A stretch of DNA of 61,768 nt, from the IMG/VR virus record IMGVR_UViG_3300023179_000112, positions 1 through 61,768 of that record. The stretch is one strand, 5' to 3'. Of this stretch, positions 1 to 61,768 are shown one piece after another. The stretch comes from a virus. Taxonomy: Duplodnaviria > Caudoviricetes. How positions within the stretch are numbered: the first letter of the stretch is position 1; every line of letters starts with the position of its first letter. A model generated the notes under the pieces. The model was not told where the DNA came from and made no database searches. It saw only the letters and a program-made list of their open reading frames with translations. A program made the translations under genes and the position numbers.

Positions 1-65
1 TCCTTAGCCTGTTTTGTTTGTTCAGAAGCTTTTTCATCAGGGAATTTAAATTCAGTTTGATCCAT
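1..65 (-). CDS. 5' fragment of a head-module protein (possibly scaffold-related), truncated by window edge
   Basis: ATG at 65 preceded by GAGGTG; reads MDQTEFKFPDEKASEQTKQAK; directly downstream of groES. Confidence 0.55.
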   Translation of the reverse strand, partial: MDQTEFKFPDEKASEQTKQAK

Positions 66-73
66 ATTTCACC

Positions 74-436
74 TCATGCACGTTGGATACCACGGGGGTC
101 TTCGACCACCGCTTCAACGGAATCATCGTTAATAATCCTAAATTCACGGTCGTGAATTTTAAGTCTTGTGCCTGTATTAGCGCGAGTAATCACAAGATCC
201 CCCGGTTTGCACCACGGTCCTGTTGGAAAACGATTCTTATCAGCGTAAGCCATATCACCCAGTGATACGACAAAAAGCACGTTGCTTAATAACTCTTCGT
301 ACTTTAATGTTGCATCAGCTTTAATAATACCGCTGTCAAACTTGTTTTCAATTGTTGGTAGGGCGCATAAAATTTTATACCCTTTAACATGCGGCAATTG
401 TTTAGCTTTTTCCTGCGCTTCTTCTAGTTCAGTCAT
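74..436 (-). CDS. groES: Co-chaperonin GroES (Cpn10) family protein
   Basis: SGII mobile loop, VVSLG..AY, PWCKPGDLV, GT, FRIINDDSVEAVV; start moved to MTELEE (436) with GAGGA upstream. Confidence 0.85.
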   Translation of the reverse strand: MTELEEAQEKAKQLPHVKGYKILCALPTIENKFDSGIIKADATLKYEELLSNVLFVVSLGDMAYADKNRFPTGPWCKPGDLVITRANTGTRLKIHDREFRIINDDSVEAVVEDPRGIQRA

Positions 437-632
437 TCTCAAATTCCTCATACCGTTGCACAAGGTCTTGAACTTCTATTCTTGCACGGCGCAGACCTTG
501 GATAACGCCACACAAATTCCTATATTCAGCAAAATCTTTACATCCACCTTCGGCAATAGACTCACTTACTTCACGTTCGCGTTCTTTTAATTTATTAAAT
601 AAATGGTCAAGTATCATCCGTTCATTTGCCAT
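429..632 (-). CDS. Small conserved head-module hypothetical protein
   Basis: Coupled to portal stop; DFAEYRNLCGVIQGL pattern typical of the small gene after portals in such phages. Confidence 0.65.
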   Translation of the reverse strand: MANERMILDHLFNKLKEREREVSESIAEGGCKDFAEYRNLCGVIQGLRRARIEVQDLVQRYEEFEND

Positions 633-3016
633 TATTGGTTACCCCGCTTCATTGCAGATTTAAGTAAGTCGGCTTGGATCTTTTTATCATCCCGTTTATC
701 TTGGCTTTGCAGTCGAATGTTTTCTTTCTGTGCTTCAAGCTGTATACGTTCTTTCTCGTTTTGCAGTCGGCCTTGTGCAAGCGCAACGTCGGCTTGATCC
801 TTAGCAGCTTTGCGCTGCTGCTCCATACCTTTAATCTGAAGTTCTTGTTGCTGCATCTGAACCAGAGGATCTTGAGCAATTGCTTGAGCTTGTTGTTGAG
901 CAGCTTGGGCTTGATGAATTTGCAACACTTGTTGCGCTGCTTCTGCCACATATTTAGCCATTGCAAGTTCTTCGGCTTCAGAAATATCTTGCTCCGGTCC
1001 CGGTAGCGGTGCACCCACACGCTGTTCAATCTCTTGCCTATATCTAAATCCTAAATGCTCAGCAACGTGAGCCATCATTGCAGCCTGCATCTGCTGCGCC
1101 ATCGGGTTTTGCCCAATAGTCTGCATAATGCTTGGGTCTTGCAAAAAGGTCATATGCGTTGTGATATGCGCCTGATGATCCTGATAAATAAACGCTTTCA
1201 GCGGTGTGCCTTTAAGCACGTTCATATTTTCAGTGATTGGATCTTTAGGCTTTTGATCGTCAGGCAGCGGCACAAGTTTGTCAGCGTTAGGAATACCAAG
1301 TACGTCAAGCATCTGCCTGTGAAGCCGTGGGAGGTCGTAAAGCTGAGGCGCACCCTGAGCAAGCTGTAAGGCAGCTTGGTATTGCACAACCCGTTGAGCC
1401 ATTGTTGAAGCGTTAGGGTCGGACACAGGGATTACTTCAATTACATCGTAGTCCTCAGCTTTAACCTGTGGTGTGCCATCTTGGGGTACATAACTGTAAT
1501 CTGGGCCAGTGTATTCCCTGATAATTTCTTTTAGCAGCTTAAACTCTTCTTTCATCGCTGCATGGATGCGAGCTTGTACTGCACCCATTGTTTTTAACTG
1601 ACGCTCTAAGAGGGCTAGGGTGGTACCCACCGGAGCCTGACTCGACATATCGCTGACTTTCATATCAGCCATACCACTGAGTCTTCGCGCTTCTTCGGTG
1701 ATCTGATTTAACAAAGCAAGAAGAACTTGGCTTGGTTCTTTATATGGCAACGGTAAGATGTTGTCTCTGATTACACCGCCCGGAACATCCACATCTCTCC
1801 ATTCACCGGGAGCAATCGGCGTATCGTCACCTTTGATACGCAGACCTCTGGATTTCAAACCACCCGGAAGATTAGATAAAGAACCCGCGTCAACCAACTG
1901 ACGAATCAGCATGGTGCCTGCTGTGGCGTAGCCACCAATAATATGTATCAACCCAAAGCCATAAGCCCCAAAGCCGGGAACATACATGTAGTGTACAAAG
2001 TGTTGTCTTGCTGCTTTGCGTGGGTCGTCTTCTTTATAATTGCGACGAATTGCTAAAACCTTATTAGTCCCCTTATCAATGGTAATGACATAGGGCAACG
2101 GTAAATCTTCTTCGTATCCGGGCAAGTCATACTCAATATGCACTTCGTATATCTGATACCGCTCATCTTTGGTTTGCTCAACACCTTCTTTTTGTGCCTT
2201 GGCTTTTTCAATATCAGTCTGGTTAGCGTAGGGTTCACCAATATCTACGTCACAATAAAAACCGCTGACTTGCAAACGTTTAATATCATTTTTAGTTTTT
2301 CGCATCACATGCGTGAGGCGGTCTGTACGTCTGATGTTTGTTACGCCGTACGGTAGGATTATGTCCTCGGCGGGTATATAGAAGGACACCTGCCGCCCAA
2401 GTGATGGGTCGTAATAGACTTTTTTGAATGATGAACCGGCTAGCGCCACACCCCATAACGCACGTTCATGCTCAGAACGATACTCAGGCATTTTGTCTGT
2501 TAGCTGATAGTTCATATCAGCTTCAACACGCTTAGCTGCTTCTTCAATTTCAGGACTGGATGCGCCAATAATATTAGTTTTTACAGGCCCATCAGCGGGG
2601 AAAGTCTCCATAATAGATTCGCTCTGGAAGCGAATTGCAGCTTCGGTAAGCAGTGTGGAGAACACACCACAAGCACCATCCCAAGGCTCTGTCACGTTGT
2701 CATAGCGCAACCCAAGAACATCAAGCCCCTTAACATAAGTATCAACCCAATCTTTGCGGGAGTTAATGTCTGCTTCAACTAACTCCATAATGTCGCCAGC
2801 AATTTTTTGAAGCTCTGAGTCATCCATGTAGTCGGCAAGATTAGAGTCAAACTCCTCTTCTTCTTTACCGCTTTCTGGCATCAGATCAATCTCAACCCCA
2901 TCAATACCAATTGACACGCCTTCTGGATTAACAATTTCAATCTCAATAGGAGCTTCTTCGGTTGAAAGGCTGTCAATTCCTTGGGGTGCTGCGTACAGTG
3001 CTTTATCAATAGCCAT
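632..3016 (-). CDS. Portal protein
   Basis: 794 aa downstream of terL; PWDGACGV, GSSFKKVYYD, YGFGLIH motifs; Gln-rich coiled-coil C-terminus. Confidence 0.85.
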   Translation of the reverse strand: MAIDKALYAAPQGIDSLSTEEAPIEIEIVNPEGVSIGIDGVEIDLMPESGKEEEEFDSNLADYMDDSELQKIAGDIMELVEADINSRKDWVDTYVKGLDVLGLRYDNVTEPWDGACGVFSTLLTEAAIRFQSESIMETFPADGPVKTNIIGASSPEIEEAAKRVEADMNYQLTDKMPEYRSEHERALWGVALAGSSFKKVYYDPSLGRQVSFYIPAEDIILPYGVTNIRRTDRLTHVMRKTKNDIKRLQVSGFYCDVDIGEPYANQTDIEKAKAQKEGVEQTKDERYQIYEVHIEYDLPGYEEDLPLPYVITIDKGTNKVLAIRRNYKEDDPRKAARQHFVHYMYVPGFGAYGFGLIHIIGGYATAGTMLIRQLVDAGSLSNLPGGLKSRGLRIKGDDTPIAPGEWRDVDVPGGVIRDNILPLPYKEPSQVLLALLNQITEEARRLSGMADMKVSDMSSQAPVGTTLALLERQLKTMGAVQARIHAAMKEEFKLLKEIIREYTGPDYSYVPQDGTPQVKAEDYDVIEVIPVSDPNASTMAQRVVQYQAALQLAQGAPQLYDLPRLHRQMLDVLGIPNADKLVPLPDDQKPKDPITENMNVLKGTPLKAFIYQDHQAHITTHMTFLQDPSIMQTIGQNPMAQQMQAAMMAHVAEHLGFRYRQEIEQRVGAPLPGPEQDISEAEELAMAKYVAEAAQQVLQIHQAQAAQQQAQAIAQDPLVQMQQQELQIKGMEQQRKAAKDQADVALAQGRLQNEKERIQLEAQKENIRLQSQDKRDDKKIQADLLKSAMKRGNQ

Positions 3017-3024
3017 TTTTTATC

Positions 3025-3801
3025 CTAAATTAGCTTGTTATTTCCAGCTTGCGGAATATGCCCGCCCCAAGAAAATCCTAATTTTGATTTAATTTTCTGC
3101 ATGGTGCTTTCTTCTTTTTCTTTTTCTTTTACCCGAGTATATGGTGCAATATCTCTTGGGTCTAGCCTAGTCTGACGCAGTCCTGTTAGCGCGTTGTATG
3201 TTTCCCGCACATCTTTATCGGCAAATAATGTTTTTCTAAGTACTGGGTCTTTAGTTAAATCAACATTTTTAGAAGATTCAAGACCAGCCAAAGACGCTAA
3301 TATTTCGTAAAACCCAACACCAAAGTCGTTTCCTGTCATTGCTCGCATAGCAACAGGATCAAAATAAGCGTTTTTTACAAGCCCATATTTTTCTTCCAAA
3401 TACGGAAGGGATTTTATAGCATTTGATACAAACATGCTTCGTTTTACTTTACCGTCTTTATCTCCAATCAATTCATCAAATTTTTGGTTAACTGAACTAC
3501 CTTCTCCTAGATTCTGTCTGGCTAGTAAATGCTCAATCTCATGAGCAATTGTTGCGTCCGATGCACTAGGACGTACAAATACGTTTTGCTGTAGTTTGCG
3601 ATTTTCCGGTATGTTTCGCGGGTTGGAAAGCACAAATCCCGAAACATTTGAATCTTCTAGAAAAGGCATTTCCCGCACCAACAGCCCCGGAAGCCCTGCC
3701 GCAGTGGATGGGAGTTGTCGTTTTGAAATTGATGTATATTCTTCTGAACTGGGAAGTTGTTCGTCTCTAAGATATTCCCGAGTTTTGAGATCGTATTTCA
3801 T
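3025..3801 (-). CDS. Hypothetical protein with HExxH zincin-like motif
   Basis: ATIAHEIEHLL; lies between terL and portal. Confidence 0.55.
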   Translation of the reverse strand: MKYDLKTREYLRDEQLPSSEEYTSISKRQLPSTAAGLPGLLVREMPFLEDSNVSGFVLSNPRNIPENRKLQQNVFVRPSASDATIAHEIEHLLARQNLGEGSSVNQKFDELIGDKDGKVKRSMFVSNAIKSLPYLEEKYGLVKNAYFDPVAMRAMTGNDFGVGFYEILASLAGLESSKNVDLTKDPVLRKTLFADKDVRETYNALTGLRQTRLDPRDIAPYTRVKEKEKEESTMQKIKSKLGFSWGGHIPQAGNNKLI

Positions 3802-3804
3802 AAT

Positions 3805-5343
3805 TTATCCTAAATAGTAACCTCGTTTTTGCCCACGAAAGCCCCGAAAATAGCGTATATCGTCTGGTTCATCAGACGGTAGCGAAATAAACCCACCTTG
3901 CCTGAAACGCAGCAACGCTTGCGTCATTGTATCTACGTAGTCGTCATGCTCGCCAACAGGAAACGCAGCGACTTCTTCAATAACTTCCCTAGCCCACCGT
4001 GTGTCTGGTGCCCAAACTTTACCACTTGCAAATATATCAGCAACTGAATTAACACGAACGTGCTTATCGTTACCCCTTGAAGGGCTGAACTCCTGTATTG
4101 GCACCCCTACACGCCGCATTTCTTGTATAAGTGGTGCCCCTGCTGCTTTCTTTTCTATGATCACCGCATCAGGTTCATATTCCTTGTACATCTCTAAGGC
4201 GCGTTCTTTTAATACAGGAAAATTCATACGCGCTTTAAATGCATCAATTAATATTAAATTAGGTGCACCGCCATCTTCGTCGTTATACCAGATACCCCAT
4301 GTTGTGCACGCAGTATAATCTGAAGATGTTTTAGTTTCATGCGCCGTATCCCAAGATTGAATAATATATTCGCAGCGCGGTGGGTCTTCATGTTCCCACA
4401 CTCTCCACATATTACGTTGAATGACTGCTGCCGCATCACTTGTTGGCTGCTGCATATACTGCGCTTGCCAATAGCGCGGGTCCATTGCTGCTTTTTTAGC
4501 TTTTAATTGATCGAGGGGCCATTGTTCGGGCCATAATGATTTTTCATTATTTTCATTTTCGTTTAGTATTGCAGGTAATTCAACCAATTCCCACGGGTCT
4601 GATTCAGGATTTTTAATTTGATAATCAAGTAATTTACCCGTTAAGTCAATTAAACTCCAACGAGTCATAATAACTATGATCGCTCCTCCCGGCATTAACC
4701 GTTGTAGCGGTCCTGTTTGAAACCACGACCATGCTTGATCAAAAGTTAACCTTGAATTAGCTTTTATGTCTTGCTCAGAATGAGGATCGTCAATAACAAA
4801 CAAATCAGCACCACGCCCAGCCAAAGCCCCGCCCACACCAACAGCATAATATTGACCTCCGGCTCCGGTAGACCATTTTCCGGCGGCTTTTTGATCTTCT
4901 GCAAGGGCTGTTTTTGGAAAAATTTCTTGATATTCATTGGAATTTACTAAATTTTTAACACGCCGACCAAAATCTTCTGATAAAGAAGCCGTGTGCGTAC
5001 CCATAATAATTTTTTTATCTGGAAACTGCCCTAAAAACCACGCAGGAAACAAATAAGAACTGAATTCTGACTTACCCATACGCGGCGCAATATTAATAAT
5101 TACCCGTTTTTTGCGTCCTGCCACCACATCTTCAAATATTTTTGCTAGTTTTCTGTGGTGTGCGCCTTCTTTAAAACCCGGATATATGTGATGCGAAAAA
5201 GAAAGCATCGAAGAACGCGATTTTTTAAGAGATTTACGCCTATCATACTCGTCAAGAAGCGTCAAAACCTCCAGCTTTTCTGCTTTTGGTATCTGTGGCA
5301 GCATCTGCCGCAGCGCTTCAGCCTCGTAATCACTCAGATTCAA
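3805..5343 (-). CDS. terL: Terminase large subunit
   Basis: Walker A IAPRMGKS, Walker B LFVIDD, IMTRW, nuclease SWDTA and HDDYVD; probable TTG start at 5343 with GGAG upstream, overlapping terS end. Confidence 0.93.
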   Translation of the reverse strand: MNLSDYEAEALRQMLPQIPKAEKLEVLTLLDEYDRRKSLKKSRSSMLSFSHHIYPGFKEGAHHRKLAKIFEDVVAGRKKRVIINIAPRMGKSEFSSYLFPAWFLGQFPDKKIIMGTHTASLSEDFGRRVKNLVNSNEYQEIFPKTALAEDQKAAGKWSTGAGGQYYAVGVGGALAGRGADLFVIDDPHSEQDIKANSRLTFDQAWSWFQTGPLQRLMPGGAIIVIMTRWSLIDLTGKLLDYQIKNPESDPWELVELPAILNENENNEKSLWPEQWPLDQLKAKKAAMDPRYWQAQYMQQPTSDAAAVIQRNMWRVWEHEDPPRCEYIIQSWDTAHETKTSSDYTACTTWGIWYNDEDGGAPNLILIDAFKARMNFPVLKERALEMYKEYEPDAVIIEKKAAGAPLIQEMRRVGVPIQEFSPSRGNDKHVRVNSVADIFASGKVWAPDTRWAREVIEEVAAFPVGEHDDYVDTMTQALLRFRQGGFISLPSDEPDDIRYFRGFRGQKRGYYLG

Positions 5344-5896
5344 CGACTTTCTCCGTTGCAGCAACCTCAATAGCGCCCATATATTTACCAAGTTTTGCCT
5401 TGATTTTGGATTCAATCTCCTCATCAGACATCTCAACCTTTTTAACTTCTGTTCGCTCAGTAAATAGCGCTACTTCAGTCACTTTACCCAACATCTCCAA
5501 CGCTTTTAATCTGTAACGCGGGTCTGGGTGTTTTGTATCTTCTAAAATTTTAGCTACAGCGTATCCGCGCATCTGCCGAGCTTGTTCAACAAACGCCCAA
5601 TCATACGCAGTTAACATGCTTACAAGATTACGCACCGCCCTTGGCGTTGTATTTGCCAATAATTTTTCTTTTATTTTTTCTGTTGAAGCACCCGCTGCCA
5701 TTGCAGCAAACGCAAGCTGTGCGCTTTTGTGTTGTGCATTTTCTTCAACTTCTTCATCAGAAACTGCACCTATCGATTCTAAAAAATCTGCCGTGGCTAC
5801 TTGAGCATCTAGCACTTCTTGCGCAGACGCTTTGTCAACGGGCGTATATTTAGGCGCGTCGTCGTATATGGATGGTTGTATCAAATGTTCAAACAT
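5330..5896 (-). CDS. Putative terminase small subunit
   Basis: Directly upstream of terL; RLKALEMLGK helix typical of TerS; likely start MFEHL at 5896. Confidence 0.6.
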   Translation of the reverse strand: MFEHLIQPSIYDDAPKYTPVDKASAQEVLDAQVATADFLESIGAVSDEEVEENAQHKSAQLAFAAMAAGASTEKIKEKLLANTTPRAVRNLVSMLTAYDWAFVEQARQMRGYAVAKILEDTKHPDPRYRLKALEMLGKVTEVALFTERTEVKKVEMSDEEIESKIKAKLGKYMGAIEVAATEKVVESE

Positions 5897-5944
5897 GTTG
5901 AGGGAAAAGGGCACCTCGTTAATTTGGCATAGAATAATTCTTTG

Positions 5945-5974
5945 TTGACAATAATGCAAGTGTTGTAGTATATT
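5945..5974 (+). promoter_or_regulatory. Sigma70-like promoter driving the putative sRNA
   Basis: TTGACA (5945-5950), 18 nt, TATATT (5969-5974). Confidence 0.6.
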
Positions 5975-5980
5975 CTGTTT

Positions 5981-6054
5981 TGTAGCTTGGCATCCATGCT
6001 ACTCTCCTTGGTCATGTAAAGACCTTTATTCCCGGCTGCGCCGGGAATTTTTTT
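5981..6054 (+). ncRNA. Putative small RNA with anti-Shine-Dalgarno seed
   Basis: Promoter upstream, intrinsic terminator at 3' end, no plus-strand ORF, two short hairpins flanking TCTCCTT; complementary to several phage RBSs. Confidence 0.55.
6028..6054 (+). terminator. Rho-independent terminator
   Basis: ATTCCCGGC-TGC-GCCGGGAAT stem followed by a T run on the plus strand only. Confidence 0.8.
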
Positions 6055-6062
6055 GTTTGTTT

Positions 6063-6080
6063 ATGTCAAACATTAGACAT
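6063..6080 (-). promoter_or_regulatory. Operator-like motif copy (ATGTCTAATGTTTGACAT)
   Basis: Matches 7556-7573 (reverse), 8745-8762 and 23663-23680. Confidence 0.55.
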
Positions 6081-6341
6081 TATTTTAGAGAAATTTTATA
6101 AAATTTTTATAGCGTTATTATTTATTTTGATAGGGGCTGTGTTTGTAAAAATGTGGGGTGTGGGAGACAAATAGTGTCACACGAAGCCCCCCCACCTACC
6201 TGACGCACTGGGGGGATACGGGATAGGTGGGGTTGCAGACACGACGTTGCTTGATCTGTTTTACAGCAACAGCCCAGTTCTCTCAAAGTCGTCACCGTAT
6301 ACTGAAAGTGTCGAGTCTGCTCTATGACTCGATAGGTGAGC

Positions 6342-6359
6342 CGGACGGATTTCCGTCCG
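6342..6359. repeat. 18-bp palindrome copy 1 (CGGACGGATTTCCGTCCG)
   Basis: Variant copy; extended stem AGC..GCT followed by a T run, so also terminator-like. Confidence 0.85.
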
Positions 6360-6426
6360 GCTTTTTGTTTGTGTGGCTTGGCGAGACAGCGATGCTTCTC
6401 GCAGGTTTCACACTGTGTCAATCAAT

Positions 6427-6444
6427 GGGACGGATTTCCGTCCG
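6427..6444. repeat. 18-bp palindrome copy 2 (GGGACGGATTTCCGTCCG)
   Basis: Variant copy just upstream of the RBS of ORF 6457. Confidence 0.85.
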
Positions 6445-6456
6445 AAAGGAAACACC

Positions 6457-6870
6457 ATGTCTAACTACACCAACGCCGCCGCCGCAGGCTTAGCCCTTGG
6501 TCAGCAGAGTCGCCTTACTCATCAGGCAACCCTCGCCTTGTCCAAGACCTACGCGAAGTCCGAGGCGGATGTCCGTAAGCAGATGCGGGTTGACTTCATG
6601 GTCAGCTTCATCCAAGGCGCACTGGACATTGACAAAGCCAAGGCCGAAGGCGTCCTTGCAACTTCACGCGATGACCGTACCACGGCACAGCAACGTGCCT
6701 ACGCTCAAGGCTCGGACAAGTTTGCATACCACATAGTGCGGGATGCAAACGAAAGCAAAGCCAAAAGCAAAAATAGTACTGACGTTGTAACGCAGTGCAA
6801 GAAGTACGTCGATAGCAAGAGCTTGACAAAAGCTCAACTCAAGAAGCTCATTGGGCTTCTCTCAGCCTAA
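6457..6870 (+). CDS. Early hypothetical protein (basic, Ala/Lys-rich)
   Basis: AAAGGA RBS then ATG 6457; first gene of plus-strand block. Confidence 0.75.
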   Translation: MSNYTNAAAAGLALGQQSRLTHQATLALSKTYAKSEADVRKQMRVDFMVSFIQGALDIDKAKAEGVLATSRDDRTTAQQRAYAQGSDKFAYHIVRDANESKAKSKNSTDVVTQCKKYVDSKSLTKAQLKKLIGLLSA

Positions 6871-6880
6871 TCACCAACAC

Positions 6881-6898
6881 GGGACGGAATTCCGTCCC
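6881..6898. repeat. 18-bp perfect palindrome copy 3
   Basis: GGGACGGAATTCCGTCCC. Confidence 0.95.
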
Positions 6899-6919
6899 AA
6901 CAACTTTAGGAGAAATACC

Positions 6920-7117
6920 ATGTCAACATACTGGCACGACTCATTCACCAAGCTCAGCGCCAAGCAAATGCTCGAAGCCAAGTTCGAGGAGGAAATTGGC
7001 AAGCATGACGACAAGCGCGAGAGCAAGCTCGAACGTGGCACTCAGCCACCCACCAACGACCAAGTACTAAAACTACTATGGCGATTTAACCAAAACAAAC
7101 CCTCACGTTGGCTTTAG
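6920..7117 (+). CDS. Early hypothetical protein
   Basis: AGGAG RBS, ATG 6920; bounded by palindrome copies 3 and 4. Confidence 0.7.
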   Translation: MSTYWHDSFTKLSAKQMLEAKFEEEIGKHDDKRESKLERGTQPPTNDQVLKLLWRFNQNKPSRWL

Positions 7118-7119
7118 TT

Positions 7120-7137
7120 GGGACGGAATTCCGTCCC
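7120..7137. repeat. 18-bp perfect palindrome copy 4
   Basis: GGGACGGAATTCCGTCCC. Confidence 0.95.
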
Positions 7138-7146
7138 GCTGTCAAC

Positions 7147-7532
7147 ACTTCTCCACAACGTGTTGTGGAGAAGTACCCCATTTTTAGGGGTGTCCAGTGC
7201 ACCCCAGTTTTTTGTCTACGCGGACACCCACATGGACAGGCGCAAAGCCCCGTGGCACGGGGCAAAAGCGTGTATCTGTCTGTCTGTCTATCTACATATA
7301 CATATATATTATTAGGTAGGCATAAGTAGACACTTCCTCTTCTTCCTCAAATTTTGCCCAAGGTGCGAAGCTCTTGGATTTTGATGGACATCTGGACACT
7401 TTTGCTGCTTTCTCGACAGTACATGGGCGCAGCACTGTCCACTTTCTCCGATTAAGATTCGGCACAAATTGCTTAAAAGTCCCGTAGTTATTGGGTAAAC
7501 TACTGTCCACTTCCAAGTGGACAATGTGGACA
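7147..7532. other. Non-coding iteron/inverted-repeat region, candidate replication origin
   Basis: Eight TGGACA/TGTCCA hexamers, several inverted repeats, AT-rich run 7291-7313. Confidence 0.45.
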
Positions 7533-7571
7533 CTTTTGGTATTTAATAGCCCTTTTTGTCAAGGAGTAGAC

Positions 7572-8075
7572 ATGTCAGACCCCAAAACAACCCACTCACG
7601 CACCTGCATCAAGTGCGATCTCACGTTTCCAACCTCCCATTTCCGCTATCGCGGAACACGTGCCCAAGCCATTGCAAAAGGACTCTTAGGCAACCGTCTG
7701 CCGTGGCTTGACTCCAAGCTCTGCCGCCAATGCAGACCCCCACGCACCCCACTGCGTAAGATCACACGCAACGAGCTAGCCAACCGACTCGCGGCAGGTG
7801 ACATCTCTCAGATCACGTACGACAACGAGATCAAACGACGCATGCAGGAGGAGAGCAGGCGTAAGAGTGAGTACATGACCATGCACCACGCCATGCGCAA
7901 GTACCTCTCACTTAAACCTGCCGACATCAAACTATTCCTGCTTGAGAAAACCATACGCGAACAACAAGCCAAAGAATTCAAACAAGAAAGCGCTCAAGCC
8001 AAACAGAGCGAAGCCCTATCAACCCCCAAACGAAAGCGAGGTAGACCACCCAAGAAACTAATCCCAACGATCTAA
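7572..8075 (+). CDS. Zn-finger plus AT-hook-like DNA-binding protein
   Basis: CIKC...CRQC and C-terminal KRKRGRPPKK; AAGGAG RBS. Confidence 0.65.
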   Translation: MSDPKTTHSRTCIKCDLTFPTSHFRYRGTRAQAIAKGLLGNRLPWLDSKLCRQCRPPRTPLRKITRNELANRLAAGDISQITYDNEIKRRMQEESRRKSEYMTMHHAMRKYLSLKPADIKLFLLEKTIREQQAKEFKQESAQAKQSEALSTPKRKRGRPPKKLIPTI

Positions 8076-8082
8076 CGCAACT

Positions 8083-8100
8083 GGGACGGAATTCCGTCCC
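8083..8100. repeat. 18-bp perfect palindrome copy 5
   Basis: GGGACGGAATTCCGTCCC. Confidence 0.95.
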
Positions 8101-8134
8101 ACATCTTTATGTCCTCATATTTTAAGGAAAAACT

Positions 8135-8683
8135 ATGAACACATTTCATATTCAGCCTTCGTCGGAGCTTGCAAAGCAAGCAGTAACAGAAGTTCGGGAG
8201 TTTCCTCCCGACACCCTCATCGCCGTACGCGGCGAATATTTTGACGGCAGAGAGGAAGTTTACACGGTCAGTGCATGCCCTGACCAACAAGATCCGAGCA
8301 GGTATATGTGGAAATATGTGCTAGCCAGAGATTGGCTAGCCGATTACGAGGAGCGTGAGCACGTTGACAAGCGCTATGCCAGTCACGCCGAAGGGTTCCG
8401 TAATTCTAAGATTGGAGAAATACAGGACAAGCTGAATACGCTGTTCAAAAAGAAAATATGGGCAGTGCAGTTACAAGAGTTCCCCACGAGCGAGCGCATG
8501 TCAGTGGAGGACGTGTACAAGTGGTGTGATGAGCCTCACGACAAGGCTCTGTGCAGGTGGAGACAGATAGCCCTCGCCCTACAATGGCCCCACGCAGTCT
8601 TTTACCGCATACCCAACACGAAGTATATGGGGTTTAGGTTTGGACTGAAGGGGCACCAGTACATGAGTTTGTATAGCAGCTAA
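8135..8683 (+). CDS. Early hypothetical protein
   Basis: TAAGGA RBS, 182 aa, bounded by palindrome copies 5 and 6. Confidence 0.7.
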   Translation: MNTFHIQPSSELAKQAVTEVREFPPDTLIAVRGEYFDGREEVYTVSACPDQQDPSRYMWKYVLARDWLADYEEREHVDKRYASHAEGFRNSKIGEIQDKLNTLFKKKIWAVQLQEFPTSERMSVEDVYKWCDEPHDKALCRWRQIALALQWPHAVFYRIPNTKYMGFRFGLKGHQYMSLYSS

Positions 8684-8685
8684 CT

Positions 8686-8703
8686 CGGACGGAATTCCGT
8701 CCC
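8686..8703. repeat. 18-bp palindrome copy 6
   Basis: CGGACGGAATTCCGTCCC (17/18 match). Confidence 0.93.
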
Positions 8704-8744
8704 ACTCCCACAAACATCTTAAGGAGAACTGCAATGCATAAATA

Positions 8745-8784
8745 ATGTCTAATACTTGACAATTAACCCGTTTTATGGTCTAAT
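8745..8784 (+). promoter_or_regulatory. Sigma70-like promoter overlapped by operator-like motif
   Basis: TTGACA 8756-8761, 17 nt, TCTAAT with extended TG; motif ATGTCTAATACTTGACAA 8745-8762. Confidence 0.55.
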
Positions 8785-8815
8785 CATATTTTACAAATAC
8801 GTTAAGGAGTTTCAC

Positions 8816-9949
8816 ATGGATATGCAAAACATGCTCTCACACGCCCAAGTCACGTCTGCGATCAAAGCGTTCCACGCTAGCGGTGTGCGGCGTACCATCT
8901 ACGTGCAGGGTGAGAACGGCATAGGCAAGACTGCCTGTGTCATGGCGCTGCGCAACGACCCACAGTTCGCTAACCACATCTTCGTCGATCCCATCGACGC
9001 AACGCAGATGTCTGACGGGTCAGTGTGGATGCCTGACATTGACCGCGAGGCAGGTGTGTCACGCGAGCTACCCAACGAGCGCTTTGGTCTGAGCAAGACT
9101 AACCGACTCGGCGTCAACGGCTCACGCCCTGTCGTGGTGTTCCTCGATGAGGTGGACAAAGCACCGCAGTACATACAGAACGTACTTGCGCCCATCATGT
9201 ATGACTACCGTGTCGGTGACTATCACTTCCCCGAAGGGTCGCTCGTCATTGCTGCGTCTAACCTTGGCGCTGAGGGTCTCGGTGATAGCACACGTGCACA
9301 CATCCGCAGCAGACGCATAACAGTGCAGATGCGCAAGCCCACGCAGCCTGAGTGGAAAGAGTATGCGATCAACAAGGGACTCGACTATCGAGTGATCGCT
9401 GCAACAAGTCAGTATCCCTCGCTGTTTGACTCATTCCTCGACTATGAGGAGGGGGGCAAGCATCACGGCAAGACGCTCAAGCTCGACAACCCTGACATCT
9501 ACAACCCACGCGAGACACAAGACAGCTACGCGTCGCCTCGCACATTCGAGGCATCGTCAGACATCGTGCGCTGTATTGACATGCTGGATGCGCAGACGCT
9601 ACGTGCGCTGCTGTGGGGTGCGGTGGGTGTGGCTGCTGAAAAGATCCTGACTGTCATACGCCTCGGTAACACGCTGCCCGACTATGCGCTGGTGTGTAAC
9701 GACCCCACGGGTGCGCCGTTGGTCAGCGACCCCATAGCACAGGTCGTGCAGGTGCAGCAGTTTGTATCACGTGCCAAGAGTAGGGACGAGGCAGCAGCGC
9801 TGACCACATACGTGATGCGCATGCCGCGTGAGGAGCACAAGCAGTTGTTCATCAACCAGATCGCTAACTCATCAAAGGTGACGTTCTTCTACACCGTTGA
9901 GCCGTTCCAGTTGATGCTGAAGGAATACAACAAGTTTGTGAATGTTTGA
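8816..9949 (+). CDS. MoxR-like AAA+ ATPase
   Basis: Walker A GENGIGKT, Walker B VVFLDEVDK, IAASN, SPRTF; TAAGGAG RBS before ATG 8816. Confidence 0.85.
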   Translation: MDMQNMLSHAQVTSAIKAFHASGVRRTIYVQGENGIGKTACVMALRNDPQFANHIFVDPIDATQMSDGSVWMPDIDREAGVSRELPNERFGLSKTNRLGVNGSRPVVVFLDEVDKAPQYIQNVLAPIMYDYRVGDYHFPEGSLVIAASNLGAEGLGDSTRAHIRSRRITVQMRKPTQPEWKEYAINKGLDYRVIAATSQYPSLFDSFLDYEEGGKHHGKTLKLDNPDIYNPRETQDSYASPRTFEASSDIVRCIDMLDAQTLRALLWGAVGVAAEKILTVIRLGNTLPDYALVCNDPTGAPLVSDPIAQVVQVQQFVSRAKSRDEAAALTTYVMRMPREEHKQLFINQIANSSKVTFFYTVEPFQLMLKEYNKFVNV

Positions 9950-9973
9950 TCAGTAGTTCGTTGCTGTAACCAC

Positions 9974-9991
9974 GGGACGGAATTCCGTCCC
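9974..9991. repeat. 18-bp perfect palindrome copy 7
   Basis: GGGACGGAATTCCGTCCC. Confidence 0.95.
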
Positions 9992-10032
9992 ACAAGGAAC
10001 CCAAACAAACCCCAACCACAAGGAGAGTTACC

Positions 10033-10905
10033 ATGACACGTTTCAACATAGATACCTGCTCACTACTCGTTGAGTTCAACGCGTCCGTGTGGACGGCGCG
10101 TAAGCTCGACAAGAAAACAACCGACGAGGTTGTGTTCAGCAAGAACGCTGCCGCTAAAGATGCAGCACGGGTCAACAAGCACCTGCTCGCAGGTCGCAAC
10201 GAGCTGGACGTGATCCAGACTTACATTGGCAGTGTGCGTACGTTTGTGTACGAGAACACCATGCCGTGGTCTGACAATGGCTTGCGCCTGCTGCCGACGA
10301 CGTTCTTCATGGAGTTCAGCAAGCGTATGCACAACAGCGAGGACACGTTCTTCTCGTACGTTGAGGACTTCATCAGGGTCTACCCGTCACTCATCACAGC
10401 ACAAGCGATGGCGCTCGGTGACATGTTCAGGCGCGACGACTACCCCACACCTGACGAGTTACAGAATAAGTTTGCGTTCAAGGTCAACTACATGCCTGTC
10501 CCCACAGCGGGTGACTTCCGTGTGGACGTGGGCAACGACGCACAGAAAGAACTTCAGGACAAGCTCAACAAGCTCGCAGATGATCGTGTCGAGGCAGCGA
10601 TGCAAGACATACGTCAGCGACTCAAGACGCACCTCACGCGCATGCAGGACAGACTAGGTTTTGATGAGGTGGACGGCGAGAGTAAGACGCGCAAGTTTCA
10701 CGACTCGCTCGTCACGGGTGCGCTTGAGTTATGCGACATGGTCAAGCACCTCAACATCGTGGGGGACGTTGAGCTTGAGCAGGCGCGAGTAGGTCTGGCA
10801 CAAACACTTAGCGGTGTGGATGCTAAAGAATTGCGTACGAACCTCGCAGTACGTGAGGACGTGCGCAAGAACGTCGATGCACTCATCGACAAGTTGTCGT
10901 TTTAA
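10033..10905 (+). CDS. DUF3150-like protein
   Basis: WTARKLDK, NKHLL, TMPW..GLRLLP, LGDMF..DDYP pattern; position between AAA and VWA genes. Confidence 0.6.
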   Translation: MTRFNIDTCSLLVEFNASVWTARKLDKKTTDEVVFSKNAAAKDAARVNKHLLAGRNELDVIQTYIGSVRTFVYENTMPWSDNGLRLLPTTFFMEFSKRMHNSEDTFFSYVEDFIRVYPSLITAQAMALGDMFRRDDYPTPDELQNKFAFKVNYMPVPTAGDFRVDVGNDAQKELQDKLNKLADDRVEAAMQDIRQRLKTHLTRMQDRLGFDEVDGESKTRKFHDSLVTGALELCDMVKHLNIVGDVELEQARVGLAQTLSGVDAKELRTNLAVREDVRKNVDALIDKLSF

Positions 10906-10928
10906 TTTTAACCACAAGGAGAGTAGCT

Positions 10929-12113
10929 ATGTCATACACTACACTTAACCCACGTGAGCGTGTCGTTGCAGTAGGCATCGACTTCACAAAAGATATACGG
11001 TTCGCACAACTCAGTTGTGTCGCTGTGGTTGGCGACATCGAGATTTCTGACCGCATACAGTACGCTGCGACTAACGGTCGTGACGAGGTCTATAACCCTG
11101 ACTTCGTGATGGCACAGAATCGCAAGCAGATGCGATACGTCCGTGCACATGAGTTGTTACATAAACAACTCAAGCATTGTCACGCATACCGTGATGTGTG
11201 TAATAAGTATCCATACGAGACTAACGTAGCGATGGATATTGTAATTAACCTGATGATTGAGGAGATCGACCCACACTTCACGTTCGTCGAGCGTCCAACA
11301 GTTGACTTCCACATCGACCCTCACTATGCCAACTGGGGCTTCCTGCGTATTCTGCAAGATCTTATCAAGAAGGGTAATGGGGGTAATGGTAAAGGTGTAG
11401 GAGATCAACGTGGCTTCGATACGCACGAGTTCAATGAGCTTAGTGACGAAGAGCTTGACGAGCTTAAGCCCATCATCGAGGAGGCAGCACGTCAGGGTCA
11501 GTTACTTGCTGAGAAGTTAACAGCGGGTAACAAGGGTAGGGGCAAGCGTCTCAACATTCAGGCAACGCAGTCACGCACCGACTGGCGGCAGCACATGCGC
11601 GAGTTCTTCACAACGATTTGTGCAGGCGATGAACACTCACGGTTTGCACCGCCCAACAAACGCCTCGCACCACAGGGGTATTTGTTGCCATCACACTTTT
11701 CATACAACAAGGGGGACATCATCATTGCCTGTGACACATCAGTCTCTATGGCAAGACATTACGGTATGTTGTTCGGTGAGATTGCACGTATCGCTGAGGA
11801 CGTTAAGCCCGACAGCATTCGCATCTTGTGGTGGGACACATCCGTGTGTGGAGATCAGAAGTTTGAGCCACATCAGTACGCAAACATTGCAGCACTTATG
11901 AAACCTGCGGGGGGCGGCGGTACAACCCCTGACTGTGTTGTGCGGCACATCGTTGATAAGCAGTACAAACCACGTGCAGTCATCTGGCTAACCGACGGCT
12001 ATCTGTACGGCCCTGCGCCGGTGGTCAACGTGCCTGTGCTGTGGGGTGTCGTCAACAACGAGCACTTCGTTGCACCCGAAGGTAAAACCATTCACATCTA
12101 CGGGCAACTGTAA
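10929..12113 (+). CDS. HExxH metallopeptidase-like plus VWA domain protein (DUF2201-like)
   Basis: AATNG, AHELLH, MIDAS DTSVS, GGGGT, LTDG. Confidence 0.85.
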   Translation: MSYTTLNPRERVVAVGIDFTKDIRFAQLSCVAVVGDIEISDRIQYAATNGRDEVYNPDFVMAQNRKQMRYVRAHELLHKQLKHCHAYRDVCNKYPYETNVAMDIVINLMIEEIDPHFTFVERPTVDFHIDPHYANWGFLRILQDLIKKGNGGNGKGVGDQRGFDTHEFNELSDEELDELKPIIEEAARQGQLLAEKLTAGNKGRGKRLNIQATQSRTDWRQHMREFFTTICAGDEHSRFAPPNKRLAPQGYLLPSHFSYNKGDIIIACDTSVSMARHYGMLFGEIARIAEDVKPDSIRILWWDTSVCGDQKFEPHQYANIAALMKPAGGGGTTPDCVVRHIVDKQYKPRAVIWLTDGYLYGPAPVVNVPVLWGVVNNEHFVAPEGKTIHIYGQL

Positions 12114-12139
12114 ACAACCAGTGTCACTTCTTTCTTTAC

Positions 12140-12155
12140 GGGGACATATGTCCCC
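12140..12155. repeat. 16-bp palindrome related to the 18-bp family
   Basis: GGGGACATATGTCCCC, intergenic, same GGGAC/GTCCC arms. Confidence 0.6.
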
Positions 12156-12176
12156 ATTTACTTCAGGAGAGTAATC

Positions 12177-12701
12177 ATGGAAGCAAATCAAACCTTCATC
12201 AACGCCATCATCAATTCAGTAGTCAACCTCGTCATCACACGTATCGGTGAGCTTGGTCTCGTTTCAGACATACACAAACGTCTTGATGACATCGAGAAAA
12301 AAGTCGATGAGCGCAAGCCTGAGCTTGAACAATCCCTTGAGATGCTGCTGCAACAAAGCACGTGGTTCGGTGATCTCATTGCTAAACAAGTTGACATGCG
12401 TATTGAGGAGCAAGATATTGATTCAAACATGCGCAACATTGCTGAAGAAGTTATTGACGCCTGTGTCAATGATGTCGTGACACAGAAGATCGACAACTAT
12501 GACTTCTCAAGCGCTGTACACGATGCAGTCAACGACATCATTGGCGACTATGACTTCAGTGATGAGGTTTCTTCGTGCGCTAGTGACTTGGACTTGGTGT
12601 CCGACGACGGATGCCGCGAGATCTTTGAGGAGATGTTTGACGAGCGCTTCAACGACAAGCTCAAGGGTTTAACTGTTAGCGTACAACTACAAGGAGAGTA
12701 A
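12177..12701 (+). CDS. Acidic hypothetical protein
   Basis: AGGAGAG RBS; Asp/Glu-rich with YDFS repeats. Confidence 0.7.
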   Translation: MEANQTFINAIINSVVNLVITRIGELGLVSDIHKRLDDIEKKVDERKPELEQSLEMLLQQSTWFGDLIAKQVDMRIEEQDIDSNMRNIAEEVIDACVNDVVTQKIDNYDFSSAVHDAVNDIIGDYDFSDEVSSCASDLDLVSDDGCREIFEEMFDERFNDKLKGLTVSVQLQGE

Positions 12702-12703
12702 TC

Positions 12704-13075
12704 ATGGGATATAGATCAGACGTAGCGTATGTCATCAAGTTCAAAACAATCGAAGAGCGCGACGCGTACGTGACGTACATGTCAGCAAAGAATGATGAAC
12801 ACATTAAGCAAGCTTTGACAGAAGTGGACTTCTCTGACAAAGAAGATCCGATCATTACATTTAAAGCAGAAAATGTGAAATGGTACAACGGATATCCTAG
12901 TGTCGAGGCGCACAAGTTTATCTACAGCCACGCGCATGAGCTTGAGGTGGCATCGTTTCGCTTCATAGCAGTGGGTGAAGATGGACAAGAAGAATGCGAA
13001 GAAGAAGTGATAGCGTACATTGATAACCTGCACGAGTACCTTTATGCAGTACACAAAATTGCAACAAACTTTTAA
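12704..13075 (+). CDS. Hypothetical protein
   Basis: AAGGAGAG RBS; MGYRSDVAY N-terminus. Confidence 0.7.
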   Translation: MGYRSDVAYVIKFKTIEERDAYVTYMSAKNDEHIKQALTEVDFSDKEDPIITFKAENVKWYNGYPSVEAHKFIYSHAHELEVASFRFIAVGEDGQEECEEEVIAYIDNLHEYLYAVHKIATNF

Positions 13076-13092
13076 TCACAAGGAGAGTAATC

Positions 13093-14061
13093 ATGGGTTT
13101 CACAGCTAACTTCAATCAAGTATATGCCGTCCACAAGTACGAAGATGCGGATTGGTTTTTCAACAAGATCACACCCGTTAAGTCAGCCAAATGGGGTAAA
13201 GATCAACGTCCGCTTGGTCGGCGTACTGCGTGGCACTACAGGCTAGAACGTGGGCAAGACGCAGCCCACTATGACGTGTGCCTGTATCACACCAAAATGA
13301 TCCGTTACGTCAAGCCCGATCAGCATGGTTATCGTGAGGTGTACATCCGTGGGCACGACTCAAACACATCACGTTCGTTCCTCGCGCACAACATACACCA
13401 GTGCTACAACGGTCACGGTGCGCGGTTCACTGATACAAAAAACACAGTGCGCTTCGTACCGTTTTCGCCGTATACGCACGGGGCAGATTGGTCAGCACGT
13501 CTGGTCTTTGATCCCAACGGCAGACTTGTTGTGGAGCGCAGTGAGCACCTGCCCATCTATCGCGCTACGGTTACGACTGAACAGCGTGAGAAACGTGCGG
13601 AGTTACGCAAACAACTTAAGGTTATAAACATGCTCGCTGCGCTGCGCATAGACACATACCGAGCCAACGCCGAGTGGGAGGAAATAAGGGCGTATAAAGA
13701 GACGTTGGCAACACGAACTATCAACAACCTCAAACGTGACGTGCAAAGGTGTGGAAAAGACCTAAACGATGCAGACTTTGTAGCGTCTATTCTTGAGGAT
13801 CTTGGGCAGAAAGTCTTTGACAATCTGTACTCACACCACCTCACTAAAAATGACCTGATAGTCGGCAGTCGCCGGTCGATGAGTGGTCAGTATTTACGTG
13901 ACTCAGCGTCTACACTTGCGACTAATATAAAGGTTAAGCAGTTCACTGCTGCGCTTGAACGTGCGGTGATGCAGGTGTTCAGTCTGGACGGTAAAGATGG
14001 ACGTGAAGCCTATCCAGACTTCATGCCAAGCAGTGACGTGCCCAAAACTTATCTTTGGTAA
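13093..14061 (+). CDS. Hypothetical protein
   Basis: AAGGAGAG RBS, 322 aa. Confidence 0.75.
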   Translation: MGFTANFNQVYAVHKYEDADWFFNKITPVKSAKWGKDQRPLGRRTAWHYRLERGQDAAHYDVCLYHTKMIRYVKPDQHGYREVYIRGHDSNTSRSFLAHNIHQCYNGHGARFTDTKNTVRFVPFSPYTHGADWSARLVFDPNGRLVVERSEHLPIYRATVTTEQREKRAELRKQLKVINMLAALRIDTYRANAEWEEIRAYKETLATRTINNLKRDVQRCGKDLNDADFVASILEDLGQKVFDNLYSHHLTKNDLIVGSRRSMSGQYLRDSASTLATNIKVKQFTAALERAVMQVFSLDGKDGREAYPDFMPSSDVPKTYLW

Positions 14062-14074
14062 TAGGAGATTAAAC

Positions 14075-14251
14075 ATGCATATCAAGACAACATCAGAGAG
14101 CACCAATGTGCTCGAAACATTCAAGCGGCACTGGAGGTTGCTTAAACAACCATACCCGTGGAGAGATCCCAAAGTTATCAAGGAGCGCAAACGTATTGCT
14201 GCATTAGACAAAGCGCGTATTGAACTCAGACTAGGTGGAGGTGTGGAATGA
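14075..14251 (+). CDS. Small hypothetical protein
   Basis: AGGAG RBS before ATG 14075; overlaps next gene. Confidence 0.6.
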   Translation: MHIKTTSESTNVLETFKRHWRLLKQPYPWRDPKVIKERKRIAALDKARIELRLGGGVE

Positions 14252-14463
14252 AAGACATCAACAACTTAAACATTGTGGATCAAAGAGTTCTTAAATATAT
14301 AGAACACGAGCTACCCGATTTGCGGGATCAGTTCGCCAAAGCTGCTATCACGGGGATACTTTCCGGCAAGTGGGGACAAATGCCACAGTACAAACCGGAA
14401 GAAGCTTTTGCAGACTTTGCATACAGAGTCGCGGACGAAATGATAAAGCGAAGAGAAAAATGA
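14248..14463 (+). CDS. Small hypothetical protein
   Basis: GGAGGT RBS; LRDQFAKAA motif common in phage small ORFs. Confidence 0.65.
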   Translation: MKDINNLNIVDQRVLKYIEHELPDLRDQFAKAAITGILSGKWGQMPQYKPEEAFADFAYRVADEMIKRREK

Positions 14464-14696
14464 AATTAATGGATCTTAATGAAAAAGCTGTGAGAGTGAA
14501 GCAACCTGTGTTTTACTTAGGCGGCATTACTTACTTACCTCATTACACACAGAGACATTTGTGGGTCGGCCCCGGCAGTGAAAATAAACGATTGACCTAC
14601 AGCACAGCAGAACTTACCGAAAAAGGTAATCTTGGTGCGATGTTTTTGTGGCACAGATCTTGGACGGAAGACGTGCAAGGTTGGAGGATGCTATGA
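14460..14696 (+). CDS. Small hypothetical protein
   Basis: ATGA coupling on both ends. Confidence 0.55.
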   Translation: MKLMDLNEKAVRVKQPVFYLGGITYLPHYTQRHLWVGPGSENKRLTYSTAELTEKGNLGAMFLWHRSWTEDVQGWRML

Positions 14697-14902
14697 CCGA
14701 CACCGTAAATAACCCGAAGCACTACACTTCGCACCCATCCGGTGTAGAGTGTATTGAAATAACTGAGCACATGTCGTTTAACTTAGGCAACGCTGTTAAG
14801 TATGTATGGCGGGCCTCATTAAAGGGCAAAGAAGTCGAGGACTTGCGTAAGGCTCGATGGTATATCGACCGAGAGATTAAACGAATCACAAAGGAAAAAT
14901 AA
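14693..14902 (+). CDS. DUF3310 (SaV-like / T7 gp1.7-like) protein
   Basis: DTVNNPKHY..GVECI..FNLGNAVKYVWR..KG..EDLRKARWY signature. Confidence 0.85.
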   Translation: MTDTVNNPKHYTSHPSGVECIEITEHMSFNLGNAVKYVWRASLKGKEVEDLRKARWYIDREIKRITKEK

Positions 14903-15369
14903 TGGACATATTAAATCTTATGAAGGAAACCCACAAAGATATGCTTCAAGAGCTGTGGGATAGAAATCTCATAAAAATATTTAAAAATAATAAAATCATT
15001 TATATGAATGTCTGTATTAATGATTTTTTATCATCGGAAAACATTTCATACAACGAGTTTGTGATACTCAAAAGAGTCCCGAAATGGCCGCATCAACAAC
15101 GTTGTAATGTCCTTCGTTTTATTGCGGCGTATCTTCCGGACTTAAATGAAAAACTTTGGGACACAAAATGGACTGAAGATCAACTCATAGACTGGTTAAA
15201 CAAAAAAAATATTAATACCTTACTTGCCCCTGCCGATAACCGTAAGGTCATTAAAGAAAGAAAAACAAGAGAATTGTCGAATAAATTACTCGCTCAAGAC
15301 AAATTGCAAACAGTTAAGGCGCTTATCAATAATGATGCTCACTCCAGAAACTGGCACACAGTTAAATAA
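14902..15369 (+). CDS. Hypothetical protein (AT-rich)
   Basis: AAGGA RBS, coupled start. Confidence 0.6.
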   Translation: MDILNLMKETHKDMLQELWDRNLIKIFKNNKIIYMNVCINDFLSSENISYNEFVILKRVPKWPHQQRCNVLRFIAAYLPDLNEKLWDTKWTEDQLIDWLNKKNINTLLAPADNRKVIKERKTRELSNKLLAQDKLQTVKALINNDAHSRNWHTVK

Positions 15370-15377
15370 GGAAATTT

Positions 15378-15572
15378 ATGGACTATAAAGATCTTGCCGC
15401 ACAGGCACAAATATTGATTGAATACATGAAAGTAATGATGGCCCGTCACGATTGGCACGGGGTGTCTGATGCAGCTAACGATCTCAGAGAATTGGAGGCT
15501 GAGATACGTTCTTTGGAGGAGGCTGAGATGCGTTCTTTGGATTCGTGGAAATCTAATAGAGATGCGGAGTGA
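15378..15572 (+). CDS. Small hypothetical protein
   Basis: TAAGGA RBS; DWHGVSDAANDLRE. Confidence 0.65.
   Translation: MDYKDLAAQAQILIEYMKVMMARHDWHGVSDAANDLRELEAEIRSLEEAEMRSLDSWKSNRDAE
15494..15541 (+). repeat. 24-bp in-frame tandem duplication
   Basis: GGAGGCTGAGAT(A/G)CGTTCTTTGGA twice. Confidence 0.85.
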
Positions 15573-15575
15573 AAC

Positions 15576-15947
15576 ATGGAAAACACAGATGATGTAGGTA
15601 TAAGGTGTAATGAACATCCCGACGCACCGCATGGCTTCATGCGTGACGCATCACACAGCGCGGGTAGATATGTCTGTGAATGTGAGAGTTGGGAAGAACC
15701 AAAGCAACAACCTGTGGGGTATGTATCGGGGTTTTATGGTGGGTATTGCGTCATCCAACCATTAGATCCTGCTGTTGTTTTGCCCGTTGGTATGGCTTTG
15801 TACCGCGCAAAAGAATGGGTTGGGATGACTGATGAAGAAGTGAGCGAGATTATTCGTAAAGAGATTGGTTTTAATTCTTGCTTTGGGCCAGAAGAATCTT
15901 TTGCCCGCGCCATCGAATCCAAATTAAAGGAGAAAAATCATGGCTAA
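15576..15947 (+). CDS. Hypothetical protein
   Basis: GGAG RBS; EWVGMTDEE..FARAIESKLKEKN C-terminal module. Confidence 0.65.
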   Translation: MENTDDVGIRCNEHPDAPHGFMRDASHSAGRYVCECESWEEPKQQPVGYVSGFYGGYCVIQPLDPAVVLPVGMALYRAKEWVGMTDEEVSEIIRKEIGFNSCFGPEESFARAIESKLKEKNHG

Positions 15948-16146
15948 ACTTCCATACACATTTACCATCTGCCCAGATGATGAACCGCCAAAGTTGTTTA
16001 CCGCATTAACACCAAGATTGCTCTTTGCCATGCGTAATGGTGTTGTAGACATGACGATTGACCAGAAGCAGCTTATTTGGCCTACCTCAAGAAAAGGGGT
16101 GACAACAATAAATAATCATAAGGACAAATCAAATGAACGCATTTGA
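15940..16146 (+). CDS. Small hypothetical protein
   Basis: AAGGAG RBS. Confidence 0.6.
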   Translation: MAKLPYTFTICPDDEPPKLFTALTPRLLFAMRNGVVDMTIDQKQLIWPTSRKGVTTINNHKDKSNERI

Positions 16147-16345
16147 AATAATTGAAAAAAATGGTTTAACTTTGCACGGTGACATCGAGCACTTTGCTGA
16201 GTTGATTAGACAAGAAGAACGCCAAGTAGTGTTAGACGCTATTGATGCTTTGTGGGGCATGGAGCGTGACAGGAATAATATGTTTTCAGAAGGTTATGAC
16301 TACGCTTTGGGGCATATCAAAGAGGTCGTTGATTCAAGGAGTTAG
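16133..16345 (+). CDS. Small hypothetical protein
   Basis: TAAGGA RBS. Confidence 0.6.
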   Translation: MNAFEIIEKNGLTLHGDIEHFAELIRQEERQVVLDAIDALWGMERDRNNMFSEGYDYALGHIKEVVDSRS

Positions 16346-16347
16346 CA

Positions 16348-16569
16348 ATGAAACGCGAACTATATGATTTCGTCACTCCTCCCTCCACTCCGAAGGAAGC
16401 TGTGACAACCTTATATTACTTCCCGCATCAGAGGGAGTGTGGCATGGGGTTACAGTATCGAGCACCGGCTTATAACGACCCGCCGTGTATGGCAGCACAT
16501 TACGATTCGGATGGGATCTTGTTGTTTACACGCTTTATATTTAAGGACGGTACGTGGAGAGATGATTAA
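16348..16569 (+). CDS. Small hypothetical protein
   Basis: AAGGAG RBS. Confidence 0.6.
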   Translation: MKRELYDFVTPPSTPKEAVTTLYYFPHQRECGMGLQYRAPAYNDPPCMAAHYDSDGILLFTRFIFKDGTWRDD

Positions 16570-16633
16570 CAGGAAAAAACCCGCCGGATGAGCCTTTTAC
16601 ATGGTTTAAACGGTCATATAAGACCAATACAGT

Positions 16634-16661
16634 AAAAGAAAACCCGCCTTTTGGGCGGGTT
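16634..16661 (-). terminator. Intrinsic terminator for the inverted two-gene unit
   Basis: AACCCGCC-5 nt-GGCGGGTT with A run upstream on plus (U run on minus). Confidence 0.7.
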
Positions 16662-16684
16662 GGTCAAGGTAGCTATGACGAATT

Positions 16685-16897
16685 TTACTCGTCTTCGCCT
16701 TCCTCTTCCTCTGCTGCATCACGTGCTTCAACAGCAGCAAGCAGTTTCTTGTAAAGATCACTAAGACCAGAGCTAATTTCTTGCTCGCCAAGCCAGTCAA
16801 TAACTTCGTCGTATTCAAACTCAGTCAAATCAACGCTTACAAATACTTCGTCCATGATATACCCCATTAAATTGAAGATCCACGAAAATATGCACAC
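16685..16897 (-). CDS. Small acidic protein (true start probably near 16856-16868)
   Basis: Very acidic, ends AEEEEGEDE; follows phosphoesterase. Confidence 0.55.
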   Translation of the reverse strand: MCIFSWIFNLMGYIMDEVFVSVDLTEFEYDEVIDWLGEQEISSGLSDLYKKLLAAVEARDAAEEEEGEDE

Positions 16898-17817
16898 CCA
16901 TCGATCACCTCCGCTAACTCCGGTGGAAGCAATCTACCCATATTATCATACGTTAGTATTGCAAAACCACTACACCACGGCACTGGATTATCTTCAATGT
17001 AATCAAAGGCTTGCGATTTTGGGTCGGCCAGCATCCCTGTTGAGATGCCCCAACGACGACCTTTATAGTCGCCCCATCCTTTTACTTCTAGCAGGTGCGT
17101 ATGTCCTGACACTGTACTGATTCCCGATTTTAAAACATTATTGTATCCAGAGTGAATGCCTGAGTGTTGTAAACGATGTTTAATCATGGTGTTGTCATTG
17201 ACTAATACAGACCAACTTACAGACCATTCAGGCAAATGGTCAGACAGCCTTGTACCCTGTATGTCTCTGTATTCAGGCACAAGACCCGATAACCTTTTTT
17301 CAAATCGAATGTCGTGGTTACCAATTGTTCTATGCAAAATAACGTTCAGTCCCTTGCAAGCTTTGACGATAGCGTCCATGTGGTGCTGCACCGACTCTAA
17401 TTCCTGCTTGAGTGTGGGCTTAGTTTGCCAACCCTCGGGGCCGTATTTTGAAATCGTTGCCCCGTCAAGAATGTCGCCGTTGGCTATGATCATCGTCGGT
17501 TTTATCTTTTTTATGACTTTGATCAAAGCTTCAAACGCCACGCTCGTTTCATTGGGCATAAAATGGGCGTCGCTAAAAACTATAACAGGCCCATTTATAT
17601 TTGCAATCGACCGGATCTTGTCTTCAGTATGCAGAATTTTATACAACCGCTGGTCATTAAATGCTTCAAGTGATATGCCCCGCCTATTCTCGATGCTCCT
17701 ACGACGTTCCTGTGCTTGCCTTAGACTTATCCCTACTTCTTTGGCAACAAGGCTGGCACTACCTAACCGTTTCCAGATCTCAATAAACTCATCTTCTGTA
17801 ACGCTTGACTTTGCCAT
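16867..17817 (-). CDS. Calcineurin-like metallophosphoesterase
   Basis: SDAH, NGDILDG, GNHD, H, GHTH motifs; GGAG RBS. Confidence 0.88.
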   Translation of the reverse strand: MAKSSVTEDEFIEIWKRLGSASLVAKEVGISLRQAQERRRSIENRRGISLEAFNDQRLYKILHTEDKIRSIANINGPVIVFSDAHFMPNETSVAFEALIKVIKKIKPTMIIANGDILDGATISKYGPEGWQTKPTLKQELESVQHHMDAIVKACKGLNVILHRTIGNHDIRFEKRLSGLVPEYRDIQGTRLSDHLPEWSVSWSVLVNDNTMIKHRLQHSGIHSGYNNVLKSGISTVSGHTHLLEVKGWGDYKGRRWGISTGMLADPKSQAFDYIEDNPVPWCSGFAILTYDNMGRLLPPELAEVIDGCAYFRGSSI

Positions 17818-17888
17818 GATCGCTCCAAATTTTGGAAGACGAGTGGGTTATATCACACTAATAAAAAAATTTCATTAAGGTGCAACTT

Positions 17889-18086
17889 ATGATTTGTCCA
17901 TACTGCGCTGACCCCAAAACAACAGATGGTTACCCAACAAGAGTGACAGACACACGCCGTTTTTTCGATGACGTAAGACGACGGTTTTACATGGAGCGCA
18001 AGCGCGTATGTACGCATTGCAATCAACGTTTCACAACGCGGGAGTTCTCCCCTGTCATAAAGGAAAAAACTAATCATGCAACCTGA
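17889..18086 (+). CDS. NrdR-like zinc-ribbon protein
   Basis: MICPYC..TRVTDTR..RKRVCTHCNQRFTTRE resembles the NrdR N-terminus; no ATP cone. Confidence 0.75.
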   Translation: MICPYCADPKTTDGYPTRVTDTRRFFDDVRRRFYMERKRVCTHCNQRFTTREFSPVIKEKTNHAT

Positions 18087-18279
18087 TACACGAGTACGAA
18101 TCAAGAGCACGGGCGAAATAGGCTACGTTGTAAAGGAAGACGACGATGGGATGCTATGTATACGCATACCCGCAGACAACGGCTGGCCTTTTCCCCACTA
18201 CGCCTTCATCAACCGCAAAGATGTTGTGCTGGCAAAAGTTTCTAAACAACCCAACGACATAGAGGAGGCACCGTTTTGA
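18076..18279 (+). CDS. Small hypothetical protein (SH3/KOW-like)
   Basis: AAGGA RBS; RVRIKSTGEIGYVV. Confidence 0.6.
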   Translation: MQPDTRVRIKSTGEIGYVVKEDDDGMLCIRIPADNGWPFPHYAFINRKDVVLAKVSKQPNDIEEAPF

Positions 18280-18563
18280 GAACACCCGAAGGACGCGTTA
18301 AAGATAAGATCACTAAGCTGCTCAAGTCTTACAACGTTTACTACTTTTTTCCTGTTACAGGTGGTTACGGTATGTCAGGTATTCCTGACATCGTTTGCTG
18401 CCACAATGGACGCTTCGTTGCTATTGAATGTAAAGCAGGGAAGAACAAGACCACGGCACTACAAGACAGGCAGCTTGAGTTAATCCGTCAATCTGGCGGT
18501 ATAGCGCTTGTCATCAATGAGGAAAACATCCATGAAGTCGAAAAAACTATCAGCGGAACGTGA
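18276..18563 (+). CDS. VRR-NUC domain nuclease (resolvase-like)
   Basis: TPEG.VK, GIPDIV, IECKAG, TALQ. Confidence 0.85.
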   Translation: MRTPEGRVKDKITKLLKSYNVYYFFPVTGGYGMSGIPDIVCCHNGRFVAIECKAGKNKTTALQDRQLELIRQSGGIALVINEENIHEVEKTISGT

Positions 18564-18777
18564 AGAAACAATAAAGCTTGCAAGAGAACTTCTTGAGGGC
18601 GCTATAAAAGAACAAGTTAACTGCGTATTGATTGTGGGTGACGAAAAGAAAGACACTTTTAAGATGCTTGGGGTTAACGCAAATATCATAGAAGTGTACG
18701 ACCTTGTTGCTAGTTCATTAGAACGTTTGCAAACACACTTGGGAAAAGAGATGTCTTCCAACAGGACACTCAACTAA
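18532..18777 (+). CDS. Small hypothetical protein
   Basis: GAGGA upstream of ATG 18532; coupled to polymerase. Confidence 0.55.
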   Translation: MKSKKLSAEREETIKLARELLEGAIKEQVNCVLIVGDEKKDTFKMLGVNANIIEVYDLVASSLERLQTHLGKEMSSNRTLN

Positions 18778-20714
18778 TGAAAACATTGGTCATAGATTTT
18801 GAAACACGTTGGGACAGAAAAAAGTACACACTAAGCAAGTTGACGACAGAGCAATACATCAGGGACAAACGGTTCAAAGCATTTGGGTTATGCATTAAAG
18901 AGTTAGGTTCAGATGACGATCCAGTATGGATTTCTCACAAAGATATCCCTGAATTTATAACATCGATTGATTGGTCGAACACCGCAGTGCTCGCTCACAA
19001 CGCGCAGTTTGACGTGGCTATATTGTCGTGGGTATACGGAGCCAACCCTGCGCTAATTTTTGATTCGTTGTCTATGGCACGAGCGTTGCGGGGTGTGGAA
19101 GTTGGCAACAGCTTGGCAAAACTTGCAGATGAATTCGGTCTGCCGCCTAAAGGTCAAGCTGTGCACAGCACGGATGGGTTGGTTGAGCTTACTTCTGAGA
19201 TAGAGAAAGAACTTGCCGAGTATTGTGCGCATGACACGTTCCTGTGTGAGCAGGTGTTCAACCGTCTGGTTGATGGGTTCCCTGCTAAAGAACTCAAACT
19301 GATCGACATGACGCTGAAAATGTTCACACTACCTCGGCTCGTGTTGGATGTTGAGATGTTGCAACAAGCCATTGATGAAGAGGAGCGCAAGCGTGGAGAA
19401 TTACTGGGACGACTTGGGGTGGATGACAGCACGTTGGCGAGTAATAATCGATTCGCAGATCTTCTGTGTCATATGGACGTGGCGCTCCCCACAAAACTTA
19501 GCAAGACCACCGGCAGACAGACTTATGCATTTGCTAAAAATGACGCGTTGTTTCAGTCTCTGCTCAATTCAGAGCGGGAGGACGTTGCCCTGCTGTGTGA
19601 AGCACGTCTTAAAGTCAAGTCAACCCTTGAAAGAACTCGTGCCCAACGTTTCCTTGACATTGCGTCAAGAGGGGCACTGCCCGTTCCCCTTAACTATTAC
19701 GGAGCACATACGGGTCGATGGTCAGCGAGTCGAGGTTCAGGGCTTAATTTACAAAATCTCAAACGTGGATCTTTCTTACGTCGTTCCATTCTGGCACCCG
19801 AAGGACACAGCCTCGTCGTCTGCGACCTCTCCCAAATTGAACCCAGAATCCTTGCATGGATCAGCGGATACGATGCACTCTTAGATATTTTTAAAAGTGG
19901 GCAAGACCCATACGCTGCGTTCGGTGCGCAGATGTTTAACATACCTGACCTAAGTAAAGAATCACACCCTGACCTACGACAGTCTGCCAAGTCAGCGTTG
20001 CTCGGTGCTGGTTACGGTATGGGGTGGGCATCGTTCTCGGCACAGTTGTTGACAGGGTTCCTTGGCGCACCACCCATGATGTACGACAAGAAGTTTGCCA
20101 AACAAGTTGGTGTAACTGCTGCCGCAGCTGAATCGTTTCTTCAAGACAGCGTATTGACCAAGCAGTTTGAGAAGATACCTCATACATGCACAGAAGAAGA
20201 ACTGTTTTACCACTGCTTGGCAGCTAAAGCTATCATCGAGATATACCGCAAGGCGGCGCAGCCTGTGACGGACTTCTGGGCGTTGTGCAACTCAGCAATA
20301 AATCACTGTCTGTTAGAGGGCAACGAGTACACATACAAGTGCATCACATTCAGGAAAGAAGAAATTCTCTTGCCAAACGGCATGAAACTGCGGTATCCTG
20401 ACATCAAAGTTTCAGAAGAAAAAGGGGTGGTGTATGGCCCCGACGAGACCAAGCTGTACGGTGGGAAGCTGACCGAAAACATCGTTCAGGCGCTAGCTCG
20501 TATTGTAATGACAGATGGTATGCTGAGAACTCAAAAGAAGTACTCGGTGTGTTTAACCGTGCACGATGAAGAAGTAGTCATCGTGCCGGATGCCTATGTC
20601 CAAGAGGCAGAAGGGTGGGTCTTGGAGCAGATGACGATGGAGCCAAAGTATATGCCGGGAATACCTTTGGCAGCAAATGTTAGTTCGGCAAAACGTTATG
20701 GAGATGCAAAATGA
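18777..20714 (+). CDS. polA: Family A DNA polymerase with 3'-5' exonuclease
   Basis: Exo IDFET, HNAQFD, YCAHD; HTGRWS, NLQN, motif A DLSQIE, motif B RQSAKSALLGAGYG, motif C TVHDE. Confidence 0.95.
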   Translation: MKTLVIDFETRWDRKKYTLSKLTTEQYIRDKRFKAFGLCIKELGSDDDPVWISHKDIPEFITSIDWSNTAVLAHNAQFDVAILSWVYGANPALIFDSLSMARALRGVEVGNSLAKLADEFGLPPKGQAVHSTDGLVELTSEIEKELAEYCAHDTFLCEQVFNRLVDGFPAKELKLIDMTLKMFTLPRLVLDVEMLQQAIDEEERKRGELLGRLGVDDSTLASNNRFADLLCHMDVALPTKLSKTTGRQTYAFAKNDALFQSLLNSEREDVALLCEARLKVKSTLERTRAQRFLDIASRGALPVPLNYYGAHTGRWSASRGSGLNLQNLKRGSFLRRSILAPEGHSLVVCDLSQIEPRILAWISGYDALLDIFKSGQDPYAAFGAQMFNIPDLSKESHPDLRQSAKSALLGAGYGMGWASFSAQLLTGFLGAPPMMYDKKFAKQVGVTAAAAESFLQDSVLTKQFEKIPHTCTEEELFYHCLAAKAIIEIYRKAAQPVTDFWALCNSAINHCLLEGNEYTYKCITFRKEEILLPNGMKLRYPDIKVSEEKGVVYGPDETKLYGGKLTENIVQALARIVMTDGMLRTQKKYSVCLTVHDEEVVIVPDAYVQEAEGWVLEQMTMEPKYMPGIPLAANVSSAKRYGDAK

Positions 20715-21001
20715 CAATACCAAAATCAGTAAAGATCGGCGATAAGCGCTACACAGTTTGTGTAGGCAAAACGCCTAGCAACTACACGCTAGGTGAAATT
20801 AAATATATCAGTCAAACAATCAACGTATATACAAAAACCAAGATGCGCAAGATTTCCAAGTCAGAGCAGCAAGTTGTGTTCTGGCATGAGGTCGTTCACG
20901 GCATACTTGAAGAGATTAAACCCAAACTCAACAACGATGAGCGATTTGTTCAAAGCTTTGCCGAGCATCTTGTTAACGTATTCAAATCTGCGAGGTTCTA
21001 A
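20711..21001 (+). CDS. Small HExxH metallopeptidase-like protein
   Basis: FWHEVVHGIL..DERFV. Confidence 0.65.
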   Translation: MTIPKSVKIGDKRYTVCVGKTPSNYTLGEIKYISQTINVYTKTKMRKISKSEQQVVFWHEVVHGILEEIKPKLNNDERFVQSFAEHLVNVFKSARF

Positions 21002-21660
21002 TGAAGGCTTGGTCTCACTCAGCGCTCAAAGATTTTGAAGGTTGTGCAAGACGTTATCACGAAGTACGTATACTAAAAAATTATGAACAAAAAGAAACAA
21101 CGCAAACTCGTTACGGTAAAGATTTTCACAAAGCTGCGGAAGATTACGTCAAAAATAATGTACCTATACCCACACACTTTTCTTTTGCACAACCTACGAT
21201 TGATGCGCTTCTTGCAAAACCCGGAACTAAATATGCTGAATATGAAATGGGTTTAACTGTTGATTTAAAACCGTGCAATTTTAAAGACGATAAGTGTTGG
21301 GTGCGAGGTATTGCTGATTTATTAATTGTTGATGAAGAAAGTCTTACTGCATGGGTGATTGATTACAAAACAGGAAAAGACAAATACCCAGACAAAGAAC
21401 AGTTAACGCTGATGTCTCTTATGACGTTTGCGCATTTCCCTATTATTCGTATAGTGAAGTCTGCTTTGTTGTTTGTTGTTAAAGATTCGATGATTAAACA
21501 CAAAGTTTTGCTTGAAGAAGTTACGGAATATTGGCAAGACTATCGTGAACGTGCCGCACGTCTTGAAGCAGCGTTTGCAAACAACGTGTGGAACCCCAAC
21601 GCCACGCCTTTATGTTCGTGGTGTCCTGTTAAAACCTGTGAATTTAATAAAGGGCATTGA
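21001..21660 (+). CDS. PD-(D/E)XK exonuclease (RecB/Cas4-like)
   Basis: WSHS..C, G..FH, RGIAD, IDYKTG, C-terminal CSWCP..C. Confidence 0.85.
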   Translation: MKAWSHSALKDFEGCARRYHEVRILKNYEQKETTQTRYGKDFHKAAEDYVKNNVPIPTHFSFAQPTIDALLAKPGTKYAEYEMGLTVDLKPCNFKDDKCWVRGIADLLIVDEESLTAWVIDYKTGKDKYPDKEQLTLMSLMTFAHFPIIRIVKSALLFVVKDSMIKHKVLLEEVTEYWQDYRERAARLEAAFANNVWNPNATPLCSWCPVKTCEFNKGH

Positions 21661-21661
21661 G

Positions 21662-21901
21662 ATGACACAAGTTAATGGCAAACGTGACTACAAACACGCA
21701 TACAAACTACAGAAAAAATCTGGCGAAACAAAAGATCAACTTGAACGCCAACGCGCAAGGAGAATGTATGACAAAGACGGTATCGATAGAGCCGGTAAAG
21801 ACATTGACCATATCACACCTATTCGATCTGGGGGAAAGTCTACCAAAGGAAATACGCGACTTCGCAGCCCAAACAAAAACATGGCTGACAACGGAAAGTA
21901 A
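21662..21901 (+). CDS. HNH endonuclease-like protein
   Basis: GKDIDHITP..GG..N.R....N. Confidence 0.7.
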   Translation: MTQVNGKRDYKHAYKLQKKSGETKDQLERQRARRMYDKDGIDRAGKDIDHITPIRSGGKSTKGNTRLRSPNKNMADNGK

Positions 21902-22103
21902 CGACGCATTAGTAACGCTGTGGTCTGCTAAGCATGGAGATGGATGGTGGCTCAACCACATGGAGGTCATCCACAGCGACATATCAACAGAAGAAGCGTT
22001 CTGGCGTTTGATGCTGCATGAAATGATGCGCAGAAACTTAATGGACAAACACTACCACGTGCAAACACATAAAACTTTATACAAACTAAAATGCAAATCA
22101 TAA
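21768..22103 (+). CDS. Hypothetical protein overlapping the HNH gene
   Basis: AAGGAG 5 nt before ATG 21768; fills the otherwise empty 21902-22090. Confidence 0.5.
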   Translation: MTKTVSIEPVKTLTISHLFDLGESLPKEIRDFAAQTKTWLTTESNDALVTLWSAKHGDGWWLNHMEVIHSDISTEEAFWRLMLHEMMRRNLMDKHYHVQTHKTLYKLKCKS

Positions 22104-23653
22104 ACAACAAAGCGGTTTTGTTGCGAACGCGCAAGCCTGATAAATACACAGTCATACCGCGTAGTAAAAACCTTGGAGAAATATCCCCCGGCGTTCACGA
22201 AGTGCTTGTGTTTTGGGGGTTAGATGAAATGCGCGTATTGCGCAATCTGGGTGTGCGCAGTGTGCCGTCGCCAATTAAAGCTAAATATGATTGGCCCGGA
22301 AAATATAAACCGTTTGCGCACCAAGTTGAAACTTCAGCTTTCTTAACACTTCATCGCCGTTCATTCGTATTTAATGATCCGGGCACAGGCAAAACGCTTT
22401 CTGCGTTGTGGGCTGCTGATTATTTAATGAGTAAAAACTATGTAAGACGCTGTCTTATTTTATGCCCTTTGTCTATTATGAACGATGCTTGGATGAATGG
22501 AATAAACAAAAGCATTATTCATAGAACGGCGATTGTCGCGCACCATCAACAAGCGGTAAAACGTATTGAAATGGTTCAAGGCGATTACGAGTTTGTAATT
22601 ATTAATTACGACGGACTAAACCTAATTGCTAATGAAATAAAAACTGATGGTCGGTTTGATCTCATAATTGTTGACGAAGCAAACGCGTATAAGAACGTTA
22701 GTACACGCAGATGGAAAGCTTTGAACTCTTTGATTACTCCCCACACATACTTGTGGATGATGACGGGTACACCCGCTTCGCAGTCACCGCTCGACGCTTA
22801 TGGTTTAGCAAAACTTGTTAACCCAACAGGTGTGCCAAGTTTTTTTACTGCGTGGCGCGATAAGACAATGAACAAACTAACACAGTTTAAATGGGGGCCA
22901 AAACAAAACGCAGCAGAATTAGTGCATGCTGCTTTACAACCAGCGATACGTTACACAAAAGAACAATGCACTGACCTACCTCCTGTGTTGACTGAAACAC
23001 GTGAAATACCTTTGACACCTCAACAACGTAAGTACTACATGATATTGAAAGAACGGATGCTTGTGGAAGCGGCGGGTGAAACAATCACAGCAGTAAACGC
23101 TGCCGCCGCAGTGAACAAACTACTTCAAATCAGCGCGGGTGCGGCTTATACAGATGAGAAAGAAGTTGTAGAGTTTGACTGCGCACCGCGTTTGGCGGTG
23201 CTGATGGAGGCGCTTGAAGAAACAAACAGAAAAGTTTTAGTGTTTGCTCCTTACAGACATAGCATCGACACCATACACGCATATCTTACTAAACACGGGG
23301 TAGCTAGCGAAGTCATCAACGGCGATGTGTCCGTCAAAAAAAGAACAGATATCTTTAGAAGATTTCAAACTGAAGACGATCCGCGAGTCATGGTTATACA
23401 GCCACAAGCCGCAGCGCACGGGGTAACGCTGACCGCTGCGGACACCGTCATCTTTTGGGGGCCGGTCATGTCGGTTGAAACTTACAAGCAATGTATCGCA
23501 CGGTCAGATCGAATCGGGCAAGACTCTACAAAAGTTAGAGTGATACACCTACAAGGCAGTGCAATTGAACGCAAGATGTTTAACTTGCTAGAGGAGCGTG
23601 TGGAAGACCACGCGTTGTTGATCAAACTTTACGAAGAGGAGCTTGCACGATGA
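22091..23653 (+). CDS. SNF2-family (SF2) helicase
   Basis: PFAHQ, DPGTGKT, VDEA, MTGTP, HGVTLT, QCIARSDRIGQ. Confidence 0.92.
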   Translation: MQIINNKAVLLRTRKPDKYTVIPRSKNLGEISPGVHEVLVFWGLDEMRVLRNLGVRSVPSPIKAKYDWPGKYKPFAHQVETSAFLTLHRRSFVFNDPGTGKTLSALWAADYLMSKNYVRRCLILCPLSIMNDAWMNGINKSIIHRTAIVAHHQQAVKRIEMVQGDYEFVIINYDGLNLIANEIKTDGRFDLIIVDEANAYKNVSTRRWKALNSLITPHTYLWMMTGTPASQSPLDAYGLAKLVNPTGVPSFFTAWRDKTMNKLTQFKWGPKQNAAELVHAALQPAIRYTKEQCTDLPPVLTETREIPLTPQQRKYYMILKERMLVEAAGETITAVNAAAAVNKLLQISAGAAYTDEKEVVEFDCAPRLAVLMEALEETNRKVLVFAPYRHSIDTIHAYLTKHGVASEVINGDVSVKKRTDIFRRFQTEDDPRVMVIQPQAAAHGVTLTAADTVIFWGPVMSVETYKQCIARSDRIGQDSTKVRVIHLQGSAIERKMFNLLEERVEDHALLIKLYEEELAR

Positions 23654-23680
23654 AAAAAAAGCATGTATAATTTTTGACAT
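23643..23680 (+). promoter_or_regulatory. Sigma70 promoter overlapped by operator-like motif
   Basis: TTGCAC 23643-23648, 17 nt, TATAAT 23666-23671; motif ATGTATAATTTTTGACAT 23663-23680. Confidence 0.7.
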
Positions 23681-23698
23681 AACACAAGGAGAGTTGAT

Positions 23699-24097
23699 AT
23701 GGATACCGTACCAATGGATAAATTGGCCCGCGTGTACTTAAAAATACGTACGCGGATTCAAGAGCTTACGAAACAATACGAGTCTGAGATTGAAGATCTC
23801 AAGTCGCAGCAAGACGAAATCAAAGCTGCGATGAAAGATCATCTCATGGCGCTCGGCAGTAAATCGGTGAAAACCGATCAAGGCACTGTGATCTTGACAA
23901 CCAAGACACGGTACTTCACGCAAGACTGGGACGCTTTCAAAACTTTTGTGGTGGAGAATGACGCGCTTGATCTTTATGAAAAGCGTATTCATCAAACCAA
24001 CATGGCTAAGTTTTTGGAAGACAACCCTTCGCTTGTACCCCCCGGTTTGAACTCAGATAAAGAGTTCGATATTTCTGTAAGGAAACCAACCAAATGA
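23699..24097 (+). CDS. Conserved replication-module hypothetical protein
   Basis: AAGGAGAG RBS; coiled coil plus DWDAF..PPGL. Confidence 0.75.
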   Translation: MDTVPMDKLARVYLKIRTRIQELTKQYESEIEDLKSQQDEIKAAMKDHLMALGSKSVKTDQGTVILTTKTRYFTQDWDAFKTFVVENDALDLYEKRIHQTNMAKFLEDNPSLVPPGLNSDKEFDISVRKPTK

Positions 24098-24996
24098 GTA
24101 ATGTTACTGTTTTTAATCCTTCTAAAGCCCCTTCTTTTGCTAGGCGTGGCGGCTCGTCTGCAATTGCTTTAGCGTTGACGGGTGGCGGCGGTAATGGTGC
24201 ATCGGGTAAAAACATATCCATCAAAGGTGGCGTGTTTCGGTTGATCAGTGATGGTAAAGAAATTGCTGCCGTCGATGATAGGCATCTCGATGTTGTAATT
24301 GTTGGAGCTGCTCCTAAAATTGGACGTACGTTTTACGCAGCTAAATATGAAGAAGGAAAAACCACAGCACCAATATGTTGGTCTGCGGATGGCGATAAGC
24401 CCGACACTTCAATTGAATCCCCTCAGCATTCAAACTGCGCCGACTGCCCACAAAACATTCAAGGCAGCGGAGAGGGCAATAGTCGTGCCTGCCGTTTCTC
24501 ACAACGCATAGCCGTAGTGTTGGCAAATGATGTTGAAGGTGATGCGCTTGCTCTGTCACTTCCTGCCACAAGTATTTTTGGTAAGGATGAAGGAGGCAAC
24601 ATGCCATTGCAAGCTTACGCACGTTGGTTAGCTGCCCAAGACATCAAACCCGAAGAAGTTGTCACGCGTATGCGTTTTGATACTAAAGCAGCGGTTCCTA
24701 AGTTATTTTTCAAAACTATGCGTTGGTTAACTGACGAAGAATTTGAAAGTGCGTCAGAAAAAATTGACACTGAAGTGGTGAAAAAAATGGTTACGCTGTC
24801 GTTTAGTGCTTCTCAACAAGTTGCTGCCCCTTTAGTTGAAGGTAATAGACCAAAAGCTGCGGCAAAGAAAAAAGAAGTTGTGGAAGAAATTGACGATAGT
24901 GAGCCAGAAGTACGGGAAAAAGCAGCTCCGACTAATGCAGTGCCTAAAAAATCGGGCATTGCTGCAACCGTAGCTGCATGGGACACTGACGACTAA
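24094..24996 (+). CDS. Putative single-stranded DNA-binding protein
   Basis: ISIKGGVFR, Cys cluster (C..CADC..C), flexible tail ending acidic/aromatic WDTDD; replication context. Confidence 0.65.
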   Translation: MSNVTVFNPSKAPSFARRGGSSAIALALTGGGGNGASGKNISIKGGVFRLISDGKEIAAVDDRHLDVVIVGAAPKIGRTFYAAKYEEGKTTAPICWSADGDKPDTSIESPQHSNCADCPQNIQGSGEGNSRACRFSQRIAVVLANDVEGDALALSLPATSIFGKDEGGNMPLQAYARWLAAQDIKPEEVVTRMRFDTKAAVPKLFFKTMRWLTDEEFESASEKIDTEVVKKMVTLSFSASQQVAAPLVEGNRPKAAAKKKEVVEEIDDSEPEVREKAAPTNAVPKKSGIAATVAAWDTDD

Positions 24997-25026
24997 CGCG
25001 AGCGGGGGCTTGCGCCCCCGATATTT

Positions 25027-25305
25027 ATGCCATACTCTGAACGAACTAAAGAAACAATTAAACATGCTCCGCGCACCCTAGGCTCACGCTTAGGGCGTTG
25101 GGCTATTCACAGAGATTTTTCTGTATTACGCATTTCTAAATTTACGGGTGCAACTAGACAAACGGTTTATAACTGGATGTCTGGTATGGAAGTTACACCC
25201 GCTTATCGATCACGTGTACAGGAACTTATTAACATTCTTGAGCGGCACCCTAATGCTGAACAGGCATGGAGACATATATGCGACACCTATCCCCAACAAG
25301 CATGA
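25027..25305 (+). CDS. Helix-turn-helix (Cro/XRE-like) DNA-binding protein
   Basis: SVLRISKFTGATRQTVYNWMSG. Confidence 0.7.
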   Translation: MPYSERTKETIKHAPRTLGSRLGRWAIHRDFSVLRISKFTGATRQTVYNWMSGMEVTPAYRSRVQELINILERHPNAEQAWRHICDTYPQQA

Positions 25306-25466
25306 CTACCAAAGAGTTGATAAATCACCTTGACATTGAAGTTGTGACAGACACGGTTTCACCTCAATATGTTGAGGAGTTTTTAAAACGCACACGCGAA
25401 TTTATGAACTTACAAACGGAGAAAGCAACTAATAAAAAAGACGACAGTCAATTACCTTTGTTCTAA
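25302..25466 (+). CDS. Small hypothetical protein
   Basis: ATGA coupling; ends QLPLF, resembling a beta-clamp-binding motif. Confidence 0.55.
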   Translation: MTTKELINHLDIEVVTDTVSPQYVEEFLKRTREFMNLQTEKATNKKDDSQLPLF

Positions 25467-25480
25467 CCCGTGGAGTTACC

Positions 25481-28351
25481 ATGCAACCGCAAGAGTTTCT
25501 GGCGGCGGTGCTCCCATCGACGGGCGTTTACTGTGTAGCCGAGCTAACATCAAAAAAGAAAGAGCATGTTTTTGCAACAAATTTAGGAGAGTTTAAGCAT
25601 GTCGTAGACACATGGGTTAAAGAAAAAAAGGATGTTTACTTTGCATTAGCCACTTTTAAAAAAGAAGGTAGCCGCACGGCTAAAAACGCTGAATACATTC
25701 GCGCTGCTTTTTTGGATTTAGACGGTTACGAAACTAAACGAGCTGCTGCTGAAGCGCTTGATGTGTTTCTTGAAAAGACCGACTTAGTTCAACTTGGGCA
25801 GCCGCTTGTTGTTGATTCGGGTGGTGGGCTGCATGTGTATTGGCCTTTTACGGTTGATGTGCCTATTGATCAATGGAAACCTGTTGCAGAGAATTTAAAA
25901 AGGCTCTGTGCTCAGGAAAACATGAAGATTGATAACAGCGTAACTGCTGATGCGGCGCGTGTATTGCGCATACCGGGGACGGTTAACTTTAAACCTAAGT
26001 ATCCTAAGCCTCGTGCTGTACGTATTATGTTAGAGGCTAAACCTCAAGCGTTTGAGTTTGAGTTGTTTTCTCAATCTCTTGTCAAAAAATTAAACGGGCA
26101 TGCATACAATCCTTCTTTAGCAGAAAAGATTGAGATTGAAGGTGAGCGTCCTAAACGAGACAACTCAGTTGCATCAGTTAAATTATTTGATAATTTACAA
26201 AGCGAATTTAAAGTTTTGTGGATTAAAAGCATTGAGGGTACGGGTTGTAAACAACTTGAGTATTACAAAGAACATGCTTCTAATGACGGCATGGAACCTT
26301 TGTGGCGGGGGTTGCTTTCTTGGACATCCAGATGTGTAGATAGCGATGAATACTCGCGTCGTCTTTCGGAGATGCATCCGTATGACGAAGAGCGTATGCA
26401 TCAAAAATTGCGCGAAATTAAAGGCCCATATCCGTGCGTAAAAATGGACAGCGAAAACCCCGGCGTATGCACAAAGTGCTCACACTGGGGAAAAATTACC
26501 AACCCGCTTATTCTATGCAGGACTTTAATTACAGATAACACCGAGAAACAGATTGAAGTACAGGACGAAGAGGAAATCCTACCTGCGGTTTATACGCGCC
26601 CCGCACCCCCACGGGGGTTTAGCTACGGCGCAAAGGGTGGTGTTTTTGTAGACAAAACACTTGAGGATGATCAAGGCAACAAATCAAAAAAGTCAACAAT
26701 GATCTTGCCTTTTACGCTTTTTGCAGTAGATATCCTAAAACAACCTACCGGCGATCATATAGTTCATATGATTGCCGAACGCGAAAATGATTACCACGAC
26801 GTATTAATAAATCAAAAATCAGTAGTTAGCAAAGACGAAACAGTTAGAACTTTAGCTGCACAAAATATTATTGCGTCTTTCGGATCTGGTAATGATAAAA
26901 ATTTGTTTGACTACGTTCGTGGGTGTGTCGAAAATGCAAGTGTTTCAAAGACGCCAATTATTATTCCATCGAATTATGGATGGCAAAGCTTTGACCGTTT
27001 GATAGAAGGGCGCAACACACCTTTTGTATATAGCGGTGCCGTATATCAAAATGGAGATATGCGCAAAGTTCCTATGCCAGATCTTCAAAACATTACCAAC
27101 AGCATGCGCTCAATGGGTACGCTAGACGGTTGGAAAAATATTGTTCAAGTATTAATTGATAAAGGCTTAGACGAATTACTTGCTGTGCTGTGCGTGGGGC
27201 TTGGCTCTCCGTTTATGGCGTTTAGTAAGTTGTCAGGGATGACTTATCACTTGGGTTCAACAGAGTCAGGCACAGGTAAAACACTTGCACTACGTCTTGC
27301 GGGTAGTGTGTGGGGGCATCCCGATCATTTTCGTGTTAGTCGATCAACGTCTGATGTAGCTATGGTGCACCATGCGGGAATGCTTGGAGCACTGCCTCTT
27401 ATTTCTGACGAAATTACGGTAAAGAACCGGCGTGACTTTGAGTGGTTCCCTGCCATGATCTTTGATATTAGTGAGGGCAAGGGTAAAGATCGTATGGAAT
27501 CAGGCGCAAACAAAGAACGCTTGAACACAACCATTTGGTCACTGCTTGCACTGATGGCATCTAACACACACGTTGTGGACTACATGACAGGTAACCGCAA
27601 GCACTCTTCAGAAGGCGAGCTGCGGCGCGTTCTTGAGTTAACGCTGTCTGAAATTCTTACTTGGGACGATCATGAGCGTGAGGCTATTGTGTCGCTGTCT
27701 CAAAACTATGGTGTGGTCGGCCCGCTCTACGCACAGTGGTTATCTCAAAATGCGATGGAGGCATTGAAGCTGTACAAGAAGATTGAGAAACACATTCGTA
27801 TGGAGTTTAGATCGCCCGACGATGAACGTTTCTGGACTGCGGGTAACGCTTCATGTATCGCAGGTGCCGTGGTTATGGGCAGCAAATACATGGGAATCAT
27901 TGACCTACCTGTGGAACGCATCATGCGTGTGTTTCGCAACCTAGTGTTCAAGAGCAGGGAGACTGTGAAGAGCAGCAAGCGCACGGTTGAGGATGTGATG
28001 AACGCTTACACCCGTGAGTTCTACGGTAAGTTTGTTGTGATTAAACAAGCTGAGGGAACGCTCGCTGCTACGCTTGGTGACAGTGGAATTATTGATGAAA
28101 CTATCTCTCGCACAGAAATTGCAGGACGTGTTGAGCACGGCATCACTGCGGGGCACATCGATTACTACATTGAAGAAGCATTGCTCAAGTCTTACTGTGC
28201 GTCTATGAGTTTTGGGTACTCTGACTTTAAGAAACAGATTGAGCGTCTGTACCGCGTCACATACGGTAAGACTGACTTGATGAAAAAGACCAGAGGTCCA
28301 ACGATGAGAGTCAATGCAATCCGAATCTCAATCCCAGAAATCGAGGACTGA
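25481..28351 (+). CDS. Primase-helicase (RepB/AEP-type primase plus DUF927-type ATPase)
   Basis: FLDLD, DSGGGLHVYW, ARVLRIPGT; C-terminal GSTESGTGKT, SDE, ERFW. Confidence 0.85.
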   Translation: MQPQEFLAAVLPSTGVYCVAELTSKKKEHVFATNLGEFKHVVDTWVKEKKDVYFALATFKKEGSRTAKNAEYIRAAFLDLDGYETKRAAAEALDVFLEKTDLVQLGQPLVVDSGGGLHVYWPFTVDVPIDQWKPVAENLKRLCAQENMKIDNSVTADAARVLRIPGTVNFKPKYPKPRAVRIMLEAKPQAFEFELFSQSLVKKLNGHAYNPSLAEKIEIEGERPKRDNSVASVKLFDNLQSEFKVLWIKSIEGTGCKQLEYYKEHASNDGMEPLWRGLLSWTSRCVDSDEYSRRLSEMHPYDEERMHQKLREIKGPYPCVKMDSENPGVCTKCSHWGKITNPLILCRTLITDNTEKQIEVQDEEEILPAVYTRPAPPRGFSYGAKGGVFVDKTLEDDQGNKSKKSTMILPFTLFAVDILKQPTGDHIVHMIAERENDYHDVLINQKSVVSKDETVRTLAAQNIIASFGSGNDKNLFDYVRGCVENASVSKTPIIIPSNYGWQSFDRLIEGRNTPFVYSGAVYQNGDMRKVPMPDLQNITNSMRSMGTLDGWKNIVQVLIDKGLDELLAVLCVGLGSPFMAFSKLSGMTYHLGSTESGTGKTLALRLAGSVWGHPDHFRVSRSTSDVAMVHHAGMLGALPLISDEITVKNRRDFEWFPAMIFDISEGKGKDRMESGANKERLNTTIWSLLALMASNTHVVDYMTGNRKHSSEGELRRVLELTLSEILTWDDHEREAIVSLSQNYGVVGPLYAQWLSQNAMEALKLYKKIEKHIRMEFRSPDDERFWTAGNASCIAGAVVMGSKYMGIIDLPVERIMRVFRNLVFKSRETVKSSKRTVEDVMNAYTREFYGKFVVIKQAEGTLAATLGDSGIIDETISRTEIAGRVEHGITAGHIDYYIEEALLKSYCASMSFGYSDFKKQIERLYRVTYGKTDLMKKTRGPTMRVNAIRISIPEIED

Positions 28352-28535
28352 TATTGCTTTTCCGTGGGAGCATGTCCCACTAGGAGGCGGGTTTTTTGTC
28401 CCTACACTCAATCCACAACGTACTATAGAGAAAGCACATAGGGCAGCTATGACTGCCCGTGTGTTTCACTTCAAGAGCATACCCTGCATCATTAACGGGA
28501 AACTTGGCGTCTATTTTCAGCGGTTGCGGCGATGA
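28314..28535 (+). CDS. Small hypothetical protein
   Basis: FPWEHVPLGGGFFVP; last gene of the plus block, 3' overlap with giant gene. Confidence 0.55.
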   Translation: MQSESQSQKSRTDIAFPWEHVPLGGGFFVPTLNPQRTIEKAHRAAMTARVFHFKSIPCIINGKLGVYFQRLRR

Positions 28536-31500
28536 ACTTCTGCGCGTAGCCGATACGTGCTTGCCGTATGCGATCAAGTGTCTCGCGCTTTTGTTGGGGA
28601 GACATGTCCTTACGCTCACGCACATCACGCTCCATCTGTGCGTACTCCCCCATCTGTTGACGGAAGCTACCTGCCGAAGATGCCAGACCTAAAATCTGTC
28701 TGTTCTCTTTAACAAATTCTTGAACGTCACTAGCATCCCCGCGCCGTGTGAGTTCTTTGTAAGTGCGCTGCCGCTGCTCAATGTTGCTGACCACCTGATA
28801 GGCGTAGTTGATCAAGCCTTGAGCGTCACGGGGTTGGAACAAACCACCCACGATAGGCATATCGCTTGCTCGCATCTCAGGATCAGCTTTTCCTGGCTTC
28901 TCCAATACAGTGTTACCCATGCTTGAGATTGCAAGACCAAGAGGGCCAAAGTATCCACGAACGAGATAATCAAGCTGTATGGGGGACAAGCCGTACTCTT
29001 TGCCACCCACCGTAAAGCTAGTCAGTGAGCTAAGCATCTTGGCAACTTCTGACGTATTAGAGCGCATGCGCTGCGAGGGGATTAGCGCTTCTTCTCGTTC
29101 ACTCTCTATGCCGCGCCCTGAGAAGAACGAGTAGTTCGTAGCAACCTCAAGCGCTGGCTTAATAGCTTGTGGAATAAGCCCCGGCATCGTGTTACCCAAG
29201 ATACTCTTCAGCGCAGGGAACACTTGCCCTACTTCAGCTTTACCATCTGCCAGATGCACTATCATCTCAGGCAGTGCTTTGAACAACACGCCAACTTCAA
29301 ACGGGATGGGGATACGGAAAGGCTCACTGAACCCCGGTATATAGACAAAGAAGTTGTTGTACTTCTCATCTGGGTTAGCATTCTTATACGCCTCATCATC
29401 TTGCATCATGGCTGCGTACAGCACGGTCATACCTGCAAGCATCATGCCGCGTGTCCAGAACTTCTTGCGGACTTTTAACTGCTGATCAAACGGCATTTTG
29501 CCAGCAAACCCCGAACGGTACAGCACGTCCAGACCTTGAATCTGTGCGTTCAAGAACGGCACCATCATTGACAGCATCATCACAGACGGCGACAGCCCAC
29601 GACGGTTAAAGTTCATAGACTCAAGCGTAGCCAGCGTAGCTTCCATCTCTGACATACCTTGTTTGATAAAGCTGTTGTACAGCACAACGCGAGTCGATGC
29701 GTCGCCCTGTATTGCCAACGTGTCAAGCTTAGCCAGCTTAGTCGCCCACCCTTCTTTACCGCTAGCAATGTCACGAAGAATCAAACTTAAATCTTCAGAG
29801 GTGCCGGTAAAGACTTGCCCACCAAGCACACCACGCTCGCGTAGTTCTTTCTCGCTTTCACTCTTACCCTGCCGCATCTTGCGAAGTTCTTTAAGCGATG
29901 ACAGCACAGGGGTAAAGTTTCCTCCGGTTGTTAAAGCCGCAGACATTGAATCGCGGAACAACTGACGGAAGGCATACAACGGGTTGCGCGTAATGAACAA
30001 GCGCAACACTCTGGAAGGAATATTAAATAGCTTAACAACTTGAGGTATGGTGGCAGAAACCCCTTCAAGTCCTTTCACTAACAAGTCAGCAGGAACACCA
30101 AGCGTTTCTGTATCGATCACGGCGTACATAGGTTCACCGCGTTCTTTAAAGCGAATGACGTTAGCCCCCGCAGGACCGTCACCTTTCCCAATCTTAGCCA
30201 CAGGCATAGCGCTCGTACCAAGACTGCGTAACGTGTAGGCTACATTTTTTGTGGCTAGATTTCGCATAGCAAAATCAACGAACATGTTGGTGTTCTGCAC
30301 AGAGCTGGTAAAGAAGTCCAGAATCTTTGTGTTACCACCAACAAGTTGATCTAAGTACGGCTGATCTTTTAAGTTGCCAATACGAATGGGAGAGATCTCA
30401 CCACCAAGCATAAGCTGGACGGTGCCATTCTGTACCCGATAGAACGGAATGTAGTCGTTAGTGCGCAACAGCCTATCTTCATCAATTTTACTGATAGCGC
30501 CCGTTTGCACAGCAAACTTTACTAGGTTTCTGTTGTACTCGTTATAGAGCGTACGTGCCTTATCAAAAGCTTTTTTAATCTCTGGCTGAGACTCAACGTA
30601 ACGCTTTAGCCCTACTAAGTCAGACAGTTTGACGCTAGGATCAAAGTTCAGCGTATCAAGCCCAACACGTTCTGCACGAATAGCCGCCATCCAAGACGTA
30701 AACATTTTGTTAGCAGAGTCAACGCCCATGTCGGGCACTTCTTTAAGTGCTGCTGCAACATCTTTTAGAGATACTGTGCCTCCACTGCGCACAATGAACT
30801 CTTCACGTCCGTCTGCACGTTTCTTTTTCTCTAAGATTAACGCACCGTTGTTTACAACTTCAGCCGTAAAATTATTGCGTTGATCGTGCATTCGTAAATA
30901 AGACATCATTTGCGTAGCAGCAAGTGAGTCTTTCATTTGTGCAGCAATACGTTCAAGCGGATCAAAGCGATCAATATATTTGGTACGAAACGTCATGCCT
31001 GTGTTACCACCAAAGATTTTGTCAAACGTACTGGGCGGTGAGCCTGTAATTTGATTTATCACCGTAGCGTAGTTTGCAGGCATATTAGATGGGAACGCAT
31101 CTTTGCTTCTACGAAACACAACCTGTCCGTCAGCGTCACGATAAGCGCCGGGAGTACCGGATTTTATTACACGTCGTGAACGGCTTAGTAAGTAGTAAAT
31201 ATCAGCAGGCTTAAGAGCACTGTAACGCCCAAGCCCAAGCACATCACGCAACACTTGCCGCAATGCACCAATCATTTCTTGCACAAAACGTTTAACCGCA
31301 GCAACTGTAGATTCTGTAGCGCGAGCTTCTTCTACGTGTGCAATTAACTCACGTATAGCGGCGCGTTGTTGACCAATAATAGAAGTGCCAACACGTTGCA
31401 GATTAAGAATGGTGCCATATACTTCGTCGTGTACGCCCATTTCTTTAGCAAGACCAATAACGCCTCCCGGTTGAGAATCAACACGGAAAACAAGATCATC

Positions 31501-34500
31501 AAGCCCGCGCTCACCAAGAATAATATCAACGCCGTAATGACCAATTAGTTCGTGCGCAATAGTAGTTTCAAGATCAAGCATGTTGCCGTGGTTAACACCA
31601 ATAATAACAACGGTGCCATCCGGCATAACACCACCACGAACTTTTGCAGTTTCTTCATCCATACCTTGCTGCATGAGCGCACGGATAAAGTTTTTTGGCG
31701 CATCAAACAGTGTCTCAGCATAAACAAGCTTCACACCCTTTGGCAAATTAGCTTTGACCTGTTCAATTTTTTGCCGCGCTTCTTTAAGATCAACAACCGA
31801 GTCTGCAACTTCTTCAATACGAAAACTTGTAGGCCCAAGTGATGTTGGAAAAATAGCGGTGTTTTCAAACTCCTCAACATTTTGAGAAGTTGATGTAATA
31901 CCCGCTTGTGCATTACGTGCTGCCGCTGATTTAGCTCCGTTCTTAGCCCGTTTTTCTCTTTCAAGCGTATCAAGGTCTGGCGTTTTTTCCGTAGCCAAAC
32001 GCTGATCAGCGCCACCACCTTTTAAAGGTTTTAATCGCTGCGTTTTTAATTGTTCACCAACAACTTTAAGTTTTCCAGCAGGCGTTATTTCAGTTTGTTG
32101 CGTAGCATTTACGACGCGATAAATCTCAGGATCAGTTAATAAAACAACATCGCCTTGTAGCGTGGCAAGATCTTTACGTAGTTCTTTAATTTCGCCTTCT
32201 AACTTTGAGCGCCCTTTGGTGTCTTCTGATGGAGCGTTGCGTAACTCTTCACTACGCTTATCAATAAACAGTTGAATTTTTTCTTCAACCCCTTCATCAG
32301 ATACTTTATATTTTTTAGCAAGCCGCTCAACCGCAGCTTGATAGTTCTTTTCTATATTGCGCTGTTCTTTTAGCCACAAAGGTTCTTCTTTAATCAACAC
32401 AGTACGTTTGTCGGTATAGTCCTCTTGATAAATAGTTCCGCCACGAATTTCATTCAAACTTTCGTTTGACATATTATTAATATTTTTTTTCTCAATTGCT
32501 TCATTAACTCTTGTTTCAAGCGTAGATATTTGTGCTGTAATTTTTTCAATAGCTTTAGGATTAGACGTGTTTTCAAGTTGTTTATTAAGTTCTTTGATTT
32601 TTTTTCTGTACTCAATAATTGCTTTTTCATTAGCTTTTACAAAAGCATCTTGATTACGAATATCTTGAATTTGTTGTTCAACAGCCGCAATTTGTTGATT
32701 TATAATAGTAAGTCTGTCTGTTTTTGTTGTTCCAATTTTAACAAGCGTGTTATTTTTTTCAGCAATATTTCGTGCTTTTTTAAGCGCTTTTATGCGTATG
32801 TTTAATTCTGCTTCAGTAGATGTAACAGGCAATAAAACAGTAGCTTGTAGTTTAGGAGTCGTAACGCGGCGTGATGCAGGGATAATTTTGTAGCGATTAT
32901 TTATTGTGTAGAATGCTTCGTTAAGAGAAACAATACCGTCCATTGCCGCAAGGCGTGTTTCTTTTATTCGTTTGTTTCTATCAGCAGCGTCGGCTAATTC
33001 TTTACGCGCAGCTTCAAGTTGTGCAACGAGCGCACGTTGTTTATCTTGGGCAGACTGTTGATTTTTTTCTTCTCCAATATTTCTCTCAGCTTTAGGGTTT
33101 TGTTTAAGTTCAGCAAGCCGTTCTTTTAACTTGTCTAATTTTTGGCGTTCTTGTACAACACGTTCATCAAGTGCAGCTTTAAGACTTATCTCTTGTTCAG
33201 TTAATTCAACCGGACCTTTTTTTACAAACTCATTAAAAGCAATTTGTGCTTGGTGCATAATGGATAATGCATCACTATGGTCTGCTTCAAGCTTTTTAAG
33301 TTTTGTGTTTAGCAAAATAACAGATTCGGCGTATCCCTCTGCAACAACTCCTTCAGTGCCAGAAAGTTTGTTCTGGCTTTCTTCAAGCTGTTTTTTAGTA
33401 TTTTGAATTTGTTTTTCAAGTTGCTGCACTTGCTTTTCAAGAGGCGCAACATTGTTTTTAAGTTCATTAACACCTTTTACAAAATCTTCAATTTTAATGA
33501 CAATGCCGTTAAGCCCAGTGATAGAACGCCGAACTTCTGCAAGCGTTTGCAGCGTGATAGTTGTTTGATTTTGTACAGCTTCAGTAGCGTTGTTTATTAA
33601 AGACCGCAAACCTTCAACTTGCTGACCACGAAAAATATTTTTAATTCCATTAATAATACGACTTGAAGCTAAAAGAATTTCAGGAGTACTGCGAATAAAC
33701 ACACGAGGTTCTTCCTCAAACAATTCAAGTTGTTGTTCAAGCGATGTAACTTCTGTCTCGCGTTTGAGGAGTTCTTTAATCTTGGGTAACAGTTCAGCCT
33801 GTCCCAAGTTGTAGCGTATTGTTGGACCTGCGGGGGGTTTTGCCGCAGCAAGATCTTTTAGTTCAGTGCGCAGTTTTTCAATAGCTGCTTCACGTTCTTT
33901 AATTTGATCTGGCGTTATAAGTTTTGCGCGTTCTTCTGGCGTAATTGATTTTTGTAAAGCTTTTATACCGTCCGCAATATCCCTATCCAAAGCAGCGCGA
34001 GCTTCAAGAATTTCTTGCTGTTTGTCTTTTAGGTCTTGTCGGTTTTTATCGTACCAAGCACGGTTAGCCTGTTTTTGTTCTTTTGCGCTGCGAATAGGCA
34101 GTGAAGCAAAACGCGGCTTTTCAGCTTTTAAGTCAGGGTTATCTGTATCAAACGGCGTATCAAGACCGCTAACTATTCTGTTAACTTGTTCTAGTACGAC
34201 ATTTACTAATTCTTCAGACGGTTTGTCAATAGACTCAAATTGAGCAAGCGCTTGTTCAAGCTGGCTGTTAAGCCCCATGTTATTAGCGTTTAAACGAAGA
34301 CGCAGTGTTTCAAGTTCGTTTTTAATTGTTTGCTGTTTGGCTTCAAATGATGCAACTGCGCTCTGGTTGCGCAAGCGGTTTAATTCTTCAGATCCTGCAC
34401 GTAATGTAAATGCTTCTTCTTTTCTTGTACGCGGCCTTGCTTCAACTTTACTAAACTTGTCAGCAACTTCTTCAAGTTGGTCTTGAATAAGTGCAGTTGC

Positions 34501-37500
34501 CGTACGCGGATCAGCAAACGGACGCTCTTCAGTTTTACGTGTATCAAATGTAGGGGTAGTCAGTATGTCAACTACACGCGTTCTAGCAGGTGCTGCTAGT
34601 TGCTTTAAAAAAAAGTTAACGCGTTGACTAAACCGTTGCTGAAGCGTGTCTGTGTCTGCCCCAGGTCTTGTCATTGCGTTTGCAATAAGCTTAAGCTCGT
34701 TTTGTAAACGTGTAAGTTGTAAAAGATTTTTAGGATCTGCGACAACACGTTTCTCTGTTACCTGATCTAAGTTATCACGGATCTGTGCAAAGCTTAACGC
34801 CTGCATCCTGTTTGAGTACTCAGACAAAAGCTCTCGTGTTTGCTTTGTAATTTCGTCAACTTCTTGCTGGTTTAACCCTCGTTGCCCATTTGCATCACGA
34901 GCGTTTGCAATTTGTTGAAGCAGCGCATCAACGTAACGTTGTGTAATTTGTTCTGTCTTTTGTTCTCGTGTTTTAGCAAGCGGCAGTACAGATTCTGTTT
35001 CTTGAAGTTTGGCTAACTCTTTATCAATTTGACGAACAAGATCATCTCTGCCTTTACTCTTAGCCGCAGCCTTATATTTTTCCAACCTGTTAATACGTTT
35101 CTCAACGCCTAACGCAGTAGCAGGTCTTTTAAGGCGAGTAGCTGCATCAAGTGTGTAGTCAACAAAATCTTGAAACGCTTGATCTTTTAAAAACTTAGGA
35201 TCGTTAGTTGCAGCAAAGCGTTGCTCACGTAATTCTTCTAACTGTTTGTTAATATTAGCAAGCTGTTCTTCATCACGCGTTTCACGCGCATATTGCTTTT
35301 GTTTTTCAAGCGCGTTAATTCTGTCTTCAATATCAGAACGCGGGGCTGTAACTTTTGTTGGTGTTATAACGGGTTTTTCAGTTTTTTGAATTGCAGACGC
35401 CGCCAGCGCCCCCGCAATTCCTTCTTCTGTTTCGGGTTTTACTTCCGGTATTTCAAGATACTGCCGTAGTGTCTGAAGTTGTGCTTCACGACGTAAAGCA
35501 AGTAATCCTTGTTCGTTAAGTTGGCTTGAACCGTCAGGTTTTAAAAGATCTACGTCGTTAGTAAGAAGTGTTTTTTGTTGCGCTTCAAGGTTATTTATTC
35601 TGTCTTGAACAATAGAACGAATTGATACGTTTCCGGCAAGTTCGTTAACGTTGCGCCCGCCAACTATTCTAGAAAACGGCGTAACAGGTAGCCCCAATGC
35701 TTTAGCAATTGTTTTAGTGATGCGCCCTAACCCAAGGTTATATCCAAGGTCGGCTTCAATATCTGTTTCGTCTAATTGCTGTGCATCAGGCAACCCCAAC
35801 GCTTTTACCACCATACGGGGGTTTTCTAGTCTACGCGTTACAGTGTCAACTCCTGCTTCAAACCCTTCTAACTCAAGCTGTTGTTGACGTTGTGTGCCTG
35901 CATCTTTTCCTTGTTCTTTTAATTGCTTAATGTACTGAGCATCAGCTTCTTCAAGCTCATTAACGTATATTGTTGGAAAACCAAGCAACGTTGTATCTTG
36001 TTTTTGTTCAATTGCATACTCTTCAATTGAACTGTACAACGCTTTTAAAGCTGGGTTTTTCTTAAAATCGTTTTGAGCTTTTTTTATTTCAGCGTCAGTT
36101 AATGACAATCTAAGTTGCTCACGACGCCTTTCCTCTTCAATTTTAGCTTGTTCTTTTTCACGTTTATCAAATTCAGCTTGGCGTCTAGCAATCTCGTCTG
36201 CACGAAGTTTAGCTGTAAGTTCTTCGGTTTCTTTATCTTTAGCTTCTTGAGCAGCTTTTTGCCGTGCTTCTTCTTCAAGACGCTGATCATTTAAAGCGTT
36301 AGTATATGCGTGAAATGTTGGGTATTTTTTCTTTATTTTTCCGCCCATAACAGGATCGTTCCAGTCTTGAAGTGCACGACTAAGCAAAGCTTGCGGCATA
36401 CGCGCCATACGGTCGTAAGCTTCAGCTTGCTGGGCTGCAATATCTACTTCAGAACGTGGTTGATACAACCCCGGTACGATATTACCAAACTCGTCAACAA
36501 CAGGCCGACCTTTTGCTTCTTCTTGTTCTTTACGTTCGCGCATAATGTCAGCAAAAGTGCGCTGTGCTTGTGGAACGTTTTCTTTAATATCAGCCGCAAT
36601 TTCACGCATTCGCGCTTTAATTTCATCTATTCTTGCTTTAGCATCAAATTCTTGTTCTGGTGTTAATGCTTTACCAGATATAGCTTGTTGAATTTGAATT
36701 ATTTCATCGCGCAACGTAACGCGTTCTTGATTCAGAGCTTGAGCATACTCAGGTGTTTTCTTTAGTGCGGCTTCTTTCTCAGCGGCTTCTTGCTGCTGTT
36801 TTACTTTCTCTTGCTGAATCTTTTCACGTTCAAAACTACGCTCTTGATACTTTGCTGCTGCACCAAATGCAGGAGCAGCCAGAAATGTTTGATACGCTGC
36901 TTCACCATATTCTTTAAACGCATCGTCTGAGGTAAGAGACAGCCCCGCTTGCAGTCGTTCAAGCATAGACTGCGTAACTTCAGTAGGGACTTCAATAAGA
37001 GCAGCTTTTGCTGCACCTGTTGTAAGTGTGCGTTTTAAACTTGCATCTGCAACGGCTTTACCTGCGACAGTATTCAAAGCTTTTTCAGGTATACCAATTA
37101 ACTTACCTACTAACTGTTTGCCAAGAACAAACGCATCAGCAGCAGTCTCTAATCCAGCTTGTACGGCAGCGGCAGCGGCAGCATCGGCAGCATTAATAGT
37201 TTTACCTTCAGCCGCTTGACGTGAAAGGTTTGAACCAAACTCCCGCAAATACGAAGGCGCAAACTTACCAAGTGCTCCACCAACTGTAGCGCCAACCCCT
37301 ACACCAACCGGCCCAAACGGCGCTCCTGCCATCGCTCCTAGCCGTGCACCAGTGAACGCCCCACCCAAAGACACGCCAAGTTGCGGTATTTGCCCTGCTA
37401 TAGCTGACGGAGATTGGCTTAATAATTCTTTACCTGCACCAAACAGCCCTTCTTCAGCGTAACGCTTGCTTAATTGATCAAGCCCAACCTCGTTGGCATA

Positions 37501-37752
37501 ACGGGAAGCTATACTGCGTTCACGAAGCGCTGCATCCTTTGCAGCTTGTTCGGCATCAAACAGACCAGCAACACCAGCGCGTATTCCTGAAACAAGGGAT
37601 TCAGCGCCCTTACCAATAGCACCTGTTATGCCACCTGACTTTGGGTAAAGATCGGGAAACTTTTCCCGCAGAAATATTTCTGCTTCTTCTTTTGGCGTTG
37701 AGTCAGCAAACTTCGCCTGTCTTCCGTCAGGTAAGGTAAGAAAATAAGCCAT
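28492..37752 (-). CDS. Giant polyvalent internal virion/ejection protein with zincin-like domain and LPD38-like C-terminus
   Basis: 3086 aa; coiled-coil middle; AHELIGHYG; C-terminal PFLNAQIQG, IPIPFEVG, SPIQLDYLVRGYFG. Confidence 0.75.
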   Translation of the reverse strand: MAYFLTLPDGRQAKFADSTPKEEAEIFLREKFPDLYPKSGGITGAIGKGAESLVSGIRAGVAGLFDAEQAAKDAALRERSIASRYANEVGLDQLSKRYAEEGLFGAGKELLSQSPSAIAGQIPQLGVSLGGAFTGARLGAMAGAPFGPVGVGVGATVGGALGKFAPSYLREFGSNLSRQAAEGKTINAADAAAAAAVQAGLETAADAFVLGKQLVGKLIGIPEKALNTVAGKAVADASLKRTLTTGAAKAALIEVPTEVTQSMLERLQAGLSLTSDDAFKEYGEAAYQTFLAAPAFGAAAKYQERSFEREKIQQEKVKQQQEAAEKEAALKKTPEYAQALNQERVTLRDEIIQIQQAISGKALTPEQEFDAKARIDEIKARMREIAADIKENVPQAQRTFADIMRERKEQEEAKGRPVVDEFGNIVPGLYQPRSEVDIAAQQAEAYDRMARMPQALLSRALQDWNDPVMGGKIKKKYPTFHAYTNALNDQRLEEEARQKAAQEAKDKETEELTAKLRADEIARRQAEFDKREKEQAKIEEERRREQLRLSLTDAEIKKAQNDFKKNPALKALYSSIEEYAIEQKQDTTLLGFPTIYVNELEEADAQYIKQLKEQGKDAGTQRQQQLELEGFEAGVDTVTRRLENPRMVVKALGLPDAQQLDETDIEADLGYNLGLGRITKTIAKALGLPVTPFSRIVGGRNVNELAGNVSIRSIVQDRINNLEAQQKTLLTNDVDLLKPDGSSQLNEQGLLALRREAQLQTLRQYLEIPEVKPETEEGIAGALAASAIQKTEKPVITPTKVTAPRSDIEDRINALEKQKQYARETRDEEQLANINKQLEELREQRFAATNDPKFLKDQAFQDFVDYTLDAATRLKRPATALGVEKRINRLEKYKAAAKSKGRDDLVRQIDKELAKLQETESVLPLAKTREQKTEQITQRYVDALLQQIANARDANGQRGLNQQEVDEITKQTRELLSEYSNRMQALSFAQIRDNLDQVTEKRVVADPKNLLQLTRLQNELKLIANAMTRPGADTDTLQQRFSQRVNFFLKQLAAPARTRVVDILTTPTFDTRKTEERPFADPRTATALIQDQLEEVADKFSKVEARPRTRKEEAFTLRAGSEELNRLRNQSAVASFEAKQQTIKNELETLRLRLNANNMGLNSQLEQALAQFESIDKPSEELVNVVLEQVNRIVSGLDTPFDTDNPDLKAEKPRFASLPIRSAKEQKQANRAWYDKNRQDLKDKQQEILEARAALDRDIADGIKALQKSITPEERAKLITPDQIKEREAAIEKLRTELKDLAAAKPPAGPTIRYNLGQAELLPKIKELLKRETEVTSLEQQLELFEEEPRVFIRSTPEILLASSRIINGIKNIFRGQQVEGLRSLINNATEAVQNQTTITLQTLAEVRRSITGLNGIVIKIEDFVKGVNELKNNVAPLEKQVQQLEKQIQNTKKQLEESQNKLSGTEGVVAEGYAESVILLNTKLKKLEADHSDALSIMHQAQIAFNEFVKKGPVELTEQEISLKAALDERVVQERQKLDKLKERLAELKQNPKAERNIGEEKNQQSAQDKQRALVAQLEAARKELADAADRNKRIKETRLAAMDGIVSLNEAFYTINNRYKIIPASRRVTTPKLQATVLLPVTSTEAELNIRIKALKKARNIAEKNNTLVKIGTTKTDRLTIINQQIAAVEQQIQDIRNQDAFVKANEKAIIEYRKKIKELNKQLENTSNPKAIEKITAQISTLETRVNEAIEKKNINNMSNESLNEIRGGTIYQEDYTDKRTVLIKEEPLWLKEQRNIEKNYQAAVERLAKKYKVSDEGVEEKIQLFIDKRSEELRNAPSEDTKGRSKLEGEIKELRKDLATLQGDVVLLTDPEIYRVVNATQQTEITPAGKLKVVGEQLKTQRLKPLKGGGADQRLATEKTPDLDTLEREKRAKNGAKSAAARNAQAGITSTSQNVEEFENTAIFPTSLGPTSFRIEEVADSVVDLKEARQKIEQVKANLPKGVKLVYAETLFDAPKNFIRALMQQGMDEETAKVRGGVMPDGTVVIIGVNHGNMLDLETTIAHELIGHYGVDIILGERGLDDLVFRVDSQPGGVIGLAKEMGVHDEVYGTILNLQRVGTSIIGQQRAAIRELIAHVEEARATESTVAAVKRFVQEMIGALRQVLRDVLGLGRYSALKPADIYYLLSRSRRVIKSGTPGAYRDADGQVVFRRSKDAFPSNMPANYATVINQITGSPPSTFDKIFGGNTGMTFRTKYIDRFDPLERIAAQMKDSLAATQMMSYLRMHDQRNNFTAEVVNNGALILEKKKRADGREEFIVRSGGTVSLKDVAAALKEVPDMGVDSANKMFTSWMAAIRAERVGLDTLNFDPSVKLSDLVGLKRYVESQPEIKKAFDKARTLYNEYNRNLVKFAVQTGAISKIDEDRLLRTNDYIPFYRVQNGTVQLMLGGEISPIRIGNLKDQPYLDQLVGGNTKILDFFTSSVQNTNMFVDFAMRNLATKNVAYTLRSLGTSAMPVAKIGKGDGPAGANVIRFKERGEPMYAVIDTETLGVPADLLVKGLEGVSATIPQVVKLFNIPSRVLRLFITRNPLYAFRQLFRDSMSAALTTGGNFTPVLSSLKELRKMRQGKSESEKELRERGVLGGQVFTGTSEDLSLILRDIASGKEGWATKLAKLDTLAIQGDASTRVVLYNSFIKQGMSEMEATLATLESMNFNRRGLSPSVMMLSMMVPFLNAQIQGLDVLYRSGFAGKMPFDQQLKVRKKFWTRGMMLAGMTVLYAAMMQDDEAYKNANPDEKYNNFFVYIPGFSEPFRIPIPFEVGVLFKALPEMIVHLADGKAEVGQVFPALKSILGNTMPGLIPQAIKPALEVATNYSFFSGRGIESEREEALIPSQRMRSNTSEVAKMLSSLTSFTVGGKEYGLSPIQLDYLVRGYFGPLGLAISSMGNTVLEKPGKADPEMRASDMPIVGGLFQPRDAQGLINYAYQVVSNIEQRQRTYKELTRRGDASDVQEFVKENRQILGLASSAGSFRQQMGEYAQMERDVRERKDMSPQQKRETLDRIRQARIGYAQKFIAATAENRRQVSR

Positions 37753-37761
37753 TGCGCTACC

Positions 37762-39645
37762 TTATTTTAGACCGCCAGTGAAATCAAGAGTTTCTGTATC
37801 TGCGCCTTTTCCAGTACTTGAAGCTTTCCATTCTTCATAAGTTGGTTTTTGTTTGTTCATAGTTTCATATGTAGTGCCCCACTTTAGCATTGCAGCGTCA
37901 TACGCTTTACGTAATTGCGACTCGGTGACATTTCCTTTATTTGGGTCAAGTTTAGATGCACCCATTGCCGTCAAAGCATCTTTAGCCGCTTGAATACGTT
38001 TGGAGTCGCCTGAATTAAACGCTGCCAATATTTGATTGTAAAAGCTAACCTCTCTAGGCTGCAAGCTAGCTTTAAGACGTTCAAGCGCAACTTTGCTATC
38101 GTAATCAAGTTGAGCCGTAACCGCTTTTTCAGCAACAGCGCGTTCGTAATCTTGTTTTTTATCTTCTCTGCTAAGCGATGCGGTAATGCCTTTTTCTTTT
38201 ATACCTAATGCCTGCGTCTCACGCGTTGCGGCTCTATCTGCAAGCGTTTGCGCCCTGTCTTCTGCTGCTTGAGCTTCTGCTCTTTGCCCACGTTTTTCAA
38301 GCATGTCGGCTTTAGCAAATTCTTCTTCGGCACGTGCGGCATATAAAATAGCTTCTCGTTTACGTTTTTCGTATTCAGCTTGTTGACCCGTTACACCTTT
38401 AGCAGCACCCAATAATACGTCTGCTACTCTTGCACCTCTTCCCGGCAAACCTGAAATAATACCGGATAAGATGTCAGGCTTTTCCCCTTCAAGTGAAGAA
38501 CGTATTTTTTCCATACGTTCACCACGCCCTTTAGTATAGTCGGTATATTCAGCCTGCATTGCATCTGTTATTTTTTTACGCGCTTCTTCTTTTTGAGCAT
38601 CAGTCAAATTTGACCTGTTAATAGCAGCATACTGTTCATTTAAATTGGCTTGATACTCACTCATTATTCGCTGTTGTTCGTCAGACTCTCCACGCACAGA
38701 ACCTAACCCTCTACGAATGCGCCCTTCAATATCAAGTCCCGCTACACCAGAAGGAGTGGTTGTTTTGCTAGATTCTTTTCGACCAGTGTCTTCTTTCTTT
38801 TTTGTTTCCGGTTCTACTGTATTAACACTAGCTTGACTAGGCGTTGTCATTCTACTAAACAAATCTTTGCTAAAAGAATCTAAAGCCCGTCTTTGTTCCA
38901 TTGTTATTGGATTACGGCCTTCCATCTCAAGTTGTTTTATTCTGTTTGTTTTAGGGTCTACGTCATACCCTAATTGTTGTAATCGACGGCGCAAAATATA
39001 CGCATCGGGTGTGGTACCAAACGCCCCCGGTTTTAATAACTCGGCTTTTTCTTCCGGTTTAAGTAATTCTATTTGTCTAAGCAAATCAACTTTATTGTAT
39101 TCAGCTTTATTTCTAGGTGAACCATAAAATTTGTATTCTTGTTCTTCTAGTAAATTAGGAACATTAACTAAAGACGGGCCTTCTAGCCCATTAAATCGTT
39201 GCACTCTTCCACCATCATTAAACACAACCCCACCGTGCATAGCGGTAAACATGTTAGGGTTTACAGGAAGTTGAGCCACGCCCATAGCTTCACGGGCTTG
39301 AAGGTCTTGGGCTTTCTTTGCCATTAGTGCACCAATAACGCCAAGCTGTTGTTCTTTTTGTTGTGCTTGCTGCATAGCAGCGCGAGCTTGAGCTATTTCT
39401 GCGTCTTTTTGTTGAAAAATAGTGGGGCTGTTTTGCGGGTTGTTTTGCATCGCTGACTGGCGTGAGGCAGCTTGTCGTTGTGCGTTACGAATAGCTAGTT
39501 CATTAGCAGCCATTGGTGGCGGCACTTGTCCTGTAGGCTGTTGACCTTGCGCGTACTGCTGCAACCGCTGATCGGGAAACCGAGCGGGGTTTTGTAGCGC
39601 AGCTTGTACTTGGGGGCCACCGGAAGGGAAAGGTATTTGTGCCAT
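37762..39645 (-). CDS. Putative internal virion (ejection) protein
   Basis: Gln/Ala-rich, helical; upstream of giant protein. Confidence 0.55.
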   Translation of the reverse strand: MAQIPFPSGGPQVQAALQNPARFPDQRLQQYAQGQQPTGQVPPPMAANELAIRNAQRQAASRQSAMQNNPQNSPTIFQQKDAEIAQARAAMQQAQQKEQQLGVIGALMAKKAQDLQAREAMGVAQLPVNPNMFTAMHGGVVFNDGGRVQRFNGLEGPSLVNVPNLLEEQEYKFYGSPRNKAEYNKVDLLRQIELLKPEEKAELLKPGAFGTTPDAYILRRRLQQLGYDVDPKTNRIKQLEMEGRNPITMEQRRALDSFSKDLFSRMTTPSQASVNTVEPETKKKEDTGRKESSKTTTPSGVAGLDIEGRIRRGLGSVRGESDEQQRIMSEYQANLNEQYAAINRSNLTDAQKEEARKKITDAMQAEYTDYTKGRGERMEKIRSSLEGEKPDILSGIISGLPGRGARVADVLLGAAKGVTGQQAEYEKRKREAILYAARAEEEFAKADMLEKRGQRAEAQAAEDRAQTLADRAATRETQALGIKEKGITASLSREDKKQDYERAVAEKAVTAQLDYDSKVALERLKASLQPREVSFYNQILAAFNSGDSKRIQAAKDALTAMGASKLDPNKGNVTESQLRKAYDAAMLKWGTTYETMNKQKPTYEEWKASSTGKGADTETLDFTGGLK

Positions 39646-39658
39646 ATTTATTTACCTG

Positions 39659-41812
39659 CTACTTAATACCAAGAATTTGTTTCAAAAGAGCAATAGAAGA
39701 AGCACCCCCTGAAAGTGCATCACCAATTAGACTTACGCCTGTATCACCTGCTTTCATAGGTAAATTACCAAGGACACCACTTAATGCTGTAAGTTCACGG
39801 AATGGATCAAGATATTTATCTCTTGCAACTTGGTAATCGTAAGTTCGTTGGGATTCAATTCCTTTGGCAGCTTCTTCAAATTGACGTTGCAATAAATTGG
39901 CTGAAAATTCATCGCCCCGCGCTTTGGCTTCCTGAGCACGTTGTTGTAAATCACGCGCACGAGCTTGAGCATCTGATTCCGCTACAGCCGTAGAAAGTGC
40001 TTGTTGTGCAGCGGTTTGTTTAGATTGCTCTAATAATCTAGACGCATCAAGTCCTAAACGCCCTGCTGTTTCGGCAGAAGTTAGCGCCTGTTGTCCAGCG
40101 GCTTGTTTAGCTTGTTCAGTTGCTGTAGCTGCTTGTAATCCTAATTGGGCAGCAATTTCTTCAGCCCTAGTTTTTTGCCCATATCCAAACTGTTTGGCTT
40201 GTTCCGCAGCTTTAGAGGCTTCTAAAGCTAGTTCAGCTTTTTTCTGAGCATCAGCAAGGGCTTGCTGACCAGCGGCTTGTTTAGCTTGTTCAGTTGCTGT
40301 AGCTGCTTGTAATCCTAATTGAGCGCCAGTTGTTTCTCCACGTAATCCTATATCAGCACCAAACTGTTTAGATTGTTCCGTTGCTTTAGCTGCTTCAAGC
40401 CCTAGTTGAGCAGCAACTTCCTCTGCTCGTGTTTTCTGCCCAAACCCAAATTGTTTAGATTGTTCTTTAAGTTGTTCCGCAGCAATTCTGCGTTGTTGGT
40501 CTCTTTCAAACTGTTGTTGAGCATTAAGAAATGCTTCTTGCTGCCCTTTACCATAAATATCTCCAATTTGTGTAGCAAGATTTCTTCCAAGTTCTGCTTC
40601 AGCGATTGCGTTACGAGCGCCACCAAAAGCCCCCGCCTGTGTAAATTTTGCACCTTGGGTTTGCCTAGCAAGTTCTGCTTGACGTTTTGCTTCTCTTATT
40701 TGAGGATCAACAACTCCTGATATATAAGGCGACATATACTTATCCGCTTGTTCTGCACCAAATAATTCAGTAGCAAAATTAGAAGTTGTATAGTCTATAG
40801 GTTTTGTATATGCCGAACTAAGGGTGTTGCCAGTATAGGCTTGTGGTTTAGTAAACGTAGAAGAAACTGTCCCAGCTTTATAAATATCCGATGGAGATGA
40901 ATAAATTGAAGAAATATTAGTGGGGCTATACTCCGTGGGTTTTGTATAAGTTGAGGAAATTGTTCCAGCTTTATAAATGTTAGATGGTTCTGTGTAACCA
41001 GAACTAATACTTGTTGGGGCGGTATAAGTTGTAGTAGGAGTATTAAAGGTAGACCCTAATTCCCCTTCAGCAGTAAATGTTGGTGTAGTGTATACGGGGG
41101 GATTAACAGTTGAAGAATTTTGTGCTGCCGCACTTTTGTCATTACCAACTGTCCCTCCGACTTCATATTTTTGGGGTGTGCTTATCAAAGACATAATACC
41201 TGTGGGGTTAACTCTTCCCCCCGCAGCACCACCAGTAGCCGGAGCTGCAAACCCATACGATGGTTTGGTATATGTAGGTAAATTGGTTACAGCAGTTTTC
41301 CTCGACTTTTGCAATTCTTCGTATGCGGGGTTGGAATAGTTATACATGTCTTTATAGGTATCAGGCTTATCACGTAAAGCAATAAGACCTGAAAACCGTT
41401 CTAACATGTCCTCAACAAAAGGCACATAAGGTTGACGTACCCCTGTATTTTCACCGGCAAAATCAATTCCAGTACCACCAACCACTGTATTTTTACTAGC
41501 ACCCACAGGCGTTGTTTGTTTACTAGCGTTAAGCTCAGGTAAAGTCATACCCTGCATTAATTTATTGTAATCTTCAATGGTATACCCCTTAGCACCCCCA
41601 GCTTCATAAGCTTTTTGAATAACCAAAGGCACTAAATCTTTTGATATCCCTAAATCTTCGGCCCTAGCGTAAATATCTTTTAACTCATCCGGAGAAATTT
41701 GATCAGTACCGGCAAAGTAAAGATTTGTTAAATATTTACGTATTTGTTCAAATTCGTAGGGGCCAAAACTTGAAATATCTTTTTCGGTTTGTATGTTGTA
41801 GGGTTTAGCCAC
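39659..41812 (-). CDS. Putative DNA-ejection/pilot protein with internal repeats
   Basis: YMSPY..AGAFGG..R pattern, ~29-aa AQLGL repeats, Thr/Ser-rich repeats; start uncertain (GTG 41812). Confidence 0.6.
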   Translation of the reverse strand: MAKPYNIQTEKDISSFGPYEFEQIRKYLTNLYFAGTDQISPDELKDIYARAEDLGISKDLVPLVIQKAYEAGGAKGYTIEDYNKLMQGMTLPELNASKQTTPVGASKNTVVGGTGIDFAGENTGVRQPYVPFVEDMLERFSGLIALRDKPDTYKDMYNYSNPAYEELQKSRKTAVTNLPTYTKPSYGFAAPATGGAAGGRVNPTGIMSLISTPQKYEVGGTVGNDKSAAAQNSSTVNPPVYTTPTFTAEGELGSTFNTPTTTYTAPTSISSGYTEPSNIYKAGTISSTYTKPTEYSPTNISSIYSSPSDIYKAGTVSSTFTKPQAYTGNTLSSAYTKPIDYTTSNFATELFGAEQADKYMSPYISGVVDPQIREAKRQAELARQTQGAKFTQAGAFGGARNAIAEAELGRNLATQIGDIYGKGQQEAFLNAQQQFERDQQRRIAAEQLKEQSKQFGFGQKTRAEEVAAQLGLEAAKATEQSKQFGADIGLRGETTGAQLGLQAATATEQAKQAAGQQALADAQKKAELALEASKAAEQAKQFGYGQKTRAEEIAAQLGLQAATATEQAKQAAGQQALTSAETAGRLGLDASRLLEQSKQTAAQQALSTAVAESDAQARARDLQQRAQEAKARGDEFSANLLQRQFEEAAKGIESQRTYDYQVARDKYLDPFRELTALSGVLGNLPMKAGDTGVSLIGDALSGGASSIALLKQILGIK
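40095..40321. repeat. 53-bp perfect direct repeat (40095-40147, 40269-40321)
   Basis: Identical sequence with 174-nt period. Confidence 0.85.
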
Positions 41813-43493
41813 GATTGAAATACCCCTTATCATAAAAATCAAAATTGTATGGGTTGTCTAAACTATATTTATTTTTTATTCGGGGGTCATTACTTTCTCT
41901 TAAACCTTTGGCAATTTTTTTATCATCTTGAATTGGGTCTAAATTATTAAGTCTTGCATATTGAAAATATGGCACTAAATCTAATGCAGTTTGTAAATTT
42001 TTCTTTGGGTCTTTATCTACGTATCCTAAAAATGATGCGTCAATAATATCGCTTACACCGCGTCCGGGCATGTAAGAAATAACACTAGGTAAAGTTGCAT
42101 AAGGCAAAACTGGATTTTCAGAAGCCGTTACATAAGCTTTATCGTAATCTGGCACTCCCCCCAACCCACTTTCATACGCTGATTGAGCACCTGATGTATC
42201 CCAATAATATTTCGCCTTAAGTTGGTCCATCACATTCCCAATTTGATCGCGGGGCATCGCTGAATAAGCTTTTTCGATAAGTTTGAGTTCGCCTGTGGGG
42301 TCTTCTGCAAGCAAGTTGGCTCTGACAGATTCGTCTAATGTATTGCTGGCGGGTCTTAAAAACAACTCGTTGTTTTGAGTTGTGTATTTAAAAGCGTTGG
42401 GGTTGTAGTTGAAAGGGTCGTCGTCATTGTCAGGTATCCCTTGGCGGTCAACCCCCCCTTCATAATTGGCGCGGGTTAGCTTTCTGCCATATTGATCCGC
42501 AACCGTGCCGCCTTCTGCAAAACTAGCAAGTCCACCGGTAAATTTTTTAGCATCAATCTGTTTACCTTGTTTAGTGGTTCCGGTTCGTGCGGCACGAACA
42601 TCATCCATCATTTTATATAGGCGCTTAGCCCCAGCGTTTGAATTGCCATTACCCAAGTGGCTAACAACGTCGGCAGGGATCACAAATTCGCCGTCACTTA
42701 GCGCAGCGGGGCGTCTACCATCAATATGTGCGGGTACTTTATCTTCCATGCCATCTGTAGACCCGTCAAGATAACGACCCTTTGCCATATCTAAAGACAT
42801 TATTCCACCTTCAGCAGCTTTTGTATAATACGTACCTCCCGGTGCTCTTACAGCTTGCCGAGCACCTCCAACAGCAGCGGCGCCACCCATAGCGTCTTTT
42901 CTTGCTTGTTGGGCATCATCATAACTTGCCTTTGCTCCTAATAATCCTGCTCCCCCCAAGAGTAAGTTTTTAAGCGTATCTTCACTGAGTCCAAGAGCGT
43001 CTGCTAATTGTTTAAGGATAGAAGAACTTTTGTTTCCATCAGGGGGGGTAGTAAGTTCCACACCGGCTTTTTTTGCGGCATCATCCCATTCTTTAACACC
43101 GGATTTAATACCCTCGCCGGGAAATCCAGCACCTTCTGCACCGGTTTTACTCTTATCAAATACAGTTGTATCATCTTCAACCCTATCTAGAGGATCTGTT
43201 TTACTCTTATCAAATACAGTTGTATCATCTTCAACCCTATTAGAAGATAATATACCCTGTAAAACTTTATAATCTTCAGGAAATAATTTAGCAAAACCAC
43301 TTAAAAGTTCTGGGTCGTTAATTAAATCATCTAATTGACCAATCATATTACCTTGATTTAATTGTGGTGAATCAAGGTTAAAATTAAATAAATCAGTATT
43401 AATACCAAGTCTGCCTAAATCTTCAAGATTATAAGCGCCCCGATTTGCCCCACTAAGATAATCTAAAAACTCGTCATCATTATAAATACTCAT
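41805..43493 (-). CDS. Putative internal virion protein
   Basis: GSTDGMEDKVPA..LSDGEFVIPADVVSHLGNG domain; GGAGG RBS before ATG 43493. Confidence 0.6.
   Translation of the reverse strand: MSIYNDDEFLDYLSGANRGAYNLEDLGRLGINTDLFNFNLDSPQLNQGNMIGQLDDLINDPELLSGFAKLFPEDYKVLQGILSSNRVEDDTTVFDKSKTDPLDRVEDDTTVFDKSKTGAEGAGFPGEGIKSGVKEWDDAAKKAGVELTTPPDGNKSSSILKQLADALGLSEDTLKNLLLGGAGLLGAKASYDDAQQARKDAMGGAAAVGGARQAVRAPGGTYYTKAAEGGIMSLDMAKGRYLDGSTDGMEDKVPAHIDGRRPAALSDGEFVIPADVVSHLGNGNSNAGAKRLYKMMDDVRAARTGTTKQGKQIDAKKFTGGLASFAEGGTVADQYGRKLTRANYEGGVDRQGIPDNDDDPFNYNPNAFKYTTQNNELFLRPASNTLDESVRANLLAEDPTGELKLIEKAYSAMPRDQIGNVMDQLKAKYYWDTSGAQSAYESGLGGVPDYDKAYVTASENPVLPYATLPSVISYMPGRGVSDIIDASFLGYVDKDPKKNLQTALDLVPYFQYARLNNLDPIQDDKKIAKGLRESNDPRIKNKYSLDNPYNFDFYDKGYFNRG
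43144..43240. repeat. 43-bp perfect direct repeat (43144-43186, 43198-43240)
   Basis: Encodes RVEDDTTVFDKSKT twice. Confidence 0.9.
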
Positions 43494-43494
43494 T

Positions 43495-44571
43495 TTAACC
43501 TCCCGGCTTGCGCCGTGTTGCAATCATCGGCGCAGCAAATTTGTAAAATTTCATCATGGCAGCTTGTTGTTTAGGATCAATCCCTAATGCTTTACCACCT
43601 TCAGTGGTAATTTGGTTTAACAAATAGTTAGTTGCAGCACCCTTAGCTGCTTGCCCTAAATCAAACGGACGACCTGTTAATAGCGATGTTACACCGGAAG
43701 TGGCTAGAGATTTAACTGGTGCTGCAAGCTGACCCAAAGACTGATTTAACCCCGTCATGTTTCCTAGCGCATCAACGCCTGACCCAACAAGACTAGCACC
43801 TGCACCTGACTTAAAACCTTTGCCAAAACTTTGTCCTGTTAATGAACCTATACCACCCTGTAGTACGCCAGACACAAGAGCATTAGCTCCAACATTGGCT
43901 AGCGCACCACCACCTAAAGCCCCAGCTATACTGCCTGATACATTTCCTAATAACCCACCGATACCGCCAAAAGGAAGAGAAGCAATAGAAGCAATTTTTA
44001 ACGCATTTGCTACATTTTGGGCATCAGGATGTTCACCTTTGTAATAGGATGGGTCACCTACAGGAATAAGTTTATCGCCCTTGGGGATATAGGCTTGCGC
44101 CATGCGCTCGCGCTCAGTACCGCCCGTTTTACCGCCCATGTATATAACAACGTTTCCAGAATTAAGTTCACCCGGAGTTAATTCATCCATGTTAACTTCA
44201 GTAGTGTTACCCTTTTCATCTTTCTTGTAGGCTTTAGTAAATGTGGACTTATGGCCTAACTGTTCACCAAACTTCTCACGAAACAAGTCACTAGCGGTTT
44301 TAGCTTGCTCTTCTTCTGTTGGGGCTTCTTCCCCGCCCCCTTGGGATACCTGTACTGTTTTCTTACCAAAATCAGTCAGACCCGCAAACGGATTAGCAAG
44401 CGTTTCACCAGCAGTCCAACCCGTATCAGCCTTTGCACCTTTAGGAGTTGTGCCATACTGCGCGGCTCTTCCAGACAAATATTGATCCAGCGCCTGTTGC
44501 TGCGTAAAAGCCTGAAACTTTTGCAGTGCAGCTTGCTGTTCAGGAGTTAGCGTTTTAGCAGAAGTAGTCAC
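43495..44571 (-). CDS. Putative virion protein with Gly/Ala-rich hydrophobic C-terminal half
   Basis: Glycine-zipper-like segment; ejection-gene context. Confidence 0.55.
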   Translation of the reverse strand: MTTSAKTLTPEQQAALQKFQAFTQQQALDQYLSGRAAQYGTTPKGAKADTGWTAGETLANPFAGLTDFGKKTVQVSQGGGEEAPTEEEQAKTASDLFREKFGEQLGHKSTFTKAYKKDEKGNTTEVNMDELTPGELNSGNVVIYMGGKTGGTERERMAQAYIPKGDKLIPVGDPSYYKGEHPDAQNVANALKIASIASLPFGGIGGLLGNVSGSIAGALGGGALANVGANALVSGVLQGGIGSLTGQSFGKGFKSGAGASLVGSGVDALGNMTGLNQSLGQLAAPVKSLATSGVTSLLTGRPFDLGQAAKGAATNYLLNQITTEGGKALGIDPKQQAAMMKFYKFAAPMIATRRKPGG

Positions 44572-44573
44572 AA

Positions 44574-45212
44574 TTATTCAATCCCGGACACAAAAGTGGC
44601 AGTCAGTATGACCGATGGTATCGCAGGTCGGGTTGGAGAGGAAGGGGCTGTGTAGCTTTCAATTCTAGCACTTGTGTTTGTTGTGCACCAGTACAGTTGC
44701 AGGTAGTCGTTAGCTGTCATATCAACAATAAAGTTAAGTGCAGCAACGGTATGGTATGGGTCTCCCGGATTCTTACGGGCTGCTAAACCGAATCGGCTAT
44801 TGGAATTGGCAATGTCTGTGCCGTTTTTTCTAAACCATATGTCAATATCTTGTGGGGCGTTAGTATCATTAGTTAATTGGATACTAAACTGTATATTGTA
44901 GTAACCGGGATAAGTTACATAGATTTGAGAACTGCTTTGAACTCCCACCCCACTTGATATAGCCGTAGAATTAAAAGTTATGGGGTATGCTACTGTCGTT
45001 GAAGCAGCGGTTTGATCCGTTGTATCGTAAAAAGATCCAAGGGGCAATTGAACATATTGCCCACCGTAAGAACCAAACAGCGAAAGTAAATTGTTATTTA
45101 GTCGGTTGAAGTAAAGGCGTAGGACGTTATTAAATTGTTCCTGATAGCGCGAGTCATACTGCCCCGGCGCAAGGGGTAGGTTAGGTGAAGCAGGATGATT
45201 TATAAGACTCAT
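44574..45212 (-). CDS. Tail-associated protein (C1q/TNF-like beta domain)
   Basis: LRLYFN helix; GYYNIQFSIQ, IWFRKNG, PAIPSVI. Confidence 0.55.
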   Translation of the reverse strand: MSLINHPASPNLPLAPGQYDSRYQEQFNNVLRLYFNRLNNNLLSLFGSYGGQYVQLPLGSFYDTTDQTAASTTVAYPITFNSTAISSGVGVQSSSQIYVTYPGYYNIQFSIQLTNDTNAPQDIDIWFRKNGTDIANSNSRFGLAARKNPGDPYHTVAALNFIVDMTANDYLQLYWCTTNTSARIESYTAPSSPTRPAIPSVILTATFVSGIE

Positions 45213-47266
45213 CGCCGCCCATCCGGCCTAATATCAATTCGCGGTGAACCAAGTTGCCAAGTCGTGCCTAAACCATCAGATGATATTTCAATAATCATTT
45301 GCCGACCACGAATGCGCGTGTAGATTATATTAGTAAACTGTTCAATAACCGCTGTTGACGTTCTGGCAACTGCTTTAGCTGCCTCCGTATTAAACCCCGA
45401 ACCTGACCCATTCATACCATACATAGTCATCGTAACTTGCGGTGTAGCGGCTGTTGATCCTTGAAATGTTAGATCTGGCACCATGCGCCATACAAACCCA
45501 AAATGCTCACCGTCGTCAATATCAAATTCTGCTGATTCGATATAAGCTTCTATAGGTACTGGAGTTCCCGAAGTATTGTCATCAATTCCGTATTCGTGGT
45601 TTACTAAATTATTAACATAAGTTGCAGCTACTGGATAATCCCTCAATCCTGAATCAAGCCAAGCAGTACGCGCTAAAGAACCGTAATACCATATATCTTC
45701 GACGTAGTTATAGACAACATACGCATCAATTACCGTAGAATTTGCGGTGCAATAAAACCACCATACTTCATTAAACGCTTCAATAGTGCCAGAAAATATT
45801 TGTTGGTTTTGATTTAAATTAATATTACCAAATACATGTCTACGAAGATCACAACGAAGTGTTTGCACTCGTCCGTCGTACACATAAAACTTATCAACAC
45901 CCATCCAGAATATACGACCAGACGCGATTGACACAGCGTTTTGGCTAAATATAGAAATATTGTCGCCTAGCAATTGCGAAGACCATACTATTGGGGGGCC
46001 AACATATTGAAGCGAATAAATTGAAGAATCTGTAAATACAACAATTTCTTGTCGTGTTTGAATGGCTGCAATAATTTGTGAGCCATGTGAAAGCCTAATA
46101 GACCCTGCTTGATTTAACGGAGAAGGTGTCCAATCAATAACGGATTCTTGATTAGACCAACGAATTAACATGGGGTCTAGCGTAACAGATGCATAATCTG
46201 TAGTGCCAAACAAAAGAACAAATCGAGAAGTATCTGATACAAGAATATAATTTTGCAAGGTTGGTACATCGACTAAAGTAGAAATACTTTGAACGCCAGA
46301 TTGTGAACCTGATGTGTTTATTATTGCCCCCGCAGGTGTGGCTGAAAGGTTAGCTGTTACCCCATCAACGTTGCGTAAATAATAAGTTGTACCCGCAGTC
46401 AATCCTGTCGGCAGTGCGCTTGTAGTAGCAAGTTTAATTGCAGTACCTTCTACAAGTACAACCGATAATGTAATAACACAGGGGGATGCTATAGTTAATG
46501 TTACCGTACCACCTAACGTATTGACATTGACGCCTCTTGTTGAAACACCGTTTGTTGCATCCCAATAATATAACCCCCCTCCGCGAGGGCCAAAAATAAG
46601 ATCTTCCCCCCAATTATTGGCTGACCATAAGCGTATATCAATTGTGGTACTAACCCCATTACCCCATGTACCAAAACCCCAACCACCCGCACCCCAACCA
46701 AAATATGGAACTTGTATAGCTGGCCCTGTATTTATTTGATAAGTGGCAACAACGGCTGAACCGCCTGTAGCGCCAGCCGCTACAACAGAAGCAGTAGTAA
46801 TTGAATAGGAGTTTACATTAATGATTGTGATTTGATATTCGGCATTAAGAAGCGTTGCATACGTTCCCGTTGTTCCGCTAAAGGTAACAAAATCCCCTGT
46901 AATTGCTCCATGAGAATTATCAGTTACTACAACCGTAGTGGTTCCGTCGCCTGTAAAAGGATCAGCACCAAGGGTAACTGTGGATCGAATGGGGGTTATA
47001 TCATAATACGAATCGTCTCGCTCAATATAATATTTTAAATTAGTTCCAACGCCAAGTAAATTTTGGAACGAGAGCGTTATCCAGTTCCATAGCGAACGGC
47101 AAATACCAAGAAAAGTACTAGCAGAGATACGCGACCAACCACCAATTTTTTCAGGGGTTCCTTGACGAAACCGTACTTTGTCAGAAATATACCAGCCGTT
47201 TTCACTTGTGTACCGAGTATTTTCTTTGTTTACTCCGGGCTTAAATGATATTTTTTTAAGTGGCAC
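45209..47266 (-). CDS. Tail nozzle / packaged-DNA stabilisation protein (P22 gp10 / tubular B-like)
   Basis: KVRFRQG.PEKIGGW, IRWSNQE, FNEVWWFY, RIRGRQ; propeller-like. Confidence 0.6.
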   Translation of the reverse strand: MPLKKISFKPGVNKENTRYTSENGWYISDKVRFRQGTPEKIGGWSRISASTFLGICRSLWNWITLSFQNLLGVGTNLKYYIERDDSYYDITPIRSTVTLGADPFTGDGTTTVVVTDNSHGAITGDFVTFSGTTGTYATLLNAEYQITIINVNSYSITTASVVAAGATGGSAVVATYQINTGPAIQVPYFGWGAGGWGFGTWGNGVSTTIDIRLWSANNWGEDLIFGPRGGGLYYWDATNGVSTRGVNVNTLGGTVTLTIASPCVITLSVVLVEGTAIKLATTSALPTGLTAGTTYYLRNVDGVTANLSATPAGAIINTSGSQSGVQSISTLVDVPTLQNYILVSDTSRFVLLFGTTDYASVTLDPMLIRWSNQESVIDWTPSPLNQAGSIRLSHGSQIIAAIQTRQEIVVFTDSSIYSLQYVGPPIVWSSQLLGDNISIFSQNAVSIASGRIFWMGVDKFYVYDGRVQTLRCDLRRHVFGNINLNQNQQIFSGTIEAFNEVWWFYCTANSTVIDAYVVYNYVEDIWYYGSLARTAWLDSGLRDYPVAATYVNNLVNHEYGIDDNTSGTPVPIEAYIESAEFDIDDGEHFGFVWRMVPDLTFQGSTAATPQVTMTMYGMNGSGSGFNTEAAKAVARTSTAVIEQFTNIIYTRIRGRQMIIEISSDGLGTTWQLGSPRIDIRPDGRR

Positions 47267-47269
47267 GGT

Positions 47270-47740
47270 TCACCTCATCAATGCAGCTTCAGCCGCACGG
47301 CGGCGGGTAAGTCCGGGGAGGACACGACCTGCGGCTTTATTCCATCTAACGCACTCTGTAGCCGCACCATCCCAGTCCCCCGCATCAATACGTTTTTTGA
47401 AGGTAGAAACTCGGTAGTTTCCTAGTCCGCAATTGTACGCCCAGCTCGTCACTGCGGCAATGCGTCGGGGGGAGGCTTTTGGAAACGTAGGACTAAGTTT
47501 GCAAACACCTACATAAAAGTAGGTTATGTGATGGTCTAAAGCGTCCTCACACTGCTCCATCGTCCAAATGGTTCCCGGCTGGATGTCAGGGCCGGTGGCT
47601 CCCCAGCCAATTGTCCAAGGATGCCCCTTGGTTCCGGGATCAGGATAGGAGGTTACGTTTCCATCAGGCAGAAGCCTAGCCAGCCCCTCAAAGGGCTTGA
47701 TGAGTACATCTCTTACTAGCGCTTTTGCCTCTTCATTCAC
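47270..47740 (-). CDS. Endolysin, GH24 lysozyme
   Basis: FEG..YPDPGT..WTIGWG, AYNCG, WNKAAGRVLPGLTRRR.AE. Confidence 0.9.
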   Translation of the reverse strand: MNEEAKALVRDVLIKPFEGLARLLPDGNVTSYPDPGTKGHPWTIGWGATGPDIQPGTIWTMEQCEDALDHHITYFYVGVCKLSPTFPKASPRRIAAVTSWAYNCGLGNYRVSTFKKRIDAGDWDGAATECVRWNKAAGRVLPGLTRRRAAEAALMR

Positions 47741-48222
47741 GACTTTTGATATTTCTCTATGCTACGTCCAACAAACCAAAACGTGAGCACCATCGTAAAA
47801 AGACCAAAATCGTTTTCGTTCCAGTTGGCTTTTAAAACTTCGTACCACGGTGCATCCGATAAGAACGCCATATAGATAGCGCAAGCTTTAACGGCTGCAT
47901 ACATACCGAACAAGCACCATGTAATCCCCGGACGAACAAGTGCCGAGATTGCAGATACGAACCATCCTGCTGACTTTGCAGTTTCTGATTGCTCACGAAA
48001 AGCCTCTTTAATTGCGTCTAATTGGGTAATACTATAGTCAACGTACTTTTCTTCAACCTTAAACTCACCACGAAGCCTTTCAAGATCCGTTTGTAAGCGG
48101 AACATATTCAACTCATGCTTGCGCTCGTTGGCTTTGTCTAGGAATTTAAGAATTTCCGGCGCGAGTCGAAACAAGCCACCAAAGAGCGACCCTAACAAAC
48201 CTCCTGACAGAAGATCAAACAT
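47737..48222 (-). CDS. Putative holin (3-TM, GTA-holin-like)
   Basis: Hydrophobic helices, KHEL, ALVRP.IT, FWFVGR; coupled to endolysin. Confidence 0.7.
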   Translation of the reverse strand: MFDLLSGGLLGSLFGGLFRLAPEILKFLDKANERKHELNMFRLQTDLERLRGEFKVEEKYVDYSITQLDAIKEAFREQSETAKSAGWFVSAISALVRPGITWCLFGMYAAVKACAIYMAFLSDAPWYEVLKANWNENDFGLFTMVLTFWFVGRSIEKYQKS

Positions 48223-48941
48223 TATTTAGAGGGGGGTATTGTTGTGGGATTTACGATCACCGGATTGACAACTACGGGGTTTACAACCTTGGGTTCAACA
48301 ATCGTTGGATCAACAACAAACGGTTCGATCTTGATGACTTCAGGTTTCACAACAACCACCTTCTCTTGCGTTACCACCTGCGTCGGGTTGTAAGTCGTCG
48401 TTACATTAGCCGCTGGTGCTTGGATCTTACCCGCAATATTAATAAACGCAGCACTTGTGCTTTGCGTATTCGCTACTGACGCCGCCGCTGCGTTGGTGTT
48501 TGCGGTGTTGGAGATTGATGTAAAAGCATTATTAGTGCTTGCAGTGTTGGATACTGAAGCGTTGCTTTGTGATTGCTGAATAGCAACATTACCTCTGACC
48601 TGCTCCATACCCAAGGCAACTTGCCGGTTGATGCCATAAATCTGGGCAATCGACGGAAGGATGGCTGCAATAGCCTGTAAGGTCGTGTCAGCAGGTGAAC
48701 GAGGTGGTGTAATCTGCTGTTGGTTTTGCTGGTTTGGTTGACCCAAAGCCATTGACATCACCGCAGCAACTTTCGCAGCAGCATCGCCTGTCGAGGCAAT
48801 AGCTGCCATTGCTTTATACTTTTCGGTGTCTGCCTTTGCTTTTGCTTCGGCAACTTTGATGTTTGCCTCAACATAAGCATCGTAGTTTGTAGCGCAGCCT
48901 GCCAAAAGCAGGGGCGCAAGAATAATTAACTTTTTCATCAT
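48222..48941 (-). CDS. Lipoprotein upstream of holin
   Basis: Signal MKKLIILAPLLLAG-C lipobox; AGGAG RBS. Confidence 0.7.
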   Translation of the reverse strand: MMKKLIILAPLLLAGCATNYDAYVEANIKVAEAKAKADTEKYKAMAAIASTGDAAAKVAAVMSMALGQPNQQNQQQITPPRSPADTTLQAIAAILPSIAQIYGINRQVALGMEQVRGNVAIQQSQSNASVSNTASTNNAFTSISNTANTNAAAASVANTQSTSAAFINIAGKIQAPAANVTTTYNPTQVVTQEKVVVVKPEVIKIEPFVVDPTIVEPKVVNPVVVNPVIVNPTTIPPSK

Positions 48942-48953
48942 AACTCCTAAATG

Positions 48954-49796
48954 TTACTGCAACCCCATCGCTTGACGGATTTTAGTTGCCGAGATTGAAT
49001 GAGTAGCATCATCAAAAGTTTCTTGCTCAATCTTGTAGCCCACATCGCGGCCATAGGTGATGTTCACGATATTAGGTACTAACTGTATCTCATATTGCCC
49101 CTGAAAGAGCGGATCAAGGTCTCGTCTAATAAATTCCTTAACCTGTTCGGCAGCAAAGGGATTAGACCCATTCCAGCCTTGACAATCACGGATCTGGATC
49201 ACTACCTGACCTGTCTTGGCAATCGCACGCTCAAACAATTTTCTATGCCCCGGATGCCAAGGTTGCCAGCGACCAAGCATCTGCACTGTTTCTTTTTTCC
49301 AATCAAACCGTGGGCGACGGCGGTCTTGCAAAATGTGGTCGGCTATAAAGTCAGACCATTTATCAGCGTCTTTCTCGGTAATACGAAAGTCGTAAACATC
49401 AGGCGGCACAAAAGCCTTGTTGGTATCTTCGTACCGACCAGCATCAATGGTATCCATCCAGATAACCCAGTCGGCCTTAAAGTTATGACGCATCTCAGGA
49501 AGCGGTGCCACAAAGTCGCAAATGACATAATCAGCATTTGATGAGAGTGCAAACTCAGCCATCCTTAGAGACTGCCGAATCCGTCCTTCACGGCTAAAAT
49601 CCCAGTCGTTGTATCTCTTGCGGACTTCATCGGCATTGAACCACTTGACGGTTGGATGCCAATAAGTTGGCACAGCTTCGCACTGTGCAAGCTTTTCTAA
49701 TGGGATATCTGTGCTGGCCTCCAAGCGCTTTTTAAGGGCTTCGGCCATAAAGGTTTTGCCTGCTCCGGGCAGTCCCATAATAAGGATTTTTTTCAT
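48954..49796 (-). CDS. APS kinase (CysC-like) fused to HxGH nucleotidyltransferase domain
   Basis: P-loop GLPGAGKT, NADEVR, WDFSREGRIRQ, DFVAP; C-terminal MLGRWQPWHPGH, YGRDVGY, ISATKIR; ATGA overlap with sulfotransferase. Confidence 0.8.
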   Translation of the reverse strand: MKKILIMGLPGAGKTFMAEALKKRLEASTDIPLEKLAQCEAVPTYWHPTVKWFNADEVRKRYNDWDFSREGRIRQSLRMAEFALSSNADYVICDFVAPLPEMRHNFKADWVIWMDTIDAGRYEDTNKAFVPPDVYDFRITEKDADKWSDFIADHILQDRRRPRFDWKKETVQMLGRWQPWHPGHRKLFERAIAKTGQVVIQIRDCQGWNGSNPFAAEQVKEFIRRDLDPLFQGQYEIQLVPNIVNITYGRDVGYKIEQETFDDATHSISATKIRQAMGLQ

Positions 49797-50614
49797 ACAA
49801 CCACTTTCATTCTGTATTGCTCCGTAAACTTTGGTTTTGCCGGACGCCAAAATTCTTTGCCAGAATATTTATCCCAAACCGATTTAGGTAAAATTGAACG
49901 ACGTTCTTCCCAAGTTACTTTACGCCGTACTGTGTGCAGACTTTTCATGTTTAACGCACGATCAAACACTTCATTCTCGTATTCTACGTTATCAAAGTCA
50001 TGGTTAAAGTAAGGTTTGTTAATAAACCCATAAATCTTACGCATGGTGTCTTCAGGATCTCTACACAAACCTTCATACTCCATCAAAAAGATCATGTCTG
50101 AATTGAGCAACAGACCCTCCTCTAAGAAGTAGTATGGCTTGACAACTTGACCTTCTTTTTTAACATCCATCAACGCGTCACATCTGGTTGTCACGGTCTG
50201 CCGCGCTTCATCGTCAGTAAGTGTTGCGCCGTACAGACTGTTTTTTACGGTAATCCGCTCAAAAGAATCCAAAATCCACGGCAAATCTCGAACGCAACAG
50301 ATAATTTTTGTTTGCGGATAAAGATCTTTGAGTAGGGCTGTTTTAGCAGTCCAACCACGACTTGTATCAAATACAACCGAATTGTTGACAGCCTTGTAAT
50401 ACGCCTCAAACGTATCGCGCAAAATCTGTTTGCGACGATCTTCATCAATGAGATGATTGTTCTCACTGCCCGTTATGACGTTAATTGTCGAGGTTACTAA
50501 ACCTTGCATCGGGGAGGAGATGTCCGCATAAAACTCTGGGTTTTGACGCAAAATGCCTGAAAGCAGCGTTGAACCAGAGCGCGGTAGGCCAGAGATGAAT
50601 AAAAACTCTTTCAC
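49793..50614 (-). CDS. Sulfotransferase family protein
   Basis: PAPS-binding FISGLPRSGSTLL, KIICCVRD..ILDS, YE.L..P; GTGA overlap with upstream gene. Confidence 0.85.
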   Translation of the reverse strand: MKEFLFISGLPRSGSTLLSGILRQNPEFYADISSPMQGLVTSTINVITGSENNHLIDEDRRKQILRDTFEAYYKAVNNSVVFDTSRGWTAKTALLKDLYPQTKIICCVRDLPWILDSFERITVKNSLYGATLTDDEARQTVTTRCDALMDVKKEGQVVKPYYFLEEGLLLNSDMIFLMEYEGLCRDPEDTMRKIYGFINKPYFNHDFDNVEYENEVFDRALNMKSLHTVRRKVTWEERRSILPKSVWDKYSGKEFWRPAKPKFTEQYRMKVVV

Positions 50615-51033
50615 ATCGGAACCCAAGAAACAGTTTGCTCATCCCACTTGTAGCGCACGTTGCCACCGTTCATGACTGCATCCTCCGGGAGGGGAATTGG
50701 AGGAACCCACTCTCCACTGTCTTCATCCCACAACCACGAAGGATATGGGCGACGAGCCTCATACTCGGCTTGTTTAAGTTGAAAATAATAAGATTCCGAT
50801 AAAACCTGAAGAACACCTGCAATAGACGTATCAGCATCGTCATCACAAGTACCATAGTACAAAGGTGCTCGAAGATAAGTGCCGTCTGGCGCAAGCTCCA
50901 CAGGCCATGTGGACCTGTTCGCCCACTCAAATTTAAAACCTTTGACTACGGGCATTGACGGACCGGTGCGTTGCGGCTCTTGAGTGCAAGGAATTTTTGT
51001 GATGACATCAACTTCAGTTACGCAGATGTACAT
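50611..51033 (-). CDS. Tail-fiber-associated protein (chaperone-like)
   Basis: PYPSW..W..W.PP.P.P..Y.WDE motif; follows adhesin gene. Confidence 0.55.
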   Translation of the reverse strand: MYICVTEVDVITKIPCTQEPQRTGPSMPVVKGFKFEWANRSTWPVELAPDGTYLRAPLYYGTCDDDADTSIAGVLQVLSESYYFQLKQAEYEARRPYPSWLWDEDSGEWVPPIPLPEDAVMNGGNVRYKWDEQTVSWVPM

Positions 51034-51087
51034 GGTTTATCCTACTGTTCTTGGGGCGTTTTTAAGTCATGATAAAAAATTAAAGAA

Positions 51088-52275
51088 TTAAACAGCGACT
51101 CTCCTAACGGCTCTGACCCTGAGGTTGGACGACTTAGTGTAGTAGATCTGGTAGCCGTTAGAGAAGCGCTGAATCCAACCGCGGATCGGGTAGAACTCGG
51201 TACTAGACCAGTAGTAGTCCGCTACAAACGCTTCGGCGCCACCCGACTGAAAACTCGCAGCAGACGTTTGCGCTGGTGTGCCAGAGGTGTAGTTAGAGCC
51301 ACGGCTAGGAACTGCGTTAGTATTTGTGCCTGAACCTGTATTGTTTGATGTCGTTGTAGGTTTAAGGTTGTAATAACATACTTCCAACTCATTTTTAGCA
51401 GGCATATACCAATCTGAAAACCCACCAATCGTTAACCCTTCACAGAATTGGGCCGCAGGGAATGTGGCACTGTTCATGTTGGCGCTGTTTGTAGGTCCAT
51501 CAATTACAGAAGACGCTCCAAAAGATACGTCGTTTGAGGTCATCCACTGCTTTATACTTTGACCAGAAGCAACCGGAGCTATTACCAAGTTGTGACTTGC
51601 TACTCCGTTACCAGCGGTGGAGATTTGACCAGCAAAAAATCCACCGCCATAAGCCGCACCGACAGTTGGAGTTGTTGTAATTTGATTGCTTGCTGCACTA
51701 TTTGCACTATTTCCCACACTATTTGTAGCAAAAACTCTAAATGTATAATTAGTGCTGTCGGTTAACCCCGTGAGATTAATAGTTCCACTACCGGCTTGGG
51801 CTAAAGTCCCTCTTGTAGTTGAATTTTGATCTATTGCAGTATATAAAGTAATAGTAGCTCCGCCATTAGACGCGGGCGCGGTAAAGTTTACTGTAGCGGT
51901 TGTTGATCCTGTAGCCGTTGCAGTGCCAATAGTTGGGGCGCCGGGAACTGCCGCTGCTACCGATGAAGTTGTATTTGAATTGGCATTAACAGCAGCAACT
52001 ACGTTAGTTCCAGTTACCCTACAAAAAATAGTATTGCTAACATCAGCATCTACTAAAGTATAAGTACTAGAAGTTGCACCACTGATAGATGTGCTAGGGC
52101 TTCTAAACCATTGATATGTAAATGTGGGGGTGGGGATTCCCGTCCACGTACCATTTGTAGTGCTTAAAGTCTGCCTTACAGTAGCTGTTCCAGAAACAAC
52201 AGGCGCAACCGTATTGACGGGCGCTGAAACAAACGACCTCTGGTTCATAAAAACCGCTTGCGTTACCCCTGTCAT
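51088..52275 (-). CDS. Tail adhesin / receptor-binding protein with Ig-like, FN3 and DUF1566-like C-type-lectin domains
   Basis: YQW Ig-like, FN3 (YTFRVFATN.VG), DWYMPAKNEL, YWSSTE, VRAVRR; start MTGVTQ by ATGA overlap. Confidence 0.75.
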   Translation of the reverse strand: MTGVTQAVFMNQRSFVSAPVNTVAPVVSGTATVRQTLSTTNGTWTGIPTPTFTYQWFRSPSTSISGATSSTYTLVDADVSNTIFCRVTGTNVVAAVNANSNTTSSVAAAVPGAPTIGTATATGSTTATVNFTAPASNGGATITLYTAIDQNSTTRGTLAQAGSGTINLTGLTDSTNYTFRVFATNSVGNSANSAASNQITTTPTVGAAYGGGFFAGQISTAGNGVASHNLVIAPVASGQSIKQWMTSNDVSFGASSVIDGPTNSANMNSATFPAAQFCEGLTIGGFSDWYMPAKNELEVCYYNLKPTTTSNNTGSGTNTNAVPSRGSNYTSGTPAQTSAASFQSGGAEAFVADYYWSSTEFYPIRGWIQRFSNGYQIYYTKSSNLRVRAVRRVAV

Positions 52276-53387
52276 GTCAGACCGCTTCCTGAGATGATCC
52301 AAGTTGTTGATGCAATTTTTATCGCTGTAGCCGAGCCGTATTGAGCTAAAGTTCTGGTCCCTGTCGTGCCAGCCGATGACAAATACATGGTGTCAGTTGT
52401 GATTGCAATACTTACGCTAGTTGATGACAGATTAATAAAGGTCAATGCTGTGCCAATAGCATAAGCAACGCTAGAGTTCGCGGGAATTGTCCATGTAGCA
52501 GCAGAGCCAGATCCTCGATAGATGTGTTTTCCAGAATCTGCGAGGACTAAGGTGTAACTACCTGTTTGCACATTTTGCGGGATGTTTCTAAATCCAACTG
52601 CGTCCGTGCCATCAACAGTGCAATTGCTTAACGTACCGGACGTTGGCGTCCCAAGAACAGGCGTTACTAACGTCGGAGATGTAGCAAAAACTAACGCTCC
52701 GCTGCCTGTCTCATCCGTTACTGCGGCGGCAAGATTGGCTGAAGACGGAGTTCCTAAGAAAGTTAAAATGCCTGTGCCTGTGGTTGTCGTAGCTGGAGCA
52801 GACCCCGCACCACCACCAATCACAAGCGCATTTGAAGCAAGTGCGGCAGAAGAAGCAATAGTAGTCGAGGCGGAGAAATAAGGAACACCGCCGGAAGTTC
52901 CAGTTGTAAGTCCGGTGCCACCACGAGCAACAGGTACTGTTGGGCCAATAGTGCCAACGAGTTTATAATCCGTACCGTCATAAGCAACAAGTGCTGTTTG
53001 TCCGGGTTGAAGCGTTACGCCAGTTTGTCCTGTGGCTTTAAAAGTAATTGTGTATGTTGAGTCATCGTTAATAAGACGATAAGAACGACCTAAACTTGCG
53101 CCTGTATTTCCTACTGTAATTGTTGAGTTCTGAGCCAAAGAAGAAACACGGAAGGTTGCATATTGAGCCGATGAAGCAACAATATTTGTTCCTGAATTTG
53201 TTCCTTCTGTCGTTTCAATCGTCAACGCACCAGTGGTAAAGTTTGCGCTTGTTAACGAAGAAATCCCACCAATTGCAATATCTAAATATTGTGTTAAACC
53301 GTTATTTGTATAATCCCCCCATACTCCAGATTCCGTACCTGTGGTTATAACGGGAAGATCTAAAAGGGTTGTGCGAGCTACAGTCAT
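52272..53387 (-). CDS. Tail fiber protein
   Basis: GTESGVWG..TN, VARGGTG, TDETGSG.LVF..SPTL, YTLVLADSG motifs; Thr/Ser/Gly-rich. Confidence 0.7.
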   Translation of the reverse strand: MTVARTTLLDLPVITTGTESGVWGDYTNNGLTQYLDIAIGGISSLTSANFTTGALTIETTEGTNSGTNIVASSAQYATFRVSSLAQNSTITVGNTGASLGRSYRLINDDSTYTITFKATGQTGVTLQPGQTALVAYDGTDYKLVGTIGPTVPVARGGTGLTTGTSGGVPYFSASTTIASSAALASNALVIGGGAGSAPATTTTGTGILTFLGTPSSANLAAAVTDETGSGALVFATSPTLVTPVLGTPTSGTLSNCTVDGTDAVGFRNIPQNVQTGSYTLVLADSGKHIYRGSGSAATWTIPANSSVAYAIGTALTFINLSSTSVSIAITTDTMYLSSAGTTGTRTLAQYGSATAIKIASTTWIISGSGLT

Positions 53388-53390
53388 TTA

Positions 53391-54341
53391 TTACTCCGTT
53401 TCTACCAATTGCCATTGGACGTTTTCATCTGTGGGAATAAGGCTCCAGTATAAAACACCAAGAGTACCAACATTACCCGAAGCACTAACTCCGCTAAAAG
53501 AAATTACGTTAGGGAAACTTTGAATAGCACCTGTGGAATTTACACCTGTTAGCGCTTCGCTACGTACTACTGTTAAAGACTGAACTGCCCCGGAAGCACT
53601 TACACCTGATAAAGTGGGGCCATGCCCAACTATTACATTACCTACATCTCCAGCAGATGAAACCCCGGACAAACTAACTGTAATTGTAACGCTAGCTGAT
53701 CCCGTTTGTCCACTAGCTTGTACTCCCGTAATAGGGGCAGGTATAGTAAAAACTACGTTACCGACAGCGCCGGAAGCGGCTACACCAGTAAGCTCAGCAG
53801 CGTAAGAAAAATTAGTGTTGCCAACCGCCCCAGTGGAAAGAACACCAGAAAGAGTTGGGGATGTGGTAGAGATGACGTTGCCTACTAAACCATCAGCAGC
53901 AACGCCGGAAAGAGGTACAGCTATAATTAAATTAACAGAGCCAACATTCCCCGTGGCAACTACACCATCTTCAACAGGGTTTATTTCTCCAGTTACATCA
54001 CCAACTGCACCTGTAGTCCCAACACCTGTCAAAGAAATTTGACGTTCACCAACTGCTACATTTCCAACTGCGCCTGTGGCATCAACACCTTGAAGTTGGA
54101 AATTAAATACAACACCACCCACCGCACCAGACGCAGCAACGCCTGTCAGTGCAACCGTAATGGTTAAACCAACAGACCCAACTGCGCCAGTAGCGACTAC
54201 GCCATCTTCAGTGGGAGAGTTAGTTTCAGTAACAGACCCTACATTACCGGACGCAGAAACACCCGATAACGCGGCTTCTACACCAACGCCACCCCAACCA
54301 TCGTAGCCCCACGGGTTTGAACCCCAGCCAAAATTAGCCAC
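53391..54341 (-). CDS. Tail/virion protein with ~20-aa GV.A.GAVG repeats
   Basis: Repeated (L)SGV.ASG.VG units; GWG N-terminus. Confidence 0.6.
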   Translation of the reverse strand: MANFGWGSNPWGYDGWGGVGVEAALSGVSASGNVGSVTETNSPTEDGVVATGAVGSVGLTITVALTGVAASGAVGGVVFNFQLQGVDATGAVGNVAVGERQISLTGVGTTGAVGDVTGEINPVEDGVVATGNVGSVNLIIAVPLSGVAADGLVGNVISTTSPTLSGVLSTGAVGNTNFSYAAELTGVAASGAVGNVVFTIPAPITGVQASGQTGSASVTITVSLSGVSSAGDVGNVIVGHGPTLSGVSASGAVQSLTVVRSEALTGVNSTGAIQSFPNVISFSGVSASGNVGTLGVLYWSLIPTDENVQWQLVETE

Positions 54342-54361
54342 GGGCTACCCCTAAAAAGAAA

Positions 54362-54838
54362 TTAGGTCGTGGACAGTCTCAACAACGCAGTAGTCGTTGT
54401 ATTACTCGGCATTGTCAGCGTAAATGTACCAGCCGTAATTGTCTGCGAACCAAACGTGTGAACACTAACTGCTTTATTTGACTGCGAGCTGTTATAAATT
54501 AACACCGCATCAAAAGCCGAAGACAGGGTTACGTTAGTATACGTAATTGAAGCAGACGGAGTCCAATATGCCACACCTGCCGTAGCAGATGAATTAGCTG
54601 GCGTTGGGGCTGTAGCGTTTGTTACCGTAACTCCGCCCGCAGTATAATTAGTCCCACTGACTTCATTAGTTGCACTGTATGCAGTAGTTGCTGCATTAAC
54701 GGTAGCAGTTGTTAAATATAAAGCTGCTTTAAATGTATCTGCTGCGGAAGTACCACGAGTAGGAGCAGTGCCAAAGTTATGAGTAGCAGTTAAAATTTCA
54801 CTCATAAACGAAGTGCACATCGATTGTGTGTTTGCCAT
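54362..54838 (-). CDS. Virion structural protein (paralog of 55053-55481)
   Basis: MCTSF, FKAALY, GTNYTAGG, LIYNS, AV.V..FG. Confidence 0.65.
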   Translation of the reverse strand: MANTQSMCTSFMSEILTATHNFGTAPTRGTSAADTFKAALYLTTATVNAATTAYSATNEVSGTNYTAGGVTVTNATAPTPANSSATAGVAYWTPSASITYTNVTLSSAFDAVLIYNSSQSNKAVSVHTFGSQTITAGTFTLTMPSNTTTTALLRLSTT

Positions 54839-54855
54839 TTTAAATTCCTTTAAAG

Positions 54856-55056
54856 TTACCCAATCGCTGCCACTTCAGGATTTAACCATACAGCAGCTTT
54901 TTTTAACATGACATGTGCAGAACGATGAACAAGCTCCCCTTCATGCCAATACTCTACCCACGTAGTATACTCGTGGTCATTATCTATGAATCCTTCACGT
55001 TTTTCAAGAAGCGATTCATCTAAGTCACCTTTGGTTGTAAAAACGGTTGCCATCAA
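54856..55056 (-). CDS. Small hypothetical protein
   Basis: TTKGD..WVEYW..ELVHRS. Confidence 0.6.
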   Translation of the reverse strand: MMATVFTTKGDLDESLLEKREGFIDNDHEYTTWVEYWHEGELVHRSAHVMLKKAAVWLNPEVAAIG

Positions 55057-55481
55057 CTTATCCTTAAAACAGAGTCAGTTGCGCCCATAGGCGGGAAAGT
55101 AATCACAAGGTCTGAAGCAACTTTAGTTATTGTACTACCAAAACTTAAAACGCAAACGGCTCGATCACCGTTGGTAGAATTATAAATCAAAGCCCCCGCG
55201 CACGTAAGAGTAACGTTTGAAAACGTGGCGTTTTGGAACGACCAATATCCGGTTGTCCCTGATGTTGTTGGTGTGATGTTTGTAAGTGCAATTCCACCGG
55301 GGGTGTAATTGGTTCCACTGGATTCACCCGTCGGTGTGTAGACGGTGGTATCTGCATTGAGGGTGGCTGTTGCAACGTACAAAGCGAGTTTAAAAACATT
55401 GCCTGTCCCTGTTGTAAAGTTGTGCAGCCCTTGAGCAACTTCTGCCTTGAAGCTTGTACACATGGTTTGTACAATTGCCAT
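55053..55481 (-). CDS. Virion structural protein (paralog of 54362-54838)
   Basis: MCTSFK, FKLALY, GTNYTPGG, ALIYNS. Confidence 0.65.
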   Translation of the reverse strand: MAIVQTMCTSFKAEVAQGLHNFTTGTGNVFKLALYVATATLNADTTVYTPTGESSGTNYTPGGIALTNITPTTSGTTGYWSFQNATFSNVTLTCAGALIYNSTNGDRAVCVLSFGSTITKVASDLVITFPPMGATDSVLRIS

Positions 55482-55482
55482 A

Positions 55483-56190
55483 CTACGCTACCGGATACCT
55501 TACTTGCCCAGATCTATAAGCATCCTGACGTTCCATACCGTCGCCAAGACGTTTAGCCAATGAAAGAGCTTCTTTATACTGTGTGTCTAATCTAGCCAAC
55601 ATATCGGGTTCAGCTTTAATAAACGTGTAGCCTTCTTGAAGCGCCCCGTATAGCAAAACGGTGTCAAAATTATCGCCGAGCCATGTTGTTCCTGCTGTGG
55701 TGATTGATTCTGGGTAATAATAAAAATGAAGCTCTACTTGATAATTAGCATCAGGAGTAGGACCGAGTAAAAAAGATAATTCATTAGTAATGACGCCACC
55801 TACCACTTTAGGACCAAAAATAGCATAGTGCCTTGGTCGTCCTGTATTACCCGCCCCTGTGGGAATTGGGTAAGCTTCACGGATAAAATTAACGTCTTTG
55901 TTTAATAAATAATAATAACGCCCATTAGCATCAATTACAGCAAAACTATATGGAGCAAGAAAATCATCGGGGCAAGCTGCATATGGGTTGTTAATTGCAA
56001 CAGAACCGACCATGTTTTTACGCAACGAAGGGAACTGTATGGTGTTATAAATACGTTGCTCAGCTTGTTCAACAAAACGCGCAAGCTGTTCATCTGACGT
56101 AAATGTCGTAGCGGAATCGCTAAAAGTAATCGTAGGGAAATCGTTCTCGACGTACCCCCGGATCGCTTTCTTTAACTCCGTATAATTCAC
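55483..56190 (-). CDS. Head-tail adaptor / tail tubular A-like protein
   Basis: F..QAEQRI, P.HY, GPTPD..Y, TWL, LLYG.L.E. Confidence 0.6.
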   Translation of the reverse strand: MNYTELKKAIRGYVENDFPTITFSDSATTFTSDEQLARFVEQAEQRIYNTIQFPSLRKNMVGSVAINNPYAACPDDFLAPYSFAVIDANGRYYYLLNKDVNFIREAYPIPTGAGNTGRPRHYAIFGPKVVGGVITNELSFLLGPTPDANYQVELHFYYYPESITTAGTTWLGDNFDTVLLYGALQEGYTFIKAEPDMLARLDTQYKEALSLAKRLGDGMERQDAYRSGQVRYPVA

Positions 56191-56450
56191 GCCATCGGTC
56201 CTCGGCTCATTGTGCCTTTAATAGCAGCCCCAGCACCGCGCATTTTAATGCCGTCGGTTTTAATTGGCTTTTCCAACTTATTAGTGTACGCACCGACACT
56301 CATACACAAAGTTCCTACATCGCTTTGGTCTGGCCCTGATCCGGGATTTTCTTCAGCACGTAGCTTTTTACCCTTCATTGTATGTGGCTCGGCGTAGGTT
56401 GACGCAGGGCCAACTTCTTTACCGCCTTTTTTCATGCTATATGAAGCCAT
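56187..56450 (-). CDS. Small basic virion-region protein
   Basis: MRGAGAA.KG..RGPMA C-terminus. Confidence 0.6.
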   Translation of the reverse strand: MASYSMKKGGKEVGPASTYAEPHTMKGKKLRAEENPGSGPDQSDVGTLCMSVGAYTNKLEKPIKTDGIKMRGAGAAIKGTMSRGPMA

Positions 56451-56632
56451 TATTTGCTCCCTTGATTACGCACCCGTGCCATATTACGACCCATAGTCTT
56501 CATCATTTCAGACGTTGGACCGCCCTTTTTGAGCTTGGTCATGGGTTTACCGGGATGCATTTTTTTCTCATGCTTGTGCACTGCACCAGCAATCATTTTT
56601 TTGTCTTGTTTAAGATCTGCTTTGTCCATCAT
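56450..56632 (-). CDS. Small basic virion-region protein
   Basis: AGGAG RBS; QDKK..HE..MH, GRNMAR. Confidence 0.6.
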   Translation of the reverse strand: MMDKADLKQDKKMIAGAVHKHEKKMHPGKPMTKLKKGGPTSEMMKTMGRNMARVRNQGSK

Positions 56633-56638
56633 AAACTC

Positions 56639-57067
56639 CTAAGAAACTGTGACTGAATTAACAGAACCTACACCGACTAAATCATTTGGGGTCAGTGCAG
56701 CATCAAACCATCTTGAACCACCAACGGGGTTAAAACCCCATTGAATAATACGGCTACCCATTGTAATCGTACCAAGCTCATCTTGGCTAGAATCATTGTT
56801 CACTGGTTCAACACGCAGCCCGTCAATACCAGCCTGATAATATGAGTTTGAATCAACCCGTGGATTCCTGATAGCCTGTGGATCATACACGGGATACATA
56901 CCAAGTTGAAGCTGTGGCTGATCGGGTTCCCAGCATTCAGGGCAGACAAGAATGTTAACGTTCTTGGTCTTAATAACAAGCGACTTTAATTGCTTTAGTT
57001 TAAAACGAAAGTTACACCTATCGCATTGTGCAATCGCCCATTTACCTGATGCAAACTGATTGGGCAT
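56639..57067 (-). CDS. Zn-binding conserved phage protein
   Basis: CDRC..CPECWE.DQPQL..DPQA. Confidence 0.65.
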   Translation of the reverse strand: MPNQFASGKWAIAQCDRCNFRFKLKQLKSLVIKTKNVNILVCPECWEPDQPQLQLGMYPVYDPQAIRNPRVDSNSYYQAGIDGLRVEPVNNDSSQDELGTITMGSRIIQWGFNPVGGSRWFDAALTPNDLVGVGSVNSVTVS

Positions 57068-57831
57068 CAGAAACTCCCAGTATTACCCAAATACATCCGG
57101 CGAGGTACAAAGCGCACAGCGGCTTTTTCACGATCTTCTCCGGCAGCATACGTCCACTGCTCTTCATAAGCAGCTTTCAACATGTCAATACGGGGAGTGC
57201 CTTCAGGAATCTTTTGAGCTATGTAATAAGCCAACCCTGCTGTAATACAGGGAAGAAACCTAAACGGCATATCAGGAGTCTGAATACCATCTCCCGCATT
57301 CTGAATGCGGCGCATACGCCAGTAAATTACTTGGTAATACGGAGAGCCTTGGGTGCCTTGGTCAGGGACAGGCCAGACTGTAATCTGTGGGTTTGCTTGT
57401 GCGCCGGGGGAGTAATTGCTGGTTGCGGGGTATGTAGCACCGGAGTTGCGGCTGATGTAAATCTGTATCGGTCTTGCTTGAGAAAGTTTGTTTGGGATTG
57501 TGGCGTAGGTGGAGACACTAATCCGGGTAAGTGTAAGGTCAGCTTGCGTTGAAGAATTTCCAGCCCCTGTACGAAGAACATGTTCAAGTAAATCAATGGT
57601 ATTGTCAGGTAGGTTGTATGTGGCAGTACCTTGCACTAAATTTATTGAGCCTTGCTCAATAGTCCACATATTGATGCCACGATTGGCCCACTCAATCGTC
57701 AAGAGGTTCATGGATCGACGAGCTGTACGCAGGTCATAGCCCGAACGCATCTCTCGCCCAGCCCGTTCAAACGCCTCCTCAGCGATGTCGGTAAATTCTA
57801 GGTTGAAGTCGGTTGAGCCGCTAGTGGTCAT
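57067..57831 (-). CDS. Head-to-tail connector protein
   Basis: EEAFERAG, ARRSMNL..EWANRG.N.W, PFRFLPC..GLAYY. Confidence 0.6.
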   Translation of the reverse strand: MTTSGSTDFNLEFTDIAEEAFERAGREMRSGYDLRTARRSMNLLTIEWANRGINMWTIEQGSINLVQGTATYNLPDNTIDLLEHVLRTGAGNSSTQADLTLTRISVSTYATIPNKLSQARPIQIYISRNSGATYPATSNYSPGAQANPQITVWPVPDQGTQGSPYYQVIYWRMRRIQNAGDGIQTPDMPFRFLPCITAGLAYYIAQKIPEGTPRIDMLKAAYEEQWTYAAGEDREKAAVRFVPRRMYLGNTGSF

Positions 57832-58061
57832 CTAAATCTCGCAGTCTTTGCAGCAATTCCTTTGGGCTGCGCCACAAATTGTTTACCTGCTTTCTTGCCT
57901 GCTCGCTTTGCTCTTGTGGTTGCTGCATATTCCGCTGGGCTAAGTGCATTAATTGCCGCCGACGGGAGATACCGCTCACCAGTCTTACTAGACGGTTTAC
58001 CACTCTTGGTTCGCCATTTCTGGTCTCCCCAATTCTTTAACGATTGCTGCGGGGCTTTCAC
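57828..58061 (-). CDS. Small basic protein
   Basis: QQSLKNW.DQKWRTKSG..TGERYLP. Confidence 0.6.
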   Translation of the reverse strand: MKAPQQSLKNWGDQKWRTKSGKPSSKTGERYLPSAAINALSPAEYAATTRAKRAGKKAGKQFVAQPKGIAAKTARFR

Positions 58062-58318
58062 TTCATCTTCTTTAGGGTTTGTGCAAGCCTTGCTCGCTGA
58101 CCCATTTTACCGGGAGCTTTAGCAGCTTTGGCTAATTTACCTGCGGGGATTTTTTCCCCAGCTTTAACACCCAAAGATTTTTTTAAGGCTCCCGGTTTCT
58201 TAATTGCTTCTTGAATCCATTTGCCACCTTTAAATCCGGGAACCCCGCGACCTTTAAGAACATCCGCACGGGTTACTTTGCCATCGTCGTTTAAATCAGG
58301 AAAATCCTTCGGCATCAC
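58058..58318 (-). CDS. Small basic protein with EF-hand/dockerin-like loop
   Basis: DLNDDGKVTRAD loop plus WIQEAIKKPGAL..RARLAQTL. Confidence 0.6.
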   Translation of the reverse strand: MMPKDFPDLNDDGKVTRADVLKGRGVPGFKGGKWIQEAIKKPGALKKSLGVKAGEKIPAGKLAKAAKAPGKMGQRARLAQTLKKMK

Positions 58319-58327
58319 ACACCTCGG

Positions 58328-58540
58328 TTAAAGTTTTTCACCTACCTCATATTGAGATAGTTTTGCTCTAAGCCTTTCAATTTCTGCGTCGCGTTCTGCT
58401 AGTTTCTTTTGAAAGCTTTCATTCATATCAACCCACATCTGCAAATTTTGAGTACGCATCTTATTATCTTCGACCATCATATTAAACAGTCGTTCAGATG
58501 CGTCTAACTGTCTTTGGATAAAATTAATCACGGTAACCAC
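58328..58540 (-). CDS. Small coiled-coil protein
   Basis: GGAGG RBS, GTG start. Confidence 0.5.
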   Translation of the reverse strand: MVTVINFIQRQLDASERLFNMMVEDNKMRTQNLQMWVDMNESFQKKLAERDAEIERLRAKLSQYEVGEKL

Positions 58541-58799
58541 CTCCAGCAGCTTTGTATTTTTTAGCTACAAGTTGTGCTTTTCTCGCGGACCACTGGCCTG
58601 CTCCTGTGCCTTGCGTTGCAGCAGCTTTAACCTGAGCTACGATGCGTTTCCGTAACTCAGGCTTGGTGTAATTACCCGCTGCATTAACTTTACCGCCTTC
58701 GGCGTACTGCTCAAAGTCAGTATTGTCCCGGCGAACTTTTCTTTTCCCGGAAGGCATCTTTGAGGGCATTATGGCCCCCATACCACGCGATGCCATCAT
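58524..58799 (-). CDS. Small basic protein
   Basis: NYTKP.LR, GQWSARKAQL..YK..GGGY. Confidence 0.6.
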   Translation of the reverse strand: MMASRGMGAIMPSKMPSGKRKVRRDNTDFEQYAEGGKVNAAGNYTKPELRKRIVAQVKAAATQGTGAGQWSARKAQLVAKKYKAAGGGYRD

Positions 58800-58800
58800 T

Positions 58801-59100
58801 TTAGCAAGCCCTACCGCCGCTCATCATTTTCTTTTTAGCCATGCCGCCTTTTTTCATACCGCTGCCAGCCATTTTGACTTGCATTCCTTTAGTTTTACCC
58901 TTGGAAGCAACACCATCACGACTAGGGGCAGCAGTCTTAACAGCGCCCATTTTGCTTGCGGCCATGCCGCCCATTGCCATCTTTTTCATACCAGTAAACT
59001 CCTTACCAACGGATTGAGGGACACCTACTTTTTTAGCAAACTTTGGGTTGTTCGCCACTGCTTGCATAAACTTTTCTTGTTTATCACTGACCGCTGGCAT
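58801..59100 (-). CDS. Small Lys/Met/Gly-rich protein
   Basis: MP..S.KQ..FM.A, repeated MxxGG. Confidence 0.6.
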   Translation of the reverse strand: MPAVSDKQEKFMQAVANNPKFAKKVGVPQSVGKEFTGMKKMAMGGMAASKMGAVKTAAPSRDGVASKGKTKGMQVKMAGSGMKKGGMAKKKMMSGGRAC

Positions 59101-59102
59101 GA

Positions 59103-59351
59103 CTATCCTTTCTTAGCAAGCTGGTCAATTTTTGCTTCAAGCCGCTCAAAGCCAGCATCGAAGCGTTCCATAATTTTTTCAAGGTCTTGACGCACTTCTG
59201 CGCGAGTAATGTGATCACGGGCTATTTCCTCTCGGGTTTTATTAAGTAAGACTTGTAGACGTTGCAGCTCATCGTGGGAGTTTTTGAGCATAAACATGAC
59301 AAGCCCTACCAAAACAGAGGTGATGAGATTCCAAAGGATCATCGGGTCCAT
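59103..59351 (-). CDS. Small membrane-anchored coiled-coil protein
   Basis: N-terminal hydrophobic helix then coiled coil. Confidence 0.55.
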   Translation of the reverse strand: MDPMILWNLITSVLVGLVMFMLKNSHDELQRLQVLLNKTREEIARDHITRAEVRQDLEKIMERFDAGFERLEAKIDQLAKKG

Positions 59352-59606
59352 TTAACACTTCCATGCACGCAAGGATTTATTAATCCGGCTGTTTGGATCA
59401 TTAGCCGTTTTTGCACTCGTAAGTTTCTTTTTCATGCCTGTCATTCTGGCACAAAATGATTTTTTACGAGACCCGCCTTCAGGTTGCGGGGCTTTAAGCC
59501 CCGGCTTACCGGGGTTTGCTGCATTATAAGAAGCTCTGCCCTTGGCGTTTAAACCGCCACTGGGATTTTTACCTTCTTTGCGCTGCCAAGCTGGGGTCTT
59601 AGCCAT
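59352..59606 (-). CDS. Small basic protein
   Basis: AWQRKEGKNP.GGLNAKGR, SFCARM, LRAWKC. Confidence 0.6.
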   Translation of the reverse strand: MAKTPAWQRKEGKNPSGGLNAKGRASYNAANPGKPGLKAPQPEGGSRKKSFCARMTGMKKKLTSAKTANDPNSRINKSLRAWKC

Positions 59607-60099
59607 AAAACACCGTTGCCGTTATATTTGCCACGAGGCCAACATAAATGCCTAAAGTTGCTACGATTCCTTCACCCGGAATAATAACATTATAAGCGGT
59701 CTGATTATATGCATCGACTTCCATAAGAATATCGGCATACATCGTCACGGCAGGGCTTCCGCTAATTGATCCACTAGCAGAATCTGTCACGGTAAATGTA
59801 TTAGCGTTGCTTACAGTCACTGAGTAAACATTTGTCGTAGCAGTGCCACCAGTCCCTGCGCTAAAAACCAACCATACGCGGTCGCCCGTAGCTAAACCGT
59901 GGTTGGTAATTGTTACCGTTACTACTGTGGTTGTACGACTGTAAGTGCCTGTCTGCGTGGTGTTGTTGGCAAAAATTACGTTTCTTGTTGCCGCGCTCGT
60001 ATTTGCTGAAATTACCGCACCTTTTAAGCGAGTACGGTAATTAACAACAACCCCAGACGCAGACGCGTGAGCCGATAGGACATCGGTTTGCATCCCCAT
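59599..60099 (-). CDS. Virion structural protein
   Basis: GGAG RBS; Thr/Val-rich beta protein. Confidence 0.6.
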   Translation of the reverse strand: MGMQTDVLSAHASASGVVVNYRTRLKGAVISANTSAATRNVIFANNTTQTGTYSRTTTVVTVTITNHGLATGDRVWLVFSAGTGGTATTNVYSVTVSNANTFTVTDSASGSISGSPAVTMYADILMEVDAYNQTAYNVIIPGEGIVATLGIYVGLVANITATVFYG

Positions 60100-60111
60100 G
60101 ATGCACTCCTA

Positions 60112-60651
60112 TCAGGAATTAGCAAAAGGCGTAGCAACCACACCGGAGCCAAGAGCAATGCCGTTGACCATGTACTTTAATGCTGCTAATGCAAAAATTT
60201 GCACCCATGTTCCGGCAACGCCGCCAGTTGTTGATCCGTCAAAGTTAATAAAGTCATTTGCTGCCGCTGGTGTATAAGCCACTAGAGCATTAGATGAATC
60301 CGTATCAACACCAAAAATTGTTCCGAGGTATTTATCCGTACCATCAGTTCCAATCTTTAACGAAGAGGTTGCAATTGTGGTCGGAACCCAAATAGTGTAA
60401 ACAACACCTTCGTTATTTGATGTATTAGGATCATTACCCGGGCCAGATGACGGAGCATTAGCCGAAGTATTGATTGTGGGAAGAGTAAGAACCACGTTAG
60501 AAGCCAATGTGCCGCCAACAGAGATAATTCTGCCGCCATGAGCTACAGGGTCTAATGTCGTGCTTGCTGTGATTTCTACAATGGTGGACGGACCTTGTTG
60601 ATAAATGCCGCCCAGTGATCGGATAGGACCGTCAAAGGTCGTAATTGCCAT
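60112..60651 (-). CDS. Virion structural protein (possible capsid decoration)
   Basis: TAAGGA RBS; MA.TTF.GP.RS N-terminus; first gene after MCP. Confidence 0.6.
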   Translation of the reverse strand: MAITTFDGPIRSLGGIYQQGPSTIVEITASTTLDPVAHGGRIISVGGTLASNVVLTLPTINTSANAPSSGPGNDPNTSNNEGVVYTIWVPTTIATSSLKIGTDGTDKYLGTIFGVDTDSSNALVAYTPAAANDFINFDGSTTGGVAGTWVQIFALAALKYMVNGIALGSGVVATPFANS

Positions 60652-60730
60652 GATAATTCCTTATGCACAAGTCGCTTGCTAATCGGTGCATCGTCTGCTG
60701 GGACAGTTTAGCAAGCTGGGTTTCCCAGAT
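60652..60730 (-). ncRNA. Structured leader RNA with two predicted pseudoknots
   Basis: GCUUGCUAA/UUAGCAAGC stem, CUGGGA/UCCCAG and AUGCAC/GUGCAU crossing pairings. Confidence 0.5.
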
Positions 60731-60746
60731 AATCCTATTATAAATA

Positions 60747-60774
60747 GAAAAGGGGGTTTTGCAACCCCCCTTTC
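60747..60774 (-). terminator. Intrinsic terminator after major capsid gene
   Basis: GGGGGTT-GCAA-AACCCCC stem-loop then TTTTCTATTT on minus strand. Confidence 0.8.
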
Positions 60775-60782
60775 ACGCCAGA

Positions 60783-61691
60783 TTAAGCTCCGGGCGAACC
60801 GTAAATTCCAAGGGGATCAGATACGCCAAAACTATAGCGTTCACGAGCCTTGTAACGAACGTTTCCGGTGTCGAAGTCTCCATCCATTGAATTTTGTAAC
60901 GGTGTACGTACAAAATGCTTCAGGCCATTAGGAACATCGGTTGTCAGGAACCAAGCGTTTGTATCGGTCAAAAAGTGATTGACCGTGTAACCCTCGGGAA
61001 TCGAACCGTTGTTCTTCAGGGCGTTGATGTCGTTGTTGTTAGTACCGACACGGAGTTCGGTTTCCAACAGGCGGGTTGCCACGAACATCAAAGCAGGAGG
61101 AACAATAAGCTTGCGGGGTTTAGCAGCAATCAAAAGTCCACGTTCGTCAGTCCATGCAGCAATCTGAATCACTGCATTTTCCAACGAGGTTTCGTTAAGA
61201 TCCACGCCCGTAGCGGTCGTGTTGCTGTTTACACCACCAGAAACCAGCGGATGTGATGTTGAGAACAAGGGCTGACCATCACCGTAAGTCACAGTAGCGG
61301 CAAACCCGTTATTCAATACAGCAGCAGCTTTAACCTGCTTGGTGTACGCCATAGACCGTGCAAGGGCTTTTGTATAACGAGCAGACAAGCTGTCGTACAA
61401 GTTATCTTCAATCGCTTCTTCAGTGATTGAAAAGCCGTATGCAATGGTTTCGTGCGTATAACGAGCAGTCCAAGCTTCTTGCGCGTTGTCATAAGCAATT
61501 GCAGCACCTTCGTTCTTCACAGGGGCAGCAGTAAAGCCTGACAGCTTGGTTTCCTCTTCAAATGAGCGCTCGGAAGTCTCCGTTTCGTAGATCTCCTTGT
61601 GCTCTTCGCCATACTTCGCATACTCCAGACCGAACAGGGCGTTCAGGCCGGGGAGCAGCTCTTTCAGTAGTTGTGCGCGTGAAATAGCCAT
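60783..61691 (-). CDS. Major capsid protein (HK97 fold, Mu gpT-like)
   Basis: MAISRAQLLKELLPGLNALFG, EEAIEDNLY, DG.PLFS..HP, LIVPP.L, RERYSFG..D. Confidence 0.88.
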   Translation of the reverse strand: MAISRAQLLKELLPGLNALFGLEYAKYGEEHKEIYETETSERSFEEETKLSGFTAAPVKNEGAAIAYDNAQEAWTARYTHETIAYGFSITEEAIEDNLYDSLSARYTKALARSMAYTKQVKAAAVLNNGFAATVTYGDGQPLFSTSHPLVSGGVNSNTTATGVDLNETSLENAVIQIAAWTDERGLLIAAKPRKLIVPPALMFVATRLLETELRVGTNNNDINALKNNGSIPEGYTVNHFLTDTNAWFLTTDVPNGLKHFVRTPLQNSMDGDFDTGNVRYKARERYSFGVSDPLGIYGSPGA

Positions 61692-61703
61692 TTAAGTTTC
61701 CCC

Positions 61704-61768
61704 TTACAGTCCGGTTGGGTTGTAGTAGGCATGACCACCAAGGAAGGTAGAACCGGTAATGTTCGGCA
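61704..61768 (-). CDS. 3' fragment of the gene upstream of MCP
   Basis: Open frame ..PNITGSTFLGGHAYYNPTGL-stop, then the MCP RBS. Confidence 0.5.
   Translation of the reverse strand, partial: PNITGSTFLGGHAYYNPTGL

Follow-up and report, generated by a model that had tools for sequence, protein, structure and literature searches.

A probable trans-acting small RNA gene complementary to a shared translation initiation region in a clade of uncultured tailed phages

Results

Organization of the locus

The window analysed here is the whole stretch of 61,768 nucleotides, and the unit under study occupies positions 5945-6055 on its plus strand. The first-pass annotation of this DNA had described a promoter followed by an ORF-less unit of about 75 nt that ends in a terminator on the plus strand only, and a consensus scan together with the sequence placed each of these elements where it had been reported (Table 1). 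The predicted promoter matched 11 of 12 consensus positions in the plus-strand scan, and in 11 close relatives TTGAC and TAnnnT were invariant at a spacing of 17-18 nt. No ORF was found on the plus strand of the unit. Six of the nine pairs in the terminator hairpin (6028-6048) are G-C, its 3-nt loop is followed past the stem by TTTTTTGTTT, and it was called on the plus strand alone. All promoters and 5' ends of the unit are consensus predictions, the terminator is likewise predicted, and none of the ends has been mapped. On these predictions the unit has what is expected of a trans-encoded sRNA, namely its own promoter and a Rho-independent terminator bounding a short non-coding stretch.

The 75-nt RNA folded at -28.7 kcal/mol (z = -4.5), with UCUCCUU left unpaired between two hairpins; in the predicted fold the core segment had an unpaired probability of 1.0. 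The DNA at 5994-6010 reads CCATGCTACTCTCCTTG. The five pairs of the 5' stem-loop (SL1) were retained in 9 of 9 sequences, one of them as G-U, and in other lineages its position is taken by different but self-complementary sequences.

Table 1. Predicted features of the sRNA locus and of the matching gene starts in the window.
Feature	Position	Strand	Remarks
44/38-aa ORF	5881-6015	-	Opposite the sRNA unit; 38-aa form from ATG 5997
Predicted packaging/structural operon promoter	5933-5961	-	-35 TTGCAT 5961-5956, 17 nt, -10 TATTCT 5938-5933
Predicted sigma70-type promoter	5945-5974	+	-35 TTGACA 5945-5950, 18-nt spacer, -10 TATATT 5969-5974
Predicted sRNA, ~74-75 nt	5981-6055	+	5' end predicted from the -10, unmapped
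SL1, 5' stem-loop	5982-6002	+	GUAGC/GCUAC stem; loop has CCAU, complement of AUGG
Anti-initiation-region core CCAUGCUACUCUCCUUG	5994-6010	+	Predicted single-stranded part UCUCCUU 6003-6009
SL2, second hairpin	6010-6024	+	GGUC/GACC; sequence varies among relatives
Intrinsic terminator	6028-6055	+	9-bp stem, 3-nt loop, T run
Predicted early promoter P2	6074-6102	+	TAGACA-17-TATAAA; directly past the sRNA terminator
Target initiation region, DUF3150-like gene (10033-10905)	10019-10035	+	Predicted; duplex -20.9 kcal/mol
Target initiation region, VWA-like DUF2201 gene (10929-12113)	10915-10931	+	Predicted; -26.4 kcal/mol, best of 84
Target initiation region, 174-aa gene (12177-12701)	12164-12179	+	Predicted; -22.2 kcal/mol
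Target initiation region, 123-aa gene (12704-13075)	12690-12706	+	Predicted; -25.8 kcal/mol
Target initiation region, 322-aa gene (13093-14061)	13079-13095	+	Predicted; -25.6 kcal/mol
Target initiation region, 132-aa gene (23699-24097; phrog_13900)	23685-23701	+	Predicted; -24.6 kcal/mol

The putative promoter of the minus-strand packaging/structural operon appears to overlap the sRNA promoter back to back, an inference from consensus only. In 11 relatives its TGCAA and TA..CT positions were invariant, with a 17-nt spacing free of indels, and in most lineages the two predicted promoters would make up a symmetric bidirectional promoter. The early promoter P2 reads TTGACA-17-TATAAT in relatives, and its -35 falls within the palindrome TGTCAAnnnnTTGACA; P2 is context of the sRNA unit and lies outside the RNA itself. 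The predicted targets are located 4-18 kb from the unit, with another promoter in between. A non-exhaustive scan of 20 window proteins returned replication, packaging and unknown functions, and no integrase or repressor match among these 20.

Complementarity to six gene starts

Six gene starts carry the motif AGGAGAGT-N4-ATG, of which the sRNA core is the exact reverse complement. These six matches compare with 0.02 expected, and none of 100 shuffles reached six; for AAGGAGAGTA with at most one mismatch, 8 matches were found vs. 2.59 expected, and 1 of 100 shuffles reached 8. Every one of the six copies lies on the plus strand, 13 nt ahead of the ATG of a called gene (10033, 10929, 12177, 12704, 13093, and 23699). 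The perfect core complements listed in the first-pass annotation were all recovered at gene starts: CAAGGAGAGTAGC at 10915-10927, CAAGGAGAGTA at 12690 and 13079, CAAGGAGAGT at 10019 and 23685, and AGGAGAGTA at 12165. Its remark that this form of the motif was not noticed before late structural genes was also borne out, all six copies being on the plus strand and no copy of AGGAGAGT-N4-ATG preceding any minus-strand (structural) gene.

When the 19-nt core was run against all 84 called initiation regions in RNAduplex, the six motif genes took the top six places, with duplexes of -20.9 to -26.4 kcal/mol vs. a median of -10.1 and a seventh-best value of -19.3. The start of the VWA-like DUF2201 gene has 13 nt perfectly complementary to the sRNA, and the 132-aa gene is the target most consistently kept across lineages. 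RNAs that carry CUCC match Shine-Dalgarno sites to some degree in general.

Conservation of the unit in related phages

Among 73 related IMG/VR loci, 70 had the unit in the interval that separates the terminase operon from the early promoter. These 73 are the sequences with enough upstream DNA, presence was scored as a hairpin with six or more consecutive T after it, located between the early promoter and the first gene on the minus strand, and 58 sequences were unique. The terminator stems differ between lineages yet stay complementary. By blastn the intergenic block could be aligned in 11 of 80 TerL-anchored loci; the 11 aligned sequences show no change in either promoter element (-35 and -10), in the SL1 and terminator stems, in CTCTCCT or in the T run, and they vary in SL2 and the loops. 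The covariance model R1 gave 16 strong matches (64-95 bits, the window among them) and about 30 weak ones, nearly all of the latter syntenic, on the same relative strand and in the 66-76% TerL group. A common layout of 5' stem-loop, unpaired UCUCC, second hairpin and terminator was observed in all 53 unique relatives that were folded, with predicted RNAs of 67-103 nt. Four of the 58 unique sequences (L022, L051, L060, and L070) were missed by the -10 pattern and left out of folding; L045 was excluded because its terminator has no run of 6 T, as L049, L050, and L053 had been earlier for the same reason.

The CUCC block was unpaired with a probability of at least 0.6 in 53 of 53 RNAs, at least 0.8 in 44 and at least 0.9 in 33, and its median unpaired probability was 0.92, vs. 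a median of 0.44 over all positions. The minimum free energy structures had three hairpins in 44 RNAs, four in 7 and two in 2. In 38 diverse family members TCTCC was the only near-invariant internal block. An accessible and conserved seed is thus observed in the family, as judged from CTCTCCT in the 11 relatives and the unpaired CUCC in 53 of 53. Within lineage A, RNAalifold recovered SL1 and the terminator, with a double change in 1 of 13 pairs and almost no variation. On a MAFFT alignment of the 38 diverse members RNAalifold predicted no consensus pairs, so that structural support across lineages rests on the folds of individual sequences.

The closest cultured relatives of the large terminase are those of the pelagiphages HTVC027P and HTVC023P, at approximately 50% amino-acid identity. 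In HTVC027P the layout upstream of TerL differs, with no obvious counterpart of the unit. No DNA similarity to cultured phages was found by blastn of 5300-6900, and tblastn of the 188-aa neighbour gave no match. The MAG contigs on which TerL relatives occur carry various labels, among them Gammaproteobacteria (88% over a fragment), Fluviibacter, and Chitinophagales, and these are too mixed for a host to be named.

Covariation of the seed with the initiation region

Each phage lineage has its own stereotyped initiation region, and its own RNA bears the complement of that version. In lineage A the gene-start motif is CAAGGAGAGTAnnnATGG and the reverse complement of the seed CAAGGAGAGTAGC(T)ATGGA. 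The corresponding pairs are AGGAGAAAGCAATG and CAGGGAGAAAGCAAGT in lineage B, and AAGGAGAAGCAAATG and GAAGGAGAAGCAAATG in lineage C, where 15 nt are exact at 2-3 genes per genome. Genome G010 has AAGGAGCATACA at four genes vs. a seed reverse complement of GAAGGAGACATACAAAC, and G012 has AAGGAGAACAACATG vs. GAAGGAGAGACAACATG, exact at three genes and with one mismatch at a fourth.

Flank-shuffled seeds, in which the CTCC core was held fixed and only the flanks were shuffled, scored below the genome's own seed in 14 of 14 genomes (gapped score, 500 shuffles each). The own gapped score was reached by 0-8 of the 500 shuffles in 13 genomes and by 29 in G013. This gapped test was selected after the data were seen. 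In a test of contiguous matches, 12 of 14 genomes had P <= 0.05 by one measure or more, and the result was not significant in G010 and G012; inspection revealed 1-nt bulges in the pairings of these two genomes, where the gapped test was significant. Matrices of own-versus-other scores were block-diagonal. An energy-based matrix was noisier: it was block-diagonal for lineages A and C, and in the lineage B rows the own seeds were not best. The energy-based matrix is confounded, because G+C-rich SL2 bases were included in the seeds.

In these comparisons of gene starts, orthologous genes switch their initiation region together with the RNA. The VWA gene start reads ..AGGAGAGTAGCTATG in the window vs. 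..AGGAGAAGCAAATG, the version of the G013 lineage, in the G013 ortholog. The 132-aa gene carries its lineage's own version in the window and in four of the five orthologs examined (G001, G013, G014, and G010); the G002 ortholog is without it. The pairing in G001 is weaker, with an exact AGGAGAGT-N4-ATG at one gene only and best contiguous matches of 9-10 nt, and the initiation regions of G013 fit sister-lineage seeds better than their own (about 26 vs. 18.2). Over the 14 genomes and at least five seed/initiation-region versions, we observe both complementarity beyond chance and covariation. The covariation between seed and target that the first-pass annotation had proposed to look for in related phages is thereby found, orthologous genes included.

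The minus-strand ORF

The first-pass annotation had named one reading that would refute its own: that the sequence is only the ribosome-binding site of a translated 38-aa ORF on the minus strand. A start codon at usable spacing was found in 20 of 58 unique relatives, and the ORFs, where present, ranged from 1 to more than 34 codons without a conserved peptide. In lineage A their indels are not multiples of three, and the ORFs have 6, 8, 13, or more than 33 codons; in one other lineage the ATG is directly followed by TAA, and lineage B has no ATG. The frame and peptide are not conserved as they should be in a small-protein gene, and the ribosome-binding-site reading fails because the ORF and even its ATG are unconserved.

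RNA data, Rfam and literature

Metatranscriptome contigs of a 90-95% relative cover 5300-6043, 5300-6168, 5300-6258, and 5300-6463. They are assembled and unstranded, without true ends, and come from Logan assemblies of four freshwater metatranscriptome runs of one study, for which DNA carry-over is not excluded. The run search had given 7 matching runs, 6 of them recorded as RNA and one guessed. The freshwater habitat label of the runs is a hint only.

No Rfam family reached its gathering score anywhere in the window. At permissive E-values the best match to 5993-6054 (+) was RF02837 anti-hemB (Burkholderia RNA 7) with 26.2 bits, and membership was rejected since the gathering score is 49.5. 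The Rfam/Infernal search, suggested earlier as a check, hence assigned the unit to no family. Our literature search, mainly at the level of abstracts and with supplements excluded, turned up no phage sRNA with complementarity to an initiation region common to several genes of the same phage, and nothing on sRNAs in the HTVC023P/027P group. A transcriptome paper on HTVC027P (PMC12753301) uses none of the terms sRNA, non-coding, intergenic, or antisense.

Discussion

The first-pass annotation had inferred a single trans-acting plus-strand RNA, antisense to the extended ribosome-binding site of early/middle genes. This remains the best-supported explanation of the conserved unit, the fold and the seed covariation, with the transcript and the repression inferred. 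We consider it probable that 5981-6055 (+) is the gene of a trans-acting anti-initiation-region sRNA and belongs to an RNA family that is a constant element of one large clade of uncultured tailed phages. What was observed is a conserved unit with its fold and the strand of its terminator, and a complementarity that covaries; that the RNA is produced, that pairing represses, and that the promoter overlap ties production to the early-to-late transition are inferences.

Under the proposed mechanism host RNA polymerase would start at the sigma70-type promoter that overlaps the divergent packaging/structural operon promoter, and transcription would end at the intrinsic terminator, giving an RNA with SL1, the single-stranded UCUCCUU stretch, SL2, and the terminator hairpin with its U tail. 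The exposed pyrimidine stretch, extended into the 3' arm and loop of SL1, could then pair with the Shine-Dalgarno sequence, the spacer and the AUG of phage mRNAs in which translation starts from the stereotyped initiation region of the lineage. In lineage A, complete pairing requires SL1 to open. In the window phage the putative targets would be six genes: the DUF3150-like and VWA-like genes, the 132-aa gene at 23699, and three genes of unknown function located at 12177-14061. A paired initiation region would be closed to the 30S subunit and perhaps open to RNase cleavage, so that less early/middle protein is made. The overlap of the sRNA promoter with the late-operon promoter may tie sRNA production to the early-to-late transition, and of the roles proposed a temporal switch agrees best with the way the promoters are arranged. 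With a near-consensus promoter, the sRNA may already be produced when infection begins, and the timing of such a switch is then not settled. For the lysogeny-like quiescence or immunity suggested at first we found no support, there being no integrase or repressor match in the non-exhaustive scan of 20 proteins.

The RNA may be real and act otherwise, on host mRNAs, on the translation apparatus as a general anti-Shine-Dalgarno mimic, or by binding protein, with the phage matches a by-product. We regard this as unlikely. TCTCC, the sole block conserved family-wide, is the core of any anti-Shine-Dalgarno sequence, host targets fall outside our scan as the host is unassigned, and there is the weak likeness (26.2 bits) to the bacterial CU-rich sRNA anti-hemB. 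However, the bases flanking the core lie outside the generic Shine-Dalgarno/anti-Shine-Dalgarno pairing and, in five or more lineages, change in step with the spacer and AUG of the same phage, and seeds with shuffled flanks and an unchanged core scored far worse. It is also conceivable, though we give it little credence, that the minus strand is the functional one, as a further copy of the stereotyped initiation region that drives a short leader ORF or loads ribosomes at the head of the packaging operon and co-evolves for that reason. The lineage A minus strand does read AAGGAGAGTAGC(T)ATGGAC at ideal spacing, the 38-codon ORF of the window stops 13 nt beyond the start of the next gene, and the ATG is also kept in lineage C relatives. 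Against these points stand the usable ATG in only 20 of 58 unique relatives, the absence of a conserved peptide, and a T run that follows the hairpin on the plus strand only in essentially all relatives. The conserved minus-strand promoter, moreover, lies downstream of the element, so that the operon mRNA should not contain it, and no minus-strand promoter was seen to the right of the element.

Little credence also goes to a reading in which a phage protein, a switch factor or a RegB/RegA-like one, recognises the shared motif as DNA or RNA, the inverted copy some 60-75 bp upstream of the late-operon start being its control site and the RNA features secondary. In all lineages the distance of the copy from the predicted late start is indeed one typical of activator sites, and T4 phage proteins recognise extended Shine-Dalgarno motifs of early genes (PMC3014915). 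A protein decoy would need the same sequence, though, and not its complement, and a protein reader leaves unexplained why the promoter, the two hairpins and the terminator are always on one strand around the copy, why the copy is always in an unpaired segment, and why the gene motif is locked to the Shine-Dalgarno-AUG register. A protein reader of the stereotyped initiation region, like T4 RegB/RegA, is nevertheless not excluded. The strong promoter, with a terminator about 75 nt on, directly upstream of early genes in the same direction, would also suit a terminated leader or insulator that shields the early promoter, or one controlled by antitermination as in lambda PR'-tR', without any role for base pairing. 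This we find very unlikely: past the terminator the genes have a near-consensus early promoter of their own (TTGACA-17-TATAAT in relatives), and such a leader would not account for an unpaired CUCC block that is conserved and covaries with initiation regions.

Beyond the trans-acting sRNA itself we put forward a wider hypothesis, which is tentative and which we would not be surprised to see fail. A clade of abundant uncultured phages may run part of its temporal programme through a core sRNA, an RNA counterpart of T4 RegA/RegB, that is fired from a promoter overlapping the late-operon promoter and silences a 'private' initiation code of early/middle genes; code and reader would drift together, leaving each lineage with an orthogonal sRNA/initiation-region pair. 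If this is true, such orthogonal pairs could prevent cross-regulation among co-infecting relatives, or permit mutual interference.

Sequence alone here gives a testable circuit, with a conserved RNA, a defined seed and target set, and at least five natural versions of the compensatory pair. Confirmation would establish an RNA-based, regulon-wide translational shut-off within a lytic phage programme, explain the oddly uniform initiation regions in subsets of phage genes, and provide ready orthogonal sRNA/initiation-region pairs for synthetic control of translation. In the annotation of viral metagenomes, the unit can serve as a non-coding landmark that is conserved in this clade and separates the packaging operon from the early genes.

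To our knowledge, few phage-encoded sRNAs are understood, and most of those that are come from temperate enterobacterial phages and have host genes, or just one gene of the phage, as targets. Lambda OOP and P22 sar are short phage transcripts with intrinsic terminators that pair with phage mRNA; they are encoded opposite the gene that they target and overlap it. The strand opposite the window RNA has neither a conserved gene nor a predicted transcript there, and the matches of this RNA are elsewhere in the genome; the overlap that defines a cis-antisense RNA is lacking, given the ATG in 20 of 58 relatives and the minus-strand promoter downstream. The c4 RNA, which provides immunity in a temperate phage, is cut from the leader of the operon that it controls and acts on a single target, the icd/ant region. 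The present unit does not share this c4 feature of being encoded in, and processed from, the leader of the repressed operon. As described in a review, c4 of phages P1/P7 is a small phage RNA complementary to the ribosome-binding region of a phage mRNA, blocks its translation, and forms RNA/target pairs that differ between related phages (PMC12197685). The sRNA unit is likewise phage-encoded, complementary to ribosome-binding regions of phage genes, and paired in versions that vary by lineage. It differs in having its own promoter and terminator, 4-18 kb from several predicted targets, in a phage without lysogeny genes among the 20 proteins scanned.

In Vibrio cholerae the PLE satellite encodes SviR, an sRNA of about 210 nt with a dedicated promoter and an intrinsic terminator; its seeds are conserved, it has several targets close to 5' UTRs and ribosome-binding sites, cognate pairing of alleles and targets is predicted across relatives, and through two seeds it regulates satellite and helper phage transcripts (10.1101/2022.04.08.487710). 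The window unit too has a predicted promoter and terminator of its own, a conserved seed and several predicted targets; in contrast to SviR, it would serve a lytic-looking phage in regulating that phage's own genes, with one seed against Shine-Dalgarno sequence, spacer and AUG matched to a stereotyped initiation region. Anti-hemB resembles the window RNA in its CU-rich anti-Shine-Dalgarno block followed by a second hairpin and a terminator of the CCCGGC/GCCGGG type. The two 5' helices of the anti-hemB model are not formed, however (the pairs of the first are marked as non-standard, and the aligned sequence lacks the second), and the CU block is in a hairpin loop in the model and between hairpins in the window RNA. 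In T4 the strong sites of the RegB endoribonuclease share the extended Shine-Dalgarno consensus GGAGRAYARAA (PMC3014915). The likeness to RegB/RegA is a post-transcriptional shut-down of a set of early/middle genes via the sequence of their initiation regions. RegB and RegA are proteins, whereas the reader of the window motif would be an RNA, so that its specificity would be written as complementarity and could be traced as covariation.

Genomic setting and anatomy of the unit

The record is one complete IMG/VR virus of 61,768 bases (CheckV 96%). The closest cultured relatives of its large terminase (TerL) are those of Pelagibacter phages HTVC027P/023P, 023Pt_psg01, DSL-LC04 and some cyanophages, at ~45-52% amino acid identity. 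In the gap between the divergent gene blocks, the first-pass annotation had proposed a small RNA (sRNA) gene from a promoter-like site, a plus-only terminator and a core directed against initiation regions, and each element is present in its place (see table of features). Transcription is inferred from the promoter consensus. In the predicted fold of the 75-nt RNA (-28.7 kcal/mol, z -4.5), an unpaired UCUCCUU separates a 5' stem-loop (SL1) from a second hairpin (SL2), which is followed by the terminator.

Features of the window around and beyond the predicted sRNA gene
Feature	Position	Strand	Remark
Portal, large terminase and structural protein genes	1-5896 and 28492-61691	minus	
Single ORF, far end of this block	28492-37752	minus	3086 aa; 3223 aa in related genome G001
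Divergent gap holding the unit	5897-6456		between p188 (ATG 5896, 188 aa, minus) and first early gene
Conserved hairpin GAGGTGCCCCTTTCCCTC, p188 initiation region	5897-5920	minus	ends 2-3 nt before ATG
Promoter-like site TTGCAy-17-TAnnCT	5961 to 5933	minus	spacing invariant in lineage A, the window's own; consensus inference
Promoter TTGACA-18-TATATT	5945-5974	plus	consensus inference
Anti-initiation-region core CCATGCTACTCTCCTTG	5994-6010	plus	
Terminator, 9-bp hairpin and T run	6028-6055	plus only	
Long early leader	6108-6372	plus	3' of predicted early promoter; fold -100 kcal/mol, z -4.1
Palindrome (16 bp) GGACGGA(A/T)TTCCGTCC, around first early genes	6343-6362, 6428-6447, 6882-6901, 7121-7140		first copy makes terminator-like hairpin 6338-6363
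AAA ATPase, DUF3150-like, VWA-like DUF2201, DNA polymerase, exonuclease, helicase and primase genes	6457-28351	plus	
Reverse complement of VWA gene start	10865-10944	minus	resembles sRNA model
TTGACAT or close variant	23675-23690		directly 5' of the initiation region of the 132-aa gene

Operators, hairpin terminators and processing sites are all possible roles for the four palindromes. A block of the early leader, GTGGxGTxGGAGACAAATAGTGTC, recurs in relatives, as does a long-range pair of a C-rich and a G-rich segment; the leader of G002 (locus L007, ~3230-3340, 3' of the early promoter) carries six tandem copies of the 18-nt unit GCGTTGCGTGGTTTAGGC. The otherwise A+T-rich HTVC027P has at its divergent junction, between gp34 and gp35 (L117, 560-1110), a ~400-nt G+C-rich stretch without annotated genes, which may be a structured RNA.

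Conservation of the unit

A TerL-anchored IMG/VR scan gave at least 599 matching stretches, from which 80 loci were taken. The intergenic block was alignable by blastn in 11 of the 80 (65-97% identity), and the unit was aligned from the window and 10 of these. Kept in this alignment were the -35 (TTGAC) and, at a spacing of 17-18 nt, a -10 of the form TAnnnT; the SL1 stem, beginning ~7 nt past the -10; the block CTCTCCT; and both parts of the terminator, stem and T run. Loops, SL2 and spacers varied. A covariance model built on nine of the aligned sequences gave 16 strong hits, the window being one of them. A further ~30 hits were weak; almost all of these came from the 66-76% TerL group, where they sit ~600-750 nt upstream of TerL and on the strand opposite to it.

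p188, the product of the first minus-strand gene, was found in 78 of 80 loci, and 73 sequences anchored on it had enough upstream DNA. A hairpin followed by at least six T lay between p188 and the early promoter in 70 of the 73 (58 unique). Throughout the relatives, the plus strand carries the T run 3' of the hairpin; the minus strand has an A run before it. With 5' ends predicted from the -10, 53 unique RNAs of 67-103 nt were folded. The CUCC block had an unpaired probability of at least 0.6 in all 53, at least 0.8 in 44 and at least 0.9 in 33 (median over all positions 0.44), and exactly three hairpins formed in 44. Hairpin sequences are wholly different between lineages, with self-complementarity retained in per-sequence folds. 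TCTCC is the sole internal block aligning across the family, and no consensus structure was obtained from an alignment of diverse members. The unit is a conserved gene.

Complementarity to phage gene starts

The proposed complementarity of the core to the initiation regions (SD, spacer and AUG) of six phage genes was borne out. Six copies of the positional motif AGGAGAGT-N4-ATG stand in the window against 0.02 expected, a count reached in 0/100 shuffles. All copies are on the plus strand, 13 nt ahead of the ATGs at 10033, 10929, 12177, 12704, 13093 and 23699, and none of the six precedes a minus-strand gene. Among 84 called initiation regions paired with the 19-nt core, these genes gave the top six duplexes, at -20.9 to -26.4 kcal/mol (seventh -19.3; median of all regions -10.1).

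Fourteen related records were then oriented, their genes called by one simple rule, and each seed (the exposed core of the RNA) compared with all initiation regions. In each lineage a subset of the plus-strand genes shares a stereotyped initiation region peculiar to that lineage, and the lineage's RNA carries the complement of this version.

Gene-start motifs and the reverse complements of the seeds, by phage lineage or genome
Group	Gene-start motif	Reverse complement of seed	Remark
Lineage A	CAAGGAGAGTAnnnATGG	CAAGGAGAGTAGC(T)ATGGA	
Lineage B	AGGAGAAAGCAATG	CAGGGAGAAAGCAAGT	
Lineage C	AAGGAGAAGCAAATG	GAAGGAGAAGCAAATG	exact over 15 nt, 2-3 genes in each genome
G010	AAGGAGCATACA	GAAGGAGACATACAAAC	four genes
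G012	AAGGAGAACAACATG	GAAGGAGAGACAACATG	three genes exact, fourth with one mismatch

Own-versus-other seed matrices were block-diagonal. With flanks shuffled and the CTCC core fixed, the number of shuffles that equalled or beat the gapped score of the own seed was 0-8 of 500 in 13 genomes and 29 of 500 in G013. This gapped test was chosen only after inspection of G010 and G012, which were not significant when contiguous matches alone were counted. Genomes within one lineage are not independent, so that the versions that are should fairly be counted as about five. As judged from their sequences, orthologs change initiation region along with the lineage: that of the VWA gene is ..AGGAGAGTAGCTATG in the window and ..AGGAGAAGCAAATG in G013, and the 132-aa gene has its own lineage's version in the window, G001, G013, G014 and G010, not in G002. 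In G001 the exact window motif stands at only one gene (matches of 9-10 nt), G013 genes fit the sister lineage's seed better than their own, and an energy-based own-versus-other matrix was noisy.

Upstream of the 132-aa gene, TTGACAT or a close variant recurs in G001, G002 and G013; it is possibly a promoter internal to the operon or one half of an operator. Read in reverse complement, the start of the VWA gene in the window and in L094, L095 and L096 matches the sRNA model from end to end at 27-28 bits; this initiation region and the sRNA may be of common ancestry.

Predicted promoters of the divergent junction

The predicted minus-strand promoter sits downstream of the sRNA unit, so packaging-operon mRNA should lack the element. 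In other lineages, consensus inference gives divergent promoters with one common -10 region in a symmetric arrangement, TTGCxx-17-GTGTAYAnT-17-xxGCAA. This bidirectional promoter of sRNA and packaging operon lies ~45 nt upstream of the p188 start in loci L018-L082 outside lineage A (e.g. L036, L043, L065). At the 5' end of many sRNAs outside lineage A stands a hairpin with a GCAA tetraloop, and on our reading of its sequence the operon leader has one as well. Since the p188 hairpin ends so close to the ATG, the SD-like GAGG would be paired with a cis CCTC, and the p188 start may be under separate control. Metatranscriptome contigs gave no information on strand or ends of the sRNA region.

Mechanism and alternatives

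We consider it probable, with real room for doubt, that the unit is a trans-acting base-pairing sRNA that blocks initiation on a specific group of mRNAs of the phage itself. It would pair over SD, spacer and AUG, repression being an inference from this complementarity. Its output is probably tied to the early-to-late switch because, in all lineages, its predicted promoter and that of the late operon overlap; this timing is likewise inferred, and sequence alone does not say whether the two promoters compete or are active together.

The alternative that would have refuted an sRNA, namely that the sequence is only the ribosome-binding site of a 38-aa minus-strand ORF, fails, the ORF not being conserved in relatives. 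Lineage A retains the minus-strand ATG, with indels that are not multiples of three leaving ORFs of 6, 8, 13 or >33 codons; an ATG at usable spacing exists in only 20 of 58 unique relatives, is immediately followed by TAA in one lineage and is absent in lineage B. The short ORF was rejected as a gene on these grounds, and we doubt that the unit is merely a minus-strand copy of an initiation region. We are just as sceptical that the stereotyped motif is read by a protein. A plain terminated leader seems the least credible. An RNA with another mode of action is unlikely but is the strongest of these rivals.

Comparison with known systems

No Rfam family matched at gathering threshold, and membership of anti-hemB was rejected (26.2 bits against 49.5 needed, two of that model's helices missing). 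Full-text searches found no equivalent system. The nearest in working principle are the c4 RNA of P1/P7 (PMC12197685) and the satellite sRNA SviR (10.1101/2022.04.08.487710), and the nearest in logic are T4 RegB and RegA, which recognise extended SD or initiation-region motifs at early genes (PMC3014915); the sRNA is a member of neither pair. It differs from c4 in having a promoter and a terminator of its own and in lying outside its targets' operon, and from OOP and sar in lacking a conserved opposite-strand partner. What would be new here is a base-pairing sRNA that reads, for a whole regulon, the stereotyped initiation code of its own phage.

Follow-up and report, generated by a model that had tools for sequence, protein, structure and literature searches.

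Among known phage elements, close counterparts of the locus analyzed here include the promoter-early stem-loop (PeSL) motifs described for T4-type phages (Arbiol et al. 2010, PMC2839356; Comeau et al. 2014, PMC4122927). PeSLs resemble the present elements in being short intergenic stem-loop motifs that lie between the stop codon of a small early gene and the next Shine-Dalgarno (SD) sequence and in being concentrated in plastic early regions, where insertions, deletions, and replacements between close relatives occur at the motifs. A further likeness is offered by a 17-bp dyad repeat that Cluster O mycobacteriophages carry in many copies per genome, most of them at gene boundaries or close by (Cresawn et al. 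2015, PMC4351075); it has invariant 7-bp inverted arms around a short variable center, and no function was assigned to it there. N4-like phages (Lenneman and Rothman-Denes 2015, PMC4496689; Putzeys et al. 2022, PMC9163698) are likewise similar in that a number of short, GC-rich hairpins precede their early genes at the genome start, within a layout that the present phage shares. Such hairpin promoters depend on a single-subunit polymerase, either virion-borne or early, and on conserved bases in both loop and stem (PMC4496689, PMC9163698), whereas in the phages considered here no polymerase was detected and the loops vary freely among relatives.

The window, the whole stretch of DNA that was analyzed, covers the complete span of one virus record (61,768 bp; 96% complete). 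The group to which it belongs consists of aquatic phages with genomes of ~60 to 67 kb. In phage lambda, recognition of boxB by N is loop dependent and there are two sites per genome. As in that system, the first early gene here lies just past an RNA hairpin in its own leader, and protein and hairpin specificity differ between related phages; the loop here, however, is free and the stem fixed, there are 3 to 10 sites, and the protein encoded by the first gene showed no similarity to any named family. REP/RAYT elements and integron attC sites are species- or lineage-specific extragenic palindromes found after stop codons and hairpin-bounded cassettes, and both features recur here, but neither a Y1 transposase nor an integrase is encoded and the 80 of 120 matching stretches that were listed included no motif arrays in a host genome. 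With respect to PeSLs, which join a strong sigma-70 promoter to the stem-loop and have no single fixed stem sequence, the differences are that a promoter scan returned no promoter-like element beside copies 2 to 5 and 7 of the seven window copies and that each genome here has one exact stem. These stems are, moreover, lineage specific and switch in concert, in a different group of phages with ~60-kb genomes. The Cluster O repeat, for its part, is described as occurring in more than 30 copies throughout the genome with no orientation preference, whereas 3 to 10 copies are found here, in the early region only, with pairing stem extensions and with arms that differ between lineages.

Palindrome copies in the window

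The preliminary description had reported seven copies of an 18-bp palindrome confined to the early region, and this proved correct. A window-wide motif scan gave seven matches to GGGACGGAATTCCGTCCC at three or fewer mismatches, starting at positions 6342 (3 mismatches), 6427 (2), 8686 (1), and 6881, 7120, 8083, and 9974 (0 each), with none elsewhere in the 61.8-kb genome and none in 100 dinucleotide-preserving shuffles. At two or fewer mismatches, a scan of the whole record returned six sites, all within positions 6427 to 9991, and no site for the pattern read backwards as a control. When folded as RNA, the window copies formed 6- to 11-bp stems with 4-nt loops (−10.6 to −22 kcal/mol), and they were placed between a stop codon and the following ribosome-binding site.

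All copies are on the plus strand. Copy 1 (positions 6339 to 6372) lies in the leader upstream of the first early gene and has the shape of an intrinsic terminator, with an 11-bp stem (6339 to 6362; AGCC-GGACGG/CCGTCC-GGCT), the loop ATTT, and a T-run (−22 kcal/mol; z score, −5.7); this copy does have the compensatory C..G outer pair noted earlier. Copy 2 (6427 to 6444) is a 6-bp core hairpin with the loop ATTT (−11.2 kcal/mol), and the SD-like AAAGGAAA of the first early gene, which starts at 6457, abuts its 3′ end. Copy 3 (6881 to 6898; 7-bp stem, loop AATT, −14.3 kcal/mol) has the stop codon of that gene 10 nt upstream and AGGAG 10 nt downstream. Copy 4 (7120 to 7137; 7-bp stem, −16.1 kcal/mol) begins 2 nt past the stop of the ORF at 6920 to 7117, and copy 5 (8082 to 8101; 8-bp stem, −15.1 kcal/mol) follows the stop of the ORF at 7572 to 8075. 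Copy 6 (8686 to 8703; 6-bp core hairpin, −10.6 kcal/mol), in which, as in copy 2, the outer position is unpaired, forms the right edge of a cassette at 8135 to 8683, and copy 7 (9974 to 9991; 7-bp stem, −14.3 kcal/mol) lies 24 nt past the stop of the ATPase gene and upstream of a DUF3150 gene. Measured to the 16-nt core, copies 3 to 7 are 11, 3, 8, 3, and 25 nt from a stop codon, in agreement with the 2 to 24 nt given previously. The claim that most copies precede a ribosome-binding site applied to copies 2, 3, 5, 6, and 7, each followed by an SD-like motif and ATG, but not to copy 4, where a 430-nt noncoding stretch takes the place of an SD and a gene.

The related motif previously placed at 12140 was recovered as GGGGACATATGTCCCC at positions 12140 to 12155 (plus strand). 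It is a lone hairpin of another type (type B, GGGGAC/GTCCCC; −11.9 kcal/mol) between a VWA-like gene and the ORF at 12177 to 12701, and a relative, L005, has the window's own type (type A) at that junction instead. A spacer with CACAAACATCTTAAGGAG is common to several junctions, and the repeated unit is thus longer than the palindrome. After copy 6, a junction module (positions 8704 to 8815, plus strand) comprises a G-poor spacer with CACAAACATCTTAAGGAGAAC, a mini-ORF of 3 to 4 codons, TTGACA with a −10-like element, and the ATPase SD, and is kept in relatives bearing four different stem types. We read the TTGACA/−10-like element, which lies ~50 nt past copy 6 and was not listed by the promoter scan, as a candidate promoter.

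Lineage-specific hairpin families and concerted type change

A scan for the exact motif, as the preliminary description had proposed, returned the window copies, but relatives carried other stem sequences at the same places. A recurrent hairpin family of its own (at least 3 copies with stems of at least 6 bp) was found in 35 of 59 related loci, compared to none of 59 locally shuffled loci, and in none of 3 unrelated phage genomes; the related loci had 12 or more stem sequences between them. In 4 further genomes, 97 to 100% complete, the hairpins were restricted to a 3- to 5-kb early stretch (backwards controls, 0). Within a genome the type is nearly uniform, with 185 copies of the major type versus 25 of any other listed type, the latter including some double counts from overlapping definitions and comparing with 7 when all loci were read backwards. 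Mixing does occur, as in L024, a type B genome that keeps a type A hairpin upstream of the ATPase gene. The hairpin after the ATPase gene, at the copy 7 junction, was limited to relatives whose ATPases are 90% or more identical, and none was found there in relatives at about 50 to 65% identity, indicating that individual hairpin positions are not conserved over long distances. The best explanation of the window palindrome is that it represents, as type A, an intercistronic hairpin that occurs throughout the family in lineage-specific forms.

That the palindrome behaves as a hairpin was borne out both by relatives that keep a hairpin with a different stem and by copy-specific complementary stem extensions. 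The core stem was extended by at least 1 Watson-Crick pair in 93 of 167 unique hairpins (39 loci) and by at least 3 pairs in 40, compared to 31 and 2, respectively, of the same 167 when the 3′ partner was slid by 3 nt. The extensions are compensated, with AGCC..GGCT in the window and AGCG..CGCT in copy 1 of L035. The arms of type B are 4, 6, or 7 nt apart inside one genome, and the 7th position of its 12 unique copies with a spacing of at least 6 nt is G.T in 6, A-T in 4, T.T in 2, and A.C in none; these pairs, together with the varied spacing, point to a stem with a 4- to 5-nt loop being kept on the plus strand. In the wider comparison of wobble asymmetry, an excess of A.C at outer positions matched the background of A/C-rich flanks, and imperfect cores had G.T and A.C in 4 cases each. 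Within a genome the stem sequence is constant and the loops and stem extensions vary, compensated changes being confined to positions outside the core; in several lineages the loops are almost random while the 6- to 7-bp arms stay identical (five different 3-nt loops in L053, six different 4-nt loops in L056, and nine different loops among 10 copies in L082). Such conservation, beyond what pairing requires, suggests selection on the stem sequence. An SD and start codon were located within 60 nt downstream of 124 of 165 unique hairpins, at a median stem-to-SD distance of 12 nt, and this spacer contains 7% G versus 25% in the loci overall.

Hairpin type changes in concert between near-identical genomes. 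The ATPase and F5 proteins of L035 (type A, 8 copies) and L036 (type B, 5 exact copies and 1 imperfect copy) are 99% identical, and yet the type differs at three junctions, namely after F5, before the ATPase gene, and after the ATPase gene; it is mainly a hairpin-bearing segment of ~20 to 40 bp that differs, the flanks being largely conserved. Among the genes compared, which are those on partial contigs for the A/B pairs, so that further co-switching genes may lie outside, the first early gene (positions 6457 to 6870, plus strand; 137 aa; family F10/F4) alone tracked the type, in both family and sequence. Its product was 61 to 97% identical between genomes of the same type and 9 to 29% identical between those of different types (A/B-group pairs with ATPase identity of at least 90%), and L039 (GGACAG) and L040 (GTAGAC) likewise share 90% identity in the ATPase and 19% in the first gene. 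The F10 form accompanies GGACRG hairpins in three diverged clades, represented by the window, L020, and L039. This link is correlative, with about three independent contrasts, and the gene is itself flanked by hairpins. The Zn/AT-hook protein encoded at 7572 (F5), proposed earlier as a binder, did not follow hairpin type, with 99% identity across types and 47 to 52% within a type. No Pfam or PHROG match was obtained for the first early gene product, and its AF2 model, all helical with a pLDDT of 83, gave no fold match and no recognizable nucleic-acid-binding fold. We regard the first early gene as encoding a candidate type-specific factor.

Possible roles of the hairpins

The arrangement of early genes as cassettes, suggested previously, was upheld: the order stop-hairpin-ribosome-binding site-ORF holds, and copies 5 and 6 exactly delimit a variable gene (positions 8135 to 8683, plus strand; 182 aa) that some genomes have and others lack. 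Where it is missing, in L005 and L032, a single hairpin is left and the flanking matches overlap on it; among four runs compared as contigs, one contig in run X16 skips 8076 to 8680, and contigs from further samples part from the window sequence where copies 5 and 6 end on the 3′ side. An extra hairpin-flanked cassette of 270 to 290 bp occupies the copy 3 position in L005 and L035, and L036 has an insertion of ~485 bp at the junction matching window position 12140. The breakpoint comparison called for in the preliminary description placed 7 of 18 clusters within 10 nt of a hairpin, which uniform random placement reached in 0 of 20,000 trials; against an intergenic-only null the enrichment was weak (1,635 of 20,000). 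These data are what would be expected of sites, whether attC-like, REP/RAYT-like, or of a homing type, whose primary role is to mobilize early-gene cassettes. Such a role is nevertheless very improbable, since the association weakens against the intergenic null, cassette indels also occur at junctions without hairpins (for example, the gene at 12704 to 13075), and the attC-like proposal found no enzyme to go with it: neither a tyrosine recombinase or integrase (control positive in 14 of 14 genomes) nor a Y1/HUH transposase (control positive in 10 of 14) was found. Furthermore, among the 80 of 120 stretches listed from about 185,000 species genomes, nearly all occurrences of the 18-mer were single, scattered sites, and REP-like or CRISPR-like arrays were absent.

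Hairpin promoters of the N4/LUZ7 kind, extruded as single-stranded DNA and read by a phage RNA polymerase, injected or early, that has diverged beyond recognition, are somewhat less remote but still improbable. The layout is N4-like, with an early block followed by replication genes and, encoded beyond them on the opposite strand, a giant virion protein, and the ATPase/VWA pair is present as in the N4-like phage TR2. There is precedent in LUZ7, which has nine early hairpin promoters; its middle promoters have GC-rich stems of 6 bp or more, with 3- to 4-nt loops, and are located about 15 bp upstream of the start (PMC9163698). Uniform, lineage-specific motifs upstream of SDs do look like polymerase-specific promoters, and for most copies the SD is far enough downstream (median, 21.5 nt from the hairpin center). 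The earlier suggestion of N4-like promoters gained no support, however, in that no virion or early RNA polymerase was detectable: six-frame translations contained no T7-like polymerase domain (the control for that family being positive in no genome), comparison with the RNAPII subunits and vRNAP core of TR2 gave no match, and the giant protein, which consists of a coiled coil, HExxH, and LPD38, matched TR2 vRNAP at a best E value of 0.08. Nor does the C-terminal module of that protein follow hairpin type, as it is 54% identical between L038 and L040, which share a type. N4 vRNAP reads the loop center and specific stem bases (PMC4496689), whereas loops here are unconserved and lack those features. 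For window copy 2 and others, 19 of 124 cases in all, no more than 15 nt separate the start of the SD from the hairpin center, so that a promoter start site there would cut the SD off; in addition, a T-run follows copy 1, and copy 4 faces noncoding DNA.

A double-stranded site for a dimeric phage protein, serving as a roadblock or insulator at gene junctions in the manner of the stoperators of Cluster A mycobacteriophages, is unlikely, although invariant arms, a variable center, and a spacing that is constant within most lineages (3, 4, or 5 nt) would also be expected of a dimeric DNA-binding protein. Stem conservation past pairing needs, shifts of specificity between lineages, as with a coevolving DNA-binding protein, and the occurrence of both loop orientations in some lineages (AAAAC and GTTTT in L057) agree with such a site, as does the Cluster O repeat, with its 7-bp invariant arms and 3-bp variable center (PMC4351075). 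On the other hand, complementary extensions specific to each copy would be meaningless in a duplex, the arm spacing of type B differs by 2 to 3 bp inside one genome, all 28 unique loops of the GTAGAC lineage start with A on the coding strand (most being A/C rich), and the hairpins lie away from promoters. The G-poor, unstructured spacer beside the SD also argues for selection at the mRNA level. If the hairpins are RNA elements, they might be purely structural, acting as partial terminators, attenuators, or 3′/5′ stabilizers with no specific reader, and their uniformity might come from cassette spread by recombination at the shared unit and gene conversion between copies. We consider this a minority possibility, if a real one: copy 1 is terminator shaped, the hairpins occupy stop/SD junctions, the recurring spacer provides homology for conversion, types are mixed in L024 and at window position 12140, and T4 PeSL stem-loops are terminators that mediate shuffling (PMC2839356). 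Copying or conversion should, however, homogenize the loops as well, and these are diverse between invariant arms; pairing alone predicts compensated changes inside the core, where none was seen within a genome; the L035/L036 difference would require at least 3 separate short-patch replacements with largely conserved flanks and gene-specific upstream sides; and a T-run accompanies only 18 of 165 hairpins.

We tentatively favor, at somewhat less than an even chance, an intercistronic hairpin that acts at the RNA level and is recognized by a phage factor specific for its type, the gain and loss of cassettes being a by-product. The hairpins would punctuate an early rightward operon that, as no phage polymerase was found, is presumably transcribed by the host RNA polymerase. 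In the transcript, each copy would fold into a GC-rich 6- to 11-bp stem with a short loop a few nucleotides past a stop codon, typically with about 12 nt of G-poor spacer before the next SD. Judging from position and geometry, the hairpin would act as a single strand, most likely in mRNA, to punctuate the operon; termination or attenuation would fall to copy 1, and the remaining copies would protect ends or insulate cistrons. Binding by an early phage factor is plausible. Such a factor would read the stem sequence specifically, and the first early gene product is the best candidate reader because its family switches whenever the hairpin type switches. Because of identical junction units of 18 to 50 bp, cassettes would be gained, lost, and exchanged preferentially, though not exclusively, at the hairpins, and this shuffling would be incidental, much as for the PeSLs of T4-type phages. 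The principal new finding is comparative, namely, lineage-specific hairpin families whose type changes in concert, and the joint change of stem type and first early gene is a hint of a recognition system not previously described in these phages.

Palindrome copies and gene order in the window

A pattern search for the 18-bp palindrome GGGACGGAATTCCGTCCC that allowed up to 3 mismatches returned seven sites in the window, with starts at 6342, 6427, 6881, 7120, 8083, 8686 and 9974 (copies 1 to 7), and none in 100 dinucleotide-preserving shuffles. When the entire record (a complete virus record of 61,768 bp, estimated to be 96% complete) was searched at up to 2 mismatches, six of the seven sites were recovered, nothing was found beyond 6427-9991, and the pattern read backwards gave no match. 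A related palindrome, GGGGACATATGTCCCC, lies at 12140; its stem is GGGGAC/GTCCCC (type B), the window's own being GGACGG/CCGTCC (type A). The seven copies between 6342 and 9991, their restriction to the early region and the related palindrome at 12140, all of which were reported in the preliminary description, were thus borne out by the motif scan, the shuffles and the backwards control. Its distances of 2 to 24 nt from the preceding stop codon for copies 3 to 7 were reproduced upon measurement, and its statement that most copies precede the next ribosome-binding site agrees with the Shine-Dalgarno (SD)-like motif and ATG found downstream of copies 2, 3, 5, 6 and 7; no gene directly follows copies 1 and 4. 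Copy 1 has an 11-bp stem and then a T-run, in the shape of a terminator. RNA folding of the eight hairpins, including that at 12140, gave -10.6 to -22 kcal/mol, and all eight lie within the first 6 kb of the rightward gene block.

At the start of this rightward block (6457-28351) are small genes of unknown function, and after them come, in order, AAA ATPase, DUF3150, VWA/metallopeptidase-like, PolA, exonuclease, SNF2 helicase and DUF927 primase-helicase genes. The leftward late block (632-5959, continuing 61691-28492) carries the terminase, portal and structural genes and a 3,086-aa protein. The genes for the AAA ATPase, DUF3150 and DUF2201/VWA are conserved as a trio (8816-12113), and the ATPase and VWA-like genes are also adjacent in the N4-like Salmonella phage TR2, in which they are annotated as ATPase and HNH endonuclease. 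Megablast of 6000-14000 gave no match to named phages. The nearest isolates by terminase are the Pelagibacter phages HTVC027P and HTVC023P together with phage DSL-LC04 (49 to 52% identity), the ATPase is 23 to 27% identical to those of N4-like phages, and 8 studies contributed metagenomes (freshwater, lake and aquatic) with near-identical DNA. The giant virion-type protein of 3,086 aa (28492-37752, minus strand) has a glycine-rich N terminus, a coiled coil of about 1,700 aa, an HExxH motif and an LPD38-bearing C-terminal domain. This 857-aa C-terminal domain has at least 1,724 homologues with many invariant polar residues; its AF2 model is poor (pLDDT 57), the fold search returned helical hairpin matches only, and the only matches of a profile search against PDB sequences were chance ones to coiled coils.

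Hairpin families in related phages

Related early-region loci were collected by scanning IMG/VR for the exact pattern and searching it with the ATPase, which gave 59 family loci. A recurrent hairpin family (stem of at least 6 bp, at least 3 copies) was present in 35 of these, compared with 0 of 59 after local shuffling, and in the three unrelated complete genomes of HTVC027P, DSL-LC04 and TR2 no GC-containing hairpin with a stem of at least 6 bp recurred as a family. The phage family uses at least 12 different stem sequences. Type A is found in the window and in loci L005, L032, L035 and L020, and type B in L024, L033, L034 and L036; other lineages have GTAGAC/GTCTAC, GGACAG/CTGTCC, GGGACA/TGTCCC, GGGTTC/GAACCC, GTGGAG/CTCCAC, GTGGAC/GTCCAC, GTGGGA/TCCCAC, GGTGTG/CACACC, GCAGAG/CTCTGC and GTTGAC/GTCAAC, among others. 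One stem type dominates each locus: where a listed type had at least 3 copies (38 loci), 185 copies were of the major type versus 25 of other listed types, a figure that includes double counts from overlapping definitions. The backwards-read control yielded 7 hairpin copies in total over all loci, and in four more genomes (97 to 100% complete), every copy lay inside one 3-to-5-kb stretch. Some distant relatives have their hairpins in tandem pairs spaced 25 to 30 nt apart (L076, 2168-4770), and two hairpins in L079 (9025 and 9648) sit inside a larger duplicated unit with identical flanks.

The core stem was extended by at least one Watson-Crick pair in 93 of 167 unique instances and by at least three in 40, versus 31 and 2 of 167, respectively, when the partner was slid by 3 nt. 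These extensions are copy specific and compensated, as in AGCC..GGCT versus AGCG..CGCT at the orthologous copy 1. In several lineages the arms are invariant while the loops vary freely, with five 3-nt loops in L053, six 4-nt loops in L056 and nine loops among the ten copies of L082. The loops of the window are 4 nt long (AATT or ATTT), those of relatives are 3 to 7 nt, and no loop base is conserved within a lineage. Arm spacing is fixed in most lineages, and in type B it is 4, 6 or 7 nt inside single genomes. At the seventh position of 12 unique wider-spaced type B copies, G.T was found 6 times, A-T 4 times, T.T twice and A.C never, a pattern indicating that a 7-bp stem with a 4-to-5-nt loop is restored on the coding strand. 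Taken together, the extensions, the free loops and the type B seventh position indicate that pairing of the hairpin is under selection and that the sequence inside the core is selected as well. The use of wobble asymmetry to discriminate RNA from DNA gave no informative signal.

An SD-like motif and a start codon follow 124 of the 165 unique hairpins within 60 nt. The median distance from the stem end to the SD is 12 nt (quartiles, 8 and 19), and the spacer between hairpin and SD contains 7% G, versus 25% across the loci. The hairpin ahead of the ATPase gene in L071, L074 and L075 is downstream of a -35/-10-like element, read by eye from the sequence, and would there sit in a 5' leader. Since hairpins are found at 3' ends, at 5' ends and between cistrons, the element is an autonomous unit. 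Contigs from RNA libraries span copy 7, although DNA carry-over is possible.

A conserved module ahead of the ATPase gene (8704-8815) consists of a G-poor spacer with a strong SD, a mini-open reading frame (ORF) of 3 to 4 codons, and TTGACA with a -10-like element. It is kept across four hairpin types (window, L005, L024 and L033-L046), and in relatives with about 65% ATPase identity the -10-like element is TATAAC at 17-nt spacing. Between the ORFs at 6920-7117 and 7572-8075 lies a noncoding stretch of 430 nt (7138-7571), which contains a perfect palindrome with 13-bp arms (7147-7174) and a hairpin that resembles a terminator, T-run included (7187-7205). A simple AT-rich sequence lies at about 7270-7320, and TGTCCAC/GTGGACA occurs at least five times, in both orientations, including a palindrome at 7504-7523. 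The GTGGAG and GTGGAC arms within this noncoding stretch are hairpin stems of other lineages, and the stretch may be an origin or operator region. In the divergent control region at 5940-6340, a sigma-70-like promoter close to consensus (TTGACA-18-TATATT) occupies 5945-5974, and a hairpin of 9 bp with its T-run lies at 6028-6048. Also present are an AT-rich stretch and, at about 6150-6235, a G-rich/C-rich segment conserved in type A and type B relatives alike; the region could harbor a small RNA gene or early and late promoters.

Cassette exchange and the concerted switch of hairpin type

Copies 5 and 6 exactly bound the gene at 8135-8683. L005 and L032 lack this gene; a single hairpin is left there, and the flanking matches overlap on that hairpin. 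The gene is likewise skipped in a contig from sequencing run X16. Beside copy 3, L005 and L035 have one more cassette, 270 to 290 bp long and flanked by hairpins, and about 485 bp are inserted in L036 at the hairpin corresponding to 12140. The preliminary description had proposed that gene gain and loss breakpoints in relatives be compared with the repeats. Between 6000 and 12200, 7 of 18 breakpoint clusters, some of which are the hairpin replacements themselves, fell within 10 nt of a hairpin; uniform random placement reached this number in 0 of 20,000 cases, and placement restricted to intergenic positions did so in 1,635 of 20,000. The enrichment at hairpins is weak against the intergenic-only null. 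A 123-aa gene (12704-13075) is missing in L036 and L086, with breakpoints at tight gene junctions and no hairpin, so that loss or gain of a cassette does not depend on hairpins. Hairpins are frequent but not exclusive exchange points.

Hairpin types A and B are interleaved when the loci are compared by ATPase identity. The ATPase of L035 (type A) is 99% identical to that of L036 (type B) and 97% identical to that of L024 (type B) but just 90% identical to that of the window (type A), to which L033 and L034 (type B) are 95% identical. L035 and L036 were aligned at three junctions (after the gene for the Zn-ribbon/AT-hook protein, before the ATPase gene and after it). The flanks were largely conserved, and the exchanged part was mainly the hairpin-bearing segment of roughly 20 to 40 bp; the upstream flanks are gene specific. 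It is difficult to account for at least three independent short replacements in one of two near-identical genomes unless uniformity is selected for or actively brought about. The pattern has exceptions, in that L024 (type B) retains a type A hairpin before the ATPase gene and the hairpin at 12140 is of type B in the window and of type A in L005.

The switch extends to the first early gene (6457-6870 in the window), which belongs to one family of 120 to 155 aa, seen solely in viral metagenomes, with two deep branches, F10 and F4. Its product varies in the N-terminal helical domain and is conserved in a C-terminal motif, (K/R)xVDxV...LTxxQ...L. For pairs in the A/B group with an ATPase identity of at least 90%, the first-gene proteins were 61 to 97% identical when the hairpin type was the same and 9 to 29% identical when it was different. 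L039 (GGACAG, F10) and L040 (GTAGAC, F4) repeat the pattern with 90% identity in the ATPase and 19% in the first gene, and the F10 branch accompanies GGACRG hairpins in three diverged clades, those of the window, L020 and L039. This association is correlative; it is based on about three independent contrasts, and the gene is itself flanked by hairpins. The small protein F8 follows hairpin type within the A/B group, but this breaks down in the group of L039 and L040. The first-gene protein matched nothing in Pfam or PHROG, and the Atlas search led to unnamed viral clusters only. Its 157 homologues are all metagenomic, and among the 120 listed none has an informative name, one being labeled "predicted DNA binding protein" by JGI. 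The model of the protein is confident and all helical (pLDDT 83); Foldseek found nothing in the PDB at an E value of ≤0.001, the wide VIA search gave a best Z score of 4.9, and the best BFVD match was an uncharacterized phage protein (E value, 0.004).

Two other proteins were considered as readers of the hairpin and rejected. The Zn-ribbon/AT-hook protein (F5) encoded at 7572-8075, named as a possible binder in the preliminary description, does not follow hairpin type: its identity is 99% across types, from L035 (type A) to L036 (type B), and 47 to 52% within type A. As for the giant virion protein, its C-terminal 857 aa at first seemed to follow hairpin type in a trio formed by the window and related genomes G001 and G005, being 52% identical between G001 and G005, versus 83 to 91% for eight backbone genes. 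Against this, the C-terminal modules of L038 and L040 are only 54% identical despite a common hairpin type and first gene. This module is swapped between genomes that are about 90% identical in other genes and, by these comparisons, is a mosaic that does not track the hairpins.

Comparison with known systems and a putative hairpin reader

An intrinsic terminator is a GC-rich hairpin directly followed by a U-tract, a description that fits copy 1 only; copies 2 to 7 have no T-run, and one follows just 18 of the 165 unique hairpins family-wide. The RNase III sites of the T7 early type are long duplexes of about two helical turns, and stems of 6 to 8 bp (11 bp in copy 1) fall short of this. Integron cassette systems have an element-encoded tyrosine recombinase, and REP/RAYT systems have a Y1 transposase and many copies in the host chromosome. 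That the hairpins are dedicated recombination sites of either kind is highly improbable, since neither the tyrosine recombinase PF00589 (six-frame search at an E value of ≤1; control positive in 14 of 14 genomes) nor the Y1 (HUH) transposase PF01797 (control positive in 10 of 14 genomes) gave a match, a result that also speaks against the attC-like sites raised in the preliminary description. The 18-mer occurs in at least 120 stretches of species genomes; the 80 listed had mostly single sites in unrelated taxa, with no more than two per stretch. Mimicry of host REP or CRISPR repeats was likewise rejected, as no motif arrays were present in bacterial genomes among those 80 stretches. No Rfam family reached its gathering score, and no tRNA was found. 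An operator for a dimeric protein has two fixed half-sites at fixed spacing, and the fixed arms, free center and, in most lineages, constant spacing would suit a duplex operator; the copy-specific stem extensions and the variable type B spacing argue against it and for pairing, and we consider such an operator unlikely.

Hairpin promoters of the N4 kind had also been suggested in the preliminary description. N4 promoters have a conserved 3-nt loop centered on a purine, together with specific bases of the stem at -11, -10 and -8 (PMC4496689), and transcription from LUZ7 promoters starts about 13 to 15 nt from the hairpin center, upstream of the SD (PMC9163698). Geometry alone would permit this at 105 of the 124 hairpins, in which the SD lies more than 15 nt from the center; in the other 19, including copy 2 of the window, the SD starts within 15 nt, where LUZ7-type start sites would fall. 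The conserved 3-nt loop of N4 promoters differs from the 4-nt loops of the window and the unconserved loops of 3 to 7 nt in its relatives, and the conserved bases reported for N4 are absent from these loops. No six-frame match to the T7-like polymerase domain PF00940 was found, in a search whose control was positive in no genome; the TR2 RNAPII subunits and vRNAP core had no match at an E value of ≤10, and the giant protein matched TR2 vRNAP at best with an E value of 0.08. The promoter reading is not supported by these results and, with a very divergent polymerase as the reader, seems quite improbable. The hairpins resemble the PeSLs of T4-type phages in that a stable stem-loop separates a stop codon from the SD that follows, within a plastic early region, and in that indel or replacement breakpoints between close relatives fall at the motifs (8135-8683 and the L005 and L035 cassettes). 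The PeSL motif includes a sigma-70 consensus promoter (PMC2839356, PMC4122927), whereas a promoter scan of 5000-14000 placed none beside the seven copies, the partial exception, from our own reading of the sequence, being the -35/-10-like element after the hairpin at the pre-ATPase junction only. Cluster O mycobacteriophages have an unexplained dyad repeat (PMC4351075). None of these nearest described systems (T4 PeSLs, the Cluster O repeat and N4/LUZ7 hairpin promoters) unites a single exact stem per genome with a choice of many stems across the family, restriction to the early operon and a concerted switch with the first gene.

Intergenic stem-loops at cassette boundaries (T4 PeSLs) and unexplained dyad repeats (Cluster O) are already known. 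What is new is an abundant uncultured freshwater/aquatic phage family with one exact stem per genome at its early junctions and at least 12 stems, in which, on the alignments, near-identical genomes differ by junction-by-junction hairpin replacement together with the first early gene. A full-text literature search, with most subscription journals outside its coverage, found no description of such a hairpin system. The element is best described as putative intergenic stem-loop cassette punctuation, with a real possibility of a new hairpin/protein recognition system behind it. Anatomy, distribution, constraint on stem sequence and concerted switch are direct observations; the most economical account of them, which we hold tentatively and at somewhat less than an even chance, would combine single-strand hairpin punctuation with a type-specific phage reader and exchange at the junction units. 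The hairpin would act on a single strand, most likely early mRNA, and separate cistrons; copy 1 may serve in termination or attenuation, and the other copies may protect or insulate neighboring translation starts. The stem would be read by a phage factor of lineage-dependent specificity, for which the first early gene product is the candidate, and the repeated identical junction units would promote cassette exchange. Without a sequence-specific reader, this pattern of uniform stems and concerted replacement is difficult to explain. It is possible, although on balance doubtful, that the hairpins form an address code, in which the first-gene protein would recognize the intercistronic stems of its own genome, be needed for early expression and coevolve with them in specificity. 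Recognition would then take place on mRNA or extruded DNA at every intercistronic hairpin of that genome, and the arrival of a new first-gene module would bring selection, or active conversion, to rewrite all hairpins. If this is true, co-infecting relatives could tell self from non-self early transcripts or genomes.

The switch of the L035/L036 type is a natural swap experiment for finding the reader. If there is none, the hairpins are still a clear example, from outside the T4 group, of modules being exchanged under the guidance of repeats. If the reader is real, it would provide compact orthogonal hairpin/protein pairs that control polycistronic expression, and the system would bear on early takeover, on interference between phages and on insulators and switches for synthetic biology.

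What the first reader, a model, noticed from the sequence alone, without database searches (positions are those of the whole stretch)
48954..50614. Self-contained sulfation module (sulfotransferase plus possible mini PAPS synthase) inside the tail operon
Seen: a sulfotransferase (GLPRSGST PAPS loop) coupled by ATGA overlap to a 280-aa fusion of a CysC-like kinase and an HxGH nucleotidyltransferase (GRWQPWHPGH); both are coupled to the adhesin-partner gene and precede the lysis cassette. Established: PAPS synthesis needs ATP sulfurylase (HxxH nucleotidyltransferase fold) plus APS kinase. The motif here looks more NadM/cytidylyltransferase-like than Sat-like, so sulfurylase activity is inference. 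No glycosyltransferase is in the window, so the acceptor could be Thr/Ser/Tyr-rich tail proteins, a host surface receptor (exclusion) or DNA. This points to a modification system rather than a sulfur-assimilation auxiliary gene.
Basis: partly seen in the sequence, partly recalled or inferred. Interest (0 to 1): 0.75.

Follow-up and report, generated by a model that had tools for sequence, protein, structure and literature searches.

The report
Phage sulfotransferase with compact PAPS synthase
A phage carries a sulfotransferase joined to a small two-domain enzyme that most likely makes the activated sulfate donor PAPS on its own, and its second domain looks like a previously unrecognised kind of ATP sulfurylase that also sits in the sulfite-oxidation operon of SAR11 bacteria.

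Summary
On the minus strand, a PAPS-type sulfotransferase (49793-50614) overlaps by ATGA a 280-aa fusion (48954-49796). The fusion holds a shortened APS-kinase-like domain and a 115-aa HxGH/ISATxIR nucleotidyltransferase (NT). Both lie between tail-fibre-like genes and the lysis genes of a 61.8-kb, 96%-complete phage.

The kinase half is APS-kinase-like by Pfam, PDB profile and fold. By sequence the NT half is nearest archaeal NMN adenylyltransferases, not Sat. Three lines of context nevertheless tie it to APS:
- The same NT is fused, in the opposite order, to a canonical full-length CysC in an abundant marine family.
- The fusion lies beside sulfotransferases of two unrelated Pfam groups in 34 of 40 and 25 of 46 well-flanked viral loci.
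- A standalone NT, 57% identical to the phage's, sits as NT-membrane protein-aprB-aprA-tauE in SAR11 genomes. Of 151 such genomes, 80 have AprB, 6 have Sat and 78 of the 80 have this family.

Best reading (about 0.6): a self-contained PAPS synthase with a non-canonical ATP sulfurylase feeds a phage sulfotransferase. The acceptor is unknown, and no activity has been shown. I found no description in print. I rate it a new variant of a known kind, of high interest.

The parts
49793..50614 (-). PAPS-dependent sulfotransferase, 273 aa from the GTG start (alternative TTG start at 50626)
   Evidence: Pfam Sulfotransfer_3 1.9e-16 and Sulfotransfer_1 6.6e-9. phrog_27463 4.4e-49. The profile of 25 homologues is closest to protein-tyrosine sulfotransferases (6e-17) and the CurM sulfotransferase. 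The 5'-PSB loop (G9, R12, G14, T16) and R109/S117 are nearly invariant or invariant.
49317..49796 (-). N-terminal domain of the fusion (residues 1-160): a shortened APS-kinase-like P-loop kinase
   Evidence: PF01583 at 26.8 bits, above its cut-off of 21.1. In the A1 profile search of the PDB, 16 of the 17 best hits are APS kinases, at 1.4e-15 to 4.4e-12. The top Foldseek hits of the AF2 model (pLDDT 91.9) are APS kinases. G8, G13, K14, R59 and F67 are invariant and D56 and R72 nearly so. The KGLYKKAR lid seen in the canonical CysC of P0232 has no counterpart.
48957..49301 (-). C-terminal domain of the fusion (residues 166-280): a minimal HxGH / ISATxIR nucleotidyltransferase, proposed non-canonical ATP sulfurylase
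   Evidence: GRWQPWHPGH, YGRDVGY and SISATKIR are read and are nearly invariant in 59 sequences. The AF2 model has pLDDT 93. VIA Z-scores are PPAT 9.5, NMNAT 9.2 and ATP sulfurylase 1v47 8.4, which is a tie. It is 47% identical to the NT of P0232, which is fused to a canonical CysC. It is 57% identical to the standalone NT in a SAR11 aprBA operon.
49793..49796 (-). ATGA overlap of the sulfotransferase stop and the fusion start
   Evidence: Read directly from the sequence. The same 4-nt overlap between the fusion and a Sulfotransfer_2 gene is seen in other phage loci, for example L207 at 4709-5542 / 5539-6126.
50611..50614 (-). GTGA overlap of the upstream 140-aa ORF stop and the sulfotransferase GTG start
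   Evidence: Read directly from the sequence.
50611..51033 (-). 140-aa ORF upstream; it travels with this sulfotransferase subtype and is a possible partner or substrate (uncertain)
   Evidence: phrog_7759 at 8.7e-7 and no Pfam family. It was found with the sulfotransferase in 5 of 80 related loci; the ST is 98% identical in L004 and 81-82% in the other four. Its function was not tested.

Best explanation
The two genes form a self-contained sulfation module, expressed with the late tail and lysis genes.

Proposed mechanism:
1. The C-terminal nucleotidyltransferase (NT) of the 280-aa fusion adenylylates sulfate (ATP + sulfate -> APS + PPi).
2. The N-terminal trimmed APS-kinase domain phosphorylates the 3'-OH of APS to give PAPS. 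This pulls the unfavourable first step, as in animal PAPS synthase, which has the same domain order.
3. The translationally coupled sulfotransferase passes the sulfate from PAPS to an acceptor. The acceptor is still unknown: a protein tyrosine on a virion or fibre protein, or an envelope or virion glycan.

Shown: the domain identities, the conservation of the catalytic motifs, the gene coupling and the genomic associations.

Inferred: all three enzyme activities, the direction of the NT reaction, and the acceptor.
For: Kinase domain:
- It passes the Pfam APS_kinase cut-off.
- In the profile search of the PDB, 16 of the 17 best hits are APS kinases, at 1.4e-15 to 4.4e-12. The top Foldseek hits are APS kinases too.
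- The P-loop, D56-x-x-R59, F67-S and R72 are invariant or nearly so in 48 sequences.

NT domain:
- HxGH and ISATxIR are nearly invariant, which argues for catalysis.

Link 1, fusion to CysC:
- P0232 (311 aa) has the same NT (47% identical over 113 aa) in front of a full canonical CysC (PF01583 5.7e-63, profile positions 2-151).
- All 120 listed homologues of P0232 cover 92-100% of it at 63-100% identity.
- Kinase-NT, NT-kinase and split adjacent genes all occur.

Link 2, sulfotransferases nearby:
- With adequate flanks, an ST lies in 34 of 40 close viral loci, 25 of 46 more distant viral loci and 13 of 47 bacterial loci.
- These STs belong to Sulfotransfer_1/3 and to Sulfotransfer_2. They fall into 36 clusters at 50% identity, and 27 of them abut the kinase/NT gene.
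- For scale, PF13469 rings in 3 of 14 and PF03567 in 0 of 14 whole control genomes.

Link 3, the SAR11 apr operon:
- In 151 Pelagibacteraceae genomes, AprB is in 80, Sat in 6 and this family in 103. It is in 78 of the 80 AprB-positive genomes, and in 74 of the 76 that have AprB but no Sat.
- In at least 30 genomes the NT lies within 4 kb of aprB on the same contig and strand (read).
- In L249 the order is NT, a 263-aa multi-pass membrane protein, AprB, AprA, a 116-aa ORF, then TauE. This is the place sat holds in sat-aprMBA (abstract of PMC3779200).
- Papers state that SAR11 lacks sat (passages in PMC5069961 and PMC10356861).

NAD and CoA are already served in SAR11:
- The 5 SAR11 genomes searched each hold two full-length CTP_transf_like proteins, of 167 aa and 171-192 aa, besides the NT. 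By size I take them to be CoaD and NadD.

Sulfotransferase:
- Both PAPS-binding motifs are conserved.
Against: - No biochemical evidence exists for any step.
- By sequence the NT is nearest archaeal NMNAT and NadM. hhalign against a natural SAR11 Sat gives 2.5% probability and aligns only the ISxTxIR stretch.
- Fold searches tie PPAT, NMNAT and ATP sulfurylase, so the fold does not decide.
- The kinase lacks the lid segment of canonical CysC. It also reads N-A-D where human PAPSS1 has D87-G-D89, and D87A abolishes that enzyme's kinase activity (abstract of PMC8528679).
- Many loci show no detectable ST: 21 of 46 distant viral loci, 34 of 47 bacterial loci, and 0 of 3 neighbourhoods of Sano-type and DLP_6 phages. 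The whole Sano genome has none at E<=0.01 for PF13469 or PF03567.
- In the three larger SAR11 genomes examined (of the 1.3-1.5 Mb class), the split kinase and NT genes sit beside a Rieske oxygenase and an enoyl-CoA hydratase. A GcvT-type gene (one locus) and a CoA-binding gene (another locus) lie nearby, not sulfur genes.
- AprBA can itself make APS, so in SAR11 the NT is not strictly needed to supply the kinase.
- The AprB association (Fisher p about 8e-18) is not corrected for shared ancestry.
Confidence: 0.6

Rival explanations
1. Only the kinase is a sulfur enzyme. The host supplies APS (through CysDN, Sat or AprBA), the fusion's kinase turns it into PAPS for the sulfotransferase, and the NT domain is regulatory, structural, or acts on something else.
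For: - The APS-kinase signal is the stronger of the two.
- Degenerate partner domains exist in this enzyme class; for example 3cr8 is titled 'Hexameric APS kinase' yet carries a sulfurylase-like domain.
- Three Ralstonia phage records match only the kinase half.
- The NT has no sequence signal for Sat.
Against: - The catalytic HxGH and ISATxIR motifs are nearly invariant.
- The NT also occurs alone, without any kinase, inside aprBA operons of SAR11 genomes that lack sat. There it cannot be a regulator of a fused kinase.
- It is fused independently, in both orders, to kinases.
Confidence: 0.17
2. The fusion is a NAD-salvage enzyme: a nucleoside kinase plus an NMN adenylyltransferase, a permuted NadR-like arrangement. 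It would rebuild NAD+ during infection, and its place beside the sulfotransferase would be incidental.
For: - The best sequence matches of the NT are NMNAT and NadM: NF002243 at 6.7e-7, 2qjt at 2.7e-4 and 1f9a at 2.4e-11.
- One database source names a homologue 'nicotinamide riboside kinase'.
- In Sano-type phages the gene sits beside a COG3236/NADAR-type gene and MazG.
Against: - All NCBIfam NMNAT scores are far below their cut-offs, at 26-29 bits against 127-181.
- The domain stops right after ISATxIR. It aligns to residues 1-135 of the 164-residue 1f9a chain.
- The kinase matches APS kinases, not NadR kinases. The NadR kinase entry 6gye appears only at 1.5e-3 through its P-loop.
- The NT is fused to a canonical CysC, associated with sulfotransferases, and sits in the aprBA operon.
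Confidence: 0.08
3. The fusion is a CoA-synthase-like pair: phosphopantetheine adenylyltransferase plus a 3'-kinase acting on dephospho-CoA, or it makes another 3'-phospho-ADP-X cofactor.
For: - PPAT is the top fold match of the NT (Foldseek 5o08 at 6.9e-3; VIA 4nah at Z 9.5).
- Some sources name homologues 'phosphopantetheine adenylyltransferase'.
- The two-step chemistry, adenylyl transfer followed by 3'-phosphorylation, is the same.
- In larger SAR11 genomes the split genes lie near enoyl-CoA hydratase and CoA-binding genes.
Against: - The kinase profile finds APS kinases at 1e-15. No dephospho-CoA kinase is among the 60 best PDB hits shown, out of 188 at E<=0.1.
- The fold matches are tied and weak.
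- SAR11 genomes already carry a 167-aa full-length CTP_transf_like protein of CoaD size.
- The sulfotransferase and aprBA contexts point to sulfate.
Confidence: 0.05

Closest known systems
Bifunctional PAPS synthase (animal PAPSS1/2; Aquifex Sat-CysC fusion, PDB 2gks)
   Same: Two steps on one chain: an HxxH-type adenylyltransferase and an APS kinase. The window's order (kinase, then transferase) is that of human PAPSS1, where the profile's kinase part aligns to residues 55-143 and the NT model to residues 410-597. The order in P0232 is that of 2gks. The kinase domains are homologous.
   Different: The transferase here is about 115 aa and nearest to NMNAT. It gave no Pfam hit to ATP-sulfurylase PF01747 and is not alignable to a natural Sat beyond ISxTxIR. 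The kinase lacks the lid segment. The whole protein is 280 aa; the human PAPSS1 chain is 630 aa and the 2gks chain 546 aa.
Sat-type ATP sulfurylase in sat-aprMBA operons of sulfur oxidisers
   Same: In SAR11 the standalone NT holds the same operon position: NT, a membrane protein, AprB, AprA (operon from the abstract of PMC3779200). It belongs to the same HxxH nucleotidyltransferase fold class (VIA 1v47 at Z 8.4, 114 residues aligned).
   Different: It is not a member of the Sat family by sequence, is a third of the size, and has no PUA-like or other extra domains. Its activity is untested.
Archaeal NMN adenylyltransferase / NadM (PDB 1f9a, 2qjt)
   Same: The GRxQPxHxGH and SxTxIR motifs, the best sequence similarity, and the fold (Z 9.2).
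   Different: Scores are far below the family cut-offs. The domain ends just after the second motif. It has a conserved YGRDVGY loop and is always tied to APS enzymes.
Phage and cyanophage sulfotransferases (S-SKS1, S-SRM01; OM43-phage genomes)
   Same: Sulfotransfer_3-type genes, 28-31% identical to the window's. A 2023 paper says their function in phages is unclear (passage in PMC10580990).
   Different: In the window and its relatives the sulfotransferase is coupled to its own putative donor-synthesis gene. I did not check whether those cyanophage records also carry the fusion; none appeared among the 15 phage records that matched the fusion.
Protein-tyrosine sulfotransferases (TPST1/2) and the CurM sulfotransferase
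   Same: They are the closest solved relatives of the sulfotransferase profile, at 6e-17 to 4e-13 over about 200 residues that include both PAPS motifs.
   Different: Identity is low. The match is mostly the PAPS-binding core, so it does not fix the acceptor.

Membership tests
APS kinase (CysC, Pfam PF01583) | Score above the curated family cut-off | tested here: met
   26.8 bits against a cut-off of 21.1. The NCBIfam APS-kinase models are far below their cut-offs, at 28.7 bits against 127.
APS kinase (CysC, Pfam PF01583) | P-loop plus the D-G-D-N and L-G-F-S..D-R substrate and Mg motifs (motif definitions partly recalled; DGDN from the abstract of PMC8528679) | tested here: inconclusive
   GLPGAGKT, DWDFSREGR and DFVAP align to the canonical motifs. 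The first Asp of DGDN is Asn (FNADE) in the window, and N or D across the family.
APS kinase (CysC, Pfam PF01583) | C-terminal lid segment (KGLYKKAR ... FTGIxxPY, as seen in P0232) | tested here: not met
   Only profile positions 35-93 of 152 match. The family has a shorter RYEDTNKAFVPP stretch instead.
APS kinase (CysC, Pfam PF01583) | APS 3'-phosphorylation activity | not testable with these tools
   Needs an enzyme assay.
Sat-type ATP sulfurylase (Pfam PF01747) | Sequence membership (family HMM; QxRNPxHxxH and GRDHAG motifs, recalled) | tested here: not met
   PF01747 is not among the Pfam hits. hhalign of the NT profile against a natural SAR11 Sat gives 2.5% probability. Only PxHxxH, GRD and ISxTxIR resemble it.
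Sat-type ATP sulfurylase (Pfam PF01747) | Shared HxxH nucleotidyltransferase fold | tested here: met
   VIA gives 1v47 at Z 8.4 with 114 residues aligned, and 1r6x, 1j70 and 4maf at Z 6.0. PPAT and NMNAT score as high, so this shows the fold class only.
Archaeal NMN adenylyltransferase (TIGR01527 / NF002243) | Score above the curated cut-off and a full-length match | tested here: not met
   26.0 and 29.1 bits against cut-offs of 181.2 and 127; only profile positions 4-69 match.
Archaeal NMN adenylyltransferase (TIGR01527 / NF002243) | GRFQPxHxGH and SxTxIR motifs | tested here: met
   GRWQPWHPGH and SISATKIR.
PAPS-dependent sulfotransferase (Pfam PF13469 / PF00685) | Family score above the cut-off | tested here: met
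   61.4 bits against 27, and 36 bits against 22.
PAPS-dependent sulfotransferase (Pfam PF13469 / PF00685) | 5'-phosphosulfate-binding loop and 3'-phosphate-binding R-x7-S (motif definitions recalled) | tested here: met
   GLPRSGST and R109-x7-S117. R109 and S117 are invariant, and G9, R12, G14 and T16 nearly so, in 25 homologues. These stretches align to TPST.
PAPS-dependent sulfotransferase (Pfam PF13469 / PF00685) | Sulfate transfer from PAPS to a defined acceptor | not testable with these tools
   Needs an assay and mass spectrometry.

The most novel reading that the evidence does not exclude
The 115-aa NMNAT-like domain founds a third, so far unrecognised class of ATP sulfurylase, beside Sat and CysDN. 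As a standalone gene in NT-aprM-aprBA-tauE operons it would be the 'missing sat' of SAR11 and complete AMP-dependent sulfite oxidation in one of the ocean's most abundant bacteria. Fused to a trimmed or a canonical APS kinase it would be a widespread miniature PAPS synthase. Many aquatic phages would have adopted it to sulfate virion or host-surface molecules without relying on host sulfate activation.
Probability: 0.5. Interest if true: 0.9.

Novelty: new variant of a known kind. Interest (0 to 1): 0.78.

Why it matters
- Phage sulfotransferases are noted in print as having no known role (passage in PMC10580990). A coupled donor-synthesis gene makes them a testable modification system and shows the module is common: 592 of 599 pattern-matching stretches in the viral contig collection encode a relative of the fusion.
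- If the small domain is an ATP sulfurylase, it adds a new enzyme class to sulfate activation.
- It would also give a direct candidate for a gap in SAR11 sulfur metabolism that papers state openly: AprBA is present but sat is absent (passages in PMC5069961 and PMC10356861).
- A 280-aa PAPS synthase would be a handy tool for enzymatic sulfation.

Tried and rejected
- blastn of the module against the phage collection gave no match.
- NCBIfam gave nothing above any cut-off.
- Foldseek on the whole model saw only the kinase. Foldseek on the NT alone gave no match at E<=0.001. VIA-align tied PPAT, NMNAT, NadR and ATP sulfurylase within about 1 Z. The fold therefore cannot decide the substrate.
- hhalign of the NT profile against a natural Sat found no relation beyond one motif.
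- My first sulfotransferase HMM missed the Sulfotransfer_2 family next to the fusion. Pfam on recurrent neighbours revealed it, and I recounted.
- I first took the phage for N4-like because of the 3086-aa ORF and dropped that idea. The 685-aa protein matches HTVC023P/027P-type pelagiphages and DSL-LC04 at 31-37%, and Pfam shows SU10 adaptor domains. The large ORF itself was not analysed.
- Bacterial neighbourhoods are heterogeneous.
- PF01507 hits in SAR11 are short, weak matches in 523-524-aa ORFs, at 26-34 bits. I do not read them as CysD.
- Seven literature searches found no description of this fusion or of an NMNAT-like ATP sulfurylase. Supplements could not be read, and subscription journals are not covered.
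- No complex prediction, read mapping or protein-atlas search was run.
Full report
**The object.** The window is a whole virus record of 61,768 bases, estimated 96% complete.

On the minus strand, between tail-fibre-like ORFs and the lysis genes, lie three coupled genes:
- a 140-aa ORF (50611-51033);
- a sulfotransferase (49793-50614 from a GTG that overlaps the preceding stop as GTGA; a TTG at 50626 is also possible);
- a 280-aa ORF (48954-49796) whose ATG overlaps the sulfotransferase stop as ATGA.

The fibre-like ORFs upstream are a 316-aa repeat protein, a 371-aa ORF and a 404-aa fn3 + Lcl_C protein. Downstream come a 239-aa lipoprotein, a holin-like protein (phrog_6637 and phrog_3427) and a Phage_lysozyme.

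No glycosyltransferase family reached E<=1e-6 in 45 other window ORFs. The 3086-aa ORF was not scanned.

**The sulfotransferase.**
- It matches Sulfotransfer_3 (1.9e-16, 61.4 bits) and Sulfotransfer_1.
- In an alignment with 24 homologues from related loci, R109 and S117 (VRDLPWILDS, the R-x7-S 3'-phosphate motif as I recall it) are invariant. The GLPRSGST loop is nearly so.
- The profile is closest to protein-tyrosine sulfotransferases (6e-17 to 2.7e-13) and to the CurM and related polyketide sulfotransferases (about 1e-13), then to cytosolic SULTs.

It is thus a PAPS-type enzyme. The match is mostly the donor-binding core, so the acceptor stays open.

**The kinase half of the fusion.**
- Residues 1-160 pass the Pfam APS_kinase cut-off (26.8 against 21.1 bits).
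- A profile of 48 diverse full-length family members finds APS kinases as 16 of its 17 best PDB hits, at 1.4e-15 to 4.4e-12.
- The AlphaFold model (pLDDT 91.9) has APS kinases as its top Foldseek hits.
- The P-loop, D56-x-x-R59, F67-S and R72 are invariant or nearly so. They align with LDGDNxR...LGFSxxDR of canonical enzymes.

Two departures count against it:
- The lid segment seen in canonical CysC (KGLYKKAR in P0232) is missing.
- The first Asp of D-G-D-N is Asn in the window. D87A abolishes kinase activity in human PAPSS1 (abstract of PMC8528679).

**The transferase half (NT).**
- Residues 166-280 carry GRWQPWHPGH, YGRDVGY and SISATKIR, all nearly invariant in 59 sequences.
The scores are far under the family cut-offs, at 26-29 bits against 127-181.
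- The domain model (pLDDT 93) gives no Foldseek match at E<=0.001.
- VIA-align gives PPAT Z 9.5, NMNAT 9.2, NadM 9.2/9.1, NadR 8.5 and ATP sulfurylase 1v47 Z 8.4 with the longest alignment among the eight best rows, 114 residues. By the tool's own standard this is a tie.
- hhalign against a natural Sat taken from a SAR11 genome aligns only the ISxTxIR stretch, at 2.5% probability.

So it is not a member of the Sat family. Sequence and fold alone cannot name its substrate.

**Context 1: fusion partners.**
- The family is very large. 7651 of 8000 scored candidates match at E<=1e-3, and there are 2008 representatives at the 50% identity level.
- Among these, P0232 (311 aa) carries the same NT at its N-terminus (47% identical to the window's over 113 aa). 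A complete canonical CysC follows it (PF01583 5.7e-63, covering profile positions 2-151).
- All 120 listed homologues of P0232 cover 92-100% of it at 63-100% identity, and many come from ocean surveys.
- P0194 has NT followed by the short kinase. In viral and bacterial loci I also found split, adjacent or overlapping kinase and NT genes.

The NT has therefore been joined to APS kinases more than once and in both orders. That is the pattern expected for two consecutive steps.

**Context 2: sulfotransferases.** I searched 80 viral loci carrying close relatives of the fusion (73-99% identical), 78 viral loci reached through P0232 and 80 bacterial loci.

| Set of loci (at least 4 kb upstream, 2 kb downstream) | Loci with a sulfotransferase |
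|---|---|
| Close viral | 34 of 40 |
| Distant viral | 25 of 46 (16 Sulfotransfer_1/3-like, 9 Sulfotransfer_2-like) |
| Bacterial | 13 of 47 |
| Isolate-phage neighbourhoods | 0 of 3 |

- The Sulfotransfer_2 group was found only after Pfam on recurrent neighbours. It often overlaps the fusion's stop by 4 nt.
- The sulfotransferases fall into 36 clusters at 50% identity, and 27 abut the kinase/NT gene.
- The fusion is far better conserved than the sulfotransferase beside it, at 73-99% against 23-98% identity. This fits a constant donor-maker serving variable acceptor enzymes.
- Other recurrent neighbours in the close loci are glycosyltransferase family 25, a DXD glycosyltransferase, an FkbM/RfbT-like methyltransferase, a cytidylyltransferase-cupin protein and RCC1-repeat proteins. 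An NAD-dependent sugar epimerase/dehydratase recurs in the distant loci. Together these point to glycan work.
- Among isolate phages, DLP_6 has an annotated sulfotransferase elsewhere in its genome. Sano has none detectable.

**Context 3: SAR11.** The bacterial loci included many Pelagibacteraceae.

In 151 genomes of that family (for the cross-tabulation):

| Feature | Genomes of 151 |
|---|---|
| Fusion-family profile, E<=1e-10 | 103 |
| AprB, PF12139 | 80 |
| Sat, PF01747 | 6 |
| AprB-positive that also have the family | 78 of 80 |
| AprB-positive, Sat-negative that have the family | 74 of 76 |

- Fisher's test gives p about 8e-18, not corrected for phylogeny.
- Reading the coordinates together, in at least 30 genomes the NT lies within 4 kb of aprB on the same contig and strand. 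It is usually standalone there. Seventeen matches were not listed, so this is a lower bound.
- I fetched four such regions.
- In L249, Pfam gives this order: MFS transporter, TenA-like protein, a 405-aa protein, the NT (126 aa), a 263-aa protein with no family but several hydrophobic spans, AprB, AprA, a 116-aa ORF, then a TauE/SafE sulfite exporter.
- That NT is 57% identical to the window's domain over 115 aa (7e-42).
- In Allochromatium vinosum sat is co-transcribed with aprMBA (abstract of PMC3779200, seen).
- Papers say that SAR11 has AprBA but lacks sat (passage in PMC5069961; 'most SAR11 lack ATP sulfurylase', passage in PMC10356861).
- Table 3 of PMC5069961, as shown in the passage, lists 'cysC' and aprA in the same five strains.
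- The five SAR11 genomes tested each have two further full-length CTP_transf_like proteins, of 167 aa and 171-192 aa. By size I take them to be CoaD and NadD, so the NT is not needed for CoA or NAD.
- The three larger SAR11 genomes I examined give a caution. There the split kinase and NT genes sit by a Rieske oxygenase and an enoyl-CoA hydratase, with a GcvT-type gene (one locus) and a CoA-binding gene (another locus) nearby, not by apr.

**Reading.** The simplest account of all three contexts is that the NT interconverts ATP + sulfate and APS + PPi.
- In SAR11 apr operons it would run towards ATP and sulfate.
- Fused to a kinase it would run towards APS and on to PAPS.

In the phage this gives a sulfation module that does not depend on the host's sulfate activation, read through with the late genes. 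I put this at about 0.6.

The main rival (0.17) is that only the kinase matters and the host supplies APS. NAD-salvage (0.08) and CoA-like (0.05) readings fit the sequence and fold neighbours, but not the fusion to CysC, the sulfotransferase linkage or the apr operon.

The acceptor cannot be named. The nearness to TPST and the position among fibre genes allow tyrosine sulfation of a virion protein. The glycan genes in sister loci allow sulfation of a surface or virion glycan.

**Novelty.**
- Bifunctional PAPS synthases and phage sulfotransferases are both known.
- A 280-aa PAPS synthase built on an NMNAT-like transferase, and that transferase as a stand-in for sat, are not described in the library I could search. 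Supplements and subscription-only papers were not seen.
- PHROGs calls the family 'kinase' (phrog_10255). Database sources name its members inconsistently: hypothetical protein, phosphopantetheine adenylyltransferase, adenylylsulfate kinase, nicotinamide riboside kinase, GTPase.

Nothing here is shown biochemically. The assays listed under next steps would settle it quickly.

Noticed in passing
L249 (G028:C7:24500-33500) 3119-8257; also L248, L250, L251: SAR11 genomes carry the standalone mini-transferase directly upstream of a membrane protein, aprB, aprA and a TauE/SafE sulfite exporter. This is the place sat usually holds, in a lineage reported to lack sat.
   Followed up: partly
L245 6211-6992; L246 5791-6572; L247 5767-6548: In larger SAR11 genomes the kinase and transferase are two overlapping 135-aa genes. 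They are flanked by a Rieske ring-hydroxylating oxygenase and an enoyl-CoA hydratase, with a HalD-like, a GcvT-type (L245) or a CoA-binding (L246) gene nearby. Their role there is unexplained.
   Followed up: partly
window 28492-37752 (-): A single 3086-aa ORF at the downstream end of the minus-strand late-gene block, after the structural genes. It was not analysed. I first assumed an N4-like virion RNA polymerase but did not test that.
   Followed up: no
window 53391-54341 (-): A 316-aa ORF made of many repeats of a G-x-V-G / TGV-x-A-x-G-A-V-G-like unit, upstream of the fibre-like genes.
   Followed up: no
window 48222-48941 (-): A 239-aa ORF with a lipoprotein-type start (LLLAGC) and a Pro/Val-rich C-terminus, between the fusion and the holin-like gene. 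It has no family match, and its position suggests a spanin-like lysis protein.
   Followed up: no
L001 (Xylella phage Sano) 4559-5732; L003 (Bacata) 4559-5735: In Sano/Salvo-type phages the fusion homologue (33-39% identical) sits in the early region after a COG3236/NADAR-type gene and near MazG and a 'cysteine dioxygenase'. No clear sulfotransferase is in the genome, so its role there may differ.
   Followed up: partly
L243 (Stenotrophomonas phage DLP_6) 2224-2838: DLP_6 encodes a Sulfotransfer_2-type sulfotransferase about 90 kb away from its kinase-transferase fusion.
   Followed up: partly
L244 (G003:C1:132800-134800) 734-1804 (-): One of the few SAR11 genomes with a canonical Sat (356 aa, with HRAH, GRDHAG and ISGTKIR). 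That genome also has the fused kinase-transferase but showed no AprB match.
   Followed up: no
window 45209-47266 (-) and elsewhere in the window: The 685-aa protein matches HTVC023P/HTVC027P pelagiphages, phage DSL-LC04 and Planktothrix phages at 31-37% identity. Two window ORFs carry SU10 adaptor domains. The host is unknown.
   Followed up: partly
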